Positions 1-63,452 of a DNA stretch of 63,452 bases are shown one piece after another. The stretch is taken from the IMG/VR virus record IMGVR_UViG_3300005512_000028, positions 1 to 63,452 of that record; one strand, 5' to 3'. The position numbers were made by a program, and so were the translations under genes. The notes below the pieces were generated by a model, which made no database searches, was not told where the DNA came from, and worked only from the letters and a program-made list of their open reading frames with translations. Numbering within the stretch: position 1 is the stretch's first letter; each line of letters begins with the position of its first letter. Source of the stretch: a virus. Lineage: Duplodnaviria; Caudoviricetes.

Positions 1-123
1 CTTGAGTCCGTACTTGGCGGCGACTGCACCAGAGCCTGTCCATCTGCCGTTCTTGTCACGGGGCTGGTGCGGACTGTAGTTGAGAACAGCGTACGCAGCC
101 TCGGCCGAGTCCATCGCCTTGGC
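1..123. repeat. Terminal direct repeat (same as 63330-63452); circular assembly overlap
   Basis: The first 123 nt are identical to the last 123 nt, and an ORF reads in frame across the join. Confidence 0.95.
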
Positions 124-2058
124 GATTCTCGCCATTCCCTCACGGTCGTCTTCCTCGCACGCACGGTGGTACTCCATCTCCAGTGCGTCGAGCTCGAATC
201 CGACCCGCTCGCTCAGTGCGGTCAGCTCCTTGCCCTTCCATCGGCTCGCTGCCTTCGCTGCACGCACCGTCTTGGTCTTGGGCTTCTCCCGCCGCATCGA
301 CTTGCGCACGGCGGTCATCGCCTTCCGACCACGCAGATGGCCTGCAGGATCCTCTCCGACGCTGGCCGGTATCCACGCGCATCTGCAGTTCGGGTGACGG
401 GGAATCAGGCCGCGTGCCTTGGCCACTGGCATGACTACGCCGTCGAGGGGCCTGCAGATCGGGCAGACCCGTTCGTCCTGCGCCGTGCTCCACTCGGCCA
501 TCATACCTACTTGCTCGACGCCCAGGTCCTCGAACGAATCGAGCTGGCCTTCTGCGTGCGCATGGATGATCTCCGTGCGCGCGAGCACGCGTGCGCGAGT
601 GCGATTGATACCCCTGATCTCTTTGTTGATCTGCCGTGCGATCTTGGCGGGGCCGTCTCCGTCCGCTATACCCTGTGCTAGAACGCGGCCTAGCTTCTGA
701 GACATGGCGTGTGAGATGCCATCGAGCTCCTCGAAGTTCCGTGTGGTGAGCAGCTTCAGTTTGCTGACGCGCTCGGGCTGGAGGAACGACGACCGGAGGA
801 ACTGCTCCTTCGATCCCCTCCAGTACTCTGCAGTCTGGCCTAGCTCTGGATGCGCGTCCGTGTACGCACGCATCGCGCCCTTGCGGTATGCGCTGTCGAC
901 GTACTTCGCCAACCACGGCTTGCCTTGGGAGTCCACGGTAAGGAGCTGCGCCTCGGTTTCCTTGCGAAACCATCGCTTGAACGCGAGGAGCTTCTGGTCG
1001 TCCGTGGCGAACTCGTATGCCCGCTCGCCTAGCTTATGAACGACCGCGTGCTCTGTAGCTGCATGGGCCAGACTGTGGTGTGCCGCCTTCGTCAGTTCGT
1101 CGTCGGCGGCGTTGAATGTTGGGCTGTAGTTGGCGGTGGGTCCGCCAACAACATCAAATGTGAACAGCGTGACGTCCGGAGAGCTCCATGTGTACTTACC
1201 GCCGGGACCGGGCTTCGCACTGGGTACTTTAACAGTCGGGTGTGTGATCCTCTCGACCCCCACTAATCGCATCCGAGTTCCCCTCGCCACCAGCATTTCG
1301 CCGCCTTCTGATAGCCTCCCACCTCTCTTGTGGATGGCGTCCATCCTTTTCTGGCCCTTCCGTGCTGCTTGTACAGTCACCGCCTTTTTCCGACCTCGTA
1401 TAACCATCATATTCCCGCTGGTTATAAATGTAGACGGCTGGATGGACGTGCTCATAAACGCACGCTCGGTCACCTCTGTTCCTATAAGCGCGCGTGCATC
1501 TTCAAGCTTTGATGGGAATTGCATACCGCCTACCCCCGCCGCGCCTCTGTATATATCGAAGTCGACCTCACTCCCTGCTCCAACAGCGGCGTCTAATCCC
1601 GATATAGCGGCTTGTACTTTGGGAGATGGCTCCTCTCCTTCCCGAAGGACACGGCCCACTTCATGGTACTCTTTGTGGGAGCCGAACCGCTCGTACTTCT
1701 GAAGAGCTTCTTTCGCCCCGGGTGTCTGTGCAATCGATTCTGCGTGCTTATCATACATCTCGTCCTCGATGACTTTACCCTCCTCCTCTGTGCGCCATTT
1801 ATGAGGAGAGGCGTCATCGCCACCACCACCGCCGCCTCCTCCACCCGATGTCCATCTGCCATCCTTGTCTCGCGGTTGATGCGGATTGTAGTTGAACACA
1901 CCAAGCGGCCTGTCCTTGAGGCCCAGTACGTCCTGCTGCACCAGCGCATAGAGAACCGCAGATCGCAATCGGAGGAAGCGCTTGTTCATCTCGGCCACGA
2001 ATCGACGCCGCAGCATCGTCGTGCGGCTCGGGTCGATCTTGAGTGGATTCGTGGCCAT
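1..2058 (-). CDS. MuF/SPP1 gp7-like head morphogenesis polyprotein, 5' part: N-helix, inserted ADP-ribosyltransferase, MuF core. Continues across the origin into topoisomerase IB (971 aa total)
   Basis: Manual translation shows no stop from the ATG at 2058 (TAATG overlap with the upstream gene) to base 1. Reads MATNPLKIDPSRTTMLRRRF...; ART motifs IYRG/FMSTS/SEGGEML; MuF motifs RARVLARTE, WSTAQDERVCPIC, IPRHPNCRC. Absent from the ORF track because it runs off the window edge. Confidence 0.9.
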   Translation of the reverse strand, partial: MATNPLKIDPSRTTMLRRRFVAEMNKRFLRLRSAVLYALVQQDVLGLKDRPLGVFNYNPHQPRDKDGRWTSGGGGGGGGGDDASPHKWRTEEEGKVIEDEMYDKHAESIAQTPGAKEALQKYERFGSHKEYHEVGRVLREGEEPSPKVQAAISGLDAAVGAGSEVDFDIYRGAAGVGGMQFPSKLEDARALIGTEVTERAFMSTSIQPSTFITSGNMMVIRGRKKAVTVQAARKGQKRMDAIHKRGGRLSEGGEMLVARGTRMRLVGVERITHPTVKVPSAKPGPGGKYTWSSPDVTLFTFDVVGGPTANYSPTFNAADDELTKAAHHSLAHAATEHAVVHKLGERAYEFATDDQKLLAFKRWFRKETEAQLLTVDSQGKPWLAKYVDSAYRKGAMRAYTDAHPELGQTAEYWRGSKEQFLRSSFLQPERVSKLKLLTTRNFEELDGISHAMSQKLGRVLAQGIADGDGPAKIARQINKEIRGINRTRARVLARTEIIHAHAEGQLDSFEDLGVEQVGMMAEWSTAQDERVCPICRPLDGVVMPVAKARGLIPRHPNCRCAWIPASVGEDPAGHLRGRKAMTAVRKSMRREKPKTKTVRAAKAASRWKGKELTALSERVGFELDALEMEYHRACEEDDREGMARIAKAMDSAEAAYAVLNYSPHQPRDKNGRWTGSGAVAAKYGLK

Positions 2059-2327
2059 TACCGGCGTCTCCGTGCCCTCGCCTGTTCATGCAGACATAGC
2101 TGTTCCTTGGCTTGCCTCTCCGCGGCGTCACTCAGCAGTCGCTCGTCGCTCTCGTTCGGAATACGGAGGCTGCCGCCATGCCACATCTCCTGCTGTCCGT
2201 GGCAGACCGACGTCAGCGACTGTATCATCTTGCACGACCACCAATTGCCAATGCCTCTCTCAGTAACACGCATCTGGCCAGTCGGGGTCATTACAATCAT
2301 CCCGATCTTGATCTCGTCTCGCTGCAT
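2058..2327 (-). CDS. Hypothetical protein
   Basis: 89 aa ORF with GGAGG RBS; its stop overlaps the MuF start. Confidence 0.6.
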   Translation of the reverse strand: MQRDEIKIGMIVMTPTGQMRVTERGIGNWWSCKMIQSLTSVCHGQQEMWHGGSLRIPNESDERLLSDAAERQAKEQLCLHEQARARRRR

Positions 2328-2517
2328 AGGGACCTCCCTGTGCTTTCAATGAGACTGCACTTCGGATTACCCGTAGCCAATGCATCACCAGCAGCACCCA
2401 CCGAGCCCATGGCCTAACGGTAACGTACACATGGACGGTCGGCTTGCCCGTTGTGGCGTCGCACACGGGGCCTCGCAACTCAAAGGTCTTGGCCCACCAT
2501 GGTTTTCTCGCTCGCAT
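2260..2517 (-). CDS. Hypothetical protein
   Basis: 85 aa ORF filling the operon gap; overlaps the next gene. Confidence 0.4.
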   Translation of the reverse strand: MRARKPWWAKTFELRGPVCDATTGKPTVHVYVTVRPWARWVLLVMHWLRVIRSAVSLKAQGGPYAARRDQDRDDCNDPDWPDACY

Positions 2518-2523
2518 AGGATA

Positions 2524-2784
2524 CTACGCCTCTGCCTGTGCGTCCTGTTCCTGCATCCGGCGGAACATGGCCGTGTCCTCAAACGACTTGGCCTTCTCGA
2601 ACTGGATGCCGTTGTCGCCCGTGAACGGTGACGTATGGTCGTTGTCACCATAGGCGATCTCGTCGGGGATGCCTTCGGGGAATGCCTCGCACGCGACGCA
2701 CTCGGTCATCTCCGTGCCGTCGGGCTGGATGATACCCAGGTAGTGCTTACACTTCCGCTTGCTGCAGTTCGGCTGCAGTAACAT
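2524..2784 (-). CDS. Small Cys/His-rich protein (CxAFPxGIP...H...GDNGIQF); candidate partner of the upstream zincin domain
   Basis: 86 aa, GGAG RBS, starts directly after the portal stop. Confidence 0.75.
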   Translation of the reverse strand: MLLQPNCSKRKCKHYLGIIQPDGTEMTECVACEAFPEGIPDEIAYGDNDHTSPFTGDNGIQFEKAKSFEDTAMFRRMQEQDAQAEA

Positions 2785-2794
2785 CGCTTGTCTC

Positions 2795-5700
2795 CTATTG
2801 CTTGGATGGGAACTGCTTGCTCATGAAGGTTTCAATGCCAGCGGGCAACGAGCCCGCCTGATAACGCTTGCACGTCCACGCGCTAAAACACTCGGCAAAA
2901 GCCTCTTCTCGGTTTGTCCCGGCGTACTCGGAAACGTGCTTGGACATCTGTCCGAGACCACCTGACCTTGAAACGGCCGATCTCCACTGGGGCGTGTCGG
3001 TAAGGTAATGACCTCCGTGCATATGGGCGTGATGTGCATCTACAGCGTGAGCAAGCTCGTGACGGTATATACCCTGCGTCGACCCGCCTACCACAAACGA
3101 CCCCCCGCCCACATGCACGATATTAGGTCGTCCTGTACCACCAGATCCAATTGTAATGCTATGGTCTAATGGATCATAAAACCCAGCCGCCTTTACATCC
3201 GACCGCGAACGCAATGAGGAGTTCGTCTTTGTTAGCGTAGGCGTGTCTTGGTAATTGATACGAGCTAGCCCCGCGCCGTCGATGCCATCGAATCGGCTCA
3301 CTATGTCTGCATGCTCGTCCGATATGTGATCAAGCTGCCGAGCAACCTCCCGCTCGCGGCTGGCCTTCAATCCAACTTCACTCACACAGTCTGCGCCTGT
3401 GTCGACCTCGTCACCGTACTTGTTGCGGACAGACACATGGCAGCCCTGCTCTTCCTCCAGCCTGTCTCTCGCCTTCTGTGTTTTGGTCTGCTTAGGTGCG
3501 GCTCCTGTGTCTGCGGGGCCGTCCGTCCACGACGACGTCTTCCCGGCATCTGGCTTGTTCGCCGCATCGTCCGTCTTCTTGCCGCCACCGGCTTTCTTCC
3601 CGTGGAACTCTGGATGCTCCTGCTTGCTCTTGTTCAGGGCGTCCGTGGCCCGATTGTACTCCTCGGTCCGCTTGGCCTTCTCCTCGTCGGAGAGTCCCTT
3701 CTGCCTCATCCGTGTGTAGGCGCGCTGCCTGTCCTTATAGAGCTGCTTGACGTCGTCCGGCGCTCCCTCTGGAGGTAGCTGCAGCGCGCGCTGTTCGCCA
3801 CCGCCGCCGCCTCCACCTCCAGCGCCGCCGCTGCTCCAACGGCCGTCCTTGCCTCGCGGCTGATGCGGATTGTAGTTGGCTGTCACGCCCTCGTTCTGAA
3901 CGTCGTCGTCCTTCTGGTCATCGAACGGGGCAAGGAACACCACAACATAGAACGTGGCGAACTCGCCGTCGACGTTTCGCACGAACGTAGTCTGCCATCC
4001 GTCCCAGTGGTCATAGACCTTGACGGACTTCACCCAAGACGCGGGAATCTTTCCCTTATGGTAGAAGGCAGTGCCCTTGCCGTACGCCTTCGTTTCGGGC
4101 CCCGCGTCCGCAAAGAGCGCCTTCCCCTTCGGCACCTGAATCTCGACGATGGCGGGCTCGCCGCCGCGACCTCTCACTACAGAGGTGTCTCTGGCGTACT
4201 GGTCGGCCACGGACTTCTTCGAGCTGACATAGACCTTCCCCTTCTGGCCTCCGTCATACACCTTGGGGTCGTAGTTGCGGAACTTGGCCGGGGTGATCCC
4301 GTGCTTGGCTATGTCATTGGCGCGCTTCTCGGTCGTGCCGTGGAAGAACCGACCGCCTGCAGTCCGCTTACCGTCCTTGCCTCGTGGCTGCTTAGGATTG
4401 TAGTTGGCAACAGCGCCGTCAAAAGGGCGCTCACCTTCGTTCTGGACGCCGTCGCCCTTCGGCTTGTCGTCCTTCGGCTTGTCGTCGTCCGGTCCGTCTC
4501 CACCCTCGTCGTCCTCGTCCGACGCTGTCTCGGCCGCGTACTTCTCGGCCTCCTTGATCACGGCCTCGGCCCGATCGGGCTCCATACCCAAGACGTCGAT
4601 GAAGTACAGGGACGGAGGGTACAACTGGTCAACGCCACCGCCAACGTACTTCGCCATGGCCTCCGTCTGCTTTTGGGCCACGGCTGCCTTTTCCTCGTCG
4701 GTGACGGAGTTGAGATCTGGCCACTCGACGGTGTACTCCTTCGGCTCGGGCAGAGCGCCAACTGCAATCAACCGGTCGACGAGCGGCCTGATCAGCATGG
4801 GCGTCAGGTACTTATTCTGCCGCTTGGCCACCCGCTTGTTCCACGCCCGTGCGTCCTGAGAGGACGCGAGCTGTGCCTGCTCGGACCCAAACAGAATCCT
4901 GAACGGTATGCTCTTGGCGATTGCAATCGCCTTGAGGTGCGTGTCGACATGGGTATTGGGTGCGGATACCTGCGGGGACAGTGGCTTGGCGGTTACGCCC
5001 GTCAGCGCCAAGTACCGCTGCAGGCCGTTCGAGTAGTTGAGGAACTCCTCGCGGAGGGTATCGGCGTCAATCGTCGCCCCCTGGTTGACCAGATCGGGAT
5101 TGACCTCAAACGCCATGCCCGGGAATCCGCCGCGCCAGAACATCTCGCCAGAGCCACTGAGAATCTTGCGGAGATCGTACAGGCGGTTATAGACGTCCTT
5201 CATCCGTGGCGTGCCGTAGACCTCCGACATACCAAGGCCATCGGCAACGTGGATCACCCGTGTCCAGTGCACTCGCCGCGTGGTTTGGGACGCATTGACG
5301 TCGCCGGAAACGGCAGACCCGTCTTGGAATTGGATGTTGTACGAGATGGGTCGTCCGTAGCGGGGGCTGTCCGTGCTGGTCTCTGTACCCGCGACGGTCA
5401 CTACGCTCTCGTCGAAGACGCGCATGAAGATCAGGTCCGCGGTGGCCTTCCCCTCCTTCTCGCCTGTCTTCTGGTTCACTCCATTCGCGGGCTTCGACAA
5501 ATCCTCGCCGTCGTCCAGTCCGAGCAGCAGTACACCAAACCGGCCGATGCCCGAAAGCTCGTCGATGCGATGGAGGTAATACCAGAGATTCTTGGCGTCA
5601 TTGAGATCGCCAAGCGCGTCCTCAAACGCGGTCCTAGATGCGTCCTCCGTCTCAAAGACGATCGGGTCCATCGACCATGACTCTTCGGGCATGCATCCGA

Positions 5701-5968
5701 CCACGCGTTTGGCGATGCCTTCGCGGTCATACATCTCTCTGTAGAGATGCGCCGTGATGTCATCGGGGTAGCCGCACTCCGCATTGAAGTCGCGGTCGGT
5801 GCCATCGAGAAGAGTCCGCAGCAACTCGGACCGTGCCAACGACGCGTTCTGGATCAGCTCGCGGACCTGCGTCATCGCCTTCATCTGGTTGGCCGTGATG
5901 TCGGGGCCCTTCTTGGCCTGCGTGCGTTTCGCACGGACAGTCCGCTTGCCTGTTGATGCCTTAGCCAT
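2795..5968 (-). CDS. Portal protein (DUF1073-like) with two C-terminal tagged cargo domains: Tpt1/KptA-like ART fold and HExxH zincin
   Basis: Follows TerL; portal motifs (YDREGIAKRVV, RVHWTRVIH, IPFRILFG, VEWPDL) in about the first 480 aa, then FFHGTT...VYVS and YRHELAH...SEYAGTNREEAFAE. Confidence 0.9.
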   Translation of the reverse strand: MAKASTGKRTVRAKRTQAKKGPDITANQMKAMTQVRELIQNASLARSELLRTLLDGTDRDFNAECGYPDDITAHLYREMYDREGIAKRVVGCMPEESWSMDPIVFETEDASRTAFEDALGDLNDAKNLWYYLHRIDELSGIGRFGVLLLGLDDGEDLSKPANGVNQKTGEKEGKATADLIFMRVFDESVVTVAGTETSTDSPRYGRPISYNIQFQDGSAVSGDVNASQTTRRVHWTRVIHVADGLGMSEVYGTPRMKDVYNRLYDLRKILSGSGEMFWRGGFPGMAFEVNPDLVNQGATIDADTLREEFLNYSNGLQRYLALTGVTAKPLSPQVSAPNTHVDTHLKAIAIAKSIPFRILFGSEQAQLASSQDARAWNKRVAKRQNKYLTPMLIRPLVDRLIAVGALPEPKEYTVEWPDLNSVTDEEKAAVAQKQTEAMAKYVGGGVDQLYPPSLYFIDVLGMEPDRAEAVIKEAEKYAAETASDEDDEGGDGPDDDKPKDDKPKGDGVQNEGERPFDGAVANYNPKQPRGKDGKRTAGGRFFHGTTEKRANDIAKHGITPAKFRNYDPKVYDGGQKGKVYVSSKKSVADQYARDTSVVRGRGGEPAIVEIQVPKGKALFADAGPETKAYGKGTAFYHKGKIPASWVKSVKVYDHWDGWQTTFVRNVDGEFATFYVVVFLAPFDDQKDDDVQNEGVTANYNPHQPRGKDGRWSSGGAGGGGGGGGEQRALQLPPEGAPDDVKQLYKDRQRAYTRMRQKGLSDEEKAKRTEEYNRATDALNKSKQEHPEFHGKKAGGGKKTDDAANKPDAGKTSSWTDGPADTGAAPKQTKTQKARDRLEEEQGCHVSVRNKYGDEVDTGADCVSEVGLKASREREVARQLDHISDEHADIVSRFDGIDGAGLARINYQDTPTLTKTNSSLRSRSDVKAAGFYDPLDHSITIGSGGTGRPNIVHVGGGSFVVGGSTQGIYRHELAHAVDAHHAHMHGGHYLTDTPQWRSAVSRSGGLGQMSKHVSEYAGTNREEAFAECFSAWTCKRYQAGSLPAGIETFMSKQFPSKQ

Positions 5969-6014
5969 AGGGCTAATCCTTTCGGTCGGGGTCTTTACCC
6001 GGTCGACCCGGCGG

Positions 6015-6368
6015 CTACTTCTGGTTCAGGTACTTCACAATGTCGAATATGGGTGCGTGCTCCACGGACCCCTTGCCCATCGAACGGTCCCGGTCCCACA
6101 GCTTAACGATCTCGTCGTCCGAGTACCCCTTGTCTCGGAGGTACTTGTGATCGCTCTCACTGTAGTTGGGGTGGGCCATGACCTGCTGGGAGGTCTTGCG
6201 CGACGCCCCACCACCACCGCCACCTCCGCCGCCTCCACCGGTCGACGCGAAACGACCGCGCTTGTCACGGGGCTGCTTGGCGCTGAAGTTCATCACCGGC
6301 AACTCGAGCGGTGTCTCGTCAACGGGGACGCCGTCGTCGATCACGTTCACAATCATGCCCGTTTTCAT
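6015..6368 (-). CDS. Small tagged cargo protein (VMN|FSAKQPRDKRGRF, poly-Gly, unknown helical domain)
   Basis: 117 aa, AGGAG RBS; shares its leader with 6390-6887. Confidence 0.8.
   Translation of the reverse strand: MKTGMIVNVIDDGVPVDETPLELPVMNFSAKQPRDKRGRFASTGGGGGGGGGGGASRKTSQQVMAHPNYSESDHKYLRDKGYSDDEIVKLWDRDRSMGKGSVEHAPIFDIVKYLNQK
6202..6320. repeat. About 120-bp near-identical repeat, copy 1 (encodes DETPLELPVMNFSAKQPRDKRGRFASTG-polyG)
   Basis: Matches 6727-6848 with a few synonymous changes and one Gly codon fewer. Confidence 0.9.
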
Positions 6369-6389
6369 CTGTACTCTCCTACACTATCA

Positions 6390-6887
6390 CTAGTCGAATC
6401 GGATACGATCTCGGATGCTGATGACGTGGTCGGTCATGCTGCTCGACTTCAGCGTGGCCGTGCGTCCCTTCTTCGTCCACGTCTTGTTGGGGTGTCCCAT
6501 GTGGAGTGCGCCCGGCGGGGAGGTATCCGCCTTACCCCACTTGGCGCTGATAGCCCTCTCCACGCGTGCCCTCTTGCCACTCACCGCGAAGTGAGCTTCG
6601 CCCATCGCGGCAGAGTACGAGAGCTGGCCGACCTCCAGTTTGTTAGACGCGAGGCCCTTTCGCAAAGTAGATGCGTCGTTGAGGGGCGTCCGCTTGCTCT
6701 CCGCGTCGGCAGAGCCCGCTGCGGATGACGCCCCACCGCCGCCGCCTCCACCTCCGCCGCCTCCACCGGTCGACGCGAAGCGACCGCGCTTGTCACGGGG
6801 CTGCTTGGCACTGAAGTTCATCACCGGCAACTCGAGCGGCGTCTCGTCGCTGGGCCGCGTGTCTGCGTTGACCAGAAACCCATGCAT
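6390..6887 (-). CDS. Small tagged cargo protein (same leader, different C-terminal domain)
   Basis: 165 aa, starts immediately after the TerL stop. Confidence 0.8.
   Translation of the reverse strand: MHGFLVNADTRPSDETPLELPVMNFSAKQPRDKRGRFASTGGGGGGGGGGGGASSAAGSADAESKRTPLNDASTLRKGLASNKLEVGQLSYSAAMGEAHFAVSGKRARVERAISAKWGKADTSPPGALHMGHPNKTWTKKGRTATLKSSSMTDHVISIRDRIRFD
6727..6848. repeat. About 120-bp repeat, copy 2
   Basis: Matches 6202-6320. Confidence 0.9.
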
Positions 6888-6888
6888 G

Positions 6889-8352
6889 TCATCGTCCTTT
6901 CGTTACCGCCAACCCACCTACCCGTATGTTCGGCTTAGTCAGCAGCGCAAACGCGCCACTGGACGCATCCACTTGGTCTTTATACGTCGAGTGAGGGAAG
7001 TACTGCAACTCCGATATATAGTCATTATTCCACGGACCCTCGAGCAAGGCGACGTTGCCGCTGTTGACCTGCACTGCATACGGGTCGGCCCGGAGGACCT
7101 TGTTGCCAACGGGCCTGTCGATGCGAACACGAAAGCCACGCAGATTCTTCGCGGTGTTCTCGGCGCTCTCCTTACCACCAGAGCCCGGCTCCTGCTCGAC
7201 GCCAATGATCACATCGATACCATCGGACTTGGCCGTGTCGAGGATAATGATCTCGCGCTGGCTCGCGTCCCACTGGCCTCTCCGTACGTCACTGACCACG
7301 ATTCGGCCGCTCTTCTCGAGGTCCAATCGAGCGCCCACCGTGTACGCCCCTCCGTCCGCAGTGCCCGCCTTGTCCCAGTAGCGGACCGAGCGGACGATCT
7401 TCGTAACAGTAGGCACCGTGCGTACGAGGGCCACCTTGAACATCCCGCCGCCGAGGGGCACGGGCGATTGGAGGAACTGGCCTGCGTATCCGTACTCGCC
7501 CATCCGCGCTCGCATGGCCTCGAGCATCTGCTTTGGCAGGCGTACGGGGTCCATCAAGCCGTCGGTGTACTTCCGATAGAGGCGTCGTGGACGGACGCGG
7601 CTGCGGTCGGCGCGGTCGACCTCGGCGGGCAAGCAAATGTGACGGACGCTGGCTTTGCCCTCCTTGGCCATCCGTAGCATCACGCCGGAAGGGTCCTCTT
7701 GGTGCAGTCGCTGCATGATCAGAATCGTCTGGGCCACGACCTTGTCGACCTTTCGCGTTGGGAGCGTCTCCGCGAGCCAGCGATTCGCCGCCTTCATCTC
7801 GGCCTCGCTAACGGCCTGGTTGGGGTCGAGCGGGTCGTCGACGATAATGAAGTGGCCGTGCATGCCTGTCACGCTACCGCCGGTCGACACGGCCACGCGC
7901 GATCCTCCTCGCGTGTTGGCGAAGTAGCCCTTCGTGTTCTGGTCGTCGCGGAGGCCTACGTCACCGAAGAGGCGTCGGTACTTATCGCTCTGGATGATGT
8001 CGCGGCACTTTCGGGAGAGGTCCATCGCAAGCGGATAGGCGTACGATCCGCAGATGCTCCTGCACGTGGCCATTCGCGTCCACGTCCACGCGGGGAACAT
8101 CACCGAGCAGACCGTGCTCTTGGTCGTGCCGGGACTGATGTTGATGACGAGTTCGTACGGAGACGGCAGGCCTGCAAACACGCGCTCGGCGGTAGCCTGT
8201 AGCTCGTCGCAGAGGACACGGATGTGCCAGTTCCAGACGGGGGTTTCGGGGATCACCGTGTCCCAAAACCGCTGGACGAACTCATAGAACGAGTCGCGGC
8301 AGATCGACGCCTCGAGCTGGTCCCTGCTCACCGTGGCCCGCTTAGCCCTCAT
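6889..8352 (-). CDS. terL: Terminase large subunit
   Basis: Walker A-like ISPGTTKST, Walker B IIVDD, MQRLH, nuclease YWDKAG and KDQVDA. Confidence 0.95.
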   Translation of the reverse strand: MRAKRATVSRDQLEASICRDSFYEFVQRFWDTVIPETPVWNWHIRVLCDELQATAERVFAGLPSPYELVINISPGTTKSTVCSVMFPAWTWTRMATCRSICGSYAYPLAMDLSRKCRDIIQSDKYRRLFGDVGLRDDQNTKGYFANTRGGSRVAVSTGGSVTGMHGHFIIVDDPLDPNQAVSEAEMKAANRWLAETLPTRKVDKVVAQTILIMQRLHQEDPSGVMLRMAKEGKASVRHICLPAEVDRADRSRVRPRRLYRKYTDGLMDPVRLPKQMLEAMRARMGEYGYAGQFLQSPVPLGGGMFKVALVRTVPTVTKIVRSVRYWDKAGTADGGAYTVGARLDLEKSGRIVVSDVRRGQWDASQREIIILDTAKSDGIDVIIGVEQEPGSGGKESAENTAKNLRGFRVRIDRPVGNKVLRADPYAVQVNSGNVALLEGPWNNDYISELQYFPHSTYKDQVDASSGAFALLTKPNIRVGGLAVTKGR

Positions 8353-8566
8353 CCGGTTTGGCCTCGTCGTCGTCGACCGTGCGCATCGCCGCCTCCTGCA
8401 GGAGGGAGAGCAACGCGTCGTCGGTGTCGGTAGGAATCATGTCGACGTACATAACCACCTGCCCATCCATGGGAACGTCGATAATCACGCGTCGCGTGCC
8501 GCGGGGAACAACCCCCGCCTCGTACATCCGATGGAGCAAATCCAATCCTTCAGGCTGCGTCGCCAT
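8342..8566 (-). CDS. Hypothetical protein
   Basis: 74 aa ORF overlapping both terS and terL. Confidence 0.6.
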   Translation of the reverse strand: MATQPEGLDLLHRMYEAGVVPRGTRRVIIDVPMDGQVVMYVDMIPTDTDDALLSLLQEAAMRTVDDDEAKPDEG

Positions 8567-9095
8567 CGTCTTCTCCTTCGTCGTCGCCGTCGGCCAACGC
8601 CAAGATCTGCTTGCGGACGTCGACCGGGAGTTTGAGTACCTCGGCGGGGATGGCCACGTGCTGGATTGGCGAGTCGCCGCCTTCGAGAATCACCTTGGAG
8701 ACGTCCATCATGCTTCGGTCTTTGTAGCGTGCCCGGGTCAAGAGCCACTGGGCCATGCGACCTGCGGCCCCGATATCCTTCCGTTGGACGAGCGTATCGA
8801 ACACCGTGCACTCGGCGGTATCGGCCAGGCGCTCTTGCTCTTGCAGGTAGTATTCCCAGATCGAGTCCCACTTGTGAAGGAGCCGGTTGACGGTCCGACG
8901 GGACACGGCCAGGCGCTCGGCTATCATGGCTCGGTTTCCGTACGTCCCTCGTATAGCCTTCCGCATGAGGGGTTTGGGTACGTTGATACGGGGTCTGTGC
9001 TTCCTTGGCTTGCGCTTCTTCGGCTTGGCTGCTATAGCCGCCTTGGACGCTGCTCGTGCTCGAGCGGACTTCGCCAACTTGTCATGCCGCGCCAT
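8550..9095 (-). CDS. Probable terminase small subunit (HTH)
   Basis: Basic N-terminus, HTH-like GNRAMIAERLAVSRRTVNRLL, upstream of terL, GAGG RBS before the ATG at 9095. Confidence 0.7.
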   Translation of the reverse strand: MARHDKLAKSARARAASKAAIAAKPKKRKPRKHRPRINVPKPLMRKAIRGTYGNRAMIAERLAVSRRTVNRLLHKWDSIWEYYLQEQERLADTAECTVFDTLVQRKDIGAAGRMAQWLLTRARYKDRSMMDVSKVILEGGDSPIQHVAIPAEVLKLPVDVRKQILALADGDDEGEDDGDAA

Positions 9096-9288
9096 TTGAA
9101 TTTCCTCGGTGGTCTCGTTTCTGGCCGGGATTCCCCGGCCAGTATACGTGGGGCGTCTCATCGTACGAGCGGGGTATTGCGTCGACGTCGCTGGTCGGCG
9201 GCGTGCGTCCTATCGATACGTCGTGGAATCGGGGAGTTTACTAGGATTCGTGGCCAAAACAATCTGTCTTTTGGGCTGAACTTTCATG

Positions 9289-9316
9289 TTGATCTGTCCG
9301 AAGAGATGGGTATACT
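9289..9316 (+). promoter_or_regulatory. Sigma70-like early promoter
   Basis: TTGATC-16 nt-TATACT in the AT-rich divergent intergenic region. Confidence 0.5.
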
Positions 9317-9552
9317 TGGTTATAGTAGCACGATGCATTTGGCAACCGAATAGGGACGAGGAAGACCGACGCACGAAGCCGCCTACCACGCATAACGGCC
9401 ACACCGCGCGGGGAACCGCCCGGCTAGGTAGGCGTAGGTCGAACCTCGAGTTCCGCAGGACGCCCGCAAGGAACGCCACGCTGATAGGCCCGCTGCTACG
9501 CATGCGACGGGGCTACGGACACAGACAGAACCCGAGGCGCGGTAGACGTTGC

Positions 9553-9620
9553 GGCCTCGCGTCGCGGAACAAGTGCACGCCCCGTTCGGTGTTCCCCGGT
9601 TCGAGTCCGGGGCGGGGCCA
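9553..9620 (+). ncRNA. tRNA-like element (acceptor stem and T arm, non-canonical middle)
   Basis: GGCCTCG/CGGGGCC+A, CCCCGG-TTCGAGT-CCGGGG, GAACA/TGTTC stem with 18-nt loop; no normal D arm or 7-nt anticodon loop. Confidence 0.6.
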
Positions 9621-9659
9621 TCGCCAAGCAATAGTGCTTGGCCATCAAGGAGCAACGCC

Positions 9660-10460
9660 ATGAAGAAGCACGCGCACATCGACGTCACCGTTACGTTCGT
9701 TCCCGAGCAACGGACCGACGAGTTCTCGCGTACGCAGCCGCACGTCGTCGCTACGACAAACGTCCCGTCGCTTGGCTACTTCGAGGCTCGGGCGTTGCAC
9801 ATCGACCGGGCCATCGACGACATCCGACGGGCCATCGCCGATGCGCTGACGAAGAATGGCACCAAGGTGTCGGCATACGACATCGGCCTTGGCCGGATGA
9901 CGTACCGCAAATTCCCTGCGAAGGACGCGGCGCAGTTCGAGGCGCGTATCCACCAAGCGGCCATCAACGAGGACGAGTCACGACGCATCGCATCCGACCG
10001 CGCCGCGCTGGCCGAGGAGCTGGAGGGGCATCTCGTATCGAACGGCCTGCCCGAGACGGCGGCTCGTGCAGCCCATGACAAGACGGGCGGGGTCATCGTC
10101 GTCGAAGGCGAGTCCTATTGGGACGTGCGTGCGCGTCGGACGTACACGCAGTTCCGCACGCGGCGGTTCCGCATGCGAGCCAGCGGGACGTACAACTGGA
10201 GCAAGATCGTCGAGGCCGCTCGCGAGGTCTACGAGTGGAAGACGGCTCGTACGGAGCGCCTGGCGAAGGAGAACAAGGCTGCGGCAGACGCGGTCGTGAT
10301 GGTCAACGAGCTGGGTATCAACCGCCACGACCCCCACGTTGCCATCACGAACACCGGCTACGTTCGCGTCACCATTTCCACGGCGCTGCCGAAGAAGCTC
10401 GCGGCGCTGGCCGAGTTCCTGAAGACGGAGATGGGCGTCGACATCACGACCAACGAGTAG
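9660..10460 (+). CDS. Early hypothetical protein
   Basis: AAGGAG RBS, 266 aa, strong GC3 bias. Confidence 0.75.
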   Translation: MKKHAHIDVTVTFVPEQRTDEFSRTQPHVVATTNVPSLGYFEARALHIDRAIDDIRRAIADALTKNGTKVSAYDIGLGRMTYRKFPAKDAAQFEARIHQAAINEDESRRIASDRAALAEELEGHLVSNGLPETAARAAHDKTGGVIVVEGESYWDVRARRTYTQFRTRRFRMRASGTYNWSKIVEAAREVYEWKTARTERLAKENKAAADAVVMVNELGINRHDPHVAITNTGYVRVTISTALPKKLAALAEFLKTEMGVDITTNE

Positions 10461-10476
10461 CCCGACGCAGATGCAT

Positions 10477-10520
10477 TGCCCCGCTGGTTTCGCCCGGGTT
10501 CGACTCCCGGGCCGGGGCAT
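10477..10520 (+). ncRNA. Minimal tRNA-like minihelix (acceptor stem and T arm)
   Basis: TGCCCCG-8 nt-GCCCGGG-TTCGACT-CCCGGGC-CGGGGCA, intergenic. Confidence 0.55.
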
Positions 10521-10548
10521 CCGCAATGGTGCGGTAGGAGACACGACG

Positions 10549-10803
10549 ATGAACGCACGGCCAGTGAAACTCGCGTCTGGTGAATGGGCCATCGAGTTCG
10601 AGCAGACGTTGCAATGGAACGCGGCGACGGGCAGATACGACCACGGCAGCTTCTGGGGCCGCGAGGCGGACGACGAAACCTTCGCAACGCGCGCCGCGGC
10701 GATACAGCAGATACACGAGTGGCACGCAGAGGACGCCAACGAGACGATGGCGTCGCGGAAGTACCAGTACCAGCAAGAGTACGCTGCTGGCATCCGCGAC
10801 TAG
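10549..10803 (+). CDS. Early hypothetical protein
   Basis: AGGAG RBS, 84 aa. Confidence 0.7.
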   Translation: MNARPVKLASGEWAIEFEQTLQWNAATGRYDHGSFWGREADDETFATRAAAIQQIHEWHAEDANETMASRKYQYQQEYAAGIRD

Positions 10804-10807
10804 CACA

Positions 10808-10861
10808 GGCCGAAACGCCCCGCGAGGGGCGTCCTACCGTAACGCGGTAGCCGATGAGGCC
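10808..10861 (+). ncRNA. Type II hammerhead ribozyme, copy 1 (U4C core variant)
   Basis: GGCC-GAAA-C GCCCC/GGGGC-GTC(cleavage after 10833)-CTACCG/CGGTAG-CCGATGA-GGCC. Confidence 0.8.
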
Positions 10862-10886
10862 GGTAGCCCCCAACAGGAGAAACACC

Positions 10887-11102
10887 ATGAGTACGCCCGC
10901 CGCCTTCGCCTATCCGTACATCGTTGCCTGGGGCAGGATGATGGGTTCCAATTGGTCGTTCACCGAACTGACCGCCGAGCGAGCCGCACGCGACGACGCG
11001 CCGTCGAACGCCATCTACCACGACGGCGGGCGTTGGGTGACCTTCGACGAGGTGACCAGCGACGCCACGCGCGACGCCATCAACCGACTCCTGCCCGAGT
11101 AG
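10887..11102 (+). CDS. Early hypothetical protein flanked by two hammerheads
   Basis: AGGAG RBS, 71 aa. Confidence 0.7.
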   Translation: MSTPAAFAYPYIVAWGRMMGSNWSFTELTAERAARDDAPSNAIYHDGGRWVTFDEVTSDATRDAINRLLPE

Positions 11103-11106
11103 CACA

Positions 11107-11165
11107 GGCCGAAACGCGGGACGACGAGTCCCGCGTCCTACCGTAACGCGGTAGCCGATGAGGCC
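11107..11165 (+). ncRNA. Type II hammerhead ribozyme, copy 2
   Basis: Same core and stems I/II; stem III differs in sequence but still pairs (GCGGGAC/GTCCCGC); GTC site ends at 11137. Confidence 0.8.
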
Positions 11166-11190
11166 GGTAGCCCCGATAGGAGAAGACACA

Positions 11191-11613
11191 ATGACAAAGC
11201 ATGTACTGACCCCGAAGGAGGCAACGTGCATCGGACGCGAGATGGGCATCCGAGGCATCGTCGTTTGCTCGGACCCCGTTGCCACGGGCCTGTGGCAGGT
11301 TTCCATCCCCGGCGCGGCCGAAGCGCACAGGAAGATGGACGAGGACGAGTGGCGTACGTTCCTCGCGGAGTCCGGGTGGGTGCCCATGCCGTCGCAGAAG
11401 AAGGCCACGAACAAGCCGGTCGACCGAGGCCCGCACATCAAGCGGGACATCGTCATCCGCAACGGCCGACTGAGTTTCACCGTCACCAACATGAGGCACG
11501 CGGCCAGCATTCCAATTGACCTGCACAACATCGCCACGCACGTCGTTGCCGCATTCGCGTCCAACGACGACCTCGAATACCTCGAGGACCTCATTGCCGA
11601 GGTACGAGAGTAA
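11191..11613 (+). CDS. Early hypothetical protein
   Basis: AGGAG RBS, 140 aa. Confidence 0.7.
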   Translation: MTKHVLTPKEATCIGREMGIRGIVVCSDPVATGLWQVSIPGAAEAHRKMDEDEWRTFLAESGWVPMPSQKKATNKPVDRGPHIKRDIVIRNGRLSFTVTNMRHAASIPIDLHNIATHVVAAFASNDDLEYLEDLIAEVRE

Positions 11614-11646
11614 TACGGAACGGTAAGGCCATCGAAAGGAGACGCC

Positions 11647-12084
11647 ATGGCGAAAACGACACACAACTACCAGTTGCTGGTACGCATCGCCCATGCCGTC
11701 CGAGACGAGGGCGTCATCGAGCATCCATGGGTTGAGGTCGCTCGGCGCTACTCGGACCGCACAGGCAGGGCGTTTGCACCAAGCGCATGCCAGCAAGCAT
11801 TCTCGCGGTATGTACACAACAGACCCGAGCACGAGCGACGACTGTTCAAGCCGGGGGCTGTGGCGACGACCACGACGCCTGCCAACCACACCAACGGGAC
11901 AACGCATCCGTCCGACCGCGTGGCGGGGGCGATGCGGTCGCTGGTCGCATTGGTCGTCGACGATGCCTTCAGCAAGGTAATGCGTAGGCTCGATGCTCAC
12001 GCGGCCGCGCTCAGTACGTTGGAGAAGGAACTGCCCGCGATGATAGAGGCGGGCGTCAAACGCGTGTTCGGAGAAGACGGATGA
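11647..12084 (+). CDS. Hypothetical protein (possible DNA-binding N-terminus)
   Basis: AAGGAG RBS, 145 aa. Confidence 0.65.
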   Translation: MAKTTHNYQLLVRIAHAVRDEGVIEHPWVEVARRYSDRTGRAFAPSACQQAFSRYVHNRPEHERRLFKPGAVATTTTPANHTNGTTHPSDRVAGAMRSLVALVVDDAFSKVMRRLDAHAAALSTLEKELPAMIEAGVKRVFGEDG

Positions 12085-12509
12085 TATCACTACGACAAGT
12101 GATGAAGGACAACCCCAACGGACGGCAATGCTCCATCTGTGGCTTGCCGGTCAAGGCCGCGCCGCGTGGCATCCGCGCGTGTATCTGTGCGACTTGCATG
12201 GCCAAGCGCACGCGCACCGCAGCTGAGCTGGCGTCGGCACGGAAGGAGGAGAAGGAGCACGCCCACGAGCAGGAGGTGGCCGAACGCAAAGCGGCGCGGG
12301 GCATGGACGTCCTCGCTGCCGCGACCGCCGTCCTACGCGAGGTCGGGGAGCCTATGCACGTCAAAGACCTGACCGCGAAGATGATAGACGACGGGCTTTG
12401 GAAACCGCGCGGCTCGACGCCGCAGAACACCGTGTACGCACGCATCTTCAAGGCGGCGGGGTTCAGGAAGACAGCTCCGAGTACATTTGCCCTTGAAACC
12501 GATGCGTGA
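12081..12509 (+). CDS. Zn-finger plus HARE-HTH-like winged-helix protein
   Basis: CSIC...CATC; AATAVLREVGEPMHVKDLTAKMIDDGLWKPRGSTPQNTVYARI. Confidence 0.75.
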   Translation: MISLRQVMKDNPNGRQCSICGLPVKAAPRGIRACICATCMAKRTRTAAELASARKEEKEHAHEQEVAERKAARGMDVLAAATAVLREVGEPMHVKDLTAKMIDDGLWKPRGSTPQNTVYARIFKAAGFRKTAPSTFALETDA

Positions 12510-12582
12510 TGGATGCATATAGTACAACAGTATGGCGTAGGCATCGTGCCTACCCAACAACGGCAACGGGAAGGAGAGTATC

Positions 12583-13164
12583 ATGAGCAAGCGAACGAAG
12601 ACGATGCGTCCGAAGGTCGGCCAAGTCTACATGGCCACCGTCGATGGGGAAGACCACGAGGTCACCATCATCGGCAAGAGCAAGCGGCACCCCGACAAGT
12701 ACCGCGTCTCCGTGGACGGGTCGGCGTCGGTGATGGCGTTGGTCGCCCCGAAAGACCTGCATCCGACGCCGGTCGGGGGCAACGACGACAACGACGCGAC
12801 GCCTCCCGCGAAGAAGGCCGGCAAGAAGGCCAGCAGCAAGAAGGCCAGCAGCAAGAAGGCCAGCGGGAAGGCCAGCGAAAAGGCCAGCGAGAAGACGGCT
12901 CGCGCGCCTCGCAGGTCGCTCATCAACGCCGCACTCCTCGTGCTGGCCGGGAGCAAGAAGCCGCTCGGCGCGAAGGAGATGGTCGGCGTCGCGGAGGCCA
13001 AGGGCCTGTACAAGCCCACCGGCAAGACGCCGGAGGCCACGCTGTACAGCGCACTGCTGACCGACAAGCACAAGCGCGCCGAGCGCGTCGACCGGGGCGT
13101 CTGGCAGCTGACGGACGCTGGCCGCGAGGCCATCCCCTCCATCAAGGCCGCGTTCGAGGCGTAG
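12583..13164 (+). CDS. Lys-rich histone-like linker plus HARE-HTH-like protein
   Basis: KKAS repeats; AALLVLAGSKKPLGAKEMV...GKTPEATLYSAL. Confidence 0.75.
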   Translation: MSKRTKTMRPKVGQVYMATVDGEDHEVTIIGKSKRHPDKYRVSVDGSASVMALVAPKDLHPTPVGGNDDNDATPPAKKAGKKASSKKASSKKASGKASEKASEKTARAPRRSLINAALLVLAGSKKPLGAKEMVGVAEAKGLYKPTGKTPEATLYSALLTDKHKRAERVDRGVWQLTDAGREAIPSIKAAFEA

Positions 13165-13193
13165 CGCCAACGACGCAGACGGGCCGCGAACAC

Positions 13194-13230
13194 ACGGACG
13201 CCGGGACCTCCTCCCGGCGTCCGTTTCCTT
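13194..13230 (+). terminator. Probable intrinsic terminator
   Basis: 13-bp stem ACGGACGCCGGGA/TCCCGGCGTCCGT followed by TTCCTT. Confidence 0.55.
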
Positions 13231-13249
13231 ATACCAATGGAGACCACCA

Positions 13250-14239
13250 ATGAACCCGCATGGACTCGTCGAGCTGCTACATTCCACCATCCCCGCGAAA
13301 CTGCCCGTGCTCATCAAGGGAGCACCGGGCATCGGCAAGACCGACATCGTACACCAAGCGGCATCAGACCTTGGCGTCGACGTCATCATATCGCACCCGG
13401 TCATCGAGGACCCCACCAACTACAAGGGCATGCCCGCCGTGGTGAACGGCAAGGCCAAGTGGCTGCCGTTCGGAGACCTCCAACGCCTCATCAACGCGAA
13501 GCGACCCACCGTCGCGTTCATGGACGACCTCGGCCAAGCGCCGCCTGCCGTACAGGCTGCGGCGATGCAGCTGCTCCTCGCTCGTCGGATAGGCGAGCAC
13601 GCCATCAGCGACCATATCACATTCGTCGCCGCCACCAACCGCCGCGAGGACCGGGCGGGCGTAACCACCATCCTCGAGCCGGTCAAGTCGCGCTTCGCCG
13701 CCATCGTCGAACTGCAAGTCGACGTCGACGTATGGTGCGAATGGGCGATGGCGAATGGCATCGTACCGGAGGTCATTGCGTTCATCCGGTTCAGGCCCGC
13801 GTTGCTCATGGACACGGAGACGCCGACGAACGACATCGTCAACAGGCCGTGCCCGCGTACCGTGGCCAACCTGTCGCGGCTCTTCGCGGCAGGCGTCTCC
13901 GACCTCGAGGCGTACGCAGGCGCGACGGGCGTTGGCTTCGCCACCGAGTTCGCGGGGTTCCTGCGCGTCTGGCGTCTGCTGCCTGACATCGACCAGGTCC
14001 TGTCGGACCCCTCCAGCGCGTCGGTGCCGAACGACCCCGCCGCACTCTACGCACTTGCATCCGTGCTGGCGGGACGCGCTACGGCAGAGAACACCTCGCA
14101 CATCATGGAGTACGCACTCCGCATGCCTCCCGAGTTTTCCACGCTGACGATCAAGGACGTCGTGCGACAGTGTCCTGATGCAGCGAACAACACCGCGTAC
14201 ATCGAATGGGCAGTCGCCAACCAGAACACGCTGGTCTAG
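13250..14239 (+). CDS. MoxR-like AAA+ ATPase
   Basis: GAPGIGKT, FMDDL, FVAATNR, SRF, PCPRT. Confidence 0.85.
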   Translation: MNPHGLVELLHSTIPAKLPVLIKGAPGIGKTDIVHQAASDLGVDVIISHPVIEDPTNYKGMPAVVNGKAKWLPFGDLQRLINAKRPTVAFMDDLGQAPPAVQAAAMQLLLARRIGEHAISDHITFVAATNRREDRAGVTTILEPVKSRFAAIVELQVDVDVWCEWAMANGIVPEVIAFIRFRPALLMDTETPTNDIVNRPCPRTVANLSRLFAAGVSDLEAYAGATGVGFATEFAGFLRVWRLLPDIDQVLSDPSSASVPNDPAALYALASVLAGRATAENTSHIMEYALRMPPEFSTLTIKDVVRQCPDAANNTAYIEWAVANQNTLV

Positions 14240-14261
14240 CACCAACACAAGGAGTCCATCC

Positions 14262-15137
14262 ATGACGAAGCAGACAAGCAAATTACAGGGCATCCAAGAA
14301 CGGGCCATGCTCGTCAAGTTCACCGTGTCCCGATGGGACGGGCGTAAGCGGGACGACCGCGTCACGCAGGACGTCAGCACGACCAACCACGCTGAGAACG
14401 ACGCCGGCGCGTGGTGGACACATCTCATCAGCCGCAAGGCGCTCGCGCCTACCCGTAACGCCGAGGTCCGGGGACGCATCATCCACAACAAGCAAACGCT
14501 GCCGTGGAACGACGTCGGCTACAGAATTCTGCCGGCCGCGAACTTCCTCGAGTACACCAAACGGATGCGAAAGGCACAGCGCGACTTCGACGATGCAGTC
14601 CGTACGCTCATCGACGAGTACCCGTCGCTGCTTGCCTCCGCGAAGGACCGCCTTGGTGAACTCTTCTATGCCGAGTGGTACCCGGAGCCGCACGAGCTCG
14701 CTCCTCGCTTCGCATGGGGCATCGATATCATGCCCCTTCCGACAGGGGGCGACTTCCGAGTCGACCTCGGCAGCACACAGACGACTGCCATTCAGCAGCA
14801 CATCGACCGCCACGTCACAAACAAATTGGCGTCCGCTACCCACGACCTGTGGCAGCGCCTCTACGACGCGGTGAACAAGCTGGCCGACAGGCTGTCGGAT
14901 ACGGACCGAGTCATCAGGGCGTCCCTCCTGACCAACCTTCAGGAGCTATGCGAACTCCTGCCGCGTCTGAACATCACGCAGAACGCCAAGCTCACCGCGA
15001 TGAGCACCAAGATCGCCAAGAAGGTAAAGGCGTCCGACCTCGACCACATCCGAAACGACGACACGGCACGGGCGTCGGCAGCCAAGGCAACGAAGGTCAT
15101 CCTCGACCAAATGGCGGGGTACATGGGAGACTCCTAA
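14262..15137 (+). CDS. DUF3150-like helical protein
   Basis: AAGGAG RBS; TLPW...GYRILP, YP motif; lies between the AAA and VWA genes. Confidence 0.65.
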   Translation: MTKQTSKLQGIQERAMLVKFTVSRWDGRKRDDRVTQDVSTTNHAENDAGAWWTHLISRKALAPTRNAEVRGRIIHNKQTLPWNDVGYRILPAANFLEYTKRMRKAQRDFDDAVRTLIDEYPSLLASAKDRLGELFYAEWYPEPHELAPRFAWGIDIMPLPTGGDFRVDLGSTQTTAIQQHIDRHVTNKLASATHDLWQRLYDAVNKLADRLSDTDRVIRASLLTNLQELCELLPRLNITQNAKLTAMSTKIAKKVKASDLDHIRNDDTARASAAKATKVILDQMAGYMGDS

Positions 15138-16315
15138 TGACCACAGCAGAACGTATCGTGCGTGCGCGTACCGTACTGGTCATCGACCAACCCTTCTTCG
15201 GGACGCTGGTAACGCGCCTGCCTATGGAACGCAACACCCACATTCAAACGATGGAGACGGACGGCACTCGTATCGCATACAACCCCGCGTTCGTGGCGTC
15301 GCTAACGGACGACGAACTGGTAGGCGTCATTGCCCACGAGGTAATGCACATCGCGGCGGGCCATCCGTGGCGGCGGGAAGAGCGCGAAGCGCGTCGTTGG
15401 AATACGGCGTGCGACCTCGCTATCAACCCGCTGCTTACGGACTGTGGCATGCGACTGCCCGCCGGCGCACTCGAAGACGCCGCGTGCCGGAATATGGATG
15501 CGGAGGCCATCTACCGCCGTCTGCCTCCATCGCCCGCCAACCGCGACAAATACGCCCACGGCGCGGAAAAGGCCGGATGTGGCCCACAGAGCCGCAGCGC
15601 TACGAGAAATGGCGAACAGGGCCAACGTCGTGCGGACCCGGGCGGATGTGGGGCCGTCCGCGACGCCCCGTCCAACGACCGGGTACGCGACCAGCACGAG
15701 GCGGAATGGAGGGTCGCCGTGTCGCAGGCGGCGAAGGCCGCGTCGAAGCACGGACGCCTTCCCGGGTCCCTCGCCCGCCTCGTGAAGTCCATCGTCAACC
15801 CGGCGATGCCATGGCGGGTAATGCTGCGTGACTTCGTCGTGCGTGCAGCAGCCAACGACTACAACTGGAACAGGCCGAACAGAAAGTACGTCGGCGCTGG
15901 CATCGTAATGCCATCGATGATATCCGACAGGCTGCCGGACATTGTAGTGGCCGTCGACACCTCGGGTAGCATTACGCAAAGCATCACAGACCGCTTCGCC
16001 GCCGAGATATCGGCCATCCTGATGGCGTATGATACGACCATCCATGTCGTCTATGCAGACGCGGCCGTGACAGACACCGAAACGTGGACTCGCGAGGGGC
16101 TGCCACTGCGACTCAACCCCAAGGGAGGCGGCGGCACGGACTTCAGGCCGGTGTTCGAGTGGGTCGAAAAGCGGGGGCTAACACCCGCCTGCCTTGTCTA
16201 CCTCACGGACATGCGAGGCAGATGGCCCGAGGCCGAGCCTCCGTATCCTGTCCTATGGGCCGCAACGACCGCAGACGTCACCCCGCCGTTCGGCATCACG
16301 GCCAGCATGGCGTGA
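15137..16315 (+). CDS. DUF2201-type metallopeptidase plus VWA domain protein
   Basis: PFFG, TDG, HEVMH, WNTACDLAIN, VAVDTSGS, GGGGTDFRPVF, YLTD. Confidence 0.9.
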   Translation: MTTAERIVRARTVLVIDQPFFGTLVTRLPMERNTHIQTMETDGTRIAYNPAFVASLTDDELVGVIAHEVMHIAAGHPWRREEREARRWNTACDLAINPLLTDCGMRLPAGALEDAACRNMDAEAIYRRLPPSPANRDKYAHGAEKAGCGPQSRSATRNGEQGQRRADPGGCGAVRDAPSNDRVRDQHEAEWRVAVSQAAKAASKHGRLPGSLARLVKSIVNPAMPWRVMLRDFVVRAAANDYNWNRPNRKYVGAGIVMPSMISDRLPDIVVAVDTSGSITQSITDRFAAEISAILMAYDTTIHVVYADAAVTDTETWTREGLPLRLNPKGGGGTDFRPVFEWVEKRGLTPACLVYLTDMRGRWPEAEPPYPVLWAATTADVTPPFGITASMA

Positions 16316-16436
16316 TGCCGTGCGGCGGTCGTGCTGCGGCATCTCCGCGAATCTTTTTTGCCTCACGCCACCAAAGACCGTTGTAGGCATCCGGCCTATG
16401 CGAGTATAAGTAGGCTAACCACTTAGACCACGGGCT

Positions 16437-16991
16437 ATGAATGGAGTCACAATGAACGAATGGATACGCAACCTCAGCCCCGCGCGGCAAGCACAGAAGT
16501 TCCACAAGTACATAGGCCTCGCAAGGCACATCGCCGTTCGACTGGCGCATAAGCACGGGCTGCCACTAGACGACGTCGTCGCGGAGGCCGAGTCGCTACT
16601 GGCCGTCCTGCTCTGCGACAAGTGGGTCTGCGACACGGGCAGGTCGTCGGAGTCCCACTGGATATACCAGAAACTCTACTGGGCCATCCTCGACTACTGT
16701 ACCCGCAAGCGGCCGCGCTACTTCACATTCTCGGAGGTCAGCACCGACGAGTACCCCTTCGACGCCGCGTCCAACCCATCCATCCTCACCCGCCTCCGGC
16801 GCGAACTGGGCGACGACGCCAAGGAGATCGTCCGTATCATCCTGAACGCGCCCATCGAAATAGCAGACGACGTCCGTGCCTCGTGCCCGGCACGGGCCAG
16901 AAAAGCCATCCAGCGCCACGTCCGTGCCGTATGGGGATGGCGTCCCCACCGCATCGACAAGGCGTGGCGGGAAGTCGCCGCCTGTATATAG
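16437..16991 (+). CDS. Sigma70 region-2-like putative transcription factor
   Basis: LARHIAVRL...LDDVVAEA...WIYQKLYWAILDYCTRK resembles sigma region 2. Confidence 0.5.
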   Translation: MNGVTMNEWIRNLSPARQAQKFHKYIGLARHIAVRLAHKHGLPLDDVVAEAESLLAVLLCDKWVCDTGRSSESHWIYQKLYWAILDYCTRKRPRYFTFSEVSTDEYPFDAASNPSILTRLRRELGDDAKEIVRIILNAPIEIADDVRASCPARARKAIQRHVRAVWGWRPHRIDKAWREVAACI

Positions 16992-17001
16992 AGGACACCG
17001 C

Positions 17002-18390
17002 ATGCCATCCATAGGTGCGCGTCTACGCGCCGTGATGAAACGCAAGCTGCGCCGGTTCCAAATCCGCGCCGTTCGCTTCACCGAGAAGCGAAACGGCCGA
17101 GTCATCATCGGGGACGAAATGGGGCTGGGCAAGACGGCAGAGGCCATCGCATGGGCAGCTATCAATCCGAAGGCTAGGCCCGCCCTCGTCATCTGCCCCG
17201 CGTCGGTGAAGTACAACTGGGAGGACGAACTCCGCATCAACGCCGGGCTACGATGCACAGTCCTAAGCGGACGCAACCCCCGTCCCTTCCGCCCACGAAA
17301 CGGCATCGCCGTCATCAACTACGCCATCCTATGGCAGTGGCGTGACCTTCTCTCCAGCATGCACTTCCGTCTGGCCATCCTAGACGAGTGCCACCACATC
17401 AAAAACAGGCAGGCCAAGCGCACGCAGGCCGCATCCATGCTCGCCTCCGCTTGCCCCCACGTCATCTGCATCTCCGGTACCCCCATCGTCAACAAGCCCG
17501 TCGAGTACTTCCCCATTCTCCATCTCATCGACCCCGACGCGTTCCCCGCCTTCTGGCCATACGCCATGCGGTACTGTAGCCCCTGCCGCGGGTATCGTGG
17601 CAGAGGCTGGCTCTTCCCGGGCGCAACGCACGTCGAAGAGCTACACGCAAAAACGTCCGGCCTGATCATCCGACGAACGAAAGCGGAGGTCCTAACCGAG
17701 CTCCCACCCAAGGTCTCAACTACGCTCCGTGTAGACATCACCAATGCCAAGGCGTACAAGCGCGCCGAGGACAACGTCATCAAGTACATACTCCACGCGA
17801 AGGGGAGGGCAGCCGCCACGCGAGCAATGCGGGCACCGCGGTTGGCGAAGCTATCCGCGCTCACGCGAATCACAGCCGAGGGCAAGATCGCGCCCGCCAT
17901 CGAGTGGATTCGGGACTTCCTCGATACCACCGACCAGAAGCTGGTGGTCTTCGGAGTGCACCGCAACGTCATAGACGGCATCCACAAGAAGTTCCGAGGC
18001 GCGCTTCGTATCGATGGGTCCGTGCCCACCAGCAAACGCGGGAGCATCGTCAATGCCTTCCAAACGCAGCCGACCAAGCGCCTCTTCCTCGGCAACATAC
18101 GCGCGGCCGGAGAGGGCATCACACTCCACGCGGCGAGTACCGTCCTCTTCGTCGAGTTCGGATGGACGCCCGGAGGCGTCGACCAAGCAGCAGCCAGAGT
18201 CCATCGTCTTGGCCAGAAGGCGAGTCGCATCAACATCTACTTCATGGCGGGGCGTGGTACGGTAGACGAGAAGATCCTCAGCGTCATCCACAAGAAGCGA
18301 GACGTCGTCGGGCGTGTCGTGGACGGCGACACACCAACCGCTACCGCTACCGCCGTCGTCAACCTCTTACAGAAGGAGCGAAAGCAGTGA
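17002..18390 (+). CDS. SNF2-family (HARP/SMARCAL1-like) helicase
   Basis: GDEMGLGKT, LDECH, SGTP, GEGITL, QAAARVHRLGQ. Confidence 0.92.
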   Translation: MPSIGARLRAVMKRKLRRFQIRAVRFTEKRNGRVIIGDEMGLGKTAEAIAWAAINPKARPALVICPASVKYNWEDELRINAGLRCTVLSGRNPRPFRPRNGIAVINYAILWQWRDLLSSMHFRLAILDECHHIKNRQAKRTQAASMLASACPHVICISGTPIVNKPVEYFPILHLIDPDAFPAFWPYAMRYCSPCRGYRGRGWLFPGATHVEELHAKTSGLIIRRTKAEVLTELPPKVSTTLRVDITNAKAYKRAEDNVIKYILHAKGRAAATRAMRAPRLAKLSALTRITAEGKIAPAIEWIRDFLDTTDQKLVVFGVHRNVIDGIHKKFRGALRIDGSVPTSKRGSIVNAFQTQPTKRLFLGNIRAAGEGITLHAASTVLFVEFGWTPGGVDQAAARVHRLGQKASRINIYFMAGRGTVDEKILSVIHKKRDVVGRVVDGDTPTATATAVVNLLQKERKQ

Positions 18391-18563
18391 CTACAAAAAC
18401 ACGCACCCCCAAAAGGGAGCGCCACGGACAGCTCATGATTTGGGGCGTGACCCCGAGGGTAAGAAACCGATTCAAAGCGGCATGTGCCAGCAAGGGTATA
18501 ACGATGCGGGACGCCATCATCCGTATGATAACGCGCTTCGCAGACGAGGCCCTTCGTCAATGA
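18387..18563 (+). CDS. Small ribbon-helix-helix-like protein
   Basis: GTG start after AAGGAG; LMIWGVTPRVRNRFKAACASKGITMRDAII. Confidence 0.65.
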   Translation: MTTKTRTPKRERHGQLMIWGVTPRVRNRFKAACASKGITMRDAIIRMITRFADEALRQ

Positions 18564-19480
18564 TAGACATCATCCGTCTCTGCCAACGGTACCGCGTACC
18601 GTACCTCGAAAGCGGCAGCCCGCACTGCGGCGTAGGCTGGGTCCAACTAGACTGCCCGTGGTGCCAAGACAGCGACGACTGGCATCTCGGATTCAACATC
18701 GACGGCGGCTACTTCCACTGCTGGAAATGCGGTGGGCACTCAGCCGTATCGGTCGTCTCGGCTCTTCTGCATATCAACGACGCGGCTACCGTCAGGTCAA
18801 TCATCGGGCGATACCAGCGAACAGGCACGCACGAAGCATCCGCCCCCATTGAACGACACACCAACATCGACCCGCCCGCAGGATGCGGCCCGCTGTCCCC
18901 ACCACACCGACGATACCTCAAACGGAGGAGGTACAGGCCGGGCCATCTTTCGCGTCTATGGGGCATCCGAGGCACACGATACTCGGTGCCGGGCTGGTCG
19001 TGGCGTATCATCATCCCTATCCGCAACGCGTCCCACGACATCGTAGCGTACCAAGGCAGAGCCATCGCATCGTCGGTGGAGCCGAAGTACAGAATGTCCC
19101 GAAACGAAGACATCGTAGACGACCCGCATACGCTGCTCTATGGCATCGAGAAGGTCCCGGGAGATACCGTACTCATTGTCGAAGGCGTAACAGGCGTCTG
19201 GCGGCTGGGCCCCGGTGCCGTGGCGACCTTCGGCATCGACTGGCATACGCAGCAGGCCAATATCCTCCGTAAGTACAGGCGGCGGTTTATCATGTTCGAC
19301 CCCGAAAAGGAGGCGCAGCAGCAGGCGACTAAGCTCGCCAATTGGATGTCCATCTACCCCGGCGAAACCGAACTCATCGATGGCCTTTCGTCGGACCCCG
19401 GCGACCTCACGGATGCGGCCGCACAAAGCATCATGGCCGACATTGGTATAACACCCGTCCCCCACAGGAGCATCCTATGA
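18560..19480 (+). CDS. DNA primase (Zn finger plus TOPRIM)
   Basis: CPWC...CWKC, IIIPI, YQGR, IVEGVTG, FDPE, DPGD. Confidence 0.88.
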   Translation: MIDIIRLCQRYRVPYLESGSPHCGVGWVQLDCPWCQDSDDWHLGFNIDGGYFHCWKCGGHSAVSVVSALLHINDAATVRSIIGRYQRTGTHEASAPIERHTNIDPPAGCGPLSPPHRRYLKRRRYRPGHLSRLWGIRGTRYSVPGWSWRIIIPIRNASHDIVAYQGRAIASSVEPKYRMSRNEDIVDDPHTLLYGIEKVPGDTVLIVEGVTGVWRLGPGAVATFGIDWHTQQANILRKYRRRFIMFDPEKEAQQQATKLANWMSIYPGETELIDGLSSDPGDLTDAAAQSIMADIGITPVPHRSIL

Positions 19481-20514
19481 GCAAACGCACCGGGCCGTTT
19501 AACCCATACAAGCAGTTCAACGGCGCTATCATTCCCAACGGACTCGCCGCCTACCCAGGCATCAGTCCGACGGCCAAGCTGGTCTGGTCACGCTTGGTGT
19601 ACCACGCTTACAAGCACGGTGTTGCGTGGCCCAAGCAAACCACGCTCGCATCGGAGGTGGGGCTAAGCAAACGCCAAGTACAAAGGGCGATTAAGGAATT
19701 GGAGTCCGCCTCGTTCATCGTCGTTCAGCACCCAAAGCAGGTGAAACGCTTCGCCCACTGCGCGTGTCGATACTACTTCATCAAGCATCCGTGCCTACAG
19801 TCCGATGAAGTAGACCAAAACGCGGCAGATAAACAATGGCAGTCCCATGCTCTACGCCACCTTTCTGGCGATGAAAACCATGGGACCCACCAGGTACCGG
19901 ATGTGTCCACTGCGGAGTGGACGGATGTGTCCACTGCGGAGTGGACGGATGTGTCCACTCTAAAGGAAAGAGACAAAGAGGAAAGAAGAGACAGAGTGTC
20001 GGCCGTCGCTAACGCGACGAGCCGACGGCGTGTCTCTTCCAAACGCCAAAACGACCCCAACCATCCACGCTGGTTGAAATACGCCAAGAAACTCCACACG
20101 GCGGTGTACGCCATAACACACGTCAACCGGACGCGCCATCTACCTCAATGGGCCAAGCAGCTGGAACGGCTGCACCGAATCGATAAGGTGCCGCGCGACC
20201 GCATCAAACGCGTTCTGGACTGGTATGTATCCGCACTGCCAGATGCAGACCAGTACATGCCACAGGGATTCTGTGGTAAGTCGTTCCGCGAGAAGTTCGC
20301 CAAGATCGAATCCGCAATGCATCGCAAGAGTAGAAACGGAACGCAACACGGCACGGAACGACCGGGCCCTGTAATGCCAGACCCGATGAAGAACGGCTAC
20401 TGCAGAACATGGCGAGATGCAAATGGCGAGGTCGTCCGTGTAGAAGACGGCCTCGATAAGAATGGCAACCCCGCCAAGGCTGCGAAACGGCCGCGGAAAC
20501 GTAAGGGACACTGA
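19477..20514 (+). CDS. HTH replication initiator-like protein
   Basis: ISPTAKLVW...WPKQTTLASEVGLSKRQVQRAIKEL; internal 24-bp repeats. Confidence 0.75.
   Translation: MSKRTGPFNPYKQFNGAIIPNGLAAYPGISPTAKLVWSRLVYHAYKHGVAWPKQTTLASEVGLSKRQVQRAIKELESASFIVVQHPKQVKRFAHCACRYYFIKHPCLQSDEVDQNAADKQWQSHALRHLSGDENHGTHQVPDVSTAEWTDVSTAEWTDVSTLKERDKEERRDRVSAVANATSRRRVSSKRQNDPNHPRWLKYAKKLHTAVYAITHVNRTRHLPQWAKQLERLHRIDKVPRDRIKRVLDWYVSALPDADQYMPQGFCGKSFREKFAKIESAMHRKSRNGTQHGTERPGPVMPDPMKNGYCRTWRDANGEVVRVEDGLDKNGNPAKAAKRPRKRKGH
19898..19959. repeat. 24-bp tandem repeats (about 2.6 copies), candidate origin iterons
   Basis: CGGATGTGTCCACTGCGGAGTGGA with internal palindrome GTCCACT/AGTGGAC, followed by an A/purine-rich tract. 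Confidence 0.7.
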
Positions 20515-20516
20515 TA

Positions 20517-21959
20517 GTGAGACGACGAAGAGTAGACTCCGGGCTGGAACGCCAGTTCCTCATCGCCATGACTACGTCGAAGGCGTTCCTCGCCACGGCA
20601 TCGTCCGCACTAGACCCAACGCTGCTCCAATCCAAGCCCGCCCAGCGGATAGCGGAGTGGTGCCTAGAATACTACCGGGCCAACGACGTTGCGCCGTGTC
20701 GCAACATCGAGGCTGTATACTACGCCTGGGCCGAGAGCGGCGAAAGTAGCGACACGGAGGCCGAGGCGGTTCACGACCTGCTGGAGTTCCTGTCTGGCGA
20801 GTTCGACCGGGCGGGGGAGCTGAACATACCACATCTCCTCGACGAGATGGGCCGGTACATAACAATACGCTCGCTGGCCCGACTACAGGACTCGTTGGCC
20901 GGCGCGCTGGCTGGGAACGATAGGGAGGCTGCGGAGGAGCTGGTTACATCGTATACGTCCCCGTTGATAGGACAAGGCGTCGGCTTCGACCCGCTGACGG
21001 ACCGCGCCGCTTGGCATCGAGCGTTCGCAGACCCGCAGGAACCCCTCATCCGATTCCCCGGAGACGTCGGGCGCTTTTTGAATGCGGCGCTGACTCGCGA
21101 TGCGCTCATAGCAGTACAGGGGCCGGAGAAGTCAGGCAAGACGCACTGGTGCGTTGAGTTTGCGATGCGTGCCCTTCGATGCCATCGGAAGGTAGCTCTG
21201 TTTGAGGTGGGCGACCTTAGTGAAAGCCAGATCATGCTAAGGCTTGGCGTGCGGCTTAGTGGCCTGCCCCTCTGGAAAGACCAGTGTGGCGAGGTACCCA
21301 TTCCGTTCAAACTGACACACAGGCCCAAGGAAGAGATGGAGGTGGACGAGCGAGGAGCCCCACGGGTCGACGTGTCATACAAGTACAGAGACTGCAAACA
21401 GACCGTATCGTACAAGGCATGCAGACGCGCCTGTCGGAAGTACCTGCGTGCCTGTGGTATCACGCGAGAGCACCCCGGCATTATGGTGTCCGTCCATCCT
21501 AATACATCGATCAGCGTTGGCGGCATTGACATAGTACTTCGGCGCTGGCGGCAGGAGCGCGGCTTCGTGCCCGACGTTGTCATCATAGACTACGCCGACA
21601 TCCTCGCGCCGGAGGAGACGTCCGGCAGATTCGACTTCCGCCACCAGGTCAACGAGACGTGGAAGGCGCTGCGTCGCTTGAGTCAGGAGTGGCACGCCCT
21701 TGTGGTAACGCCTACACAGGCCGACGCCGCAAGCTACGCGGCCGATGTACAGAGCATGCGTAACTTCTCCGAGGACAAACGGAAGATGGCCCACGTCACT
21801 GGCGTGCTTGGCCTGAACCAGACGGACCGGGAGAAGGAGATAGGGGTACAGCGGTTGAACTGGATCATACTTCGAGAGTCGGGATTCATCTCCCGTCGGT
21901 GCCTACACGTTGGCCAGTGCCTGTCGCTGGGCCACGCCTTTACATGCGGAGTGCTATGA
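20517..21959 (+). CDS. DnaB-like replicative helicase
   Basis: GPEKSGKT, VIIDYADIL, LRRLSQE, VTPTQ, SEDKRK. Confidence 0.85.
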   Translation: MRRRRVDSGLERQFLIAMTTSKAFLATASSALDPTLLQSKPAQRIAEWCLEYYRANDVAPCRNIEAVYYAWAESGESSDTEAEAVHDLLEFLSGEFDRAGELNIPHLLDEMGRYITIRSLARLQDSLAGALAGNDREAAEELVTSYTSPLIGQGVGFDPLTDRAAWHRAFADPQEPLIRFPGDVGRFLNAALTRDALIAVQGPEKSGKTHWCVEFAMRALRCHRKVALFEVGDLSESQIMLRLGVRLSGLPLWKDQCGEVPIPFKLTHRPKEEMEVDERGAPRVDVSYKYRDCKQTVSYKACRRACRKYLRACGITREHPGIMVSVHPNTSISVGGIDIVLRRWRQERGFVPDVVIIDYADILAPEETSGRFDFRHQVNETWKALRRLSQEWHALVVTPTQADAASYAADVQSMRNFSEDKRKMAHVTGVLGLNQTDREKEIGVQRLNWIILRESGFISRRCLHVGQCLSLGHAFTCGVL

Positions 21960-21960
21960 A

Positions 21961-22716
21961 ATGAGACCTGTTCTGTTTGGCTACTTCGGAAGCAAGGTGA
22001 AGATCGCACGGCGGTATCCGGCCCCTGTCTACCCGACCATCGTCGAGCCGTTCGCTGGCGCGGCGGGCTACTCGTGCTGGCATTACAAACGGAACGTGAT
22101 GCTATGGGACATCTACCCGGTCGTGGTCAAAGTGATATCGTGGCTGATCCGTGCGAAGCCCGAGGACGTTCTGAAGCTCCCGCTCCTGAAGCGAGAAGAC
22201 CTCATCGACGACCTCCCCATCAGCGACGACGCCAAAGCCCTGCTGGGGTTTTGGGCAGGGCAGTGCTACAAGGCACCGGCCAAGCGGCTGTCGATCTGGG
22301 GTGACCAGTACCCGGACACAAGTAAGTGGTCATTCAAGTGCAGACGCCGGTTGGCTGTGACCGTGACGAAGATCAAGCACTGGAAGATACACCAGGGCAG
22401 CTACACTGACATTCCCGTCGACGAGATCGGCCCCGCCACGTGGTTTGTCGACCCCCCATATCAGGTAATGGGGAAGTCGTACCAGCACGGGTCCGATGCT
22501 ATTGATTACAAGGCACTGGGCGAGTGGTGCCGTGCACTGCCCGGACAGGTCATCGTCTGCGAAAACCTGGGGGCGGACTGGCTGCCCTTCCGCCCCTTCT
22601 GCAAACTGGTAGGGGCGAACAGGCGGCATAAGGGCGACAGTAAACTGAGAACCAACACCGAGGCCATCTGGACGAAGAATGGTAATGAGTACCCGTCGCT
22701 GCTAGGAGATATATGA
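21961..22716 (+). CDS. Dam-like adenine methyltransferase, paralog 1
   Basis: YFGSK, EPFAG, DPPY. Confidence 0.8.
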   Translation: MRPVLFGYFGSKVKIARRYPAPVYPTIVEPFAGAAGYSCWHYKRNVMLWDIYPVVVKVISWLIRAKPEDVLKLPLLKREDLIDDLPISDDAKALLGFWAGQCYKAPAKRLSIWGDQYPDTSKWSFKCRRRLAVTVTKIKHWKIHQGSYTDIPVDEIGPATWFVDPPYQVMGKSYQHGSDAIDYKALGEWCRALPGQVIVCENLGADWLPFRPFCKLVGANRRHKGDSKLRTNTEAIWTKNGNEYPSLLGDI

Positions 22717-22717
22717 T

Positions 22718-23479
22718 ATGGCCGTGCGTCTCTTCTCATACTTCGGAAGCAAGGTGCGTATAGCCAAACGCTATCCGGCTCCTGTCTACCCGACCATCGT
22801 CGAGCCGTTCGCTGGCGCGGCGGGCTACTCATGCCTGCATTTTCACAAGCAGGTCCGGCTATGGGAAGTGAACCCTACCATTCACGGCGCGATCAACTAC
22901 ATAATCCAGAGCGACCCGGAGGCGATTCGCAGCCTCCCGCTGCTTGGCAATGCAGACTCCATCGACGACCTCCGTATCGAGCAGGAGGCAAAGTGGCTCA
23001 TTGGTTTGTGGTCGGCCACCGCCGCAGCGCATCCCGGCAAGTGCCTGTACAAGTGGGCCCGCGAGGGAGGCAACAAGAGCGGATATTGGTCGGCCAAGTG
23101 CAGACGTCGGTTAGCGGTGACGGCAGCGAAGATTAAGCACTGGGAGGTGCATCTCGGCAGCTACACCGACATCCCCGTCGACGAGATCGGCCCCGCCACG
23201 TGGTTTGTCGACCCTCCGTACCAAGACGCGGGGAGGCACTACCCATTCGGGTCGTCTCTGATAGATTACACTAAGCTAGGCGAGTGGTGCCGTGCACTGC
23301 CCGGACAGGTTATCGTCTGCGAAAACGAGGGGGCGGATTGGCTGCCGTTCCGCCCGTTGTGCAGTTTCTCGGGCGCAGCAAAGGCAGGCAAGAGCAGACG
23401 CATAACCACAGAGGCCGTGTGGATGCAGAATGGGAACGAGTACCCCGGACTTTTCCGGCGCGCGAACGACGCCCGGTGA
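22718..23479 (+). CDS. Dam-like adenine methyltransferase, paralog 2
   Basis: Same motifs; long DNA identity with paralog 1. Confidence 0.8.
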   Translation: MAVRLFSYFGSKVRIAKRYPAPVYPTIVEPFAGAAGYSCLHFHKQVRLWEVNPTIHGAINYIIQSDPEAIRSLPLLGNADSIDDLRIEQEAKWLIGLWSATAAAHPGKCLYKWAREGGNKSGYWSAKCRRRLAVTAAKIKHWEVHLGSYTDIPVDEIGPATWFVDPPYQDAGRHYPFGSSLIDYTKLGEWCRALPGQVIVCENEGADWLPFRPLCSFSGAAKAGKSRRITTEAVWMQNGNEYPGLFRRANDAR

Positions 23480-23510
23480 CGAGTGTATATAGAAAGGAAT
23501 CGAAAAGCGT

Positions 23511-23882
23511 ATGATATACTTGGCCTCTCCATATACGGACCCCAGCCCGCGTGTACGCGAGGCACGGTTCAAGTTGGTGTGCCGAGCCGCCGCGCGTCTC
23601 ATGGCGGAGGGGCACGTCATCTTCTCGCCCATCGCCCATACACACCCGATCGCTGTGGCGGGCGTCTTACCCACCGATTGGGCGTACTGGCAGAAGTTCG
23701 ACGAGGAGTTCATCGCGGCCTCGACTGAGCTCTGGGTCTATACATTAATAGGCTGGCGAAAGTCCCGCGGGGTTGGAGCGGAGATAGGGCTGGCACAACA
23801 GTTCGGCAAGCCCATCTCACTTGTATCGCCGGGCACGCTCACGGTAAGCGAGTACAAACCAGAACAGAGGAGTGGTACATGA
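23511..23882 (+). CDS. DUF1937 / nucleoside deoxyribosyltransferase-like protein
   Basis: IYLASPY, FSPIAHTH, GWRKSRGVGAEI. Confidence 0.8.
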   Translation: MIYLASPYTDPSPRVREARFKLVCRAAARLMAEGHVIFSPIAHTHPIAVAGVLPTDWAYWQKFDEEFIAASTELWVYTLIGWRKSRGVGAEIGLAQQFGKPISLVSPGTLTVSEYKPEQRSGT

Positions 23883-24904
23883 AGGTCATCAGGCAGGAGC
23901 TGACGGATGCACTGGACAAGGCGGCGGTAGGTCTATCGGCACAAGAGGTACTGGAGCAGTCCAACTGCTTCGTCTTCGAGTCGGACGCCGTCGCCGCATT
24001 CAACGATGAGGTTATGGTATCGTGCCCCATCCACATTGGCGTTACGGAGGCCATCGCGGTGAGCGCCAAGGACATGATGGCGATGCTGGCCCGGTTCCCC
24101 GACGACGCCGTGGACATCCAGCGCAAAGGGCCGGACCTCGTCATCAAGGGAGCGCGGAAGGCGGCGGGCATCGCGTGCGAGTCGGAGATTACACTCCCGC
24201 TGGCGCAGGTCCCTCGTCCGAAGAAATGGCGCGCGATCGACGAGCATGGGTTTGAACTGATACAGCAGGCCGCGCGGTCGTGCGGGAAGGACCTGACCCA
24301 GTACCTCACCACCTGCGTGCATATCACACCCGACTACATTGAGGCGTGTGACAACTTCAGGCTGTTCCGTGCCACCCACGCATGCGGCATTCAGAAAGAG
24401 CTGCTCGTGCCTGCCCAGGCCATTCACGCCATACACGGGCTCTCGCCCACCCACGTCACCACGAAGAGCGGATGGCTGCATCTCAAGGGCGACGAGTTCA
24501 CTGCCGCCATCCGATGCACGCACGAGAAGTACCACGACGACATCGACGGGCTGCTCGGCTCTATGAAGGGCCGGAAGGTGAAACTCCCGAGCAACCTCCG
24601 CGAGATGCTCAACCGCGCGGAGGTGATGCAGGACGCGGGGCACGACACTCGTGTTACCATTACAATTGGCGGTGGCAAGCTGCGTATCGAATCTCGGAAG
24701 GACAGCGGATGGTACCGGGAGACGAAGAAGGTCGCGTACACGGGCCCGGAGATCGCATTCGAAGTCAACCCGCAGTTCATGCACGACATCCTCAAACTGA
24801 CCCGCCGCGTCACTATCACGAACGATATGAAGCAGATGCAAATTGCAGTTGACGATATACAGTTCGTGGTCAGTCTGATAGCCAAGGGCACGGACGAAGA
24901 CTGA
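23879..24904 (+). CDS. Beta sliding clamp-like protein
   Basis: 341 aa; ACDNFRL, FEVNPQFM; near polymerase and clamp loader. Confidence 0.7.
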   Translation: MKVIRQELTDALDKAAVGLSAQEVLEQSNCFVFESDAVAAFNDEVMVSCPIHIGVTEAIAVSAKDMMAMLARFPDDAVDIQRKGPDLVIKGARKAAGIACESEITLPLAQVPRPKKWRAIDEHGFELIQQAARSCGKDLTQYLTTCVHITPDYIEACDNFRLFRATHACGIQKELLVPAQAIHAIHGLSPTHVTTKSGWLHLKGDEFTAAIRCTHEKYHDDIDGLLGSMKGRKVKLPSNLREMLNRAEVMQDAGHDTRVTITIGGGKLRIESRKDSGWYRETKKVAYTGPEIAFEVNPQFMHDILKLTRRVTITNDMKQMQIAVDDIQFVVSLIAKGTDED

Positions 24905-26106
24905 TGGGATTCTTCCAACCATCAACATGGACGACCAAAAAGAAGACGCGGGCGCTCCCTCGCTGCGGCCAGTGCGGGCTGGCCAAGCAGTGCATCTCCC
25001 CGCGGATGCAGCCGTACGGAGAGGGGCGTCGTGGCATCCTCATCGTTGGCGAAGCGCCGGGTGAGACGGAAGATAGGCAGGGGCGTCCGTTCATAGGCAA
25101 CGCAGGGCGTCTTCTACGTAGCGTAGCCAAGAACGCACACCTGAACCTCGACCGGGACTGCTGGCTTACGAACGCGGTGATCTGTAGACCACCGAAGAAC
25201 ACCATCGACGATATGTATATAGAGGCGTGCCGTCCTAACCTTATCAAGACCATCAAGCGGCTACAGCCACGCGTCGTCGTACTGCTCGGCCTGTCCGCGA
25301 TCAAGTCGCTGATCGGCACAGAGTGGGGCCGCGACATCGGGCCCATGAGTCGGTGGGCGGGCTGGTCGATACCGAGCCGGGCCGCAAACGCATGGGTATG
25401 TCCATCCTACCATCCGTCCTATCTAATGAGGTCGAACGAGGACCTTGTACTGATGCAGAAAGCGGAGGGCGACTTGGCGAACGCCGTGTCGTTAGCGTCG
25501 GGACAAGCCCCACCCATTCTCAAACTCGAGGAGCTGCAGCGAAGTGTAGAGGTCATCGAGGACCCCCAACGCGCGCTCGTCCGTATGAGAAACCTCGCCA
25601 AGCAGTCAGGGGTGTTGGCCTTTGACTACGAGACGACGGGCCTCAAGCCGGAAAGAGCCGAGCAGCGTATTGTCTCGGTGTCGTTCTGCCTCGATGGAGC
25701 GGACACGTTCGCGTGTATGCTAAGCAAACGCCACCACAGTGCGCTGTCTCGGATACTCAGAAACCCCAAGCTCAAGAAGGTAGCATCCAACCTCAAGTTC
25801 GAGGAGCGATGGACGCGTCACGTACTGGGGCATCCCGTGGCTAACTGGCATTGGGACACGATGCTCGCCGCTCACGTTCTCGATAACCGGTCCGGTATAA
25901 CGTCGCTGAAGTTCCAAGTGTATGTTGAGTTCGGTGTACCCGACTACGAGGCGCATGTAGAGAAGCTACTGAAGGCGAAGAAGGCGAACGATATCAACCG
26001 TATAGCCGAGATACACCCACGGGACCTCCTTATCTACAACGGAATGGACTCCCTCTTGGAGTATATGCTGTGTCAAAGACAACGACTGTACATGGGCCTT
26101 GCCTGA
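24904..26106 (+). CDS. Family-4 uracil-DNA glycosylase plus 3'-5' exonuclease (N-half of an SPO1-type polymerase)
   Basis: CGQC, VGEAPG, PFIGNAG, NAVICRP, YHPSY; FDYETTG, NLKFE, DTML, YNGMD. Confidence 0.9.
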   Translation: MGFFQPSTWTTKKKTRALPRCGQCGLAKQCISPRMQPYGEGRRGILIVGEAPGETEDRQGRPFIGNAGRLLRSVAKNAHLNLDRDCWLTNAVICRPPKNTIDDMYIEACRPNLIKTIKRLQPRVVVLLGLSAIKSLIGTEWGRDIGPMSRWAGWSIPSRAANAWVCPSYHPSYLMRSNEDLVLMQKAEGDLANAVSLASGQAPPILKLEELQRSVEVIEDPQRALVRMRNLAKQSGVLAFDYETTGLKPERAEQRIVSVSFCLDGADTFACMLSKRHHSALSRILRNPKLKKVASNLKFEERWTRHVLGHPVANWHWDTMLAAHVLDNRSGITSLKFQVYVEFGVPDYEAHVEKLLKAKKANDINRIAEIHPRDLLIYNGMDSLLEYMLCQRQRLYMGLA

Positions 26107-27491
26107 GTCCGTGTACCAGAAGAGGGTATAGACTACTGCACCGCGGCGCTGTAGCCATGGCCGATATAGAGGCCAACGGCATCCACGTCGATGTACAGTA
26201 CATCAACAAGGCCATCCGCCGCTCGCAGAGACGGATAGAACACAAGAAGCGCGCCCTTCAAAAGACGGACGTGTATAGACAGTGGCGTCGTACGTTCGGC
26301 TCCAGAATGAAGCTGGGCGCACGGGAGCAGATGAGCACCGTTCTGTTCGACGTCATGGGCGTGCCTGCTCCGGCGGCACGAACGGCCAGTGGCAAGGTCA
26401 AGATGGACGAGGCTGTACTGAACACCGTCGACCACCCATTCGTCCAGCAGTGGCTCGCCATCGAGAAGCTCAAGAAGGCGATGAGCACGTATCTGAAGGG
26501 CCTGCTGGTGGAAACGGTCGACGGCTACATGCATCCGTTCTTCAACCTGCATACCACACAGACCTACAGATCATCCAGCGACTCACCGAACTTCCAGAAC
26601 ATCCCAGTCCGCGACCCGGTTATCGGTAAGCTCATCCGTACCGCTATCATACCTCGTCCCGGGCGATGCATCGTTGAATCGGATATCAGTGGGGCGGAGG
26701 TCCGTACCAGTAGCAATTACAATAAGGACCCACGCCTTATCAAATACATCCTCGACCCGTCGTCGGATATGCACCGAGATATGGCGTGCGAGTGTTATAT
26801 GCTAGAGCAGTCCGAAGTCACCAAGCGAACCAGAGCGGCGGCTAAGAGCTACTTCGTATTTGCACAGTTCTACGGTGACTGGTATATCGACTGCGCTCGT
26901 CGGCTGTGGGAGGGAATACACACGGACAAACTGACCACGGCATCTGGAGTCCCGCTGGACGTTCATCTCCGCAAGAAGGGCATCACACGGCTAGGCAGAC
27001 TAGACCCGAAGGCAGAGCCGATTCCCGGCAGCATGGAAGGGCATATCCGCAAGGTCGAACGCGACTTCTGGCACAAGCGATTCCCCGTGTACCACCAATG
27101 GAAACAGGACTGGTATGATGCGTACCGCAAGCAGGGATGGTTTGAGACGCTGACGGGCTTCGTTTGCAGTGGATATATGAAGCGCAACGAGGCGGTCAAC
27201 TACCCCATCCAAGGCTCGGCCTTCCACTGCCTTTTGTGGTGCCTCATTCGATTACAGAATGAGATGAAGAGACGTAAAATGGAGACGCTCGTTGTCGGCC
27301 AAATCCACGACAGTATCGTGGCGGACGTGGTGCCGTCCGAAATGGATGAGTACACAGGGCTCGTTGTTGACATCGTCACAAGACAACTACAAAAGCACTG
27401 GGACTGGATAGAGGTTCCGATGGCCATCGATATCGAGGCGTCTGGCGTAGACAGGCCATGGGTCGAAAAGAAAGAGGTGTCCGTGGCATGA
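26070..27491 (+). CDS. DNA polymerase family A catalytic subunit
   Basis: RSSSDSPNFQNIP, DISGAEVR, R...K...FAQFYG, NYPIQG, QIHDS; start position uncertain. Confidence 0.92.
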   Translation: MSKTTTVHGPCLSPCTRRGYRLLHRGAVAMADIEANGIHVDVQYINKAIRRSQRRIEHKKRALQKTDVYRQWRRTFGSRMKLGAREQMSTVLFDVMGVPAPAARTASGKVKMDEAVLNTVDHPFVQQWLAIEKLKKAMSTYLKGLLVETVDGYMHPFFNLHTTQTYRSSSDSPNFQNIPVRDPVIGKLIRTAIIPRPGRCIVESDISGAEVRTSSNYNKDPRLIKYILDPSSDMHRDMACECYMLEQSEVTKRTRAAAKSYFVFAQFYGDWYIDCARRLWEGIHTDKLTTASGVPLDVHLRKKGITRLGRLDPKAEPIPGSMEGHIRKVERDFWHKRFPVYHQWKQDWYDAYRKQGWFETLTGFVCSGYMKRNEAVNYPIQGSAFHCLLWCLIRLQNEMKRRKMETLVVGQIHDSIVADVVPSEMDEYTGLVVDIVTRQLQKHWDWIEVPMAIDIEASGVDRPWVEKKEVSVA

Positions 27492-28369
27492 GCAAACGAC
27501 TACACTCCATTCTATGGGTAGGCGGCAAAGGCCAGATGGTGGCCAAGCTGCTGCCTATCTTCAAGGCGCATCCGCACCGCATCTATGTGGAGGTGTTTGG
27601 CGGCGCTGCGTCGATGCTGCTGGCCAAAGCGCCGTCTGCCATTGAGGTCTACAATGACATGGACGGCGGGCTGGTGAACTTCTTCCGCGTGCTCGCAGAC
27701 CCTCGTATGTACAAGAAGTTCCTCCGTAGAGTCCGGCTGCTGCCCAACTCGCGGGAGCTGTTCTACGACTGCGTGGCAACGTGGCAGGAGCAAGACGACC
27801 CGGTCGAAAAGGCGTGGCGGTGGTATGTCATCGGACGGCAGTCCTTCGGAGGCCTGTTCGGGAGCTCATGGGGGTTTGGCGTCGATACCACCAGCAGGCA
27901 GATGGCTGCTGCCACGGCACGGTGGTTGGGGGCACTGGAAGGCCTGCCCGAGTTGCACGCCAGAATGCAACGAGTACAGGTCGAGCACAACGACTTCCGC
28001 AAGGTCATACCCACCTATGATACACCCAAGACCTTCTTCTACCTCGACCCGCCGTATGTTGTCGAGGAACGACGCACCGAGGACGTCTACAAGCACGAGA
28101 TGACACAGGAAGACCACCAAGAACTGGTGGAGCTCCTGCTCGGTATCAAGGGGTCGGCTGTACTTTCGGGCTACGCATCCGATGTGTATAAGCCACTGGA
28201 GAAGGCGGGATGGTGTAGGCAGGACTGGAATACAGTATGCTTCGTGGCTGGTCGCGTCCGTAACTCGAACCTACAGGGGAAGGGCGCTGCGCTGCGGGAG
28301 CAGAAACGTGTAGAGACAGTGTGGGTGTCACCAAACCGAGGCAAGCAAGGGTTGTTCAGGGAGATGTAA
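27488..28369 (+). CDS. Dam (D12-class) DNA adenine methyltransferase
   Basis: WVGGK, YVEVFGG, YNDMDG, YLDPPY, LSGY. Confidence 0.9.
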   Translation: MSKRLHSILWVGGKGQMVAKLLPIFKAHPHRIYVEVFGGAASMLLAKAPSAIEVYNDMDGGLVNFFRVLADPRMYKKFLRRVRLLPNSRELFYDCVATWQEQDDPVEKAWRWYVIGRQSFGGLFGSSWGFGVDTTSRQMAAATARWLGALEGLPELHARMQRVQVEHNDFRKVIPTYDTPKTFFYLDPPYVVEERRTEDVYKHEMTQEDHQELVELLLGIKGSAVLSGYASDVYKPLEKAGWCRQDWNTVCFVAGRVRNSNLQGKGAALREQKRVETVWVSPNRGKQGLFREM

Positions 28370-29275
28370 ATGGAACTGTACAAGAAACACCGACCTACCA
28401 GTATGAAGGGCATCATCGGGAACAGCGGCACCGTGAACGCGCTTACTAACATGCTCCGGCGCGGGACGCTGCCGCATACCATTCTGTTCCATGGCCCGTC
28501 CGGCTGCGGCAAGACTACGTTGGCGAGAATCCTGATGAAGCAGCTACAGTGCCATCCGATGGACTTCGCTGAGGTCAACGCGTCGTCCTTCCGTGGCATC
28601 GATAGCATCCGGGACGTGTCTCGGACGATGAAGCTCGCCCCGATGGGCCCGTGCCGCGTCTGGCTCTTCGACGAGACGCACAAGTGGACGAACGACGCCC
28701 AGAACGCGGCGCTCAAGATGCTGGAGGATACACCAGACCACGTGTACTTCTTCCTCTGCACCACGGACCCGCAGAAGCTCATCAAGGCCATCCAGACGCG
28801 ATGCTGCCAGATGCCAGTCCGTGCGCTGACGTACAACGAGATGGAGCGCCTGGCCTGCCGCATCTGTAAGCGCGAGGAGATGGTACTTACGGATGACACG
28901 CTGGGGGATGTCATCGATGCGTCAAACGGGTCGGCACGGTCGATGCTCGTGATGCTCGACAAGCTGGCCAACGTATCCGCAGACGTACGACCAGAACTCG
29001 CCAAAGACGGCATGGTAGACGATGCGGAGGGCATCGACCTGTGCCGCGCGCTCATCGCGCGAAAGCCATGGAAGGCCGTGACGTCGATACTCCGCAACTT
29101 GTCTGCGGACCCGGAGGCCGTTCGGTGGTGCGTGCTCGGGTACGCCAGAGCAGTACTGATGAAGAAGCCAGACCACCAGGCCTACATCGTCATCCGTGCT
29201 TTCGAAGAGCCGTTCTATGAGTCGAAGGCGGCGGGACTGTTAGCCGCCTGCTTCGAAGCCATCCACGGGGATTGA
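28370..29275 (+). CDS. Clamp loader (DnaX gamma/tau-like)
   Basis: LYKKHRP, GPSGCGKTT, FDETH, AQNAALKMLE, TRC. Confidence 0.9.
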   Translation: MELYKKHRPTSMKGIIGNSGTVNALTNMLRRGTLPHTILFHGPSGCGKTTLARILMKQLQCHPMDFAEVNASSFRGIDSIRDVSRTMKLAPMGPCRVWLFDETHKWTNDAQNAALKMLEDTPDHVYFFLCTTDPQKLIKAIQTRCCQMPVRALTYNEMERLACRICKREEMVLTDDTLGDVIDASNGSARSMLVMLDKLANVSADVRPELAKDGMVDDAEGIDLCRALIARKPWKAVTSILRNLSADPEAVRWCVLGYARAVLMKKPDHQAYIVIRAFEEPFYESKAAGLLAACFEAIHGD

Positions 29276-29329
29276 TAGCCCAAAAGGAGCGACGTCCCGC
29301 GAGAGTAGAGTACGAGGATAAGGTGCCAT

Positions 29330-29845
29330 ATGGATACAAACGAGTTTGCAAACGACAAAGCCATCGACCCATCGCAATTGGACGTGGCTGCTATTCAGCA
29401 GGCAGACCTGTTCTTCAAGTGGGCATCACGGGCGGTCGACGCCAGAGCCGAGATGGACGCGGCCAAGATCAAGGTCGAGCTGGTGGAGGCGTCGCTCAGC
29501 ATCGAATGCAGACGGCACCCAGAGGACTTCGACATCGCCAAGACCACGGAGGTCTCAATCGCCGCGGCCGTAAAGAACCACCGGAAGTACACGCGCGCTG
29601 TGGATAGATATCTGGACGCGAGGAAGGCGTCTATGATACTGGACAAGGCAGTGGAGGCGATGGAACAGCGCAAACGGATGCTGGAGATCCTCGTGACGCT
29701 CCACGGCCAGTCCTACTTTGCGGGGCCATCGGTACCCCACAACATCGTAGAGACGTGGCGGGAGCATCAGGAGCAACAGCAGGCGCGTGTACGAGATAAG
29801 CAGGCCAATCGCGTCCGTAAGCGCAAGGCAAGAAAGGAACGATGA
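29330..29845 (+). CDS. Coiled-coil protein (UvsY-like mediator candidate)
   Basis: 171 aa helical protein upstream of SSB and RecA. Confidence 0.6.
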   Translation: MDTNEFANDKAIDPSQLDVAAIQQADLFFKWASRAVDARAEMDAAKIKVELVEASLSIECRRHPEDFDIAKTTEVSIAAAVKNHRKYTRAVDRYLDARKASMILDKAVEAMEQRKRMLEILVTLHGQSYFAGPSVPHNIVETWREHQEQQQARVRDKQANRVRKRKARKER

Positions 29846-29976
29846 CATGCCATGCATAGCTAAGATTATATATGGGGTCTGCGTGGCGCTTGGCGTCATC
29901 GTATGGATGTATATCGCGGCGCGGGCCGTGTCCCGTGCCATTATGAGGACCATCAAAGAGCGAAGGAGCTGAAGCG

Positions 29977-31182
29977 ATGGTGAAGAAAGGCAGAACGAAA
30001 CGGAAGCGAGTCTCGCGCGAACAGGTACGCGCAAACGCCAAGCAGGGCAACAAGACGGGGCAGAACTGGGTGTCGCTGCCCGATGGCGTTCGGGAGTGGG
30101 CCCCGGAGAAGGCAGGCAGCGTGGTTATTGACGTACTCCCGTACGAGGTGACGGACACGATGCACCCGGACCGCGTCGAGCCGGGGTCCCTGTGGTACAA
30201 GCGGCTGTTCCTCGTCCACCACAACGTGGGCCCGAACAACGAGTCCGTTGTGTGCCCGACCTCCGTCGGCAAGCGATGCCCCATCTGCGAAGAGCGGACG
30301 AAGCTCAAGCAGAACTGGGAGGAGAACAAGAAGCTCATCCGTGCGTTGAACCCGCAGCGGTTTGTCGCATACAACATCGTCGACCCGGATGACGAGGACA
30401 AGGTCGCCGTGTTCATCTTCTCGACTGGCAAGTTCGCTGACGCCCTGGCGAAGGAGCTCGAAGAGGGCGACGAGGGCGACCTCTACTTCTTCGACGTCGG
30501 CAAAGACGGGCGCTCCCTCAAGGTGCGCTTCTCCGACGCCACCTTCGAGGGCCGCAAGTACGTCGAGGCCACGCGCATCGACTTCCGCAAGCGGGACGTC
30601 ATGGACGAGGACGACGTGCTCTCCCGCGTCGTCAACCTCGATACCATGCTCAATGTCATGTCCTACAAGAAGCTCGCGGCGCTGTTCATGCAGCTGGATG
30701 ACGACCTGGGCGACGAGCCGAACGACGACCCGGACGACGACGACCCGGACGACGACCCGGACGACGACCCGGACGACGACCCGGACGACGACGACCCGGA
30801 CGACGACCCGGACGACGACGACCCGGACGACGACCCGGACGACGACCCGGACGACGACCCGGACGACGACGACCCGGACGACGACCCGGACGACGACCCG
30901 GACGACGACCCGGACGACGACCCGGACGACGACCCGGACGACGACCCGGACGAAGACGACGAGCCGGCTCCTGCGAAGAAGAAGTCGGAGAAGAAGGCAG
31001 CCAAGAAGTCGACGAAGAAGGCAGCCAAGAAGTCGGAGAAGAAGGCAGCCAAGAAGTCGGAGAAGAAGGCAGCCAAGCCGAAGTGCCCGCACGGCGGGAA
31101 GTTCGGCAAGGACTTCGAGACGATGAATGAGTGCGACACCTGCGAGATGTGGGACGCGTGCGAGGAAGCCGCCAACGAGTAG
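29977..31182 (+). CDS. gp32-like ssDNA-binding protein with acidic, basic and Cys tail
   Basis: HH...VVCP...CPICE Zn site; about 80-aa D/P tract; KKAA repeats; terminal CPHGG...C..C...C. Confidence 0.75.
   Translation: MVKKGRTKRKRVSREQVRANAKQGNKTGQNWVSLPDGVREWAPEKAGSVVIDVLPYEVTDTMHPDRVEPGSLWYKRLFLVHHNVGPNNESVVCPTSVGKRCPICEERTKLKQNWEENKKLIRALNPQRFVAYNIVDPDDEDKVAVFIFSTGKFADALAKELEEGDEGDLYFFDVGKDGRSLKVRFSDATFEGRKYVEATRIDFRKRDVMDEDDVLSRVVNLDTMLNVMSYKKLAALFMQLDDDLGDEPNDDPDDDDPDDDPDDDPDDDPDDDDPDDDPDDDDPDDDPDDDPDDDPDDDDPDDDPDDDPDDDPDDDPDDDPDDDPDEDDEPAPAKKKSEKKAAKKSTKKAAKKSEKKAAKKSEKKAAKPKCPHGGKFGKDFETMNECDTCEMWDACEEAANE
30724..30960 (+). repeat. Coding tandem repeat (GAC)3-4-CCG, encoding DDDP
   Basis: Directly visible 12/15-bp units. 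Confidence 0.95.
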
Positions 31183-31213
31183 AGAAGGCGAGGCGGCGAC
31201 CTGAGTACAGGAC

Positions 31214-31290
31214 AGACGGCGTGCATTGGGTACACCAGTGGCGGGTAAGACACACGAAACCACTGGGCGGGTTCGACTCCCGGCCGTCTT
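31214..31290 (+). ncRNA. tRNA-like element with an oversized anticodon-position loop
   Basis: AGACGGC/GCCGTCT, CCAGTGG/CCACTGG with 18-nt loop, CGGG-TTCGACT-CCCG, followed by a T run. Confidence 0.6.
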
Positions 31291-31445
31291 TTTGAGACTG
31301 ATGCGTTGCGCGGGTTTATGCACATGCGGGACGGGCTTTATGCATGGTGACTCCCCCGTAGACGGACCCGAATCGGCCCAGACGGGCACGAGTGTGCATA
31401 GACTTTACAAATCGAAACGGACGCCAAGTGTAAGGGTCTACAGAT

Positions 31446-32549
31446 ATGAGCAAGTCACAAGAAGCGGCACGCACTGTTATCGAGGGCGCAAATATGAAGG
31501 CGAAGAACCCCGTGCCGGTCATTCACAAGAGGAACCTGCTGGGGTCGGGCTCCACGCTACTCAATCTGGCGTGTACTGGCAGGCCGGAGGGGGCGTTCCT
31601 GAAGGGGAAGTACTTCTACATTGTAGGAGACTCCGCCAGCGGCAAGACGTTCCTGAGCATGAGCTGCTTCGCGGAGGCCACACTGAACAAGTACTTCCGG
31701 CGGTACCGTCTCATCTACGACAACATCGAGGACGGATGCCTGATCGACCTCGAGGCCCTGTTCAACAAACAGGTCGCGTCACGCGTGGAGGCCCCCGCGT
31801 ACAACGAGGACGGCACGCCACTACACAGCGACACCGTCGAGGAGTTCTATTACAACGTGGACGACGCCATCGAGAAGGGGGTACCGTTCATCTACATACT
31901 AGACTCCATGGACGGCCTATCGTCGGACGCCGAGGGCAGCAAGTTCCAAGAGCAGAAGGAAGCACATCGCCGCGGCAAGGAGACGGCGGGGTCGTACGGA
32001 GATGGTAAGGCCAAGAAGAACAGCGAGCATCTCCGCAAAGTGCTGTCGGGCATCCGTGCGACGAAGAGCATTCTCATTGTACTAAGCCAGACCAGAGACA
32101 ACCTCGGCTTCGGGTTCAAGAAGAAGACACGGAGCGGCGGTCGCGCACTGCGGTTTTACGCGACGGTTGAGATTTGGACGTCTGTAGTCAAGGCTATCCG
32201 TAAGACAGTCAACGGCAAGCCCCGCCAGATCGGGGTGCAGGTGAAGGCCGACGTCCAGAAGAACCGCATTACAGGTAAGCTGCATCAGGTAACGATGTCA
32301 ATCTATCCGACGTATGGTATAGACGACACAGGGTCGATGATCGATTACCTCGTCGACGAGGGTGCGGCAACCAAACGAGGCAGTCGTATCCAGATTAGTG
32401 ATCTGGATGTAGAAGAGCCGATGGCGCGAGACGCGCTAATTCGCCACATTGAAAGCAATAGCCTTGTAGAGGCACTACGAGCGGCGGTCTGGACATGTTG
32501 GCTGGACGTCGAGGAAGCCAAGTCGCTGGAACGAGAGAAACGGTACTAA
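31446..32549 (+). CDS. RecA/UvsX-like recombinase
   Basis: GDSASGKT, YILDSMD, LSQTRD, SGGRALRFYA, KNR. Confidence 0.88.
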   Translation: MSKSQEAARTVIEGANMKAKNPVPVIHKRNLLGSGSTLLNLACTGRPEGAFLKGKYFYIVGDSASGKTFLSMSCFAEATLNKYFRRYRLIYDNIEDGCLIDLEALFNKQVASRVEAPAYNEDGTPLHSDTVEEFYYNVDDAIEKGVPFIYILDSMDGLSSDAEGSKFQEQKEAHRRGKETAGSYGDGKAKKNSEHLRKVLSGIRATKSILIVLSQTRDNLGFGFKKKTRSGGRALRFYATVEIWTSVVKAIRKTVNGKPRQIGVQVKADVQKNRITGKLHQVTMSIYPTYGIDDTGSMIDYLVDEGAATKRGSRIQISDLDVEEPMARDALIRHIESNSLVEALRAAVWTCWLDVEEAKSLEREKRY

Positions 32550-32550
32550 T

Positions 32551-33489
32551 ATGAGGTCGGAACTCTGGCTGCTAATCGATGCGGGCTGGGTATGCCATCA
32601 GGCTTTCTACGCCATACAGAACCTCGCTCACGAGGACAAGCCCACCGGAGTCATCTTCGGCGTGCTGGAGCACATTCGACTTCTGAGCGCGGAGTGGAAG
32701 ACGAACAGGATCGCGTTCTTCTTCGACTCCCGGCGTAGCTTCCGACGTAAGGCATTCCCGGGCTACAAGGAGGGACGCAAGAAACGCACACCAGAGCAAC
32801 TGGCCGACTCCGCTATCATGCACGAGCAGATACAGGCCCTGCGACGCGAGATTCTTCCGACCATCGGATTCCCGTGCTTCATGCAAGTAGGACTGGAGGC
32901 AGACGATCTGATAGCGATGGCCGCGTCGCAGCTGGACTCGCCATGGACGTCCGAGCCGACCGCGCTTATGATTACCAACGACGGCGACCTGTACCAGTGC
33001 ATTACGGATTCGGTTTGGTGGTTGAACCCGACGCGGCATCTACAATTGAACCCAACGGAACTGTGGGTCAAGACGGGCGCGCATCCAGACGAGTGGTGCC
33101 GTATCAAATCCATAGCAGGATGCAGGTCAGATTCTGTACCCGGCGTCCGTGGCGTTGGCGAGAAGACAGCCGTAGCGTATCTGCACGGAGCGTTGTCGTG
33201 TACGAGCAAGAAGTACATGTCGATCACCAGCGATGAAGGACATGCGATCATCAAGCGGAACATGGAGCTTGTACGGCTGCCTCACTACAAGACACGGCAG
33301 CAGGCTATGACACCGCCTGTCTACAGTAGAGAGGGGTTCGACGACGTATGTAAGCAGTACGGACTGCACAGCTACACAGAACCTCCCTTGTCATATCAAT
33401 GGGACAGACTGCTGTCTGGTAGGGTAGGGGCGAGGCCCATTCCCCGCAAACGAGGAGAGCCGCGTGGCGAAAGGCATGCGAAAAGGTAG
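32551..33489 (+). CDS. 5'-3' exonuclease / flap endonuclease
   Basis: LLID, FD, YKEGR, EADDLIA, DGDLYQ, SDSVPGVRGVGEKTA. Confidence 0.92.
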   Translation: MRSELWLLIDAGWVCHQAFYAIQNLAHEDKPTGVIFGVLEHIRLLSAEWKTNRIAFFFDSRRSFRRKAFPGYKEGRKKRTPEQLADSAIMHEQIQALRREILPTIGFPCFMQVGLEADDLIAMAASQLDSPWTSEPTALMITNDGDLYQCITDSVWWLNPTRHLQLNPTELWVKTGAHPDEWCRIKSIAGCRSDSVPGVRGVGEKTAVAYLHGALSCTSKKYMSITSDEGHAIIKRNMELVRLPHYKTRQQAMTPPVYSREGFDDVCKQYGLHSYTEPPLSYQWDRLLSGRVGARPIPRKRGEPRGERHAKR

Positions 33490-34105
33490 CCAGTTCGAGC
33501 GGTCCATCTGCAAGCAGCTAAGCGAGTGGTGGACGGACGGAGAGAGAGACGACGTCTTCTGGCGGTCGGCCGGCTCCGGCGCACGGGCCAAGACGCGCAG
33601 CAAAACGGGGAGGGGTACGTTCGGCCAGTACGGAGACGTGCAGGCCACGGACCCCATTGGACAGCCACTGATCGATCTGTTTACGATAGAGATCAAGCGT
33701 GGATACGGTGTTACAGTTCTCGAGGCCGTCGACAAGCCCGGCACGGCTGCGTATCAATTATGGGAGAAGTGGCTACGGCAGGTGATCCAAGACCACGAGA
33801 ACGCAGGCAGTGTGTCTTGGATGCTGATCACAAAGCGCGACCGGAAAGAGACGATGGCTGCCATCCCTATAAGAATGGTTCACCGCCTTATCAATTGTGG
33901 TGCAGAGATACATCGATGCATACCGTCCGCGGCTATCCGGTTTGCCACATCTGCAGAGACGCACACGAGCCATCTGCACCTGTTTACCTGCCCTCTTTCC
34001 TCGCTGCTACGCCGCCTGAGCTGCGACAGTGTAAAGGAAGCAGCTACACTAGAAAGGGAAAGACATGAGAACGCACGACGGCAAAGAGATCGTATGCATC
34101 GATAA
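33464..34105 (+). CDS. Holliday junction resolvase (PD-(D/E)xK)
   Basis: KGSQFER, FWRSAGSGA, GD...IEIKRGY. Confidence 0.8.
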   Translation: MAKGMRKGSQFERSICKQLSEWWTDGERDDVFWRSAGSGARAKTRSKTGRGTFGQYGDVQATDPIGQPLIDLFTIEIKRGYGVTVLEAVDKPGTAAYQLWEKWLRQVIQDHENAGSVSWMLITKRDRKETMAAIPIRMVHRLINCGAEIHRCIPSAAIRFATSAETHTSHLHLFTCPLSSLLRRLSCDSVKEAATLERERHENARRQRDRMHR

Positions 34106-34280
34106 CTCGTGGTACGTTATTCTCGGCTCCTTCCGCAGACAGGCCAACGCCAAAGGATGGGCCAAGGCGTACGGACACCAGTGGACTCGTCTACCTTATG
34201 GCAACTCGTGGCGATGGGTTACGCTACGTCCCGCACGCACGGACGAGCTACCCACAACGCCAGACTACTTCTACAAATGA
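34065..34280 (+). CDS. Hypothetical protein
   Basis: 71 aa in an overlapping gene chain. Confidence 0.5.
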   Translation: MRTHDGKEIVCIDNSWYVILGSFRRQANAKGWAKAYGHQWTRLPYGNSWRWVTLRPARTDELPTTPDYFYK

Positions 34281-34534
34281 CAGAGATCGATTGGGAATTG
34301 CGGTATAAGCGCCTCCGTAGGCGGCACAAGAACCTCAAGGCAGCCATCTGCTTCTGGCTTGGTAGCGAGTTCTATTCGCGGTTTGTACAGAGGGGCGCAT
34401 CGCCAAAGGGCGGGCTGTATCCGAGCCGGAGTGCATTCGGGCCTGCTATCCGTAAGCTTATGCAGACGAAGGTAACTGGTGTCCGTCTGTTGAAACTGCT
34501 GGGCACCTCGTTCGATGAACTACTAGGAGAATGA
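34277..34534 (+). CDS. Hypothetical protein
   Basis: ATGA overlap, 85 aa. Confidence 0.5.
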   Translation: MTEIDWELRYKRLRRRHKNLKAAICFWLGSEFYSRFVQRGASPKGGLYPSRSAFGPAIRKLMQTKVTGVRLLKLLGTSFDELLGE

Positions 34535-34656
34535 GATCGATGATTGGCACTACATTCATAGAATACATCGCGGCGGCTCTCATCGGGGCTATTGTATGTT
34601 TCATCTGCATATGCCTTGGCGTATGGGTTGATAGGCACCACGGGAGAAAGCCATGA
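34531..34656 (+). CDS. Small single-TM protein
   Basis: MRSMIGTTFIEYIAAALIGAIVCFICICLGVW...; ATGA overlaps at both ends. Confidence 0.45.
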   Translation: MRSMIGTTFIEYIAAALIGAIVCFICICLGVWVDRHHGRKP

Positions 34657-35357
34657 CAAGTAGAATTGACCTGTGCTCAGATTGCGTCGGGCTGACTCGT
34701 GTGTTTCGCGGCGAGCATCAGCACCTCATTAACGGCCAGTGGCGAGGCGGGGCGGAGGCCACCATTTATTGTCTGCGGCATCAGCTTCTCATCGCCAAAG
34801 AGGAGCGGGACGAAGCGCGAGACCGCCTCAAACACCCCGCCAGTGTGTCTAATTACAGATACATGAAGGCCGTTGCCGCACGAAAGAAATGGGAGGCTCG
34901 TGCCAAGCATGCCGAGAATGAGCTTGAGGCGGCGCAGGCGGCGTGTGCGGCGTACGGTGAGGCGCTGCGGGATTATTTTGGCTGGGCGGGCGCTAAGCAC
35001 GAGCCCGGCTGCCCAGAAGACGACACCTGCAAATGTGCGCATCTGGCAAAGCTGAACGCCATTGACCCGAGAGCCAACCCCGGCCAGCCGATCCTCGACA
35101 GGCTCGCCAAGGCGGAGGCCGAGAACGAGAGGCTTGCGAGCAATATGTGGGCATGGTCTCGCGGGCTGGTTGGGCAGAAGCCGTACACCCCCGACGAACT
35201 TCGGGAAATGTATGGGCCTTATGTCGAGGACGGTGACACGACGGGACTGAGCCCCCGCGAGGCTCGGCTGCTGGAAACACTCATTACCACTGGGGCGGAT
35301 GTGCATAGGTTGGAAGAGGCCGCTCGCCACGCCGCCGAGGCGGATAAGAGAAGGTAG
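34653..35357 (+). CDS. Hypothetical coiled-coil protein
   Basis: 234 aa, GGAG RBS, HxxxC...CxC motif. Confidence 0.6.
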   Translation: MTSRIDLCSDCVGLTRVFRGEHQHLINGQWRGGAEATIYCLRHQLLIAKEERDEARDRLKHPASVSNYRYMKAVAARKKWEARAKHAENELEAAQAACAAYGEALRDYFGWAGAKHEPGCPEDDTCKCAHLAKLNAIDPRANPGQPILDRLAKAEAENERLASNMWAWSRGLVGQKPYTPDELREMYGPYVEDGDTTGLSPREARLLETLITTGADVHRLEEAARHAAEADKRR

Positions 35358-35358
35358 T

Positions 35359-35553
35359 ATGAAAGCCATCGACCTCAATGGCATCGATGCGCGTGCCGAT
35401 GCGGGCGTGATTTTCGACGCCGCGGAGATTAAACTACTGACAGCTCTCATCAGGGAACTGCAGATTGGATCACGTGCATCTAGACCAACCAGAACCACGG
35501 CCGTTGTAGGCAGGATAGAAACATCAGATTACCCTACACTTTTAGGCGGATGA
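35359..35553 (+). CDS. Hypothetical protein
   Basis: 64 aa, starts right after the upstream stop. Confidence 0.5.
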   Translation: MKAIDLNGIDARADAGVIFDAAEIKLLTALIRELQIGSRASRPTRTTAVVGRIETSDYPTLLGG

Positions 35554-35612
35554 TACACGACTGTGTATTGGCGTATCACAGAGATAGGTCCCATTAACCA
35601 GAGGAGAAAGAC

Positions 35613-35729
35613 ATGGCATCCAAGGGAACACCGAAGCGAGACGGCTCGGGCGAAGGCAAAAGGGCCAACCAGGGCCGTGGCGGATGCAAGACGACGCAGA
35701 AGACGGGCAAGGGCAGTAACAGGAAGTAG
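35613..35729 (+). CDS. 38-aa basic Gly-rich peptide
   Basis: GAGGAG RBS; MASKGTPKRDGSGEGKRANQGRGGCKTTQKTGKGSNRK. Confidence 0.6.
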   Translation: MASKGTPKRDGSGEGKRANQGRGGCKTTQKTGKGSNRK

Positions 35730-35737
35730 AGTCTCGC

Positions 35738-35750
35738 TGCTCTTTGACAA
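35738..35750 (+). promoter_or_regulatory. boxA-like antitermination element upstream of the tmRNA
   Basis: TGCTCTTTGACAA versus rRNA boxA consensus TGCTCTTTAACA. Confidence 0.5.
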
Positions 35751-35757
35751 GTGAATA

Positions 35758-36083
35758 GGGCCTGAATTGGTATCGACCAGATGCAGAAGCTGACGCTACG
35801 TGTCGAGGTCGCCGGTAGGCCTCGCTAAACAACCGGCGCGGCACTTAACTGCCACCCCGATGAAGATGGCGGCTTAGCCGCCCGTCCTACACAACGACGC
35901 CGATGATTGTGTAGGGCGCACGGTATCGGCTACCTTCGGAGCGGTGCAAGGCAACCGCTGCCCTGGTGGATTCGGTGTGGACGCCCCCGCAGCACGGATA
36001 CTCGTCGGCCGGAAACGACGGGACGCACGTGAGGCCGAATGCCAAAGCATCATGGGACCCGGGTTCGATTCCCGGCAGGTCCA
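35758..36083 (+). ncRNA. ssrA: tmRNA; tag (A)ATPMKMAA at 35851-35877
   Basis: Acceptor GGGCCTG/CAGGTCC+A with G3-U, TGGTATCGAC, PK1 CGAGG/CCTCG plus GCCGGT/ACCGGC, TAACT-GCC resume context, GGAC-CCGGGTTCGATTCCCGG T arm. Confidence 0.92.
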
Positions 36084-36095
36084 GTAGAAAGGAAG

Positions 36096-36323
36096 ATGGC
36101 CATGACTCAGCTCGGCAAAAAGGTCAGGGACAAGATCACATCCTATGAGGGAATCGCTGTCAGCGTCGTCTATCATCTAGGAGGCGGCACGGAGTTTGGG
36201 GTGCAGGCCGACCATCTGATAGACGGCGAGGTCCCCGAGGTCGTGTTCTTCCCTGAATGGAGACTGGAAGAACTGCCTAACGAACTGCAGATAGGATTCC
36301 CATCAGGGGACAGCGATGGCTAG
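36096..36323 (+). CDS. Small SH3-like hypothetical protein
   Basis: LGKKVRDKITSYEGIAV...VQ...FPEWRLE. Confidence 0.7.
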   Translation: MAMTQLGKKVRDKITSYEGIAVSVVYHLGGGTEFGVQADHLIDGEVPEVVFFPEWRLEELPNELQIGFPSGDSDG

Positions 36324-36582
36324 ACGGCGACTCAACTACAGACGTCTGGTGAAGACGGAGATAATGCAGTTGGTATTGACGTACAAGCCGCTCGTTGCCG
36401 ACCAGGTTCGCAAGAGCCGGTCGTTATCAGGGCCAGTTGGCGAGCTGATCGTACCAATCCCCCTGTCCCGTCTGGCCGATACTATGGAGGTCCTCATGGA
36501 GGCGGCTGCATCTGACGAACGCCACCTCCTACTCCAGCGCGTCAAGAACGTACTGACATTACATAAGGAACGATCACCATGA
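36316..36582 (+). CDS. Hypothetical protein
   Basis: 88 aa in an overlapping gene chain. Confidence 0.55.
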   Translation: MARRRLNYRRLVKTEIMQLVLTYKPLVADQVRKSRSLSGPVGELIVPIPLSRLADTMEVLMEAAASDERHLLLQRVKNVLTLHKERSP

Positions 36583-36779
36583 GCGACTCGGACAACGACG
36601 ACCTGCAAGGGCCGTCTCTCCGTGCATCTGTAACCGCTCTTCGGAGGGACATGGAAATTCACGAGATGCAGATCGCGTGCCTGTCGCATCTGCTGGGCCA
36701 TCGCATGCGGTGTCTGGTGGAGGCGGGGCTCACGCGGGATGAAGCAGTACGGGTGATCGTACATAGAGGTCTTCTATGA
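36579..36779 (+). CDS. Hypothetical protein
   Basis: 66 aa, ATGA overlaps. Confidence 0.55.
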   Translation: MSDSDNDDLQGPSLRASVTALRRDMEIHEMQIACLSHLLGHRMRCLVEAGLTRDEAVRVIVHRGLL

Positions 36780-37825
36780 TCTCCTCTATCCGTCTCCGCA
36801 ACTGGCAGGCCCACCGTTCACTGCTGGTGCGGCTGGCGCCGGGCGTCACCACGATCACAGGCCCCAACGACGTAGGCAAGTCGGCAATCTTGCGGGCGCT
36901 CCGATGGGCCGCGCTGAACAAGCCAAGTGGGAGTGGGTTCATCCGCCACGGCTCGCGTGTATGTAAGGTGCATGTAACGACGCAGAATGGATGTGTCGTC
37001 CGTACGAAGGGCGCGAATCGCAATTCGTATGAAGTCGACGGCAAAGAGCTAGTGGCCTTCGGTGCCGACCCGCCGCCGGAGGTCGCTGCCGCACTCGAAC
37101 TGCAGCCCATCAACTTCCAGCAACAGCACGACGCCGCCTTCTGGTTTTCGCAAACGGCAGGCGGCGTCTCACGGGAGCTGAATCGGGTAGTCAACCTCAG
37201 TGTTATCGACACCACGCTCGCTGCACTCGCATCCGATCTCCGTAGGTCCGCGATGAAGGCCGACGTCATCCAGACCCGACTCGACGCGGCAAAACGCGAG
37301 CGCCAACGGCACCGATGCGCGGTCGCCGCCAACCGTGCCTTGTGCATGGTCGAAAATCTGGCGCAAGAGGCTATCAGACTTGGGCGGAGGGCGACTTTAT
37401 TGGCCGAGTTGGTCCGTTGTGCCACTGCCGCGAAAAGGGCGACACGGGCCGCGACACGCACGGCACGCGACGCACGAAAAGTGGTCGAGTTGGGCGAGGC
37501 TTGTACGAGAGTAGGACGGAGAGCGAGTACGCTGCACTCACTCGTGGAGACGGCGACGAGGCTTACGGACGCCGCCACCCGCGCGACACCGAACCCGAGT
37601 CCAGTGGGGCAGCGGTGTGGCTACTGGCTGTCCCTACAGAAGAGAACGAAGGCGCTGAGGCAGCTGCTCTTTATAACACGCGAACAGAAGTCGCACCTAT
37701 GGACACTACAGAAAAGAATAGCATCGGCACAGCACTCCCTCGATGCCATCAAGACATGCCCGACCTGCGGGCAGCCACTCCCCCGGTCATCGCGGCGGTC
37801 TGCGCCGACATCCACCTCACGGTGA
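36776..37825 (+). CDS. SbcC/Rad50 N-terminal half
   Basis: IRLRNWQAH, GPNDVGKS, Q-loop FQQQ, coiled coil ending in a CPTC hook. Confidence 0.85.
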   Translation: MISSIRLRNWQAHRSLLVRLAPGVTTITGPNDVGKSAILRALRWAALNKPSGSGFIRHGSRVCKVHVTTQNGCVVRTKGANRNSYEVDGKELVAFGADPPPEVAAALELQPINFQQQHDAAFWFSQTAGGVSRELNRVVNLSVIDTTLAALASDLRRSAMKADVIQTRLDAAKRERQRHRCAVAANRALCMVENLAQEAIRLGRRATLLAELVRCATAAKRATRAATRTARDARKVVELGEACTRVGRRASTLHSLVETATRLTDAATRATPNPSPVGQRCGYWLSLQKRTKALRQLLFITREQKSHLWTLQKRIASAQHSLDAIKTCPTCGQPLPRSSRRSAPTSTSR

Positions 37826-38688
37826 AACCCCCCATCTGCAGGGCGGGGGAGCCGGACTGGTATGCAGCGATGGATAGACCGCTATCGGCGCTCCGTGCCA
37901 TTGATCACCAAGGCATCCCCATTCTGTGTGCGGGCGACATCTTCGACAAGTGGAAGAGCCCTCCCGAGCTCATCAACTTCGCCATAGAACGGCTACCCAA
38001 GATGATCGCGATCCCCGGGCAGCACGACCTCCCAATGCACGACGTCGAGCAGATTCATCGGTCGGCGTTCGGCACGCTCGTCGCGGCCGGGAAGCTCAAC
38101 TGCCCGGAGAACCGATTCGCGCTAATCAACGGCGCGCGCGTCTGGACGTTCCCATGGAACGCACGCGTGACCCCTCTGCCGGAAGACTACACGGACGAGA
38201 GGAGCAGGATCCTTAACATAGCGGTCATCCACGAGTACAGATGGATAGACGGCCACGGATACACAGGCGCGCCGGCAGCGGGCAGATTCGACAGATGGCC
38301 TCGCTCGTGGAAAGGGTATGACGTCGTAGTCATTGGCGATAACCACAGTGGGTTTGTACATACCACCTCACACGGAACAGCTATCAACTGCGGTACGATG
38401 ATGCGGCGTAAGACGGACGAGGCGTCGTACGAGCCGACCATCGGCCTCATTCACGCCAACGGCGACGTCTCGCAGTGGGCCATAGACACCAGCGAGGACG
38501 TCATCGAGACCGCACCATTGGGAGACGCCACGGGGACCGCGGAGAGCATCCAAGCATTCCTATCTCAACTAGAAGTGCTGCAGACCACAGACCTCGACTT
38601 TGCGGATGCGCTTAGACAAGCACTCGACCGCATCGACGCATCACCCGAGCTAAGGGCTGTAGTCACAGGAGCGATGAACGATGGCTGA
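37756..38688 (+). CDS. SbcD/Mre11-like metallophosphoesterase nuclease
   Basis: ADIHL, AGDIFD, PGQHD, GDNH. Confidence 0.88.
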   Translation: MPDLRAATPPVIAAVCADIHLTVKPPICRAGEPDWYAAMDRPLSALRAIDHQGIPILCAGDIFDKWKSPPELINFAIERLPKMIAIPGQHDLPMHDVEQIHRSAFGTLVAAGKLNCPENRFALINGARVWTFPWNARVTPLPEDYTDERSRILNIAVIHEYRWIDGHGYTGAPAAGRFDRWPRSWKGYDVVVIGDNHSGFVHTTSHGTAINCGTMMRRKTDEASYEPTIGLIHANGDVSQWAIDTSEDVIETAPLGDATGTAESIQAFLSQLEVLQTTDLDFADALRQALDRIDASPELRAVVTGAMNDG

Positions 38689-38956
38689 TGCAGAAGACTA
38701 CACAGCGCTGAAAACACGCATAGCCACCCTCCAACGGGAGGCCGACCGTGCTCGTGGAGAGCTGGACGCCACGATGAAGCGAATCGCAGACGAGTACGGA
38801 TGCTCGTCTATCAAAGAGGCAAAGGCGATGATGGTCAAGCTGACCAAGGAGCAGCAAGAGGCAAAGCAGAAGTTCGACGAGGCCTATGCGCAATTCGAAA
38901 GGGAACACGGAGATGTCATCAACGACCAGAAAGACGCGGCGGTGCCTTCGGTGTGA
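38681..38956 (+). CDS. Coiled-coil protein
   Basis: 91 aa heptad pattern between SbcD and the SbcC C-half. Confidence 0.65.
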   Translation: MADAEDYTALKTRIATLQREADRARGELDATMKRIADEYGCSSIKEAKAMMVKLTKEQQEAKQKFDEAYAQFEREHGDVINDQKDAAVPSV

Positions 38957-39080
38957 CAAGGAGTTTGTATCAAGGGGGCCGTGGAATCGCATCTGCCCCA
39001 AATGCCACAGCAAGGCACGCCTACAGGAATCGAGACGATGCAAGGGCAACCCCACGAAGAAGCGCGTGACGGACATCTAA
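38913..39080 (+). CDS. Small Zn-finger protein
   Basis: RRCLRCDKEFVSRGPWNRICPKC. Confidence 0.6.
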   Translation: MSSTTRKTRRCLRCDKEFVSRGPWNRICPKCHSKARLQESRRCKGNPTKKRVTDI

Positions 39081-39652
39081 CATCAATAGGGGAATGGCGA
39101 TCGGCCGTCGATGGCCGACTGGCGTCGTTCCGCCTTGCCCACGAGTCTGCCGTGCGAGAGGCATCCGAACTCAAGGAAGCCAAAAGGCGCATCGCGCTCC
39201 TTGAGCAGGCACGGGCTATCGTGCAGGAGGTCGCGCAGCAGGTACAGGAGCAGGCCCACGCGCATATCGCATCCGTCGTGTCGCGGTGCCTACGCGCCGT
39301 CTACGACGACCCATACGAGTTCCGCATCCTGTTTGAGCAGAAGCGAGGGCGCACGGAGGCGAGGCTGGTGTTTGAGCGCGATGGCGTGCAGGTCGACCCG
39401 ATGACGGCGTCCGGCGGCGGGCCCGTGGATGTCGCCGCCTTCGCTCTCCGGCTATCATGCATCATGCTATCCAGACAGCCACGGCCCGCCCGTGTACTGA
39501 TACTGGACGAGCCATTCAAGTTCGTCAACAGGAAGAACCTGCCACGGGTCCGGTCGCTGCTCGAGTCGCTTGCGAAGGAAATGCATGTGCAGATCGTGAT
39601 GATCACTCATATACACGCGCTCGAAACGGGGCTGATGATCGACTGCGGTTAG
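38981..39652 (+). CDS. SbcC/Rad50 C-terminal half
   Basis: Signature ASGGG, Walker B LILDEPF, MITH; start uncertain. Confidence 0.85.
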   Translation: MESHLPQMPQQGTPTGIETMQGQPHEEARDGHLTSIGEWRSAVDGRLASFRLAHESAVREASELKEAKRRIALLEQARAIVQEVAQQVQEQAHAHIASVVSRCLRAVYDDPYEFRILFEQKRGRTEARLVFERDGVQVDPMTASGGGPVDVAAFALRLSCIMLSRQPRPARVLILDEPFKFVNRKNLPRVRSLLESLAKEMHVQIVMITHIHALETGLMIDCG

Positions 39653-39807
39653 CGCCGGCGCTTGCCACGGCCAGATCTCATAGCACGCGAGATTTCATTC
39701 AGCGTGACCTCCTCCTCCCATACGAAAAGGGCCACGACGAACGGGCCGATGATACACCCGGCGAGGAACGCGAACACGGTGCATGCTAATCTTGAGATGA
39801 GGTGCAT
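39649..39807 (-). CDS. Small membrane protein (holin candidate)
   Basis: 52 aa with a hydrophobic stretch and basic tail, downstream of the lysozyme; GGAG RBS. Confidence 0.4.
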   Translation of the reverse strand: MHLISRLACTVFAFLAGCIIGPFVVALFVWEEEVTLNEISRAMRSGRGKRRR

Positions 39808-39818
39808 TCCGATCTCCC

Positions 39819-40409
39819 TTACTTGTCTGTGGCGGACCGCATAGACGCCAGAACCAGCTGCACTTTGGCCCAGTACGCATTCGTGGATGCCTTCTCTGCG
39901 CCTCGCGGCCCGCCGTTGTGTACTCGGGCGAGTACCTCTTGGTCGCCGTCAGCGAGGGCCTGGGGGCAGTACCGGTGCCAGTACCACTTTGCCACCTGTC
40001 TGCTCTTCCAGACGTCCCACACGGCCGTGGCGTATTCCCATCCCGCGTCGTTCAGAACCTTCCCCTCCTCGCAGCCGTCGTGCCAGTAGGCTTCATGAAT
40101 ATGAAGGGGGCCGCGTGCATTGCCGCCGTCCCCTACCAGTTGGGTGCCGCCGACCGACTCGTGCTCATACAGAGCGTCCAGAAGCACCTCGACACGGTGA
40201 CGGGCGTTGATCACCTCCAGTGGCCATCCTTCCTGAATTGGGAGGAGGACGGCGGGCGGGCGCACGACAGCATCATTGGTTATAGCCCGCGGATGCCTCT
40301 CCGTCTCCCTCATTCTGCGTTGGACGATGTCCGCGACCATAATAAAGATCGCAAGGAAGACAGCCAGAACCACAAGGCCACCCGAACTTCCGCCTTTGTA
40401 CTCGCTCAT
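39819..40409 (-). CDS. Destabilase/i-type lysozyme-like endolysin with N-terminal TM
   Basis: HESVGG...GDGGNARGPLHIHEAYWHD...ARVHNGGPRG...YWAKV. Confidence 0.8.
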   Translation of the reverse strand: MSEYKGGSSGGLVVLAVFLAIFIMVADIVQRRMRETERHPRAITNDAVVRPPAVLLPIQEGWPLEVINARHRVEVLLDALYEHESVGGTQLVGDGGNARGPLHIHEAYWHDGCEEGKVLNDAGWEYATAVWDVWKSRQVAKWYWHRYCPQALADGDQEVLARVHNGGPRGAEKASTNAYWAKVQLVLASMRSATDK

Positions 40410-40434
40410 CTGTATCTCCTTCCGTGCCCAATAC

Positions 40435-41121
40435 CTAGTCAGAGCGGCCCGGCCCCGAAGACGAATCCGGCCAGTTAATTGAGGCTACATCACCAGCGAA
40501 GTGAAGCTTGTCATGCCATACCAATCCGTCCGGCAGACGATCCGCAGCCTCGTTCCATCCGCCGTGGACGTCTGCGATGGCCATCACATTGAGCCGTCTC
40601 GCTGCACCGTACACTGTCCCGCCCCACCGTAGAAAGTGGCCTTGCCTGCAGTCGAACCCAGCGACGGCCATACAGTACGCGAGCTGGCCTACGCTCCATC
40701 CGACGGCGATGTGACCACACGCCACGTCGGGTTTGTGAATTGGGACGCCGACGAAGAACATCGCGCCCGGCTTCAGCTTGGCCCCCCACGTATGTAATGT
40801 TCCGATAGGGTCGCGCGTATGCTCGAGAGAATGGAATGAGTACCCGGCGTCCCATATGCGATTAGGCAGATGGCTCCAGTCGGACGCGATTAGCGCGTAA
40901 CCCTCCTTTGCTGCTTGCGCCGTGGCTTCTGGCTGGAAGGCAATATCTACGCCGGTCGCACGCCTGCCTGCCCTGGTGAACTCTTCGCAGTGCAAACCGA
41001 ATCCGCAGCCGAAGTCCACGATGGACGTCCAGTCGTAGGACAGCGCGAGTTCGATGAGCGGGCGTCCCGCCTCAAGCAGTGCGCGTGTCGCGGGGCCGTT
41101 CTTTTGACTCCAGTGTTTCAT
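40435..41121 (-). CDS. Class I SAM-dependent methyltransferase
   Basis: VDFGCGFG, HSLEH, LKPGA. Confidence 0.88.
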   Translation of the reverse strand: MKHWSQKNGPATRALLEAGRPLIELALSYDWTSIVDFGCGFGLHCEEFTRAGRRATGVDIAFQPEATAQAAKEGYALIASDWSHLPNRIWDAGYSFHSLEHTRDPIGTLHTWGAKLKPGAMFFVGVPIHKPDVACGHIAVGWSVGQLAYCMAVAGFDCRQGHFLRWGGTVYGAARRLNVMAIADVHGGWNEAADRLPDGLVWHDKLHFAGDVASINWPDSSSGPGRSD

Positions 41122-41133
41122 GCCGTCAATCTC

Positions 41134-41349
41134 CTATGGCCACGAACGGGTGAACTCGCCACCCGGCCCTAGCAGGCAAACGGGGGCGTTCTCTACGTGC
41201 CCATGACGACACTCGCTGCATACGAACGCGTCCTCGTGGAACAGCCCGCGCTCGCAGTCGGGGCACGCCACACGGCCGCATTCCGCACAGACCTGACCGC
41301 CGTCATGGGAGTCGAATCCATCGCCACACCATGAGCATTTCGCATACAT
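41134..41349 (-). CDS. Small Zn-binding protein
   Basis: Four CxxC motifs, AAGGAG RBS. Confidence 0.6.
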   Translation of the reverse strand: MYAKCSWCGDGFDSHDGGQVCAECGRVACPDCERGLFHEDAFVCSECRHGHVENAPVCLLGPGGEFTRSWP

Positions 41350-41500
41350 GTCAAACTCCTTCCCGGTGTTATACCACTCTACACACTACAACTGTCGGAT
41401 GATCGCATCAAGTTTCATGAGGAAAAAATGACAGGGACGCCCAGCTGGCGGTGGGCGGTGGGAAGGAGGCCGGACGCCCCTGTTTGATATGTATGTTACA

Positions 41501-42397
41501 TCATAGCACCATCTTGCGATTCACTGCATTACGCATCAGCGCCATCACCCTATCAGGTACTTGCTCTGCCGTGTACTGATGCGACAATACATGTCTTAGC
41601 ACGGCCGTCTGCGCATCTATGATCTGATCACAACAACGGGCGTCCAGCTGCTTTGTGCGGTCGCGAGTCAACGACGGGTCCGCCGTCATACACCACACAG
41701 CCCCCTCTCGTCTGTACACCGCGTCCCCGTAGCACAGCACCGGGAGATGGATATCCAGCGCCTCCAGTCCGCACGTGGAGTTCACGCACGCCAAAGCACA
41801 CGCGCTCTCCATGGCCTCGTCCAGACTGGCCGACCGATCCCACGTCATCTTGTCGCTGCCATCGACGGTCTGCACTACATCCTTCGAGGCCACGGCACGC
41901 GGGTGCCGTCGCACGCGCATCTGACATAAACTATGGTCGGCCAAGTGGCGAATAAACGCGGCCATGTTTTTGAAGTACGGAGACAGGCATCGTATCTGCG
42001 TGTCCCCGTCGCTCTGTAGTATCACAAGCAGATCGCCGCTGGGTACGTCAACGCAACCACCCGATCTCCAAGTCACGGGGTCGTGCATCCAGCTGGCCTT
42101 GGCGTTGATGCCCTCCGGGTCTAACTGGATAGCCCCGTCCTGAGGCATCCATCCTAACTCCGCGAAAGCCATCGACACGCCAGATCGTTTGCATAGAGGC
42201 GATATCTCATCGTACAGCGGATGGATACCATTCCATAGCACGACGAGATCGCATGAGGTTAGGATTGCCGGGACCGGGCGCTTATTGCGCCACCGCCGTA
42301 CTATGTAACCAGCACGACGAAGTGCAGAGGCAACCAAATCCATCCACGGCGCGCTTCGTTCGTCGGCCCTTCGTTCTACGAGAACCATGCGTCTCAT
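41501..42397 (-). CDS. KpsS/KpsC-like capsule-synthesis glycosyltransferase
   Basis: LWNG, AELGW, LDPEGINA, LQSDGDTQI, RRHP, VNSTCGLEAL, GDAVY. Confidence 0.8.
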   Translation of the reverse strand: MRRMVLVERRADERSAPWMDLVASALRRAGYIVRRWRNKRPVPAILTSCDLVVLWNGIHPLYDEISPLCKRSGVSMAFAELGWMPQDGAIQLDPEGINAKASWMHDPVTWRSGGCVDVPSGDLLVILQSDGDTQIRCLSPYFKNMAAFIRHLADHSLCQMRVRRHPRAVASKDVVQTVDGSDKMTWDRSASLDEAMESACALACVNSTCGLEALDIHLPVLCYGDAVYRREGAVWCMTADPSLTRDRTKQLDARCCDQIIDAQTAVLRHVLSHQYTAEQVPDRVMALMRNAVNRKMVL

Positions 42398-44946
42398 ATC
42401 GCTCGCTCCTTCCGACGGCGATGGGACTGGAGTGCACGGCGAAACGTATCCTTCTGTAGCTGCGTCGCGCGCTTGGTCATCTGCTTCGGGTGCATGCGGT
42501 AGTAATACAAGGGCCGCTTCAGCGTACCCCAGACAGCCCCCGCCCGAATAGACCGTATGTTCCAGTCTGCATCTGCTGCCCACTCCATATCCGGGTCAAA
42601 GCCACCCACCTTGTCATACCACTGACGCGAGGCCACAATGGACGCGCCAACAGGGCCATGCCGGAAGTCGCCCTTCATATACTTGGCCGCGTCCACGGCG
42701 GGGACTGCGTGATCCTTTATGTACTTCCCATCCATGGCATAGATACCCATACCAGTCGTGGAGATGTCCATGTCCGGGAAACTGAGTAGGTGGGCTACCT
42801 GCCACGACAGCCGTTCGGGTGCGTGCATGTCATCGCTGTCCAGTCGCGCCACGATCTCACCAGTGCTGTGGGCCAATGCAAAGTTCGTCGCCTTCGCGTA
42901 CCCCCCGTGCGGCGTGACGTGCATCTTAATACGAGCGTCCGTGCCCTTGGCTCGTGCAATAGCAGCCTCCAGCGCGTCATCGGGGCCATCCACTACAATC
43001 ACCAGCTCCCATTGGCGGTACGTTTGCTTCTGCATAGACGCGATGGCATCCTCAATGTAATCGGCGGATTGGAAGGCGGGCATCAGCACGGATACAAGCG
43101 GCGGGTTCAGCAGCCTCTGATAGAGCGAGCCGATGCGAGCCATGGTCTTGCGGTTGGACAGCTGCGATACCATCCGCTTGCTTAGACGATGACGCGGTGC
43201 GCTTGGCATGGCATCCGCCGTCTTGCAGATGTGCGATACGAACTCGTCGTCCGTTTCGCAAATGGTGATTGGGTACCCCTGCTCGGCAAGCGAATGTACA
43301 TTACCGACGGGACGGGATGCCACAGGCACTCCGCATACCAGCGCCTCTGCTAGTGCGGTAGGCCCTCCCTCTATGTCACTGGTGATGAGCATCATATCCA
43401 TCCCGGCCAACCAGCATTCGGGACGGTTTGTTATACCAGTGACGGTGATGTGGCCTTCGTTCTGCCGCATCAGGTCATTGTAGCGTTTCTGCTCGCTGTC
43501 CAGCCCGCATCCACCCACCCACACGAACTGTACTGTAGGATGCGTTTCGTGTACCTTGTGTGCAATGTAGATGAAACGGTCGATGCGCTTCTCAGAAGCA
43601 CACCGGCACAGCAGGCCCACCGTCATACGAGGTCCATTCATCGGGGCGAACTGATCCACATCCGCCATCATGCCCGGAAGGAGCATCGGCACGGACACGT
43701 CTACGCCCCTCCGCTGTGTGATCACCGAATCTGTGAGCACCGCGTCCATCCGCTCTCCGTCCCAATCGCCCGCATCGTCTAAATTGGCCGTGTTGAACAC
43801 GCTGTCAATCACAGGCAGCGGCGTCGCCGCCTTCAGTGCTCGCCGCGTGTCTCGGTCTAAGACAGTACAGTGAATGAGATCGGCGTCTATCGATTTGGCG
43901 TAGTCAGCCACGGCTTCTGCATACCGCTTCTTCCTTAGCACACTCGTGCATATGTACTGATCGGTCATTGACGTGCCCGCTTTGTTGGGCTCGGATGCAC
44001 ATGCAGCAAAGTCGTACTTGTCGCCAAGCGCACGCACTGTAGATTGGAAGATACGCTCTGCCCCACCACACTGGAATCGCTTATACATATGCAGTATCAG
44101 CGGCTTCTTGGGCCCGCAACGGCGGTGTGGTTTATGCACGCGCCTGCGCACTGGCTCTGGCTCTGGCTCTGGCGCGTTATGCGCGCCGACCTCCTTCTTG
44201 TGTTCACGGGAGGCCTGAAAGTGCTCTATGACTGGCGTGGCGTCGGGGAACTGCTCTCTGTGCAGATCGAAGATGAAGCAGTACTCGGCAGGCAGGCGGC
44301 GGACACGGAACGATGTGTCTCTCTGCAGAAGCAGACGGAGGTTGTCTTGGTCGGTCCTACGAGGGAAGCGCCCGTTGCGGGCCACCCACGCATCCATCAG
44401 CCGCTCTCTGCCTACGTTGCATCCCGGGAAGAACTGTGTACCGCCGCACACCCGATTGCGCCTGAAGTAGTGTACAGCGATATCGCACACGGGCAGCGAG
44501 TCTAAGTAAGGCCACGGGTCAGAGTGTATCTTCGCGTCGGCGTCTACCAACAGCAGATCGGTATCCGGCATCTCCCTCATCAGCCGCAGCATCATAACCT
44601 GCCGCTCAAAGAGGTTGGCTGTCCAGTCTCCGTGGTTGGGCAGCTCTTCTACATAATGAGGGAGGCCCAGGCGCTCCACGGACGGGAGGAAGAACCGCCG
44701 TATCACATCGTGGTATGGCCCCTCCGTGTAGCAGCTAACAATCAGCTTGCGTGCTACCGGTACACGCACAGGCGCGCTCTCGTCAGGCTCATCGGATACC
44801 AGTTCAAACCGGTCGGGGAAGAGAGCACTGCAGTCGACCCCTGATTCGAATATGTAGCCTTTGGAGAGTACCTCACCGTTGTGCTTCACCTTATCCTGCG
44901 TGACACGAATTTTCACCGTTGCGTCCTTCCCTTTATACTGCACCAC
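42394..44946 (-). CDS. Three-domain glycosyltransferase (GT-A, GT4-like GT-B, GT2)
   Basis: VDADA...TDQ; GGAER...EKR...EGGPTALAEA; VSVLMPA...LDSDD...D. Confidence 0.9.
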   Translation of the reverse strand: MVQYKGKDATVKIRVTQDKVKHNGEVLSKGYIFESGVDCSALFPDRFELVSDEPDESAPVRVPVARKLIVSCYTEGPYHDVIRRFFLPSVERLGLPHYVEELPNHGDWTANLFERQVMMLRLMREMPDTDLLLVDADAKIHSDPWPYLDSLPVCDIAVHYFRRNRVCGGTQFFPGCNVGRERLMDAWVARNGRFPRRTDQDNLRLLLQRDTSFRVRRLPAEYCFIFDLHREQFPDATPVIEHFQASREHKKEVGAHNAPEPEPEPVRRRVHKPHRRCGPKKPLILHMYKRFQCGGAERIFQSTVRALGDKYDFAACASEPNKAGTSMTDQYICTSVLRKKRYAEAVADYAKSIDADLIHCTVLDRDTRRALKAATPLPVIDSVFNTANLDDAGDWDGERMDAVLTDSVITQRRGVDVSVPMLLPGMMADVDQFAPMNGPRMTVGLLCRCASEKRIDRFIYIAHKVHETHPTVQFVWVGGCGLDSEQKRYNDLMRQNEGHITVTGITNRPECWLAGMDMMLITSDIEGGPTALAEALVCGVPVASRPVGNVHSLAEQGYPITICETDDEFVSHICKTADAMPSAPRHRLSKRMVSQLSNRKTMARIGSLYQRLLNPPLVSVLMPAFQSADYIEDAIASMQKQTYRQWELVIVVDGPDDALEAAIARAKGTDARIKMHVTPHGGYAKATNFALAHSTGEIVARLDSDDMHAPERLSWQVAHLLSFPDMDISTTGMGIYAMDGKYIKDHAVPAVDAAKYMKGDFRHGPVGASIVASRQWYDKVGGFDPDMEWAADADWNIRSIRAGAVWGTLKRPLYYYRMHPKQMTKRATQLQKDTFRRALQSHRRRKERAI

Positions 44947-45184
44947 CAGTTGCAGTTTCCAATCGTCCTATTGGGCATGCATACCGCGGGTCCCCTCCAA
45001 GCGCCTTCTGCCGGTTGCATGGGCTAAGCGAAGTCCACACTACACACGTCGGCCTGTCAGGGCAATCAGCGCATATCCGTACGTTGGTCGCATGTAGGCC
45101 AACAGTCGCGGCAGGGGCCAAACCTCGTACGCCCCGCGTACGCCGTAGCCGCAACGCACGGACACGGGAGGGCGTCAGTTGCAT
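44933..45184 (-). CDS. Small Cys-rich protein
   Basis: ICADCP...C...C...ACPIGR. Confidence 0.5.
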   Translation of the reverse strand: MQLTPSRVRALRLRRTRGVRGLAPAATVGLHATNVRICADCPDRPTCVVWTSLSPCNRQKALGGDPRYACPIGRLETATGGAV

Positions 45185-45212
45185 GCTCGTACGGTCATCG
45201 CGGTTTGTACTG

Positions 45213-46064
45213 CTATGCACAGTCACCTTCCGCCTCGCAATCGTAATCTTCGTCGCAGCAGTTCGCACAGGTGTCACAACACTCGGTCCACGAAATCCAC
45301 CCCTGGTTTCGGTTAGCCGTGTCGTTCAGCTCCACCTGCCAGCACGTTTCCTGCACGCCTCCCTCGCCGTCGTCCTCCTCCATTACAATTACCTTGCCGA
45401 GAACCGAACTGAGGTCTGTGTTCGTGTAGATTGGATCACCGCCGGGGCATCGGAGGTTGGGACCGTAGACGTCCCCCGGTATCAGCGTCGCCGTACCATC
45501 ATAACCATCTGCGAACCCAAAAACCCCTGCTCCACAGGCAGCCGTGGCCGTGTTGGTGAACGCGGGCAACGTCGGACATTCGTCAATGGAACGTCCGCTC
45601 AGTCGACCTTGGAAGAGGTTGATGCCCACCCCCAACGACATAACCCGAAAGTCAAACCGAGGGACACCACTGGCATGGTAATATGCTAAGTACAGATGGA
45701 TATCATCCGTAGCCGTCCCTGCGGCAGGGCCACTGCATGTAGCATTGCCCCATATTGACCTGGTTATCTGTTTGCTTGTGGTTAGCTCCCACTCACAATA
45801 CGGACTGCCTAACTGAAACGGCACTACATATGTCCCATTGACCTCATCGCATGCTGTGATCTTGGACGACCACGTGTTGAACACGTTAGACCGATCGCAA
45901 CAAGTGCCAACGGGCACAACGATCCCCTCAAGTTCGACGGTGATCCACTTGGGCGTGAGTGTATTGGGGCATAGAACGCACGGCGTAGGAGCCGGCTCGT
46001 AGCACGGCGTGACCTTATAATTGGCTGGGCAGCACGGCGTTATGATTAGAGGATGGCCGGGCAT
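45213..46064 (-). CDS. Cys-rich distal tail / virion protein
   Basis: Many Cys including CC pairs; end of the tail operon. Confidence 0.6.
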   Translation of the reverse strand: MPGHPLIITPCCPANYKVTPCYEPAPTPCVLCPNTLTPKWITVELEGIVVPVGTCCDRSNVFNTWSSKITACDEVNGTYVVPFQLGSPYCEWELTTSKQITRSIWGNATCSGPAAGTATDDIHLYLAYYHASGVPRFDFRVMSLGVGINLFQGRLSGRSIDECPTLPAFTNTATAACGAGVFGFADGYDGTATLIPGDVYGPNLRCPGGDPIYTNTDLSSVLGKVIVMEEDDGEGGVQETCWQVELNDTANRNQGWISWTECCDTCANCCDEDYDCEAEGDCA

Positions 46065-46672
46065 CAGTCGCATCCCCCGTCAATGCCATTGTTATCGGAG
46101 AACCAGTACTCTATCGAAGGCACCGATCCATTCATACGCACCGACGGGGTCATTCTGTAGACAACGTCATCTTGGGCTGGCATCGGCGTGAACTCATATA
46201 TACCGTCGCCATCGTAATCCAAGTGCTCTAAGATCACACCGTTGCCCATGCGCTGGTCCGCGTTCCCATCGCCCACTGTGATTGTAGTATTGGGAATCTC
46301 GATGCGGTTATACGCCGTACCGGTCCGGCCGCCGGATAGCTGAGTCCAGCCCGCGTGCAGATCACCCGTCTTGACGACCTCCGCAAACAGGTAAGACCAC
46401 TGCGTCGACGGGTCCGTAGCGTGCGCTGTGCCTTCCCCATTCATGTGCGTAGACTCGAGGATCACGGCGTCGAACGAGTCGTCTATGTACTTCGGAATTC
46501 TGGCGAGCAGCGCATTGATGTCGAGACGAAGTGTAATGCCGCTTGCCGCGGCGTTGACCAGAATCAGCCCGTCGCCCGTGATAGACGTCAGGGGCTCGAT
46601 GGCCTTGGACATCAGATTGAACTTGTCCCGAAGGCCATCGGGCTTGCCCGTGAACTCTGGCATTTTGGCCAT
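46064..46672 (-). CDS. Minor tail protein
   Basis: Position in the tail operon, 202 aa. Confidence 0.6.
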   Translation of the reverse strand: MAKMPEFTGKPDGLRDKFNLMSKAIEPLTSITGDGLILVNAAASGITLRLDINALLARIPKYIDDSFDAVILESTHMNGEGTAHATDPSTQWSYLFAEVVKTGDLHAGWTQLSGGRTGTAYNRIEIPNTTITVGDGNADQRMGNGVILEHLDYDGDGIYEFTPMPAQDDVVYRMTPSVRMNGSVPSIEYWFSDNNGIDGGCD

Positions 46673-46682
46673 CGTCTCGTCC

Positions 46683-47189
46683 TTAGATTGCGGCCTCGGA
46701 CAGGTCTACGACGCAGAACAGGCCCTCACCAAGCGTGCCCGTTCCTGCATCGACGGCGACATCGATCTCGATAACGTCCCCGACCTCGAGTGCGGTGTCG
46801 TCGATGCTGCCAGCGAGCAGCTCGTACGCCGCCTCCGCGCTGCTCAGCTCGATGCACGCCGAGTCCAGTACAGACGCGCCGTTCACCAGCAGGTCGACCG
46901 TGATAGTGGCGTTGCCTGCGCATGGAGTGACGCAGCCTGCCTTGACGGAGAGCAGCGTGCCCGTGGCCCCAACCACGACGTGAATCGTCTGCTGTTCGGC
47001 TGCTGCAGTCGTCTCGGACTCCTGCCGGTAGACGGGCCTGTGCTGATGCTGGAGCTTGCTGTACTGCAGATCTGCCGCGGCATTGACGGCACCGTCCTGT
47101 ATGCTACCAGCGCCCATCGTCACAGTGCCCGTGACACGGAGGGCTCCTCGAATGAGGACGTCACCTTCGATTGACTGTACATTCGCCAT
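46683..47189 (-). CDS. Minor tail/virion protein
   Basis: 168 aa, beta-rich, AGGAG RBS. Confidence 0.65.
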   Translation of the reverse strand: MANVQSIEGDVLIRGALRVTGTVTMGAGSIQDGAVNAAADLQYSKLQHQHRPVYRQESETTAAAEQQTIHVVVGATGTLLSVKAGCVTPCAGNATITVDLLVNGASVLDSACIELSSAEAAYELLAGSIDDTALEVGDVIEIDVAVDAGTGTLGEGLFCVVDLSEAAI

Positions 47190-47206
47190 ATCAGTCTCCT
47201 ACAGTT

Positions 47207-48004
47207 CTATGTCAAAGCCATTCCATTGAAGTCGATGCTCTCCACAAGCTCCGGCGTCCACTGGCCCACGGAGTCGACGAGGTCTTTCGGCGGCTTGCCG
47301 TCGTCTGGGTTGATGAAGATGGCGTCCTCGTCCCACGTGTCATCGCGGTACTGGAACGAGTACGTGACCCTGTAGTGACCCGTGGCCTTGTCGCGGTTGC
47401 CTTCGATACCCATGCACATCCACGTCCGTGCCAGCGCGTCGGGGTCAACCTCCCACCCCGCCTCGTTCACCTTACCAGTGTACAATCGGCTTCTCACGGC
47501 AGGGGAACTGGACTCCGTGCGAGTGCACGTCAAAGTAGTGCCCGGATTCATCTTGGACATCATAACGCCCTGCACAAACGTCTGGCCGCGCTTTTTGATG
47601 TCCAACATGTAGTCGGTGGGGTATGTATATGCGACGGTGATCAGAACGCCGTCCTTGTCCTTGTTCGTCTGTACTTGCGACACGGACGTGCCAACGCGAA
47701 TGTCGATGTCCTCGGGGTCGACCGAGTCCACCTCCGTGTCCTCGTCCTTGTATGTGAGCTTGACCGTCACGATACCATTGGCCACGGACGTTGGCGTATA
47801 CCCGCGTAGCTTGCACGAACTCACCGTTGGGTGATCCGACCCGATGTCCCCGACCGCGGCGATCAGCGAGTCCACGGCGTTTTTGATCTGGGCCTGACCC
47901 ACACCGGGCACGCCGGTCACCTTGGCGATACGGTCGAATCGCCATCCGTCTTTGTCGTATACACCGCCGCTGCCATCTGTGATGTCGATATGCAGTGTAG
48001 CCAT
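47207..48004 (-). CDS. Tail protein downstream of tape measure
   Basis: 265 aa, immediately after the TMP. Confidence 0.65.
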   Translation of the reverse strand: MATLHIDITDGSGGVYDKDGWRFDRIAKVTGVPGVGQAQIKNAVDSLIAAVGDIGSDHPTVSSCKLRGYTPTSVANGIVTVKLTYKDEDTEVDSVDPEDIDIRVGTSVSQVQTNKDKDGVLITVAYTYPTDYMLDIKKRGQTFVQGVMMSKMNPGTTLTCTRTESSSPAVRSRLYTGKVNEAGWEVDPDALARTWMCMGIEGNRDKATGHYRVTYSFQYRDDTWDEDAIFINPDDGKPPKDLVDSVGQWTPELVESIDFNGMALT

Positions 48005-50281
48005 TTACGTCAGCCCTTCTTTCTGAAGGAACGCCTCCGTAGCCTTGACGATGCGGTCGAGCGCCGTGTTGGTCTTCTTCGTCTCAGCTACAATGGGGTC
48101 GTCTCGCGTCATGTTCAGCCCCGCAACGTCGACGAGCGACGTACGGATAGTCTGGCCCTGGCCAACGTCCATCGGGCCTACCGTCTTGTCTGCAGCATCG
48201 AACTCCTGCTTGGCCTTGTCGTATGCACGAGAGTACGTCTGCTCGCTGATCTTGCCATCGTCGTAGAGAGACCACAGGTTGAGGAGCTGCTTACGGTGCG
48301 CCTCTTCCCTCGTCTGTACGCTCTCGCGGATACGATCGGCCTCCTGCTGCTGCCGTGTCGCGGCGTTCTGCTCCTCGGTAAGCTGCTTGATGATCTCCAT
48401 CTGCTTACGTGCGGCGGCGATCTTGTCCGCACCCGCATTGAGGTTTCGCAGATCGAAGATCACGGCGGGCTCCCCGCTACGGAGGAGAGCCACCTGCTTA
48501 TCAAGATCGGCCAGCGTCGACGTAATGCCCTCCACGCGCTTGTGCTCCTGCTCCATTGCGGCCGTTGCGGCCTGCGTCTCCTTCGCCAATTTGATCTGCT
48601 CGTCCGTGGCACCCAACGACTGCAGTTTGTAGATTTCCATCTCGGCCGACGTCATACCAAGCGTGGCCTTCTGCCTCTCCAAACCCGCAAGCGTCCCCTC
48701 GATGGCGTTCTGTACTTTCTGCTGCGCCTTGTTCAGGGGCTCCACGGATGCCTCGTGCTTCTTCTGCGCCGCCAACTCCTTATTGACCGCCTGAAGCGCC
48801 GCCTGCTGCTTCTCAAGGAGCTTCGCGGCGACGCGTGTTCTGGCCTCCGCTGCCTCTCGCTTGCTACCTTCGAACTCCGACTCCTGCGTCTCGAACAGCT
48901 CCTTCTGCTGCTCCAGCAGAGTCACGTAGGTCTGCAGTGCGCCTGCCTTTTCCTCCAGCGTCTTCGCTTCTTTGACGTGCTTACGTGCCGATGTAATACC
49001 AGACTGCATTCGTGCGAACGCTCGCGACTCGGCCTGAATCTTGATCATCTCCATGCGAGCCTTCATCACCTGATACGCTACATACATAAACCCGGCAGCC
49101 AGCGCAACGAGCGGGCCCGCCGCCATCGCCTTGGTCACCATCATATTGACCTGCTTGGCAGCCGTGTTCGCGTTGGTGGCCATCGTGTTTATGCCAACCG
49201 CCGTGGTCTCAGATACCACAGCAGCGCCCTTGGCCGTGGTCGCTCCCGTAGCCATCAGCTCCGACGCTGCATATGCCTTGGCCGAGAGCGATGCTGCTTG
49301 GCTTGCTGCCGTGAACAGTTTGACAATGGACACCACGCCCTGCACCGCACTGACGAGCATGTTGGCGGCGCGTCCGACGGCCATCAGTACCTGTATGGCC
49401 TTGCTCGCCACATAGAGCTTGACCAACCCCATGAACAGGCGCTTCGCTGCCGCGACGAGCCTGTCCATCTCCTCCGCGGGCATGTCGCGGAGGTCGAAGG
49501 CCAACTGCTTGAGGATGTTAATCGTGCCCGTTGCGGCGGGGATGACACGGCCAGTGAGATTGTTCGCCGCGTCCTTCATCGCACCCATCATGCCGCGCAT
49601 GGAGTTCGTCAGGCTACCTGCCGTCCGCTCGGCATCGCCGTGCGCGTCTGCAGTTCCCTTCATAATGACGTTGAACCGAGCCATGACCTTTTGCTGGGTC
49701 GACGCGGCCTGCGTCCCACCACGGACGCCCATCGTGAAGAGCTCCTGCCGCAGCGTGTCCTCGTTGAGAATCACGCCATACCGTCGCATCACCTCGTGGT
49801 TACCAACGAGGGCCGACTGCAGACGCATCATGGCCTCCTCGTCCGTGGTGTTGTGGAACGACCCGAGGTCGATGGAGAGCTTGACGATCTGCTCGGACAA
49901 CTCGCGTGCCTTGTCGCGCGCCCATCCAAGCGGGACGAACGTATCCTGCATGGACGCCATATACCCTGCGACCTGCGTTTGCGATCGGCCTACCGTGTTG
50001 GCCAGCGTCTCCGACCACTTCAGCGCGGCGTCGGCCTGGTCTTTGAACACGGCGTAGAACTTACTCATGGACTCCTGCGTATCCGAGCCCATCTTCATCA
50101 GCGCCCCGAAGCCCGCGCCCGCGGCAAGGATCAATCTACCAGACAGCATGTCGACCGCGCGCATCGCCGCCTTCGCCCCTACGCCTAGCGTCTGGAGAGA
50201 CGCCTCTGCACGGGCGATGGCCGCTTGGTACTGACCAGAGTCCATCCGCAGCGACACGCTAATCGTGGCTAGGTTGGCCAT
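48005..50281 (-). CDS. Tape measure protein (758 aa)
   Basis: MANLATISVSL start, Ala-rich helical, DLGSFHN...ALVG...RRYG; follows the chaperone pair. Confidence 0.9.
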   Translation of the reverse strand: MANLATISVSLRMDSGQYQAAIARAEASLQTLGVGAKAAMRAVDMLSGRLILAAGAGFGALMKMGSDTQESMSKFYAVFKDQADAALKWSETLANTVGRSQTQVAGYMASMQDTFVPLGWARDKARELSEQIVKLSIDLGSFHNTTDEEAMMRLQSALVGNHEVMRRYGVILNEDTLRQELFTMGVRGGTQAASTQQKVMARFNVIMKGTADAHGDAERTAGSLTNSMRGMMGAMKDAANNLTGRVIPAATGTINILKQLAFDLRDMPAEEMDRLVAAAKRLFMGLVKLYVASKAIQVLMAVGRAANMLVSAVQGVVSIVKLFTAASQAASLSAKAYAASELMATGATTAKGAAVVSETTAVGINTMATNANTAAKQVNMMVTKAMAAGPLVALAAGFMYVAYQVMKARMEMIKIQAESRAFARMQSGITSARKHVKEAKTLEEKAGALQTYVTLLEQQKELFETQESEFEGSKREAAEARTRVAAKLLEKQQAALQAVNKELAAQKKHEASVEPLNKAQQKVQNAIEGTLAGLERQKATLGMTSAEMEIYKLQSLGATDEQIKLAKETQAATAAMEQEHKRVEGITSTLADLDKQVALLRSGEPAVIFDLRNLNAGADKIAAARKQMEIIKQLTEEQNAATRQQQEADRIRESVQTREEAHRKQLLNLWSLYDDGKISEQTYSRAYDKAKQEFDAADKTVGPMDVGQGQTIRTSLVDVAGLNMTRDDPIVAETKKTNTALDRIVKATEAFLQKEGLT

Positions 50282-50668
50282 GCCTGTTCCTCTTTGCCTT
50301 CCGTCTGGCTGCTCTGCGCTTCCGGGCTTCTCGTATCTGCTCGGGCCCGATCTTGCCTCGCCGCGCCAGCGCCTTGAACACGTTCTTGATAGTGTCCGGG
50401 GCCTGCTCCGCGCGCTCGCCAAACTTCATGATCCAGTCGGACGCCTTGGTCTTCTTCGACCCCGACTTCAACCACATATTGATGAGAGGACTCGTCATCG
50501 CACCTGCACGCAGGTCCTCTCGCTCGCTTCCGAACGGGTCGATGTTGTAGTAAGCCTGCCACTCGCAAAACTCCGAACTGGACATGCGACGCAGCATCTC
50601 GTTGACGGTCATCCCGCCCAAGGCCAGCGCTAGCTTAAACGCAAAGCGCCGACCTGAGCGGCGCTTCA
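50259..50668 (-). CDS. Tail assembly chaperone, frameshifted extension (gpGT-like)
   Basis: -1 frame after GGGAAAC reads LKRRSGRRFAFKLALALGGMTVNEML...EWQAYYNIDPFG. Confidence 0.75.
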
Positions 50669-51040
50669 GTTTCCCTCAAGCTCTTCGATGTCCTTTGAGG
50701 TCATAGCGGACAGCCGCTGGATGACGTCGACGACCCGGTTGAGCGCCGTTGCCGAGAGACGGCCAAGCGCATCCACGTCCTCTTGGGAGAAGAGGCTCTC
50801 GCCCGCCTCACTGATAATGCACCGGCAGGCGAGCTTGGCCTTCGTGTTGTCCCGCGACCACTCGACCTTGATCTTGTTGTTGACCTCACGCGCCTGGAAG
50901 ATCGATGCCTCATACGCATCTCGCTCCTCGGCCGTGAGCTCACGAACGAGGACAGAGCCTCCCCACTCGGGGACCGGCACTTCCTCCCGCTGGAGCTTAC
51001 CAGCGGTGTTCAGAATCTGCTCTCGCGTCAAATACGCCAT
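50666..51040 (-). CDS. Tail assembly chaperone (gpG-like)
   Basis: LTREQIL...VPVPEWGGSVLVREL; ends EGN on the slippery site. Confidence 0.85.
   Translation of the reverse strand: MAYLTREQILNTAGKLQREEVPVPEWGGSVLVRELTAEERDAYEASIFQAREVNNKIKVEWSRDNTKAKLACRCIISEAGESLFSQEDVDALGRLSATALNRVVDVIQRLSAMTSKDIEELEGN
50669..50675 (-). promoter_or_regulatory. -1 ribosomal frameshift site GGGAAAC
   Basis: X XXY YYZ heptamer just before the stop, followed by hairpin AAGCGCCG/CGGCGCTT. Confidence 0.8.
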
Positions 51041-51108
51041 CTCACATCTCCTTCCCACGGGGCCTCCCCTATTGGAGGCCCGTCACCACGCCCATGTTCA
51101 TGCTCGTG

Positions 51109-51507
51109 CTACGAGCCCGCAGTGAACGTCGGCGAGCCGGACAGCTTGATGGTCAGATCGTGAGGCATCTCGCCATCCTGCGGCGCGCTCACGTTGCCGC
51201 CGGAGCTGATGAACCCATCCGACACCCACGTCGACCCGTCAGCGAACGTCACCGTGAACTCCTCAGTGTCGCCCGCGATCCACGCGTCGAGGATGGCGTC
51301 GTAATTGGTCTTGTCGTACAGCATCTCGACGGTGATCTCGCCGGGCTCCTTCTGGCCCGAAACGTACTTCTTGAACTCGTCGGAGGTGGTGGTGATATCG
51401 ACCTTCGTGGTGTCGGTGCCACCAACGGAAACGCTCCGAATCATCCCGATGCTGCCCGTCGCATCGCCTGCCAGCGTTACGCCCGTTCCTGCAATGCCGT
51501 CTGCCAT
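51109..51507 (-). CDS. Major tail tube protein
   Basis: VDITT...KKYVSGQKEPGEITV...TFADGSTW...GFI...IKLSGSP. Confidence 0.85.
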   Translation of the reverse strand: MADGIAGTGVTLAGDATGSIGMIRSVSVGGTDTTKVDITTTSDEFKKYVSGQKEPGEITVEMLYDKTNYDAILDAWIAGDTEEFTVTFADGSTWVSDGFISSGGNVSAPQDGEMPHDLTIKLSGSPTFTAGS

Positions 51508-51520
51508 TGTAATGCTCCCT

Positions 51521-51961
51521 TCAGTCCGTCTGGCTTATCCAGACAAGGTAGTTGATAGTGAATAGGAACCGCCTCTTGGCCGTGTCCGTCTCCTGTCCTA
51601 ACGACAAGATCGGTGACTGCTGCGTCATCACGTCGACCATGTAAGTGCAGTCCTCCACCAGTACGGTCTCTCGGTGGATGACCTCCAGCATGGCCCGCAT
51701 CTCGTCGGCCTTCCGCCATCCATCTGCATGGCTTGCAGACCGTATGCGAATCTGAACTCCGTACTGCTCCTGATGCTCGCCCGACGCCAAACGCCCCTGT
51801 ACCTCCCCTGCCGTATCGTAAAGGCAGAGGCTATCATCCGGCGAATCCGGCTGGTGCGTATAGAACAGGGGCCACTCGCCACTATCCGTAGGCAACGTGC
51901 CGTACGGTCCGATGCGGCCTCGTATCATCTCAACTACAATCAGTCCCGGTGGGTGTCTCAC
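51521..51961 (-). CDS. Tail terminator / minor capsid-like protein
   Basis: PDSPDD..LYDTAG, VQIRIRS, FTINY; position. Confidence 0.75.
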   Translation of the reverse strand: MRHPPGLIVVEMIRGRIGPYGTLPTDSGEWPLFYTHQPDSPDDSLCLYDTAGEVQGRLASGEHQEQYGVQIRIRSASHADGWRKADEMRAMLEVIHRETVLVEDCTYMVDVMTQQSPILSLGQETDTAKRRFLFTINYLVWISQTD

Positions 51962-52317
51962 AGCTCACCTCGAATGATACGGATGATCCTCTGCCGATGC
52001 ACACGCAGCGGGCCCTCGAGGAACTTCGCCTGCTTGCCCGGTGCATGACGCGCCTCTAGATTCTCGTGTACATAGACCGCATACATCGCCGTGTAGCCAA
52101 CGATGACGTCGATGGCCCACCCGGCACCTACCTGTCGCGTAAATGCAGAGTTCTTCAGGTTGGATGTATCAATAGGCACCACGCGCTGGCTCTCGCGCTG
52201 CAGAAAAAGCCCTGCACGTTTCATATTGCGTTCAAAGGCCACGGCATCCGTCTTGCCCCTCCCACGGAGGGCCTTGATGGCTTTGTCCAGCCCTTTGAGT
52301 TTGCACGTGGTAGCCAT
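51958..52317 (-). CDS. HK97 gp10-like neck protein
   Basis: VPIDTSNLKNS, YAVYVHE, AKFLE. Confidence 0.85.
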   Translation of the reverse strand: MATTCKLKGLDKAIKALRGRGKTDAVAFERNMKRAGLFLQRESQRVVPIDTSNLKNSAFTRQVGAGWAIDVIVGYTAMYAVYVHENLEARHAPGKQAKFLEGPLRVHRQRIIRIIRGEL

Positions 52318-52320
52318 ACT

Positions 52321-52665
52321 CTATACCATAACCAATCGCAGAAACGCGGTCGCCTTCAAGTTCGGTGTCTTGGCGAAGGACCGGATAGCCCACGCATCGC
52401 TAACCTCTCGCGGATTGGCGTCCTCGTCGACGTCGTCCAGATCGCCAAGCATTATGTAACCGCCGGGCTCGATGTCCTCTCCGACATAGACCTTCGCCTT
52501 GGACACCTGTCTCTCGCCTTGCGCGTCGATGAACTCCTCTGCAGTATCCTCCCAACGGCAGGACAGCTCGACGGGGTCCGCGAACGTGGTACGTCCGTAG
52601 GCATCGCTGCCACTCGGTGCCCAGTACACGGCCGTCTGCCGTAGCATTCTGGTCAGGATACTCAT
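52321..52665 (-). CDS. Head closure protein
   Basis: QTAVYW..DAYG..CRWED; position. Confidence 0.75.
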   Translation of the reverse strand: MSILTRMLRQTAVYWAPSGSDAYGRTTFADPVELSCRWEDTAEEFIDAQGERQVSKAKVYVGEDIEPGGYIMLGDLDDVDEDANPREVSDAWAIRSFAKTPNLKATAFLRLVMV

Positions 52666-53069
52666 TCGTCGTCGTCCTCGTCCTCAGTGCCGAGCCACGT
52701 AATGCCCGGCGTTACAGTCTTGATACCCGCTTTAGGCTTCTGGTTCAAGGCTGCCAAATTGCCATCTGTGTCAAGGAGCATCGCCTGCTGGCCATACGTG
52801 GTCAGGTCGAGATGCATACCAGTCTGGCCTTGGTAGCTCACGGATACGCCTGCAGACTCGGATGACGTACGGGGGTCTCTGACCGCATAGAAGTGCGCAG
52901 AGAGCCACCGCTCAATCAGCTCCAGCCTCGCGTCCGTGTACCCGGAGTCACTGCACAACTCGGTCACCAGCGCATTGGCAACCTCAATGAACGGGGCCAG
53001 ATCTGTGCTAACGGTAGCGTCGACCTCGATGATCTTTCCGATTGCAGCTGCTGTCGTCCGCACAGCCAT
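52662..53069 (-). CDS. Head-tail adaptor
   Basis: IERWLSAHF, LTTYGQQAMLLD. Confidence 0.75.
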   Translation of the reverse strand: MAVRTTAAAIGKIIEVDATVSTDLAPFIEVANALVTELCSDSGYTDARLELIERWLSAHFYAVRDPRTSSESAGVSVSYQGQTGMHLDLTTYGQQAMLLDTDGNLAALNQKPKAGIKTVTPGITWLGTEDEDDDE

Positions 53070-53070
53070 G

Positions 53071-53436
53071 TCATCTCCCTTGCGCGGCCATGACGAGCTT
53101 CGTGGCCAGCGTAACCAAAGTCGCTGCACATCCGGCGACGACCACGACCAGAACCCAAACAGCACGGCCCACTCGCACGCCGCCTCGAATCTGATTGACG
53201 TACTCGTCGACGGTTTTCCGCACCGAACATGTGGCCGCGTGCTTCACGATCTTGGCGTCCATATGCTCGTCGGCGCGGGAGGCCAAGTCGTCGATCTTCG
53301 CACCTAACCCGTCTCTGAGTTCGTCGATCTGTCGTCGCTGTTCCTTGCCTACCTCATTGATAGCACGGAACGCGATCTTCTCCACAAGCGCCTCTTGCGC
53401 TCGCGTGAAATCGCCGGGATTCATATTGCCTGACAT
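53071..53436 (-). CDS. Coiled-coil protein with C-terminal TM (holin-like)
   Basis: 121 aa with a hydrophobic C-terminus. Confidence 0.55.
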   Translation of the reverse strand: MSGNMNPGDFTRAQEALVEKIAFRAINEVGKEQRRQIDELRDGLGAKIDDLASRADEHMDAKIVKHAATCSVRKTVDEYVNQIRGGVRVGRAVWVLVVVVAGCAATLVTLATKLVMAAQGR

Positions 53437-53445
53437 ATATACCCC

Positions 53446-54705
53446 TTACGTGGCAGCGGCTATCCGCTTCTTGACCGTCATCTTACCAGTGACAAGCGTG
53501 ATCAACGACGCGCCTACCGTTACGATGAACTGCACTATGTAATTGTACTGCTTCCCCGGAGGCATCGTCCCTAGCGCTGCTGTTTGTGCTGCGGTAAGAT
53601 CGGCGGACAGGGTCACCGTTGTTCCGTCTTGGCTAACTGTTGCATCGACTTCAACGGTCGCTGCCGTATCCGATGCGTTGTAATCGGTGGTGGAGATCAG
53701 CCGCATGACCGCCGTGGCACCATCCAAGCTAACGCCGTCGTAATTGCTAACCGTAGCGCCAATCTCACGGCCATCCGACGCCAAGCAGTCATCGCCCGCG
53801 TAAACAATCCACGTGCCGTCTGCATAGGCAGGGCCGGTATAGGTCACAGACACAGAACCCAGCGTGTCCGTCTTGGCCTTGATCGCATCCACGTATGCCC
53901 CGATCACCTCAAGCGTATCTGTGCTCTCCGACCACCCATCGCCCTTGATCTCAGTGAAGCCCGCTGTGACCACGACCGTCGTTGCCAAGCCGCTCTGCAC
54001 AGCCGTCACGCCTTCTGTACTGAGAGCAAAGCCTGTCTTGCCCCATGTACCGAGCGAGGAGGTGCATGCCGTCTCTACGTCGTCCGAAGTGAGCAAGGCC
54101 AGAGCAGCCAAAGCGCTGTCTAGCTCATCATTCGTCGGCGGGTCGTACTCTTGCACGGCAGCCAACGCAGCCGCTTGCACGTTCGCAGAGGACAGGTCGT
54201 TCAGTGCGGCAAAGGCATCGGACATCTCGGTGTCCGTTGGCGGATCATACTCTTGCACGGCAGCCAGCGCAGCCGCTTGCACGTCGTCCGAAACGAGTGT
54301 GGAGTAGCCCGTCGCCTTGAAGTCTGCGACGCCTGCCACAGCCGCTCCGGCGACCTCCCTCACGTCTACCTGTAGTTTGTCTGTTCCGAACAGCGACTCA
54401 AATGCCGTGGCCTCCATGACCATGTACTCGTGCCAGACGCTGAGAGCGCCGGACACGGACGCCTCAAGGCACAACTGGCCGACCGTGTTCGTGTCGGTGG
54501 TGTTGAGCGGGCAGGCGTACCAACCTCGCGTGTCGTGTGTACAGCCGGTCGCTTCATTCTTTGGAGCGAAGGCCCCGCCTGCCTTGGACAACAGAACATC
54601 GCTTGCGTTGATGACCAAACTGGTCTCAGCCGTCTTGCCGTCGTCCTCATCGACGTACCGGCCAATCCGAAGTGTAATAGCCGTGCCTTGTTTGATTATG
54701 AGCAT
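53446..54705 (-). CDS. Putative virion/decoration protein
   Basis: 419 aa Ala/Thr-rich, duplicated VQAAALAAVQEYDPPT. Confidence 0.65.
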   Translation of the reverse strand: MLIIKQGTAITLRIGRYVDEDDGKTAETSLVINASDVLLSKAGGAFAPKNEATGCTHDTRGWYACPLNTTDTNTVGQLCLEASVSGALSVWHEYMVMEATAFESLFGTDKLQVDVREVAGAAVAGVADFKATGYSTLVSDDVQAAALAAVQEYDPPTDTEMSDAFAALNDLSSANVQAAALAAVQEYDPPTNDELDSALAALALLTSDDVETACTSSLGTWGKTGFALSTEGVTAVQSGLATTVVVTAGFTEIKGDGWSESTDTLEVIGAYVDAIKAKTDTLGSVSVTYTGPAYADGTWIVYAGDDCLASDGREIGATVSNYDGVSLDGATAVMRLISTTDYNASDTAATVEVDATVSQDGTTVTLSADLTAAQTAALGTMPPGKQYNYIVQFIVTVGASLITLVTGKMTVKKRIAAAT

Positions 54706-55841
54706 CAGGCAATTCTCCTGTGCCTATTGTGGTGAGCTTGGCGAGGGCAACCCCACGCGATGTCGATGTGGACGTTGCCGGAGCTGATGCTGTGCATTCC
54801 CTCGCTGTAGCCGGGCCGTACGTTCGACACGTCGTGACCTTCGCGGAAGCCTACCTGCGACGCCACGCCAGACCAGTCCCCCCAGCGAGAGAGAATGTCC
54901 CACCTGTAATAATACGTGCCCGCTCCCCCAGTGCGCGTCGCCTCGCCCCAATCGTCCCACGTATCGAGGCAATCGGCATACATCGCGCCGTCGGTCACAT
55001 CGGCTGTGGAGATCGCCCCCGCACGAATGGTGGGGGACATGGTTTCTGTGCCAAAGCTGACTTGCAGGATGGCCGAGTAGGGCGTCGGGTATCCGCTCGT
55101 ATCGAACTGCGCCGCGCTCCGCGTGATGGAGGCACGAGCATAGTCGGGACTGAATGTCCCATAGCAGTAGCTCTTAACGCCGGGGCCTGTAGCGCTCAAG
55201 TTAATGCCGCTCGGCCAACCGTGCGCCAAGTCCCACGCGTCGTCAAAGTCGCTCTCGACGGTCGGCAACGTCATCGGCACAAACTTGGTGATGTACTTCT
55301 TGCCCAAGGCGTCGGCGGTGATCTGCGTGCCGGGGTCCAGATTGATCTCACCTCGCTCATCCGGCTCGACGCCTGTCAGGTCAATCTCAACCTGCCCCGA
55401 GGTCTTCCGTACACGAGAACCGAAGCGGAGGAACAGGTCGGTAAGGAACAGGCCGACCGTGGCCCCTTCTGCATCTACAAACTTCCATCCGCCCTCGACC
55501 TCTTCCACACCCTTCGAGAACGTGACATCGTATTGCACCACCGGGTCAAACGTACCGGGGACCAGTATGTCACCGAAGTGGCCGTTGGCGTTATGAGCAC
55601 GGATGAGCTTGCCGTGCCGTCGATGGGGCTTGAACAGTATCCACGCATCACCAAACGTGACGAGGTACGCGCCCGACTTCACTATCCGCAACACCTCAAT
55701 ATGAGGCTTGAGATCGGGGAAGTCCTCCATCGGGTAGATGAGTCCCAGCTTGCCGCCAAGGCCGACCGCGATGTCTCCCGGGAACAGGCGGAACCTGCCC
55801 TCGGCCAGTTGGAGCGTTCTCTTGTCGGCTATCCGTACCAT
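54705..55841 (-). CDS. Hypothetical (putative virion) protein
   Basis: 378 aa in the structural operon, TGATG overlap. Confidence 0.6.
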   Translation of the reverse strand: MVRIADKRTLQLAEGRFRLFPGDIAVGLGGKLGLIYPMEDFPDLKPHIEVLRIVKSGAYLVTFGDAWILFKPHRRHGKLIRAHNANGHFGDILVPGTFDPVVQYDVTFSKGVEEVEGGWKFVDAEGATVGLFLTDLFLRFGSRVRKTSGQVEIDLTGVEPDERGEINLDPGTQITADALGKKYITKFVPMTLPTVESDFDDAWDLAHGWPSGINLSATGPGVKSYCYGTFSPDYARASITRSAAQFDTSGYPTPYSAILQVSFGTETMSPTIRAGAISTADVTDGAMYADCLDTWDDWGEATRTGGAGTYYYRWDILSRWGDWSGVASQVGFREGHDVSNVRPGYSEGMHSISSGNVHIDIAWGCPRQAHHNRHRRIA

Positions 55842-55842
55842 G

Positions 55843-56277
55843 CTAGGCTCGGCTCTTCCTACTTCGACGCTTCAGCCTGTGTACTGTTCTGTGGAGCTCG
55901 CTCTCCACGCCGTCCCGTGAGGCCAACGCCTGCATCTGCTTCTTCCACTCCGCGGGGCGTCCCATGTCCTTGGCCACCCTCCATTCCAGTAGCCTTCGCC
56001 TCGCCCTCGACCGCATCGCAAACCAGACAAGGCCTGCGCCCAGAACGACCACGACCGCGACCGTGCCGCCATCGACCGCAACAGACCCGACCTGTACAGA
56101 GGTACCGGAGCCGCCCTGCTGGTCTTGCGGACCGGCAGTGGCAATGACGTCCTTGTCCGGTGACGCGACCTGCACGGCGTCCGGTGCCACGCAACCCTGC
56201 CCTAGCATCAATGTTAGAGCAAGACAGCCGGCGCTAACGCGGCAGCGCCCTTCAGTAGTCCAATGAGCAGGTCCCAT
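55843..56277 (-). CDS. Membrane/lipoprotein
   Basis: LALTLMLGQGC lipobox-like motif plus a TM segment; start uncertain. Confidence 0.5.
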   Translation of the reverse strand: MGPAHWTTEGRCRVSAGCLALTLMLGQGCVAPDAVQVASPDKDVIATAGPQDQQGGSGTSVQVGSVAVDGGTVAVVVVLGAGLVWFAMRSRARRRLLEWRVAKDMGRPAEWKKQMQALASRDGVESELHRTVHRLKRRSRKSRA

Positions 56278-56582
56278 GACCGCCTGTCCCGTTTGATCTT
56301 GTTGATGACGTCCTGCTCTGCAGCCTGCCGCGACAGCCGCATGATCTCGATGCGTCGCTGCGGCGTAGCCCGTTCGATGATCAGCCGCCACGCATCTGCA
56401 GACTGGTCGGAGGCCAAGCTCTGGAGCAGGGAGTCCACAGTCTCGAATCCATGCACCACTGCCATCTCGGTCAGCTCTGGCAGGATGCCCTCGATTGTGT
56501 CCCGAATCGACTCGTTCTTGAGCAGCGTCAGCCCAAGCTCGACGATCTTGGCTACAATCAGATCGACTAGGTCCTTCTCCAT
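56214..56582 (-). CDS. Hypothetical helical protein
   Basis: 122 aa, GGAGG RBS. Confidence 0.6.
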   Translation of the reverse strand: MEKDLVDLIVAKIVELGLTLLKNESIRDTIEGILPELTEMAVVHGFETVDSLLQSLASDQSADAWRLIIERATPQRRIEIMRLSRQAAEQDVINKIKRDRRSWDLLIGLLKGAAALAPAVLL

Positions 56583-56584
56583 GT

Positions 56585-56911
56585 TTACTCGGCCTCCTTA
56601 TCCGGAAGAGGGGAATTGCGGTTCGCCTCCGCCCATTCCATGACCGTGTCGAAGCTCTTGTTCGCTTCGCGGACAGTGAAGATCAGCAGATCGACCTGTT
56701 GCTTGTAGATGACCGCCTGCTGTTCTACGGTGGCGTCTGCCGGCACAAGCCACGGAGGCTCGTTGGCGGCATCATAGTCCTTGACCGTGACCTTGAGCGT
56801 CGCGGTCGCCGTTGCCAAACACGCCTTGGTGCCCGACGGCATGTTGGAGCAGCCCGCAAAGACGCAGGCCAGCGCCAGCACGAGAATCAGAAACCATCTA
56901 TACGGCCCCAT
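56585..56911 (-). CDS. Lipoprotein (spanin-like candidate)
   Basis: Signal peptide ending VFAGC. Confidence 0.65.
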   Translation of the reverse strand: MGPYRWFLILVLALACVFAGCSNMPSGTKACLATATATLKVTVKDYDAANEPPWLVPADATVEQQAVIYKQQVDLLIFTVREANKSFDTVMEWAEANRNSPLPDKEAE

Positions 56912-57536
56912 GCTCGTTCTCCTTCCCTAGCCCGAAATGGGCGTCTACGCTTACCTTCGGAAACACGTCCAGTCTACTGCCGTCCGTCACGTTGATCACT
57001 TCACGCGTCGGCCAGAGCCGCTCGAGGTCCCGCTTCACATAAGCGAACTGGCTTCTGAACCTGTCGTAACTGGCGGGCGTTACTTCTTGGAGCTGGTGGT
57101 CGTGCCAGTTGGGTCCGTCCTTGCCCATCGCCATGTCGAATCCGAGCAGGAACACGCGCTGGGCACCCATGAGCAAAGCGAGGTTGGCCGCCGCAGCGCC
57201 CGTGCTCGCATTCCACCCCAGCGCATCCAGAAACAGGCCACGCGCTTTCCGCTTCATACATCGCAGCCACGGAATGCTCGCCTTGTACAGCGCCGGGCAG
57301 TTCGTCACTACCATGCCACCGTACATCCGCAACTGCAGCTTGTATGCCTCCCAAAACTTCAGATCGCCAAAGACGCATACATTACAAATGTCCGGTCCGA
57401 GTCGGAAGGCGTCGTTGCATCCGATGGTGTGCTTGCCGCGCAGCAGCTGCCAGTCGAACTGCCGAAGGGACGGACCGCCGCCTATGATATAGCAGTCCTG
57501 CCCTCGCCACGCCGGTATAGGCAGCCACCCACTCAT
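56898..57536 (-). CDS. Maf/DUF115 (MptE-like) putative glycosyltransferase
   Basis: YIIGGGPSL, IGCND, STG..A.NLA..MGA..VFLLGFDM, VINVT. Confidence 0.75.
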   Translation of the reverse strand: MSGWLPIPAWRGQDCYIIGGGPSLRQFDWQLLRGKHTIGCNDAFRLGPDICNVCVFGDLKFWEAYKLQLRMYGGMVVTNCPALYKASIPWLRCMKRKARGLFLDALGWNASTGAAAANLALLMGAQRVFLLGFDMAMGKDGPNWHDHQLQEVTPASYDRFRSQFAYVKRDLERLWPTREVINVTDGSRLDVFPKVSVDAHFGLGKENEHGAV

Positions 57537-57539
57537 GTG

Positions 57540-57989
57540 CTACGCCTCCAGAGCGCGCTTGATAACCTTGTCGACGCCGACCTTCGTGCAGCCCCGCGGG
57601 TTCAGTGCCTTGGCGGGCGCGTCGATGTCGTAAACGCGGTACTTCCCCTTCTTGTAGAAGATCTGGAAGTCCTCGTCGACGGCGAGAGGAAATCGCTTGG
57701 TAACGTCCCTGCCACGCACGTCGGCCTTCGTGCCGTCGGTATCCGACGTCGACGGGGGCACGGGGGGCGGCGAGGGCGCTACCTGTGCCGCCTTCTTTGG
57801 CGGCTCGGCGGTCACGGGGCCATCATCCGCCACAGGGGCGACAGGGGCCGAGGGGGCCGCAGTGCCGGTCGCGTCGAACTGGGCCGGGAACAGCGAGGCC
57901 AGATCGATGTCGGTTTCGACAACGTCGCCCTTCTTGTACGTCCTGTCGTTCTGGACATGCGTCCCCGCCTTCAATCGAAAGAAACCCAT
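57540..57989 (-). CDS. Capsid-associated small protein
   Basis: Directly after the MCP; N-terminal YKKGDVVE module and Pro/Ala linker. Confidence 0.7.
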   Translation of the reverse strand: MGFFRLKAGTHVQNDRTYKKGDVVETDIDLASLFPAQFDATGTAAPSAPVAPVADDGPVTAEPPKKAAQVAPSPPPVPPSTSDTDGTKADVRGRDVTKRFPLAVDEDFQIFYKKGKYRVYDIDAPAKALNPRGCTKVGVDKVIKRALEA

Positions 57990-58041
57990 TGCATATCTCC
58001 TTCCCAAGAAAATGTCATTACAGAAACCGTCATTGTACAGG

Positions 58042-58069
58042 CCTGGGCGGGCACACGGGCCCGCCCAGG
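58042..58069. terminator. Stem-loop after the major capsid gene
   Basis: CCTGGGCGGGC/GCCCGCCCAGG 11-bp stem; no U tract. Confidence 0.45.
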
Positions 58070-58088
58070 TATCTGTACGCCATGCAGC

Positions 58089-59144
58089 CTACGCCGCAGC
58101 GCCGTGCACCAGACCGCTGTTGCTGTTCTGGTCCAGCCGAATCTGCGGGACGAGAATGCACATGACCTTGAAGTTCAGCTGGAGGCCGCCCTTGCTCTCC
58201 CACTGAACCGTTGTGATCTCCATGCCGACGACGACACGGACGACGTCGCTGGTCATCTGCACCAGCAGCAGCGTGTAGCCCGTGAGGTAGTCGAGCGTGT
58301 CGACGCCCTCGATGCCGTTGATCTTGGCCAGCCGCTCGCGGAGGGTGTTGTCGCCCTTGCTCGTCGAGTAGTCGGCGTCCATGTACGTGTCCCAGCTCGG
58401 GGAGCAGTACAGTTTCCACGGGCCGTAGTGATACGCGTCCTGCGACTGCTTCCGCATGGCGAGTACCTCTTCAACCGTCTGGGCACCAGTCCACCCGCTG
58501 GAGGTCGGGTTGGTGAGCACCTTGGTCAGACGACCGGTCCGGTTGGTGTAACCGTAGATCGTGCCGCCGCCGTAGGTGTACGAGGACGCCGTGCCAAGCG
58601 TGAGCTGCTCGGCCATCTCCGCGACCCGGCGACCCGCCAACTCCGCGGTCGTGGTGTCGAGCGGGCTGCCGCCGTTGCGGCTCGCCATGATCTGGCGGGC
58701 GCTGAACCCGAAGTCCTTGTGGATGATCGGGAGGGGCAGGTTGGTCAGCTCGAACTCGGGCCGATCCGCATTGCTCTCGCGGAGGCCGTCCATGCTGATG
58801 GAGGCCTCGGTGATGTCGCTCATGGTCTCCGTCTCGAGCACCGTCTTGCCCATGCCGTTGGGGATGACGTACTCGAGGCCCCGACCACGCAGGTCGGCAA
58901 CGGCACGGAGGCGCGGCTTGGCTGCCTTCACGACAGCCTCGTCCAGCGTCTTCCAGTCGTCCTTCCGCAGCGTCGCCGTCGCATTGTGAATCGGCACTGC
59001 CTTGATGGTGCCGCCCTCGTTGACGGTGATGTAGCTCCTGCCGTCCTTGCCCTGCCAAGGACGCAACGCGTTGACGTTGCCATGCACCTGCATGATGCGG
59101 CTCGCAACGTCACCGTGCGCCTGGCCATTCAAAACGTAGTCCAT
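58089..59144 (-). CDS. Major capsid protein (HK97 fold, encapsulin/linocin-like)
   Basis: TLRKDDWKTLDEAV, PLPIIHKDF, TIYGYTN; follows protease and decoration genes. Confidence 0.9.
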   Translation of the reverse strand: MDYVLNGQAHGDVASRIMQVHGNVNALRPWQGKDGRSYITVNEGGTIKAVPIHNATATLRKDDWKTLDEAVVKAAKPRLRAVADLRGRGLEYVIPNGMGKTVLETETMSDITEASISMDGLRESNADRPEFELTNLPLPIIHKDFGFSARQIMASRNGGSPLDTTTAELAGRRVAEMAEQLTLGTASSYTYGGGTIYGYTNRTGRLTKVLTNPTSSGWTGAQTVEEVLAMRKQSQDAYHYGPWKLYCSPSWDTYMDADYSTSKGDNTLRERLAKINGIEGVDTLDYLTGYTLLLVQMTSDVVRVVVGMEITTVQWESKGGLQLNFKVMCILVPQIRLDQNSNSGLVHGAAA

Positions 59145-59225
59145 TGTCTTTCTCCTTCTGCGCCTTGTTTTCTGAATCGTGGCCTATCGTGTTCTAGATC
59201 ACGCCCGGTCTAGATTGTAGTTGGC

Positions 59226-59666
59226 CTACATCACGCGCACGGCCGACAACGTGTCGGCGTCGCCACTGTCGCTCAGGTCGCATGCCGCGGCAGCGACTGC
59301 GATGATCTGCTTGACCGTGGTGCCCGACGCGACGCTGTCCTCAGCGATCAGGGTGCCGTCCCCTGCACTGACCAGCCTGTCGCCAATGCTGATGTCCTCG
59401 CCCGCCTTGATGAGCGCCTGCACCTTCGCGCCCGGCTCGACGAGGTGGTACGAGACCAGCGCCCCATCGGCGTAGGAGTCGTCCACGGTGTCGCCCTGCA
59501 GTGCGTCCTCGACGGCGAACGCGCGCTCGCTGTACCCGCCCTCGGTGGCGTGTGCCTTGACCACATCCGCCGAGGTCAGCTCGAGCAGCATGCCGGGCTT
59601 GACCACACCACTGGCATCCGCCTCTTCGTGAATGAAACCGCCCGTCAACTGAATCTGATTGGCCAT
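59226..59666 (-). CDS. Head decoration/cement protein
   Basis: VKPGMLL...IGDRLVSAGDGTL; between scaffold and MCP. Confidence 0.8.
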   Translation of the reverse strand: MANQIQLTGGFIHEEADASGVVKPGMLLELTSADVVKAHATEGGYSERAFAVEDALQGDTVDDSYADGALVSYHLVEPGAKVQALIKAGEDISIGDRLVSAGDGTLIAEDSVASGTTVKQIIAVAAAACDLSDSGDADTLSAVRVM

Positions 59667-59748
59667 CGCTTGATCTCCTTATGATCGTAGGCCTATGTCC
59701 TGTGATGCCCTTCTGTAGTCTGTGGCCCTGCCGTGTGCGGCGCGTGGC

Positions 59749-61248
59749 CTAGTCGAACGTCATCGCCGGAGGCGTCAGAGGCTCCTCCTCCTCGTTGCCC
59801 GTGATGTCGGCGGGCTCGGCCATGCCGTCGTAGACGGCGGGCTTGGCCCCGGCCGTGGCCAGCGCCGCGATCTTCTCGAGCTCTCCGATGCTCTTGGTCG
59901 CGAGCTGCTCCTTCGTGAACGTGTTGGCCTTGTTCGCGGTGATGACGGTCACGATCCTCTGGCGCTGCGCCTTGTGGGCACGAACGCCTGCCTCGAGCAT
60001 GTCCCGCATGCCCTCGGGAGCGTTGGCGATGAACTCCTCGACCGTCTGCGGCGGCTCTTCGTTGCCGTCCTCGTTCTCCACGGGCTCGTCCTTGTCCTCG
60101 GACTCGTCCTTGTCCTCGGGCTCGTCCTTGTCCTCGGACTTCTCCGCGTTCTGGACGCCCGCTGCGATCTTCGTCAGATGCGCCTCGTCGAACGCGAGCA
60201 GCGCGTCCCTGTCATCCTCATCCCAGTCCGTGTTGGCGTTGCTGATGAGGTCCTCGACGACCTGTTCCTTGTCCATCGCTTGCTCCTTGTTATGTGTTAC
60301 CCGTTTACCGTCTGTGCCTGTATAGCTCACGACGCGCCTCACTTCCTTCCGCCCCGCAAGGTCAACGGAGGCCGTCTTGGTCTTCTTGTCGAACGTGTAC
60401 GACGCGCTGTACATCTTGCCGTCGTCCTCATAGATGAAGTGCTTGTCGAACACCTCCACTACATACACGGCCGCGGCTGGCATACCCACCGGGTTCGTGG
60501 CGGTGTCTGAGAGTTCGGTGCGGATGGCGGCTTCGATGTCCTGATGGGACGACGCGTTGTCGATTCGCCGCATGGCCAGTACCATGGCGATCTCCGCGTC
60601 ACTCATCGCCGGGTCCAACGCGGCGTTCTGCAGTAGGCCCGCCCCGTCCATGACGCTGCACGCCCCCTTCTTGTCGGGCAGCAGCGCCAGGTGATCCGGC
60701 CGGAAGTTACTGACGGTGCCCGTGTAATCCTCGTTGTTCCACGTGCCCGCCACGCCATCGATGTCGGTGAACAGGCCAGTGGAGACCTCCATGACCTTGC
60801 CTTCCTCCAGCGCGGCGAGCACCCGCTCGTCGACGGCACGGAGGCGATCCGGCTCCAGCCACGCGTCTGCCTTGAGCTTGCCGCCCTCGACGCGCGTGTT
60901 GAGGATGACGCCCACCTTGCGACTGGTAAGGACGTCGGGGTCGCATGCGGACACGGGCCTGCCGTTCATCGTCGGATGGTAGACTACGATGGGCTTGTGA
61001 TTCCAAACGCCCGCGCTCTTCTCCAGCTCGTCCGGCGAGTAATACAGCGGGCCGTTGGTGCCGTTGTGGACGCCCTCAGTGATCATGACCATGGGAGCGA
61101 CGAGCCAGTCGCGTCCCTCCATCTGGTCGTGGCGTACGGAGGGCTTGACGTTGGCGGTGACGGATTGGAGTGCGTTGAACACGGTGACGCGTTCTGCGAC
61201 CGCTGATTCGTTCGCCACCATTCGCGTCCGCTTCGATTTGCGAGGCAT
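59749..61248 (-). CDS. DUF2213-like prohead protease plus scaffold
   Basis: EGVHNG, WNHKPIVVYHP, EVSTG, PDHLALLP..GACS..DGAG; acidic scaffold C-half. Confidence 0.88.
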   Translation of the reverse strand: MPRKSKRTRMVANESAVAERVTVFNALQSVTANVKPSVRHDQMEGRDWLVAPMVMITEGVHNGTNGPLYYSPDELEKSAGVWNHKPIVVYHPTMNGRPVSACDPDVLTSRKVGVILNTRVEGGKLKADAWLEPDRLRAVDERVLAALEEGKVMEVSTGLFTDIDGVAGTWNNEDYTGTVSNFRPDHLALLPDKKGACSVMDGAGLLQNAALDPAMSDAEIAMVLAMRRIDNASSHQDIEAAIRTELSDTATNPVGMPAAAVYVVEVFDKHFIYEDDGKMYSASYTFDKKTKTASVDLAGRKEVRRVVSYTGTDGKRVTHNKEQAMDKEQVVEDLISNANTDWDEDDRDALLAFDEAHLTKIAAGVQNAEKSEDKDEPEDKDESEDKDEPVENEDGNEEPPQTVEEFIANAPEGMRDMLEAGVRAHKAQRQRIVTVITANKANTFTKEQLATKSIGELEKIAALATAGAKPAVYDGMAEPADITGNEEEEPLTPPAMTFD

Positions 61249-61385
61249 ACATAACTCCCAATAAGATAAGGGGCCCGTTTCTGTAACAGGCCCCTTGCTG
61301 GGTATCTGCACGCGATCTTCGATTGTGCATATGCTATACGATGGCAACCTACAGCGATGTGCATCCCCAGTCGAGCAAGAATCTC

Positions 61386-61411
61386 AAAAAAAGTTAGCCG
61401 GTCTCAGACGG
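61386..61411 (-). terminator. Possible intrinsic terminator
   Basis: GCCGTC-TGA-GACCGGC then TAAC and T7 on the minus strand. Confidence 0.4.
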
Positions 61412-61564
61412 CGGCTTGAGAGACTCCATCTTGGTTACCAATCGGATTTCCCCCGCCTCCATCTTGATTGTAATCGCTCCGTACCAGTTGCGTGCCTGCG
61501 CCTGACAAAGCAGCTGCTCAACCCACATCCGATCCTTCCGTGCCTTATCACGCCTATCGGCCAT
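61394..61564 (-). CDS. 56-aa DUF2292/YezD-like protein
   Basis: MADRRDK...WYGAITIKMEAGEIRLV; below the ORF-track cutoff. Confidence 0.55.
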   Translation of the reverse strand: MADRRDKARKDRMWVEQLLCQAQARNWYGAITIKMEAGEIRLVTKMESLKPPSETG

Positions 61565-61585
61565 CCATGAACTCCAATGGGTCTA

Positions 61586-62464
61586 TCAGTCCGCCTGCAG
61601 GTCCGTGTCCACTATCGTCAACGACCCGATCCGCCGCACTCCTCGTACCTTCAGAGAGGAGCCCCGCGGCAGCAGCATCTCTCCCTCGTCACCGAGCCCG
61701 CCAGAAACCCACCGCGATGTATTCAGCGCGTGCGTTCCCTTCGGGGCGTCAATCGTCATCACCACCGCGTGCTTCTGGCCACCCCCACGGGAGAAGTCAA
61801 TCGCGGCCGACGGCTTCGCGGTCGTCGACATGAATGCCTTGTCCTGAATGACGCCGCCGACCTTATACGAGGGCGGCGTGTCCATGCCTATGCCCCTGTA
61901 CAACGTGGTGTCCTTCCCAAGAGGCGTCGACTTGGAGATGGCAGAGTCTATGTCGGCGGCGTCCTTGTGATCCTTCCCCTTGCGGAGGCGTGTGTTTATG
62001 GAATCCCACTTCGCCTCGGAGACATAGCCGCGCACGGCGGTGTGTTCCTCTGCCGTGAACGAGACGCCCTTCGCTGTATCCACGGCCTTCTGCTGTCCCG
62101 CGTCCCCTTCCAACTTGCGCTTGGCCACGAGGTTGCTCATCGAGTCGACCACCCGTGCCTCTTGCTCCGGCGTTGTGGCTCTCTTGAGCTTGGTCTCATA
62201 GAACCCGCGCTCCATCGGGTCGAGTTGCCCTGCTAGCTCCTGCGGCGTGTCGCTACCCCCACCGCCACCGCCGCCTCCTCCGCCCGACGTCCACTGCCCG
62301 TCCTTGTCACGCGGTTGATGCGGACTGTAGTTGGACACTATCTCATCGTCATCGGGGTCGGCGGGGTCGAATCCAAGCTCGCGCACCACGTCCGGCGGCG
62401 TCTGGTTCATCTCGACGTCGTCGGGGTCGTAGTCCAGACCCATCTCTTTTGGCACCCTGCTCAT
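61586..62464 (-). CDS. Tagged ADP-ribosyltransferase (R-S-E, VIP2/Alt-like)
   Basis: Acidic leader, VSN|YSPHQPRDKDGQW plus poly-Gly, INTRLR, LYRG, FMSTT, DEGEMLLPRG. Confidence 0.9.
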   Translation of the reverse strand: MSRVPKEMGLDYDPDDVEMNQTPPDVVRELGFDPADPDDDEIVSNYSPHQPRDKDGQWTSGGGGGGGGGGSDTPQELAGQLDPMERGFYETKLKRATTPEQEARVVDSMSNLVAKRKLEGDAGQQKAVDTAKGVSFTAEEHTAVRGYVSEAKWDSINTRLRKGKDHKDAADIDSAISKSTPLGKDTTLYRGIGMDTPPSYKVGGVIQDKAFMSTTAKPSAAIDFSRGGGQKHAVVMTIDAPKGTHALNTSRWVSGGLGDEGEMLLPRGSSLKVRGVRRIGSLTIVDTDLQAD

Positions 62465-62471
62465 TGATACC

Positions 62472-63452
62472 TCATGGCTTAATTGGCGTGAAGACACGCG
62501 GGTTGATATAGCTCTGAAGCGCGACGACGGGTGTGTTTCCTAACTGCGTGGAAACGCGTCCCGCTACGTCCATGACGGATGCCTTGTACTCCTTCATATT
62601 CTTGGCCTTGGGCATGTCAGCTACCATCGCGCGTGCGGATGTCGTTCCCTTCAGCGTGCGGTAGTCCTTGGGCTTGTACTTACCACCGGACACCGCCTTA
62701 CTATACCCTCGCATCTTACCATCCGTGGTATCGAACAATCTACCACGGGGGCCCGCCTTTTTCGCCCGTGCTAGGACGTCTGCACGGACAGCCTTGTCTT
62801 CTACAGGTATAGAAAGGCTGACCCCCTTCTTGCCTACGAAGTCCAGTCTGACGTCAGAGCCGTTTTGAACGACGTGCCTCCCCTGCAGCGTCGTGGCACC
62901 GTACGCCTGCTTAGCCGCCTTCGTATCGCGCGTGCTACCGGGGCGGATGCCTGTTACCTGAACCAGTCGTAGTGCAGACGCCGCCTCTGCCGTGTCGTGG
63001 TCTTTGCTGACGGCGTCCTTCGCTGTCTTTGCGAACAGCGACTTCTGGTCGCGCTCGAGTGCGGTCACACGTTTGAACTTAGCCTCGCCCTGCTCCTTCG
63101 AAAACTTCTCCGAGTATATACGCACGGTGCGCCCCTTGGCGTCTTGGCCGACCGCCTGTACCTTCGTCGCGGGGTTATCGCTGACGTAGGCGTCCGTCCA
63201 ACCAGGGGGAATCGGCCTGCCGTCTAGGGTGTGACTGCCTTCGCCCTTCCGTACCATAACGGGGTCGCCGTGCTTGTTGACTCTGGGTTTGCCATCCTTG
63301 TCCAGAGCAGGCGTGGCCTCCGCGGCGGGCTTGAGTCCGTACTTGGCGGCGACTGCACCAGAGCCTGTCCATCTGCCGTTCTTGTCACGGGGCTGGTGCG
63401 GACTGTAGTTGAGAACAGCGTACGCAGCCTCGGCCGAGTCCATCGCCTTGGC
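62472..63452 (-). CDS. Topoisomerase IB domain; 3' part of the MuF polyprotein starting at 2058
   Basis: IPPGW, GIRPG, FVGKKG, KDYRT, LGNT, SYINP; in frame with 1-2058 through the terminal overlap. Confidence 0.9.
   Translation of the reverse strand, partial: AKAMDSAEAAYAVLNYSPHQPRDKNGRWTGSGAVAAKYGLKPAAEATPALDKDGKPRVNKHGDPVMVRKGEGSHTLDGRPIPPGWTDAYVSDNPATKVQAVGQDAKGRTVRIYSEKFSKEQGEAKFKRVTALERDQKSLFAKTAKDAVSKDHDTAEAASALRLVQVTGIRPGSTRDTKAAKQAYGATTLQGRHVVQNGSDVRLDFVGKKGVSLSIPVEDKAVRADVLARAKKAGPRGRLFDTTDGKMRGYSKAVSGGKYKPKDYRTLKGTTSARAMVADMPKAKNMKEYKASVMDVAGRVSTQLGNTPVVALQSYINPRVFTPIKP
63330..63452. repeat. Terminal direct repeat (same as 1-123)
   Basis: Exact match. Confidence 0.95.

Follow-up and report, generated by a model that had tools for sequence, protein, structure and literature searches.

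An ADP-ribosyltransferase inserted in a MuF head protein that also ends in a topoisomerase: an apparent plug-in system for bringing enzymes into a viral capsid

A single 971-aa polyprotein, encoded by a virus of the Caudoviricetes (Duplodnaviria), carries an ADP-ribosyltransferase (ART) in a loop of a MuF-type head protein and a type IB topoisomerase at its end, each behind a short conserved tag, an arrangement suggestive of a plug-in system by which the capsid is loaded with enzymes. The DNA analysed, termed here ‘the window’, is the whole of IMG/VR record IMGVR_UViG_3300005512_000028 (63,452 nt), which is catalogued as a viral genome bearing direct terminal repeats, at 100% completeness. Positions 1-123 of the window are identical to positions 63330-63452 (100% identity, repeat family D7). 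The gene appears in the linear record as two minus-strand open reading frames (ORFs), one of 686 aa that runs from an ATG at 2058 to position 1 and is open past the window edge, and one of 326 aa (63452..62472) that is open at its 5' end; the last 41 residues of the former are the first 41 of the latter because of the terminal repeat. When the unit of 63,329 bp was read as a circle, a single minus-strand ORF of 971 aa was obtained (2058 to 1, then 63329 to 62472), as had been proposed in an earlier note made from the sequence alone, which read one open frame from 2058 through the origin to 62472; the 123-nt overlap is exact and the frame is kept. The gene is thus supported as one polyprotein, split only by linearisation of the contig, and the case illustrates that linearisation can conceal the largest gene of a viral genome. 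The MuF ATG overlaps the stop codon of the upstream ORF (TAATG).

The polyprotein is made up of the following parts, and its layout is the one read in the earlier note (a helix ending V-F-N, a tag, an ART at residues 57-310 or nt 1129-1890, T-A-N / Y-S-P-T-F-N, the MuF core, V-L-N, a tag and a topoisomerase):

1891..2058, minus strand: N-terminal helix module of MuF, residues 1-56, with V-F-N at its end (corresponding to HMM positions 1-53 in homologues that lack an insert)
1819..1890, minus strand: tag 1, Y-N-P-H-Q-P-R-D-K-D-G-R-W-T-S followed by nine Gly, residues 57-80 (repeat family D5)
1129..1809, minus strand: ART domain, residues 84-310 (AlphaFold2 model, Foldseek, alignment A1, GC3)
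1111..1137, minus strand: downstream boundary T-A-N / Y-S-P-T-F-N, residues 308-316, with two Asn sites
1030..1110, minus strand: linker, residues 317-343, missing from uninserted homologues
253..1029, minus strand: MuF core, residues 344-602 (PF04233, phrog_758, HMM 338-602)
79..252, minus strand: MuF C-terminal helices, residues 603-660, ending A-V-L-N (pLDDT profile)
28..78, minus strand: tag 2, residues 661-677, inside the 123-nt terminal repeat and hence present again at 63357-63407
62472..63329, minus strand: type IB topoisomerase module and stop codon, residues 687-971 (Pfam, PDB 2f4q)

The core matches both PF04233 (Phage_Mu_F; residues 455-562, E 1.2e-17, 65.1 bits against a cut-off of 29.6) and the head morphogenesis family phrog_758 (residues 344-586, E 1.2e-31), and it carries a C-x-x-C (532-535) and a C-x-C (558-560). 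Model confidence (pLDDT) is 91-95 for helix residues 11-40 and mostly 80-95 for the core, and falls below 50 in the regions of tag 1 (residues 73-94) and the linker (residues 325-350). The first Asn site at the downstream boundary of the ART precedes a truncated tag start (Y-S-P), and the A-V-L-N at residues 657-660 is followed by tag 2, which lies in the terminal repeat, and then by the topoisomerase module. The MuF helix is predicted to pack on the core with an ipSAE of 0.82 in three runs (best of three controls 0.00), a mark that is reached by 58 of 80 solved complexes and by 2 of 110 mismatched pairs and is a rough guide here, with our own alignment used; the runs share at least 77% of contacts, with a partner pLDDT of at least 74. 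No relative of MuF was found when the PDB was searched by sequence (best E 0.39), and recall of a known complex is therefore unlikely to lie behind this prediction. Given the predicted packing, the cassette is predicted to lie inside the MuF fold. An assignment of the MuF fold by structure was dropped, since a wide structural search with the 686-residue model returned only generic helical-bundle matches, the best being to a designed bundle (Z 11.0, rmsd 5.0, 169 aligned), a result at chance level for helical models.

Alignment to 61 MuF homologues, eight of them N-terminally incomplete, identifies the segment as an insertion in MuF: the N-terminal helix is joined directly to the core in 30/61, and other cargo of 53-665 residues is found at the same point (HMM position about 46-54) in 23/61, these being counts of mutually related proteins and not of independent events. 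Since so many homologues hold other cargo at this point, the helix-core loop is, on the evidence of these alignments, a recurrent insertion hot spot. The internal cassette that the earlier note had described is accordingly a real insertion, and it is not unique to this virus. The cargo types found at the site in homologues include ART-PolyVal, 2H/Acb1-like, C39 peptidase (C39-type peptidases occupying it in P0047, P0051, P0054 and P0057), InPase (pyrophosphatase) and GGACT domains. Two tagged cassettes are present at the internal site in L021, and the pair L150 and L151 shows the same MuF without and with a 456-aa cassette. A MuF core followed in one frame by a tag and cargo is also found in homologues on other contigs (P0003, P0044, P0055 and L021).

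The match of the insert to ADPrib_exo_Tox (PF03496) is weak (residues 109-265, E 0.0044, 16.8 bits, below the cut-off of 23.4), and the ART call was therefore tested by fold. The AlphaFold2 model (pLDDT 73.6, pTM 0.71) has as its top Foldseek matches in the PDB CDTa, Plx2a, iota Ia, VIP2, Vis and C3, with a probability of 1.00 and an E of 5e-10 to CDTa and 136 PDB matches at E up to 0.001; the identity of the insert as an ART holds by fold. The catalytic positions are R171 (nt 1546-1548), S203-T-S205 (nt 1444-1452) and E251-G-G-E254 (nt 1297-1308), and alignment A1 shows little or no variation at R171, S203-T-S205 and E254. The window ART has the same fold as the C2/C3-like R-S-E ARTs (CDTa, iota Ia, VIP2, C3, Plx2a and Vis; Foldseek E 5e-10 to 1e-7, TM about 0.6 on the window ART as query), and their Arg, S-T-S and catalytic Glu align with its own, whereas identity to them is 15-18% and their E-x-E contrasts with its E-G-G-E. 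The E/Q-x-E form of the ARTT-loop motif is absent, the first Glu lying one residue further off, which confirms the earlier observation of GGE rather than ExE. This spacing is common only to three representative relatives: P0063, P0064 and P0065, which are the nearest to the window ART, all pass the PF03496 cut-off and show E-G-A-E, and as far as these sequences go E-G-G-E-type spacing is a conserved trait of a small subgroup comprising them and the window ART. Relatives of the ART number 13 representatives at E up to 0.001 among 1.84 billion proteins. ART-PolyVal (PF18760) was not found in the genome, a weak negative given that the control genomes gave no match either. The cassette has a codon composition of its own relative to both MuF flanks, with a GC3 of 0.56 against 0.79 in the MuF helix and 0.78 in the MuF core.

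The topoisomerase module is matched by Topoisom_I (PF01028) in the 326-aa piece (E 4.4e-16, 59.4 bits against a cut-off of 23.7) and by the bacterial type IB topoisomerase of PDB 2f4q (E 9.2e-22), the latter alignment extending through a C-terminal S-Y-I motif, the Tyr of which we take to be the catalytic residue. The MuF gene sits in the head module beside the portal gene, and the order on the minus strand is terminase, two small genes, portal, two small ORFs, MuF, a second ART (ART2), protease/scaffold, decoration protein and capsid protein. The members of this module that bear on the argument are:

6015..6887, minus strand: two small genes of 117 and 165 aa, each with a short leader ending V-M-N, a tag variant, poly-Gly and small cargo
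2795..5968, minus strand: portal protein with two more tagged C-terminal modules (tags at nt 4364-4405 and 3836-3877)
61586..62464, minus strand: next gene after MuF, 292 aa, with a leader, a tag and ART2 of the E-x-E type (likely ATG at 62464)
59749..61347, minus strand: prohead protease/scaffold protein (DUF2213) with six [VTI]-x-N-[YFA] sites
58089..59144, minus strand: major capsid protein with a conserved P-x-x-N / A-T-A-T-L-R-K near residue 57 (homologue alignment)

The C-terminal modules of the portal have the same Asn and tag boundaries as MuF, and the tag part of the two small genes is matched by phrog_38358. ART2 matches the PHROG ‘Alt-like’ family; a programmed frameshift from MuF into ART2 was considered and dropped, as ART2 has its own likely ATG 8 nt past the MuF stop, with GAGG upstream.

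The tag has the consensus [FYW]-[ND]-P-x-Q-P-R-D-x-x-G-x-W with a Gly-rich tail, and is present in the genome as five distinct DNA copies (72-83% identity to the reference copy) alongside two weaker variant copies at 6199-6296 and 6727-6824. A scan with a degenerate DNA pattern found it widely on viral contigs, in portal, MuF, protease and effector proteins, the family tallies covering about half of the distinct tag-bearing ORFs (43/84 aligned and scanned). Each of the eight boundaries in the window has an Asn immediately ahead of the aromatic residue; S-P or S-A occupies the [ND]-P position in five of the eight, and three tags contain N-P. In 86 tags from other viral contigs, by comparison, N is found two residues before [ND]-P in only six, and the [ND]-P position is Asp in 52. 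To judge from these comparisons, tag and Asn site are two separate elements, contrary to the Asn-bracketed tags of the earlier note. The tag is sometimes found right behind the start Met, and because some proteins begin directly with it, it is more than a cleavage marker. When the 40-aa tag region was used in a word-index search of longer proteins, only the window's own protein matched, and tblastn of the 20-aa tag against isolated phages gave weak matches only (E 2-7, 19 records), one of which was checked and is real: Predator gp14 begins with the tag. No description of the tag, the MuF internal site or an Asn-specific prohead protease was found in the open-access text of the literature.

The Asn motif recurs beyond what is expected on both sides of the inserts, upstream in 11/18 (3.8 expected) and downstream in 14/18 (2.5 expected), and also at the uninserted helix-core junction in 20/31 (6.0 expected), figures to be read in the knowledge that the motif was partly defined from the sites to be explained, only the counts in the protease/scaffold and capsid proteins being independent of that definition. 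The protease/scaffold protein of the window holds six [VTI]-x-N-[YFA] sites where 0.71 are expected, a count reached by 0 of 5000 shuffles, and across 37 of its homologues there are 114 against 31.4 expected (3.6-fold), compared with 21 against 20.2 in the capsid protein and 5 against 8.5 in the decoration protein. Conservation in the protease/scaffold protein is high at N66 (38/38), N264 (36/38), N370 (35/38) and N472 (I-T-A-N, 37/38), although Asn residues conserved within the protease domain, N214 among them, may have a structural role. In the capsid protein the N / A-T-A-T-L-R site is present in 34/38, the remaining four having N in the same place by eye, and the alignable part of capsid proteins from isolated phages starts no earlier than query residue 42-58. 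One short motif is therefore, as a matter of statistics, common to the cargo borders, the protease/scaffold protein and the capsid protein, and the [T/V]-x-N pattern fits the site of a maturation protease, at which cleavage may occur. The pattern has exceptions. The downstream Asn sites of the window lie 28-34 residues before the core anchor, against 3-8 in homologues; the proposed P1 is H in 3/18 downstream sites; three inserts start at T-I-L without Asn; and amongst IMG/VR relatives N is found within 10 residues of the core anchor in only 29/59 analysable uninserted junctions, many of which show Q by eye. Some homologue inserts are themselves C39 peptidases, so that processing may differ between viruses. 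No account of the DUF2213 mechanism was found in the open-access literature, as judged by titles and the starts of abstracts.

The interpretation that we favour, and to which we give about even confidence, is that MuF is a carrier with plug-in cassettes that are cut by the DUF2213 protease/scaffold at Asn, the enzymes being freed within the capsid. A minor head protein of the SPP1 gp7 type would serve as carrier for two enzymes: the first helix of MuF and its remaining helical bundle would form one fold, and the loop between them would be the plug-in site, here holding a tag and an ART cassette gained from elsewhere, with a second cassette of a tag and the type IB topoisomerase placed after the MuF C-terminus. 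In SPP1 it is the portal that directs gp7 to the procapsid (PMC6316719), and by analogy with the portal binding of gp7, MuF would bring the whole polyprotein into the procapsid, where the DUF2213 protein would cut after Asn in [T/V/I]-x-N contexts, the predicted sites being N56, N310 and/or N316, and N660. The ART cassette would be excised by cuts on both sides, as the earlier note also proposed, and the predicted products are a MuF of two chains, in which non-covalent contacts keep the helix on the core, together with the ART and the topoisomerase as free proteins. Each freed enzyme would begin with an aromatic-N/S-P-x-Q-P-R-D-x-x-G-R-W and poly-Gly tag, and would leave with the DNA at infection. 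More doubtful, and put forward only tentatively as a joint reading, is a two-part cargo code, used by tailed viruses of this group, in which [T/V]-x-N would be read by the prohead protease and the N-terminal tag would keep or pilot the enzyme in the head. If true, enzyme cassettes could be plugged into the MuF loop or the C-terminus of MuF or portal, or be encoded alone, and from any such position would still be loaded, freed and injected, with MuF acting as a docking scaffold that tolerates being split and keeps its first helix bound once cut.

It is also conceivable, if unlikely, that the polyprotein is never cut, the tags, poly-Gly and Asn stretches being flexible linkers in a multidomain polyvalent protein that acts after ejection. 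The predicted disorder of the linkers noted above (residues 73-94 and 325-350) would suit this, a loop-inserted domain on long linkers requires no excision, the Asn before the core is also found in uninserted MuFs (the 20/31 above) and could be structural, and some polyvalent proteins (N4 virion RNA polymerase, ArdC and TraC1) are described as packaged or transferred unprocessed (Iyer et al. 2017, PMC5512222). It would, however, leave unexplained why the same short motif stands on both sides of unrelated inserts, why it is enriched in the protease/scaffold protein and not in the capsid or decoration proteins, and why small stand-alone cargo genes have a V-M-N-ending leader before the tag; moreover, a 105-kDa three-enzyme protein would need to traverse the tail channel. 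Quite improbable is excision by another enzyme, whether a zincin-like HExxH module in the portal, a host protease or, in relatives, C39 cassettes with the Gly-rich tags as their substrate. Cleavage by C39 peptidases takes place after Gly-Gly, and such peptidases do occupy the MuF site in the four homologues named above, yet none was matched among the 10 distinct head-module proteins of this genome scanned with Pfam. The last module of the portal does contain HExxH, with ATLF/M90 Pfam matches (E 0.02 and 0.1) that are far under the cut-offs, and polyvalent proteins have been proposed to process themselves by means of metallopeptidase domains (Iyer et al. 2017, PMC5512222), but MPTase-PolyVal (PF18818) was not found in the genome by profile search. 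Against any such enzyme, the motif is enriched in the DUF2213 protein itself, as expected of a self-processing prohead protease.

Protease-free self-cleavage, in which the marked Asn or the Asn of the N-P in the tag would cyclise, is known from asparagine peptide lyases and the NPTH motif of type III secretion switch proteins, and is here very improbable: the Asn before an aromatic residue at every window boundary and the N-P in three tags would allow it, but the [ND]-P position is mostly Asp elsewhere and S-P or S-A in five of the eight window boundaries, and the boundary Asn is replaced by H or Q in homologues, so that a mechanism requiring an invariant Asn fits poorly. That the long frame is an artefact of a contig-end mis-join, a lost stop codon or a frameshift is scarcely credible, for although frame variants do exist (a 580-aa form in the protein database is identical through residue 574 and ends after six different residues), the frame is kept through the exact overlap, GC3 is alike in the helix, core and C-terminal helices, other contigs have core, tag and cargo in one frame, and 23 homologues have inserts at the same internal site.

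The favoured scheme of a MuF carrier with excisable cassettes has clear relatives, and the Q-P-R-D tag, the fixed internal MuF site and the Asn boundaries are a variation on the known theme of polyvalent proteins and MuF cargo. In MuF polymorphic toxins the MuF domain is N-terminal and the variable domain C-terminal (Jamet et al. 2017, PMC5576092), and the cargo is thought to be delivered at infection (PMC5576092; PMC6316719). As in the window, a MuF head protein there carries a variable enzymatic domain and its gene lies beside the portal gene. The window topoisomerase follows their C-terminal pattern, whereas the ART is internal, between helix 1 and the core, a position that the definition of these toxins does not cover; indeed, the terms ‘internal’, ‘linker’, ‘cleav’ and ‘processed’ are absent from the main text of Jamet et al. 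(2017). These toxins also have a small immunity gene directly downstream and belong to temperate phages or prophages. In the window MuF is followed by the 292-aa tagged ART and then by a 56-aa ORF, neither of them recognisable as an immunity gene, and a profile search of the genome found no tyrosine integrase (PF00589). Polyvalent proteins combine unrelated enzymatic domains, including ARTs, nucleic-acid enzymes, peptidases and 2H phosphoesterases, with MuF or portal domains in one polypeptide, and for these packaging and injection have been proposed and proteolytic release discussed (Iyer et al. 2017, PMC5512222). The window protein, with ART, MuF and topoisomerase IB in one frame, is of this kind. 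In the portion of that paper used here, MuF is one domain fused to others, in contrast to the cargo inside MuF in the window, and there is no mention of a fixed insertion point in MuF, of the Q-P-R-D tag or of an Asn motif at the boundaries.

Fusions to MuF and portal are the main known phage route for bringing counter-defence or takeover enzymes into the cell and have been described as end-to-end; the internal MuF site tells where hidden cargo may sit in proteins annotated as ‘N-terminal domain + MuF’. A portable tag and a candidate protease motif would make the rules of loading and release testable, and if these rules are true, the injected proteome of uncultured viruses would be predictable from sequence and chosen proteins could be loaded into the capsids of laboratory phages. 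Comparable loading is known in other heads, where the T4 internal proteins have only a capsid-targeting sequence in common (PMC3012670) and SPN3US has a prohead protease with 14 cleavage sites in nine head proteins, one of which is the protease itself (PMC10052503). Like T4 Alt and the internal proteins, whose capsid-targeting sequence the prohead protease removes, and like the ejection proteins of SPN3US and phiKZ, which gp245-type proteases cut, the proposed scheme has diverse cargo with a short common peptide and a prohead protease that cuts scaffold, itself and cargo at a recurring motif. It differs in that cargo there comes from separate genes with N-terminal propeptides, whereas in the window it is embedded in MuF or joined to MuF and portal; Asn is the proposed P1 residue, and the tag would remain on the released cargo instead of being removed. 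Short demarcation motifs are also known from polymorphic toxins, VENN in CdiA and DPxGL in Rhs, and like the window tag they are conserved peptides at the border between a constant carrier and interchangeable cargo. The window tag is another motif in a viral capsid context, with several borders per protein, and is found at the N-terminus of free proteins as well; by analogy, its conserved DNA (72-83% identical within the genome) could guide the exchange of cassettes.

A repeat search found window bases 1-123 to be an exact copy of 63330-63452, and the window is a complete viral genome (record class: virus, direct terminal repeats, 100% completeness). A 686-aa minus-strand ORF with its ATG at 2058 leaves the window at base 1, and a 326-aa minus-strand ORF comes in at 63452 and ends at 62472; the two share 41 residues encoded by the terminal repeat, and when read as a circle by script they form a single 971-aa ORF, the MuF polyprotein, whose start codon shares bases with the stop codon of the small ORF before it (TAATG). 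The join of the contig ends, read from the assembled sequence, rests on the exact overlap, the preserved frame and the homologues. The earlier note's coordinates and motifs for this frame all proved correct.

Layout of the MuF polyprotein (minus strand, residue numbers)
1-56: helix module, ending V-F-N
57-80: tag 1, Y-N-P-H-Q-P-R-D-K-D-G-R-W-T-S plus nine Gly
84-310: ADP-ribosyltransferase (ART)
308-316: downstream boundary, T-A-N / Y-S-P-T-F-N
317-343: linker
344-602: MuF core (Pfam PF04233, 65.1 bits; phrog_758, profile positions 70-309 of 326)
603-660: MuF C-terminal helices, ending V-L-N
661-677: tag 2
After tag 2 to the end: type IB topoisomerase (Pfam E 4.4e-16; PDB 2f4q, E 9.2e-22)

The head module, on the minus strand, is ordered small and large terminase, two small tagged genes, portal, two small ORFs, MuF polyprotein, second ART, protease/scaffold, decoration protein and capsid protein. 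The closest isolated viruses are haloarchaeal tailed viruses when judged by the MuF polyprotein (37% identity, core only) and Brevundimonas phages when judged by the capsid protein (38%). The 580-aa database protein P0001, compared with window 337-2058 (-), matches the window protein exactly up to residue 574, after which it diverges for six residues and terminates; this frameshift-like variant, from another contig, would uncouple the topoisomerase.

The ART is an insertion inside MuF, as the earlier note had proposed, and four lines bear this out: homologue comparison, predicted structure, composition and a duplicated border motif. This architecture, taken without any mechanism, is regarded as very probable. 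The alignment to insert-free homologues and the structure prediction that the note had called for were both run. Against a MuF HMM built from 26 homologues with contiguous helix and core, 30 of 61 non-self homologues aligned in one piece, eight lacked the N-terminus and 23 were split at model position ~46-54 by 53 to 665 extra residues; the window protein is split at this same position. The best 80 viral-contig loci hold 77 distinct MuF ORFs (67 uninserted, six inserted, four partial). Loci L150 and L151 share one MuF, which in L151 bears a 456-aa tagged cassette and in L150 retains only a 65-residue remnant that includes the tag's first residues and the cassette end; this pair shows gain or loss of a cassette between close relatives. 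Other cargo at the site comprises ART-PolyVal, 2H/Acb1-like phosphoesterases, C39 peptidases, GGACT and inorganic pyrophosphatase domains, and many further inserts have no Pfam match; locus L021 has two tagged cassettes there, another insertion further on and C-terminal cargo. The helix has a GC3 of 0.79, and the core and C-terminal helices each have 0.78, whereas the value falls to 0.56 for the ART and 0.48 for tag 1; in the cassette it lies below that of every genome gene of at least 100 aa. Elsewhere in MuF, the database protein P0053 has an intein in the core at HMM position ~209, and several of P0014, P0044, P0045, P0046, P0048, P0059, P0053 and L021 have a second split at ~262-271, between the core's zinc-ribbon end and the C-terminal helices, which is possibly a second cargo site.

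In the full-length model, pLDDT was 91-95 for the helix (residues 11-40), mostly 80-95 for the core and under 50, in the disordered range, for the linkers. Helix 1-56 and core 338-640, predicted as two chains, gave an ipSAE of 0.82 (3/3 runs; best of three controls 0.00), with at least 77% of contacts in common between runs and partner pLDDT of at least 74. In the benchmark, 58 of the 80 solved complexes attained this ipSAE mark, as did 2 of the 110 mismatched pairs; it applies only roughly because the helix-core prediction used a custom alignment. The model supports, as a prediction, packing of the helix on the MuF core; it is unlikely to reproduce a known complex, since a sequence search of the PDB gave no solved MuF relative.

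The ART's Pfam match (16.8 bits) is under the cut-off, and Pfam alone is insufficient for the ART call. When residues 84-310 were searched exhaustively against 1.84 billion representatives, 13 proteins matched with E no higher than 0.001. In the three closest (37-38% identity) the matching module is C-terminal, in one case to a MuF protein and in two to a Mu-type portal protein; one of the three has an Acb1 domain behind that module. An AlphaFold2 model from ten sequences (pLDDT 73.6, pTM 0.71) matches the C2/C3-like ARTs CDTa, Plx2a, iota Ia, VIP2, Vis and C3 in the PDB (E 5e-10 to 1e-7), with the catalytic residues aligned at R171, S203-T-S205 and E254. The first Glu of E-x-E is shifted by one residue, giving E-G-G-E (E-G-A-E in the three relatives), in agreement with the earlier reading of GGE rather than ExE; the second ART of the genome, 27% identical to the nested one, is of the E-x-E type. 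ARTs, nucleases and 2H enzymes fused to MuF or portal proteins have been described before (PMC5512222), and MuF toxins are defined with a C-terminal toxin (PMC5576092; PMC6316719), whereas here the ART lies inside MuF. In the open-access text searched we found neither a fixed insertion point inside MuF, although supplements may list such architectures, nor the Q-P-R-D tag, nor an Asn motif linked to a DUF2213 protease.

The inserts are bordered by a short [T/V/A/I]-x-N motif. Counted as [TVAIFLMP]-x-N in 18 analysable inserted proteins, with expectations taken from randomly placed windows in those proteins, the motif follows the helix anchor by at most 18 residues in 11 (3.8 expected) and precedes the core anchor by at most 12 residues in 14 (2.5 expected); three of the four downstream misses have His in place of Asn, and the window's own sites are further upstream. 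Uninserted proteins have one site between helix and core in 20/31 cases (6.0 expected), so an insert is flanked by two motif copies where an uninserted protein has one. The motif has exceptions: three inserts start after T-I-L, only 29 of 59 analysable uninserted junctions in the viral-contig sample have Asn at most 10 residues from the core anchor, and many of these junctions have Gln at that place (by eye).

The candidate protease is the 532-aa neighbour protein, which matches DUF2213 (E 3.9e-7) and PHROG 'head maturation protease' families and has an acidic scaffold-like tail. It contains six [VTI]-x-N-[YFA] sites (0.71 expected), a number attained in 0/5000 shuffles and independent of the sites used to define the motif. 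The motif occurs 114 times in 37 distinct protease/scaffold homologues from related contigs (31.4 expected) and 66 times in portals (32.5 expected), with no excess in capsid (21 vs 20.2 expected) or decoration proteins (5 vs 8.5), counts that are not independent events because the homologues are mutually related. Conserved Asn residues of the protease/scaffold include N66 (38/38, in the context [IVL]-[TV]-x-N), N264 (36/38), N370 (35/38) and N472 (37/38, I-T-A-N); several further positions inside the protease domain may be structural. In the capsid protein a P-x-x-N / A-T-A-T-L-R-K site at residue 50-69 is conserved in 34/38 by pattern, the other four having Asn in the corresponding place by eye, and the capsid proteins of isolated phages align solely from query residue 42-58 on, as if the first ~57 residues were a propeptide. 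Assemblin-like prohead proteases generally follow a pattern of a hydrophobic P3 and a fixed P1, as in L/I-x-E of T4. The SPN3US prohead protease is reported to cut 14 sites in nine head proteins, itself included, with several motif copies inside propeptides (PMC10052503).

In the mechanism considered most likely, MuF would, by analogy with SPP1 gp7 (PMC6316719), take the polyprotein into the procapsid, where the prohead protease would cut after N56, N310/N316 and N660; the cut helix would remain on the MuF core, and the ART and topoisomerase, released with tags at their N-termini, would exit with the DNA. We give this whole chain an even chance. A polyprotein that is never cut is considered less likely, though by no means negligible. 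Cleavage of the polyprotein by itself, at Asn or N-P, is unlikely given that these positions vary among homologues and tags.

The tag is a separate element from the Asn border motif, and on its sequence distribution it cannot be a cleavage signal only. A degenerate DNA pattern for [ND]-P-x-Q-P-R-D-x-x-G-x-W matched at least 119 stretches of viral contigs; in the 80 loci retained (95 matches, 86 distinct contexts) the preceding residue, free in the search, is aromatic in 84/86, and the twelve residues after the Trp are 27% Gly (9.5% overall). Asn stands two residues before [ND]-P at eight of eight boundaries of the window genome and in 6/86 tags elsewhere. The tag lies within the first 40 residues of the frame in 13/86, several times right after the start codon. 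Pfam matches on 43 of 84 distinct tag-bearing ORFs comprise ART (4), portal families (4), prohead protease S78 (3), zeta toxin, MuF and PI3/PI4-kinase (2 each), and topoisomerase I, NUDIX, restriction-fold toxin and a polyvalent-protein domain (1 each). The tag therefore marks where head-associated cargo begins, and does so in many viruses. It is also present in cultured actinophages, since gp14 of Mycobacterium phage Predator (L208 2998-3759 (+)), a basic 253-aa protein annotated as head maturation protease and encoded between the portal and MuF genes, has it directly after the start (M-S-F-N-P-R-Q-P-R-D-R-L-G-R-W).

Further tagged or cassette-borne modules were observed. At its C-terminus the 1057-aa portal protein (window 2795-5968 (-)) has two further tagged modules, preceded by V-A-N and T-A-N borders; the final one contains an HExxH motif and has only weak Pfam ATLF/M90 matches (E 0.02, 0.1). 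The small genes 6015-6368 (-) and 6390-6887 (-) have a common leader ending E-T-P-L-E-L-P-V-M-N, followed by the tag variant F-S-A-K-Q-P-R-D-K-R-G-R-F and 11-12 Gly, and probably encode free capsid cargo; locus L022 has a similar leader (D-E-T-P-L ... T-L-N) ahead of a tag. The database proteins P0047, P0051, P0054 and P0057 have C39-type cysteine peptidase domains in a cassette between MuF N-helix and core, which in the first three opens with the C39 domain directly behind a T-A-N or V-H-N border; these domains might process the Gly-rich tags of their viruses.

Elsewhere in the window, gene 30070-31182 (+) has the genome's highest GC3 (0.92) and a repetitive, very basic product, with a long array of 12/15-nt period followed by Lys-rich 12-nt repeats at 30645-31098. 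A 212-aa protein of the structural module (56898-57536 (-)) matches phrog_4603, annotated as alpha-2,3-sialyltransferase (E 2.4e-25). Two adjacent genes of 268 and 253 aa at 21910-23479 (+) have in common two blocks of ~80% DNA identity (21982-22118 / 22739-22875 and 22327-22603 / 23087-23363), and by this likeness the pair is a tandem duplication.

Follow-up and report, generated by a model that had tools for sequence, protein, structure and literature searches.

A putative type IB topoisomerase at the C-terminus of a MuF-type phage head protein, probably packed into the virus particle

Type IB topoisomerases (TopIB) require neither ATP nor Mg2+. The topoisomerases known from tailed phages, T4-type topoisomerase II and jumbo-phage topoisomerase I, are replication enzymes, and the cargo of the T4 head carries a short targeting leader that is removed by the head protease. 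T4 Alt (described in Iyer 2017) and the internal proteins are enzymes that the head takes up and that enter the host together with the DNA; both the enzymes and their carriers differ from the fusion protein described here. The TopIB of vaccinia virus is carried in the particle and used as infection starts. For its encapsidation, Shaffer and Traktman 1987 is cited in PMC12188299, where its main role is given as early transcription (PMC12188299, citing Da Fonseca and Moss 2003); the initial annotation of our locus had invoked this precedent, and it stands as worded in that source. MuF proteins of the SPP1 gp7 family, described as polyvalent proteins or as polymorphic toxins, lie in head-gene clusters and have effectors attached, and Iyer 2017 and Jamet 2017 argue that polyvalent effector modules are packaged and injected. 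The toxin family is known mainly from temperate phages. TopIB was not found among the modules that the main texts of Iyer 2017 and Jamet 2017 name, and no description of TopIB attached to phage head proteins was found in the literature searched.

The window analysed here is the whole 63,452-nt record IMGVR_UViG_3300005512_000028, a complete phage record with 123-bp identical ends. As this terminal repeat (63330-63452, identical to 1-123) lies inside an ORF, the sequence reads as circular or permuted. The minus-strand frame at 62472-63452 is open up to the record end and encodes 326 aa before the stop codon TGA (62472-62474), and since bases 1-123 equal 63330-63452, it runs on into the minus-strand ORF at 1-2058. 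Removal of one repeat copy gave a single ORF of 971 aa that starts at an ATG and reads through the junction without a stop. The N-terminal piece (124-2058, minus strand, ATG at 2056-2058) holds a leader, tag 1, a weak ADP-ribosyltransferase (ART)-like domain and MuF, and the C-terminal piece (aa 646-971; 62472-63452, minus strand) holds tag 2 and the whole TopIB module, in that order along the polypeptide. The proposal in the initial annotation that TopIB is fused behind MuF and the tag is thus shown by the 971-aa ORF to be right, the fusion being invisible inside 62472-63416 alone. A separately assembled, 99%-identical sequence (P0097) spans the same ORF junction and was called as a protein of 391 aa whose start is a Met within the ORF, at aa 581 of the MuF piece.

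The MuF (Phage_Mu_F) head-morphogenesis domain at aa 455-562 (373-696, minus strand) matched PF04233 with an E-value of 1.2e-17 and 65.1 bits (cut-off, 29.6), and PHROGs matches for the same part were to head morphogenesis or minor head proteins (1e-31 to 1e-26). The ART-like region at aa 109-265 (1264-1734, minus strand) matched PF03496 weakly, with E 0.0044 and 16.8 bits, below the cut-off of 23.4; with TopIB, this weakly supported region makes two effector domains on the 971-aa polypeptide. The tags were located with a six-frame protein pattern. Tag 1 (NYNPHQPRDKDGRW; 1852-1893, minus strand) is followed by a poly-Gly run, and tag 2 (NYSPHQPRDKNGRW; 63369-63410, minus strand) is a boundary element directly ahead of the TopIB module. 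The strict tag pattern was present upstream of the TopIB module in 78 of 235 homologs.

Residues 115-310 of the 326-aa piece matched PF01028 (Topoisom_I; E 4.4e-16, 59.4 bits against a cut-off of 23.7), and residues 81-104 matched the bacterial TopIB N-domain PF21338 at 1.1e-4 and 22.2 bits, under the cut-off of 27; PF21338 was recorded for 68 of the 96 long homologs described below. The closest solved relative by sequence was the TopIB of Deinococcus radiodurans (2f4q, E 1.2e-21), in whose alignment the R of GIRPG, the first K of GKKG, the R of KDYRT, the N of LGNT and the Y of SYINP align with R, K, R, N and Y of 2f4q. With this alignment and the numbering of the human enzyme (R488/K532/R590/H632/Y723, PMC4824112), the catalytic codons were assigned to 62943-62945 (R), 62829-62831 (K), 62658-62660 (R), 62535-62537 (N) and 62508-62510 (Y), all on the minus strand. 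All five residues were invariant when the query was aligned with 32 homologs, and R-K-R-N-Y was retained by 389 of 389 homologous TopIB domains in the larger alignment. This agrees with the initial annotation, which had listed all five positions as apparently present; its label "relaxase" was dropped, since the term does not apply to a topoisomerase.

The AF2 model of TopIB (pLDDT 87.8, pTM 0.80) predicts the two-domain clamp fold, with a small N-terminal beta domain and a tyrosine-recombinase-like catalytic domain. The former (about aa 44-113 of the 326-aa piece; 63114-63323, minus strand) was delimited with PF21338, the AF2 strands and 1vcc, an N-domain structure that matches the model with probability 0.98, and the latter (62475-63110, minus strand) with PF01028, the 2f4q alignment and the AF2 model. 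The 21 best PDB structural matches were all TopIB (Deinococcus, variola, human and others; E 1.9e-14 to 1.1e-8), with Foldseek values of 1.9e-14 for 2f4q (28% identity) and 4.6e-14 for 2h7f (TM 0.64). Judged from sequence and model, the last ~300 residues apparently constitute a complete, catalytically competent type IB topoisomerase. A telomere-resolvase identity was rejected, as protelomerases match only at E 0.2-0.4 and the pentad is conserved.

Compared with the known enzymes, the module is closest in sequence and fold to Deinococcus TopIB (2f4q / 3m4a), with which it shares the two-domain layout and the same Arg-Lys-Arg-Asn-Tyr, including Asn where eukaryotic enzymes carry His, although identity is only at the 28% given above. 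Cellular TopIBs are free-standing proteins of 350-411 aa, whereas the phage module is a C-terminal domain whose chain stops 11 residues past the Tyr; cellular homologs extend ~30-45 residues beyond the Tyr motif, and the Deinococcus enzyme reaches residue 346, 51 residues beyond the alignment end. This short end is the rule within the head-associated clade, and the missing post-Tyr segment was not treated as defining for the TopIB family. The vaccinia / variola enzyme has the fold in common (2h7f) at 18% identity; at the fourth catalytic site it presumably has His instead of Asn, its alignment in the 2f4q search ending at the second Arg. It is a free protein of the transcribing core of a eukaryotic virus, whereas the TopIB described here is a domain of a tailed-phage head-assembly protein. 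The TopIBs of the jumbo phages Pseudomonas Lu11 and PaBG, Achromobacter Motura and Rhizobium RHph_N46 likewise have the fold in common, but they show 23-29% identity, are 560-606 aa long and lie beside hypothetical or nucleotide-metabolism genes rather than head genes. A comparative study assigns jumbo-phage TopIB to replication and topology functions (PMC7824862).

The genes around the fusion run on the minus strand in the order terminase, small tag proteins, portal, MuF-TopIB ORF, ART, protease/scaffold, decoration and capsid. The terminase large subunit candidate (6889-8352) matched PF17289 at 1.3e-4 and 22.5 bits, just below the cut-off of 22.6. The portal (2795-5968; PF06381 6.5e-31, phrog_146 2e-65) has 1057 aa and is extended by two tag-delimited modules, with tags at 4364-4405 and 3836-3877 and a HELAH motif at 3047-3061. 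The ART gene (61586-62464) encodes 292 aa with a leader, a tag, poly-Gly and an ADP-ribosyltransferase (PF03496 6.2e-15; PHROGs Alt-like ART 1e-7), and starts (ATG at 62464) 8 bases beyond the stop codon of TopIB. That stop codon lies inside a GAGG. A DUF2213 protein with an acidic repeat tail (59749-61347; PF09979 3.9e-7, PHROGs protease 1.5e-6) is a candidate head maturation protease or scaffold, and the major capsid protein candidate is at 58089-59144 (PF19774 1.9e-26, PF04454 8.9e-11, phrog_771 6.5e-30); all these features are on the minus strand. The replication genes are on the plus strand at 14-34 kb, which bears out the earlier placement of TopIB outside the replication module, and no second topoisomerase was found among the ORFs scanned. 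Two partner modules of MuF polyvalent proteins, ART and a metallopeptidase-like HExxH region, are likewise nearby here. In MuF polymorphic toxins of temperate phages, an immunity gene follows the C-terminal toxin (Jamet 2017); in contrast, no immunity gene follows TopIB here, the adjoining gene being the ART effector, and no integrase was found among the 45 larger ORFs scanned with Pfam.

The survey of MuF-TopIB fusions suggested in the initial annotation was run, and it showed the module fused to, or beside, portal or MuF in many uncultured phages. At E<=1e-30, 1043 cluster representatives matched. Among the best 150 of 4504 representatives, the module was C-terminal in 132, and 86 were longer than 570 aa. 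The long homologs (n = 96, 572-2000 aa) comprised 41 with a portal family, 10 with MuF, 2 with DUF2213, 1 with Mu protease I and 42 with none of these, and in 82 of them at most 15 aa separated the end of TopIB from the C-terminus. In IMG/VR, an alignment-based scan found 214 stretches encoding a relative (a pattern scan with the single protein gave none), and in 72 of the best 80 loci the protein ended within 13 aa past the match. Portal families with 20, 3, 3 and 2 members and MuF with 9 were found among 56 IMG/VR carriers, portal and MuF together accounting for at most 37 member-hits. Stand-alone TopIB genes made up 20 of the 74 IMG/VR ORFs with an intact 5' end, and the 37 ORFs upstream of these 20 genes included portal (8 and 4 members), MuF (4) and terminase (1 to 2); small genes with a leader, a tag and TopIB adjoin head genes in many uncultured phages. 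As a rule the module is a fusion with portal or MuF or a gene just downstream of them. Co-modules among the carriers were ART, NUDIX, 2H phosphoesterase and InPase, the usual polyvalent effectors. No close relative was found in cultured phages, where 10 of 50,697 records matched, all at 23-29% identity, and none of the matches inspected was located in a head module. One peptide pattern run against genome contigs gave 7 loci, all in metagenome bins, which has little bearing on prophages.

A tree was built that took in all 10 MuF-fused sequences, 3 fused to scaffold/protease, 16 of the 41 portal-fused ones and 14 of the 20 short homologs, the last two sets being sampled at random, together with 7 cellular sequences and 3 from cultured phages; one sequence (L019) was left out. 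The head-associated TopIB modules formed one clade (44 rows, SH-aLRT 95; 39-56% identity). The cellular gammaproteobacterial TopIBs (7 rows, 98) grouped separately and scored 47-92 bits compared with 135-330 bits within the phage clade; the jumbo-phage TopIBs fell outside the phage clade on long branches. The carriers were interleaved (10 changes for the portal label, 7 for MuF), indicating that the module moved between carriers. As a 'quick' IQ-TREE run that lacks a eukaryotic or poxvirus outgroup, the tree is silent on the direction of descent.

Recurrence of the module on the head proteins of hundreds of uncultured phages suggests that TopIB is probably packed into the virus particle, by analogy with poxviruses, and the architecture gives good support to delivery in the virion. 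We favour the reading, with a probability of roughly 0.55, that the 971-aa protein belongs to the polyvalent MuF-type head proteins and that its TopIB enters the procapsid, leaves with the DNA and swivels on the entering genome. MuF would mediate entry into the procapsid at the portal, in the manner described for SPP1 gp7, and the conserved tag may be the release point of TopIB or a flexible tether. The enzyme would then exit with the DNA and act as a swivel on the entering genome; as TopIB needs neither cofactor, it could relax both supercoil signs during DNA entry, while the distal DNA is still held by the capsid and prior to any phage gene expression, which would parallel the role of the encapsidated vaccinia enzyme in early transcription. 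A portal-fused TopIB would be stuck in the capsid unless cut off, and that cleavage occurs at the tag is a guess. Several points count against this reading: 42 of the 96 long homologs carry no recognised head domain, and the Pfam portal and MuF matches reach at most 37 member-hits among the 56 IMG/VR carriers; the strict tag pattern precedes the module in only 78 of 235 homologs; the start called for P0097 makes separate expression possible in some strains; no close relative was found in cultured phages; a protein made late would also be free in the late cytoplasm and could act there; and the chain stops 11 residues past the Tyr, the activity of so short a form being a prediction from sequence.

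Instead, the TopIB could stay inside the capsid, held by MuF or the portal where the channel opens inwards, and serve as an energy-free swivel on passing DNA that relieves packaging or ejection twist. The portal, whose C-terminus faces the capsid interior in known cases, is the commonest carrier (41 of the 96 long homologs; 28 member-hits among the 56 IMG/VR carriers), the C-terminal module is nearly always the last domain, and a cofactor-free TopIB suits a compartment without ATP. We nevertheless consider this explanation doubtful, because the module is also found on its own as a small protein (the 20 stand-alone genes), scaffold/protease carriers, which are normally lost or degraded, exist, and the companion effectors ART, NUDIX and 2H phosphoesterase make sense only within a host cell. 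Moreover, to our knowledge most tailed phages package their DNA without such an enzyme.

Somewhat less likely still is an injected effector directed against the host or its defences, which would relax the chromosome and stop host transcription, erase the supercoils read by SMC-family defences, or bypass gyrase-poisoning toxins. We know of no bacterial case that would serve as a precedent; a dozen or fewer molecules per virion would be few for a target the size of a chromosome; no immunity gene lies alongside, as the gene that starts 8 bases on encodes another effector; and no computed result indicates a host target. In its favour, the other modules of polyvalent carriers are host-takeover or anti-defence enzymes within the framework outlined in Iyer 2017, and overexpressed vaccinia TopIB in human cells is described in PMC11379904 as reducing the binding of Smc5/6, a restriction factor, to extrachromosomal DNA.

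The TopIB might also be made separately from the in-frame ATG at 63443, an internal Met of the 971-aa ORF, or otherwise be left unpackaged, and handle late replication, transcription or concatemers in the cytoplasm, the fusion being gene packing. The call of P0097 from an internal Met makes separate expression possible in some strains, and the assignment of jumbo-phage TopIB to replication and topology functions in the comparative study (PMC7824862) points the same way. We regard this as improbable, since the frame is open over 971 aa, the ATG at 63443 is preceded only by AAGG, two bases upstream, and no minus-strand promoter-like site lies between MuF and TopIB, the only ones being at 2251-2224 (upstream of the start codon) and 1434-1406. 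Head-protein fusion or adjacency also recurs through the clade (39-56% identity), in which carriers were swapped repeatedly, a pattern that gene packing alone would not preserve. That a dead topoisomerase is retained as a DNA-binding clamp, to which the short tail past the Tyr could be ascribed, was rejected as next to impossible on the pentad conserved in 389 of 389 relatives, the fold also being modelled with high confidence.

We know of no enzymatic swivel in phage DNA delivery or packaging, where torsional problems are debated, and TopIB within head proteins points to a role at one of these steps. In that case, the poxvirus parallel would be a convergent use of the sole cofactor-free topoisomerase type. 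The module extends the catalogue of polyvalent-protein modules by a DNA-topology enzyme. The clade is large, conserved in sequence and compact (~250 residues, ending just past the Tyr), and its members should therefore lend themselves to expression and assay. The clade also has a bearing on where bacterial TopIB, which is patchily distributed, came from; a 'not yet discovered' viral group has been proposed as its source (Forterre and Gadelle 2009). It is a speculative proposal, and one we rate as unlikely, that the TopIBs borne by head proteins make up a viral TopIB lineage of great size, undescribed until now, which could be this missing source, and that they act as an energy-free delivery swivel or a 'topological stealth' factor against SMC-type defences, not as replication enzymes.

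Poxvirus-type TopIB cleaves at (C/T)CCTT. CCCTT occurs 103 times in the record against 80.5 ± 8.5 expected. The excess was considered as a sign of poxvirus-like target sites and dropped, as it is mild and probably due to coding-strand bias: the CCCTT strand tracks the coding strand, and the count therefore looks like codon usage.

The minus strand of the window carries a reading frame that runs across the ends of the record, the first 123 bases of the 63,452-bp sequence being repeated as its last 123. The minus-strand frame at 62472-63452 (326 amino acids, stop codon TGA at 62472-62474) shows no stop up to the window end, the minus-strand ORF at 1-2058 leaves the window at the other end, and the same 41 residues are present in both end pieces. 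Once one repeat copy was deleted, the two pieces formed a single unbroken ORF of 971 amino acids, starting with ATG at 2058. The join is not an artefact of this record, because P0097, a 391-aa protein from a separately assembled JGI contig, spans it with 100% identity over the final 106 residues of the MuF piece and 99% identity throughout TopIB. The ORF comprises a leader (the first ~55 residues), tag 1 (NYNPHQPRDKDGRW, 1852-1893) followed by poly-Gly, a weak ART-like stretch (PF03496, E 0.0044, under its cut-off), a MuF domain (PF04233, E 1.2e-17), tag 2 (NYSPHQPRDKNGRW, 63369-63410) and finally TopIB, as the initial annotation had proposed in placing TopIB behind MuF and the tag. This reading of the predicted protein shows a MuF head protein that ends in a TopIB module with an intact catalytic set.

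By sequence and modelled fold, the C-terminal module is a real and complete topoisomerase IB. The TopIB part matched PF01028 with 59.4 bits (cut-off 23.7) and the bacterial N-domain model PF21338 under its cut-off, and its closest solved relative by sequence was TopIB of Deinococcus radiodurans (2f4q, E 1.2e-21). All five catalytic positions that had been picked out by eye, namely R, K (first of the two in GKKG), R, N and Y, align with the same letters in 2f4q; in full-length numbering they are R815, K853, R910, N951 and Y960. The active-site set of human TopIB is R488/K532/R590/H632/Y723 (PMC4824112); Asn is normal for the bacterial-type enzyme, because 2f4q also has Asn at the aligned position. 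The five residues were intact in 389 of 389 aligned homologous domains, a count that leaves out nine further matches spanning the tag region only. An AlphaFold2 model of the TopIB part, built with 33 sequences as input, had a mean pLDDT of 87.8 and a pTM of 0.80, and the 21 top-ranked PDB hits for this model (E 1.9e-14 to 1.1e-8) were without exception type IB topoisomerases, among them those of Deinococcus, variola, human and Leishmania. Protelomerases and tyrosine recombinases ranked far below these. Unlike the solved TopIBs, the window protein stops 11 residues past the Tyr, whereas the Deinococcus enzyme extends to residue 346, 51 residues beyond the alignment end, and cellular gammaproteobacterial homologs have ~30-45 extra residues.

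The head cluster lies on the minus strand. The terminase large subunit (6889-8352) comes first, then a pair of small paralogous tag proteins (6390-6887, 6015-6368), the portal (2795-5968, 1057 aa; PF06381, 6.5e-31), the MuF-TopIB ORF, a 292-aa leader-tag-polyGly-ART gene whose ATG is 8 bases past the TopIB stop codon, a DUF2213 protein with weak PHROGs links to head maturation proteases, a decoration protein and the capsid protein. The two small tag proteins share an identical leader and tag (PLELPVMNFSAKQPRDKRGRF, then poly-Gly) and diverge afterwards; the first matched no family, and the second only an unannotated PHROG, weakly. The portal extension of ~550 residues consists of two tag-delimited modules, the last with a HELAH zinc-peptidase-like motif (3047-3061), and Pfam named nothing in this protein outside the portal domain. 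The plus strand, at ~14-34 kb, carries the replication genes: SNF2 helicase, DnaB-like helicase, clamp, UDG-exonuclease, family A polymerase, RecA-like protein and flap nuclease. Gene order and strand therefore assign TopIB to the head module rather than the replication module, in agreement with the initial annotation. Neither a second topoisomerase nor an integrase was found among 45 window ORFs scanned with Pfam. The plus-strand early or replication block opens with a gene for a DUF2201 metallopeptidase and VWA-like protein (14675-16315; 9.8e-60 and 1.2e-31), adjoining the SNF2 helicase. A full-length tmRNA gene is located at 35758-36086 on the plus strand (Rfam RF00023, 76.2 bits where the gathering score is 47, E 8e-28; tag peptide ATPMKMAA by ARAGORN), and among the unannotated minus-strand ORFs upstream of the head genes, 42394-44946 encodes a protein of 850 aa that combines glycosyltransferase domains of the GT1 and GT2 types.

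The 14-residue tag, N[YF].[PA].QPR[DG]K.G[RKQ]., occurs seven times in the window. Besides tags 1 and 2, copies lie at 3836-3877, 4364-4405, 6249-6290, 6777-6818 and 62291-62332; all seven are on the minus strand within the head cluster, between terminase and the protease/scaffold gene. Every putative effector module in the window is preceded by a tag, mostly with poly-Gly next. When a strict form ([QH]PR and, a few residues on, G[RKQE][FWY]) was sought up to 130 residues upstream of the TopIB core, 78 of 235 homologs had it (median distance 34.5 residues), as did 0 of 235 shuffled controls. A looser form, E..HPR.....G.F, appears right before the module in the majority consensus of 56 IMG/VR carriers, and looser versions also precede modules in unrelated phages. 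The tag is a module-boundary element; it may be cut by the head protease or the HExxH module, or else act as a docking peptide. Cleavage of this kind was proposed for polyvalent proteins in general by Iyer et al. (2017).

The survey for MuF-TopIB fusions called for in the initial annotation revealed that the fusion recurs, with portal or MuF carriers, and is not a one-off. An exhaustive HMMER search with the TopIB part returned 4504 cluster representatives at E<=1e-3, of which 2501 reached E<=1e-10 and 1043 reached E<=1e-30. Among the best 150 of the 4504, the match ended within 15 residues of the C-terminus in 132, length exceeded 570 aa in 86, and identity to the query was 43-56%, P0097 apart. 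A word-indexed search limited to 572-2000 aa gave 96 proteins, 82 with C-terminal TopIB; precomputed Pfam assignments were portal family 41, MuF 10, DUF2213 2, Mu protease I 1 and none of these 42, and other modules were NUDIX (7), ART families (8), 2H phosphoesterase (4) and InPase (3). In IMG/VR, used as an independent collection, 214 stretches encoded a TopIB relative. The best 80 loci included 74 ORFs with an intact 5′ end (294-1826 aa), and the ORF stopped within 13 residues past the match in 72 of the 80. N-terminal carriers of 150 aa or more numbered 56; among them Pfam identified Phage_portal_3 (20), MuF (9), Portal_Mu (3), Phage_portal_2 (3) and Phage_portal (2). For 20 stand-alone IMG/VR TopIB genes, the 37 nearest upstream same-strand ORFs included portal families (8 and 4), MuF (4), InPase (4) and terminase (1 to 2). 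Metagenome-bin loci had the same order: terminase, portal, a ~600-aa intein-bearing protein, leader-tag-TopIB and a NUDIX protein. The intein-splicing match in the ~600-aa protein, under the Pfam cut-off, was seen in four relatives' loci that have a stand-alone TopIB gene (L008 5908-7713, L010 5705-7459, L069 and L072). The tie to head-interior carriers is conserved and has been repeatedly re-created.

No close relative was found among 50,697 cultured-phage records; ten matched TopIB at 23-29% identity, from Rhizobium and Pseudomonas jumbo phages, a Bacteroides phage and an uncultured phage of 485 kb. In three records whose loci were inspected, the gene lies among hypothetical or nucleotide-metabolism genes, not head genes. 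Of the viral structures in BFVD, 12 matched at E<=1e-3 (enzymes of jumbo phages, giant viruses and poxviruses, <=23% identity), and the sole PHROGs match was an unannotated family (1.6e-7). Of 201 genomes sampled within the class to which one gammaproteobacterial bin belongs, 9 had PF01028; among the 9 are the phage-type copy of that bin itself and an unpublished genome (G044) that was set aside. Each of the seven cellular-type genes used stands alone as a frame of 350-411 aa and scored 47-92 bits with the query. A tree of 54 domains, from a quick maximum-likelihood run without an outgroup and giving no direction, placed the head-associated modules in one clade (44 rows, SH-aLRT 95), the cellular TopIBs in a separate clade (7 rows, SH-aLRT 98), and the cultured-phage TopIBs outside, on long branches. 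Carriers are interleaved within the head-associated clade (10 changes of the portal label, 7 of MuF), so the module has changed carrier many times. The head-associated clade is a candidate for the undiscovered viral source of bacterial TopIB raised by Forterre and Gadelle (2009).

Broad comparative evidence supports a cargo architecture. MuF/gp7 proteins are head components located at the portal, and TopIB requires neither ATP nor metal. We favour, with a probability of roughly 0.55, action of TopIB on the entering genome, the core cargo claim included: MuF would carry the module into the procapsid, the tag would be where it is released or tethered, and TopIB could serve as a swivel during genome delivery. 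Iyer (2017) and Jamet (2017) hold MuF- and portal-fused enzymes to be packaged and injected, and the vaccinia precedent cited in the initial annotation stands, in that its TopIB is encapsidated and mainly serves early transcription (PMC12188299). Action within the capsid, at the portal, is doubtful. Action on the host or its defences seems unlikelier still, though, in human cells, a TopIB can remove a restriction factor of the SMC family from DNA (PMC11379904). Separate expression as a non-virion protein is quite improbable, as ATG 63443 is preceded, two bases away, only by a weak Shine-Dalgarno-like AAGG, and no promoter-like site lies between MuF and TopIB.

The combination joins two known kinds, TopIB and polyvalent head proteins. 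No description of TopIB on phage head proteins was found in the literature searched; neither Iyer 2017 nor Jamet 2017 names a topoisomerase module in its main text, and their supplementary tables might list one. In the jumbo-phage survey PMC7824862, the one such enzyme mentioned is the 'phage-specific topoisomerase I', a free protein in Lu11, PaBG, Motura, phiRSL1 and NCTB. CCCTT occurs at 103 sites across the window against 80.5 expected, nearly always on the non-coding strand of local genes, a pattern that probably reflects codon usage and not topoisomerase target sites.
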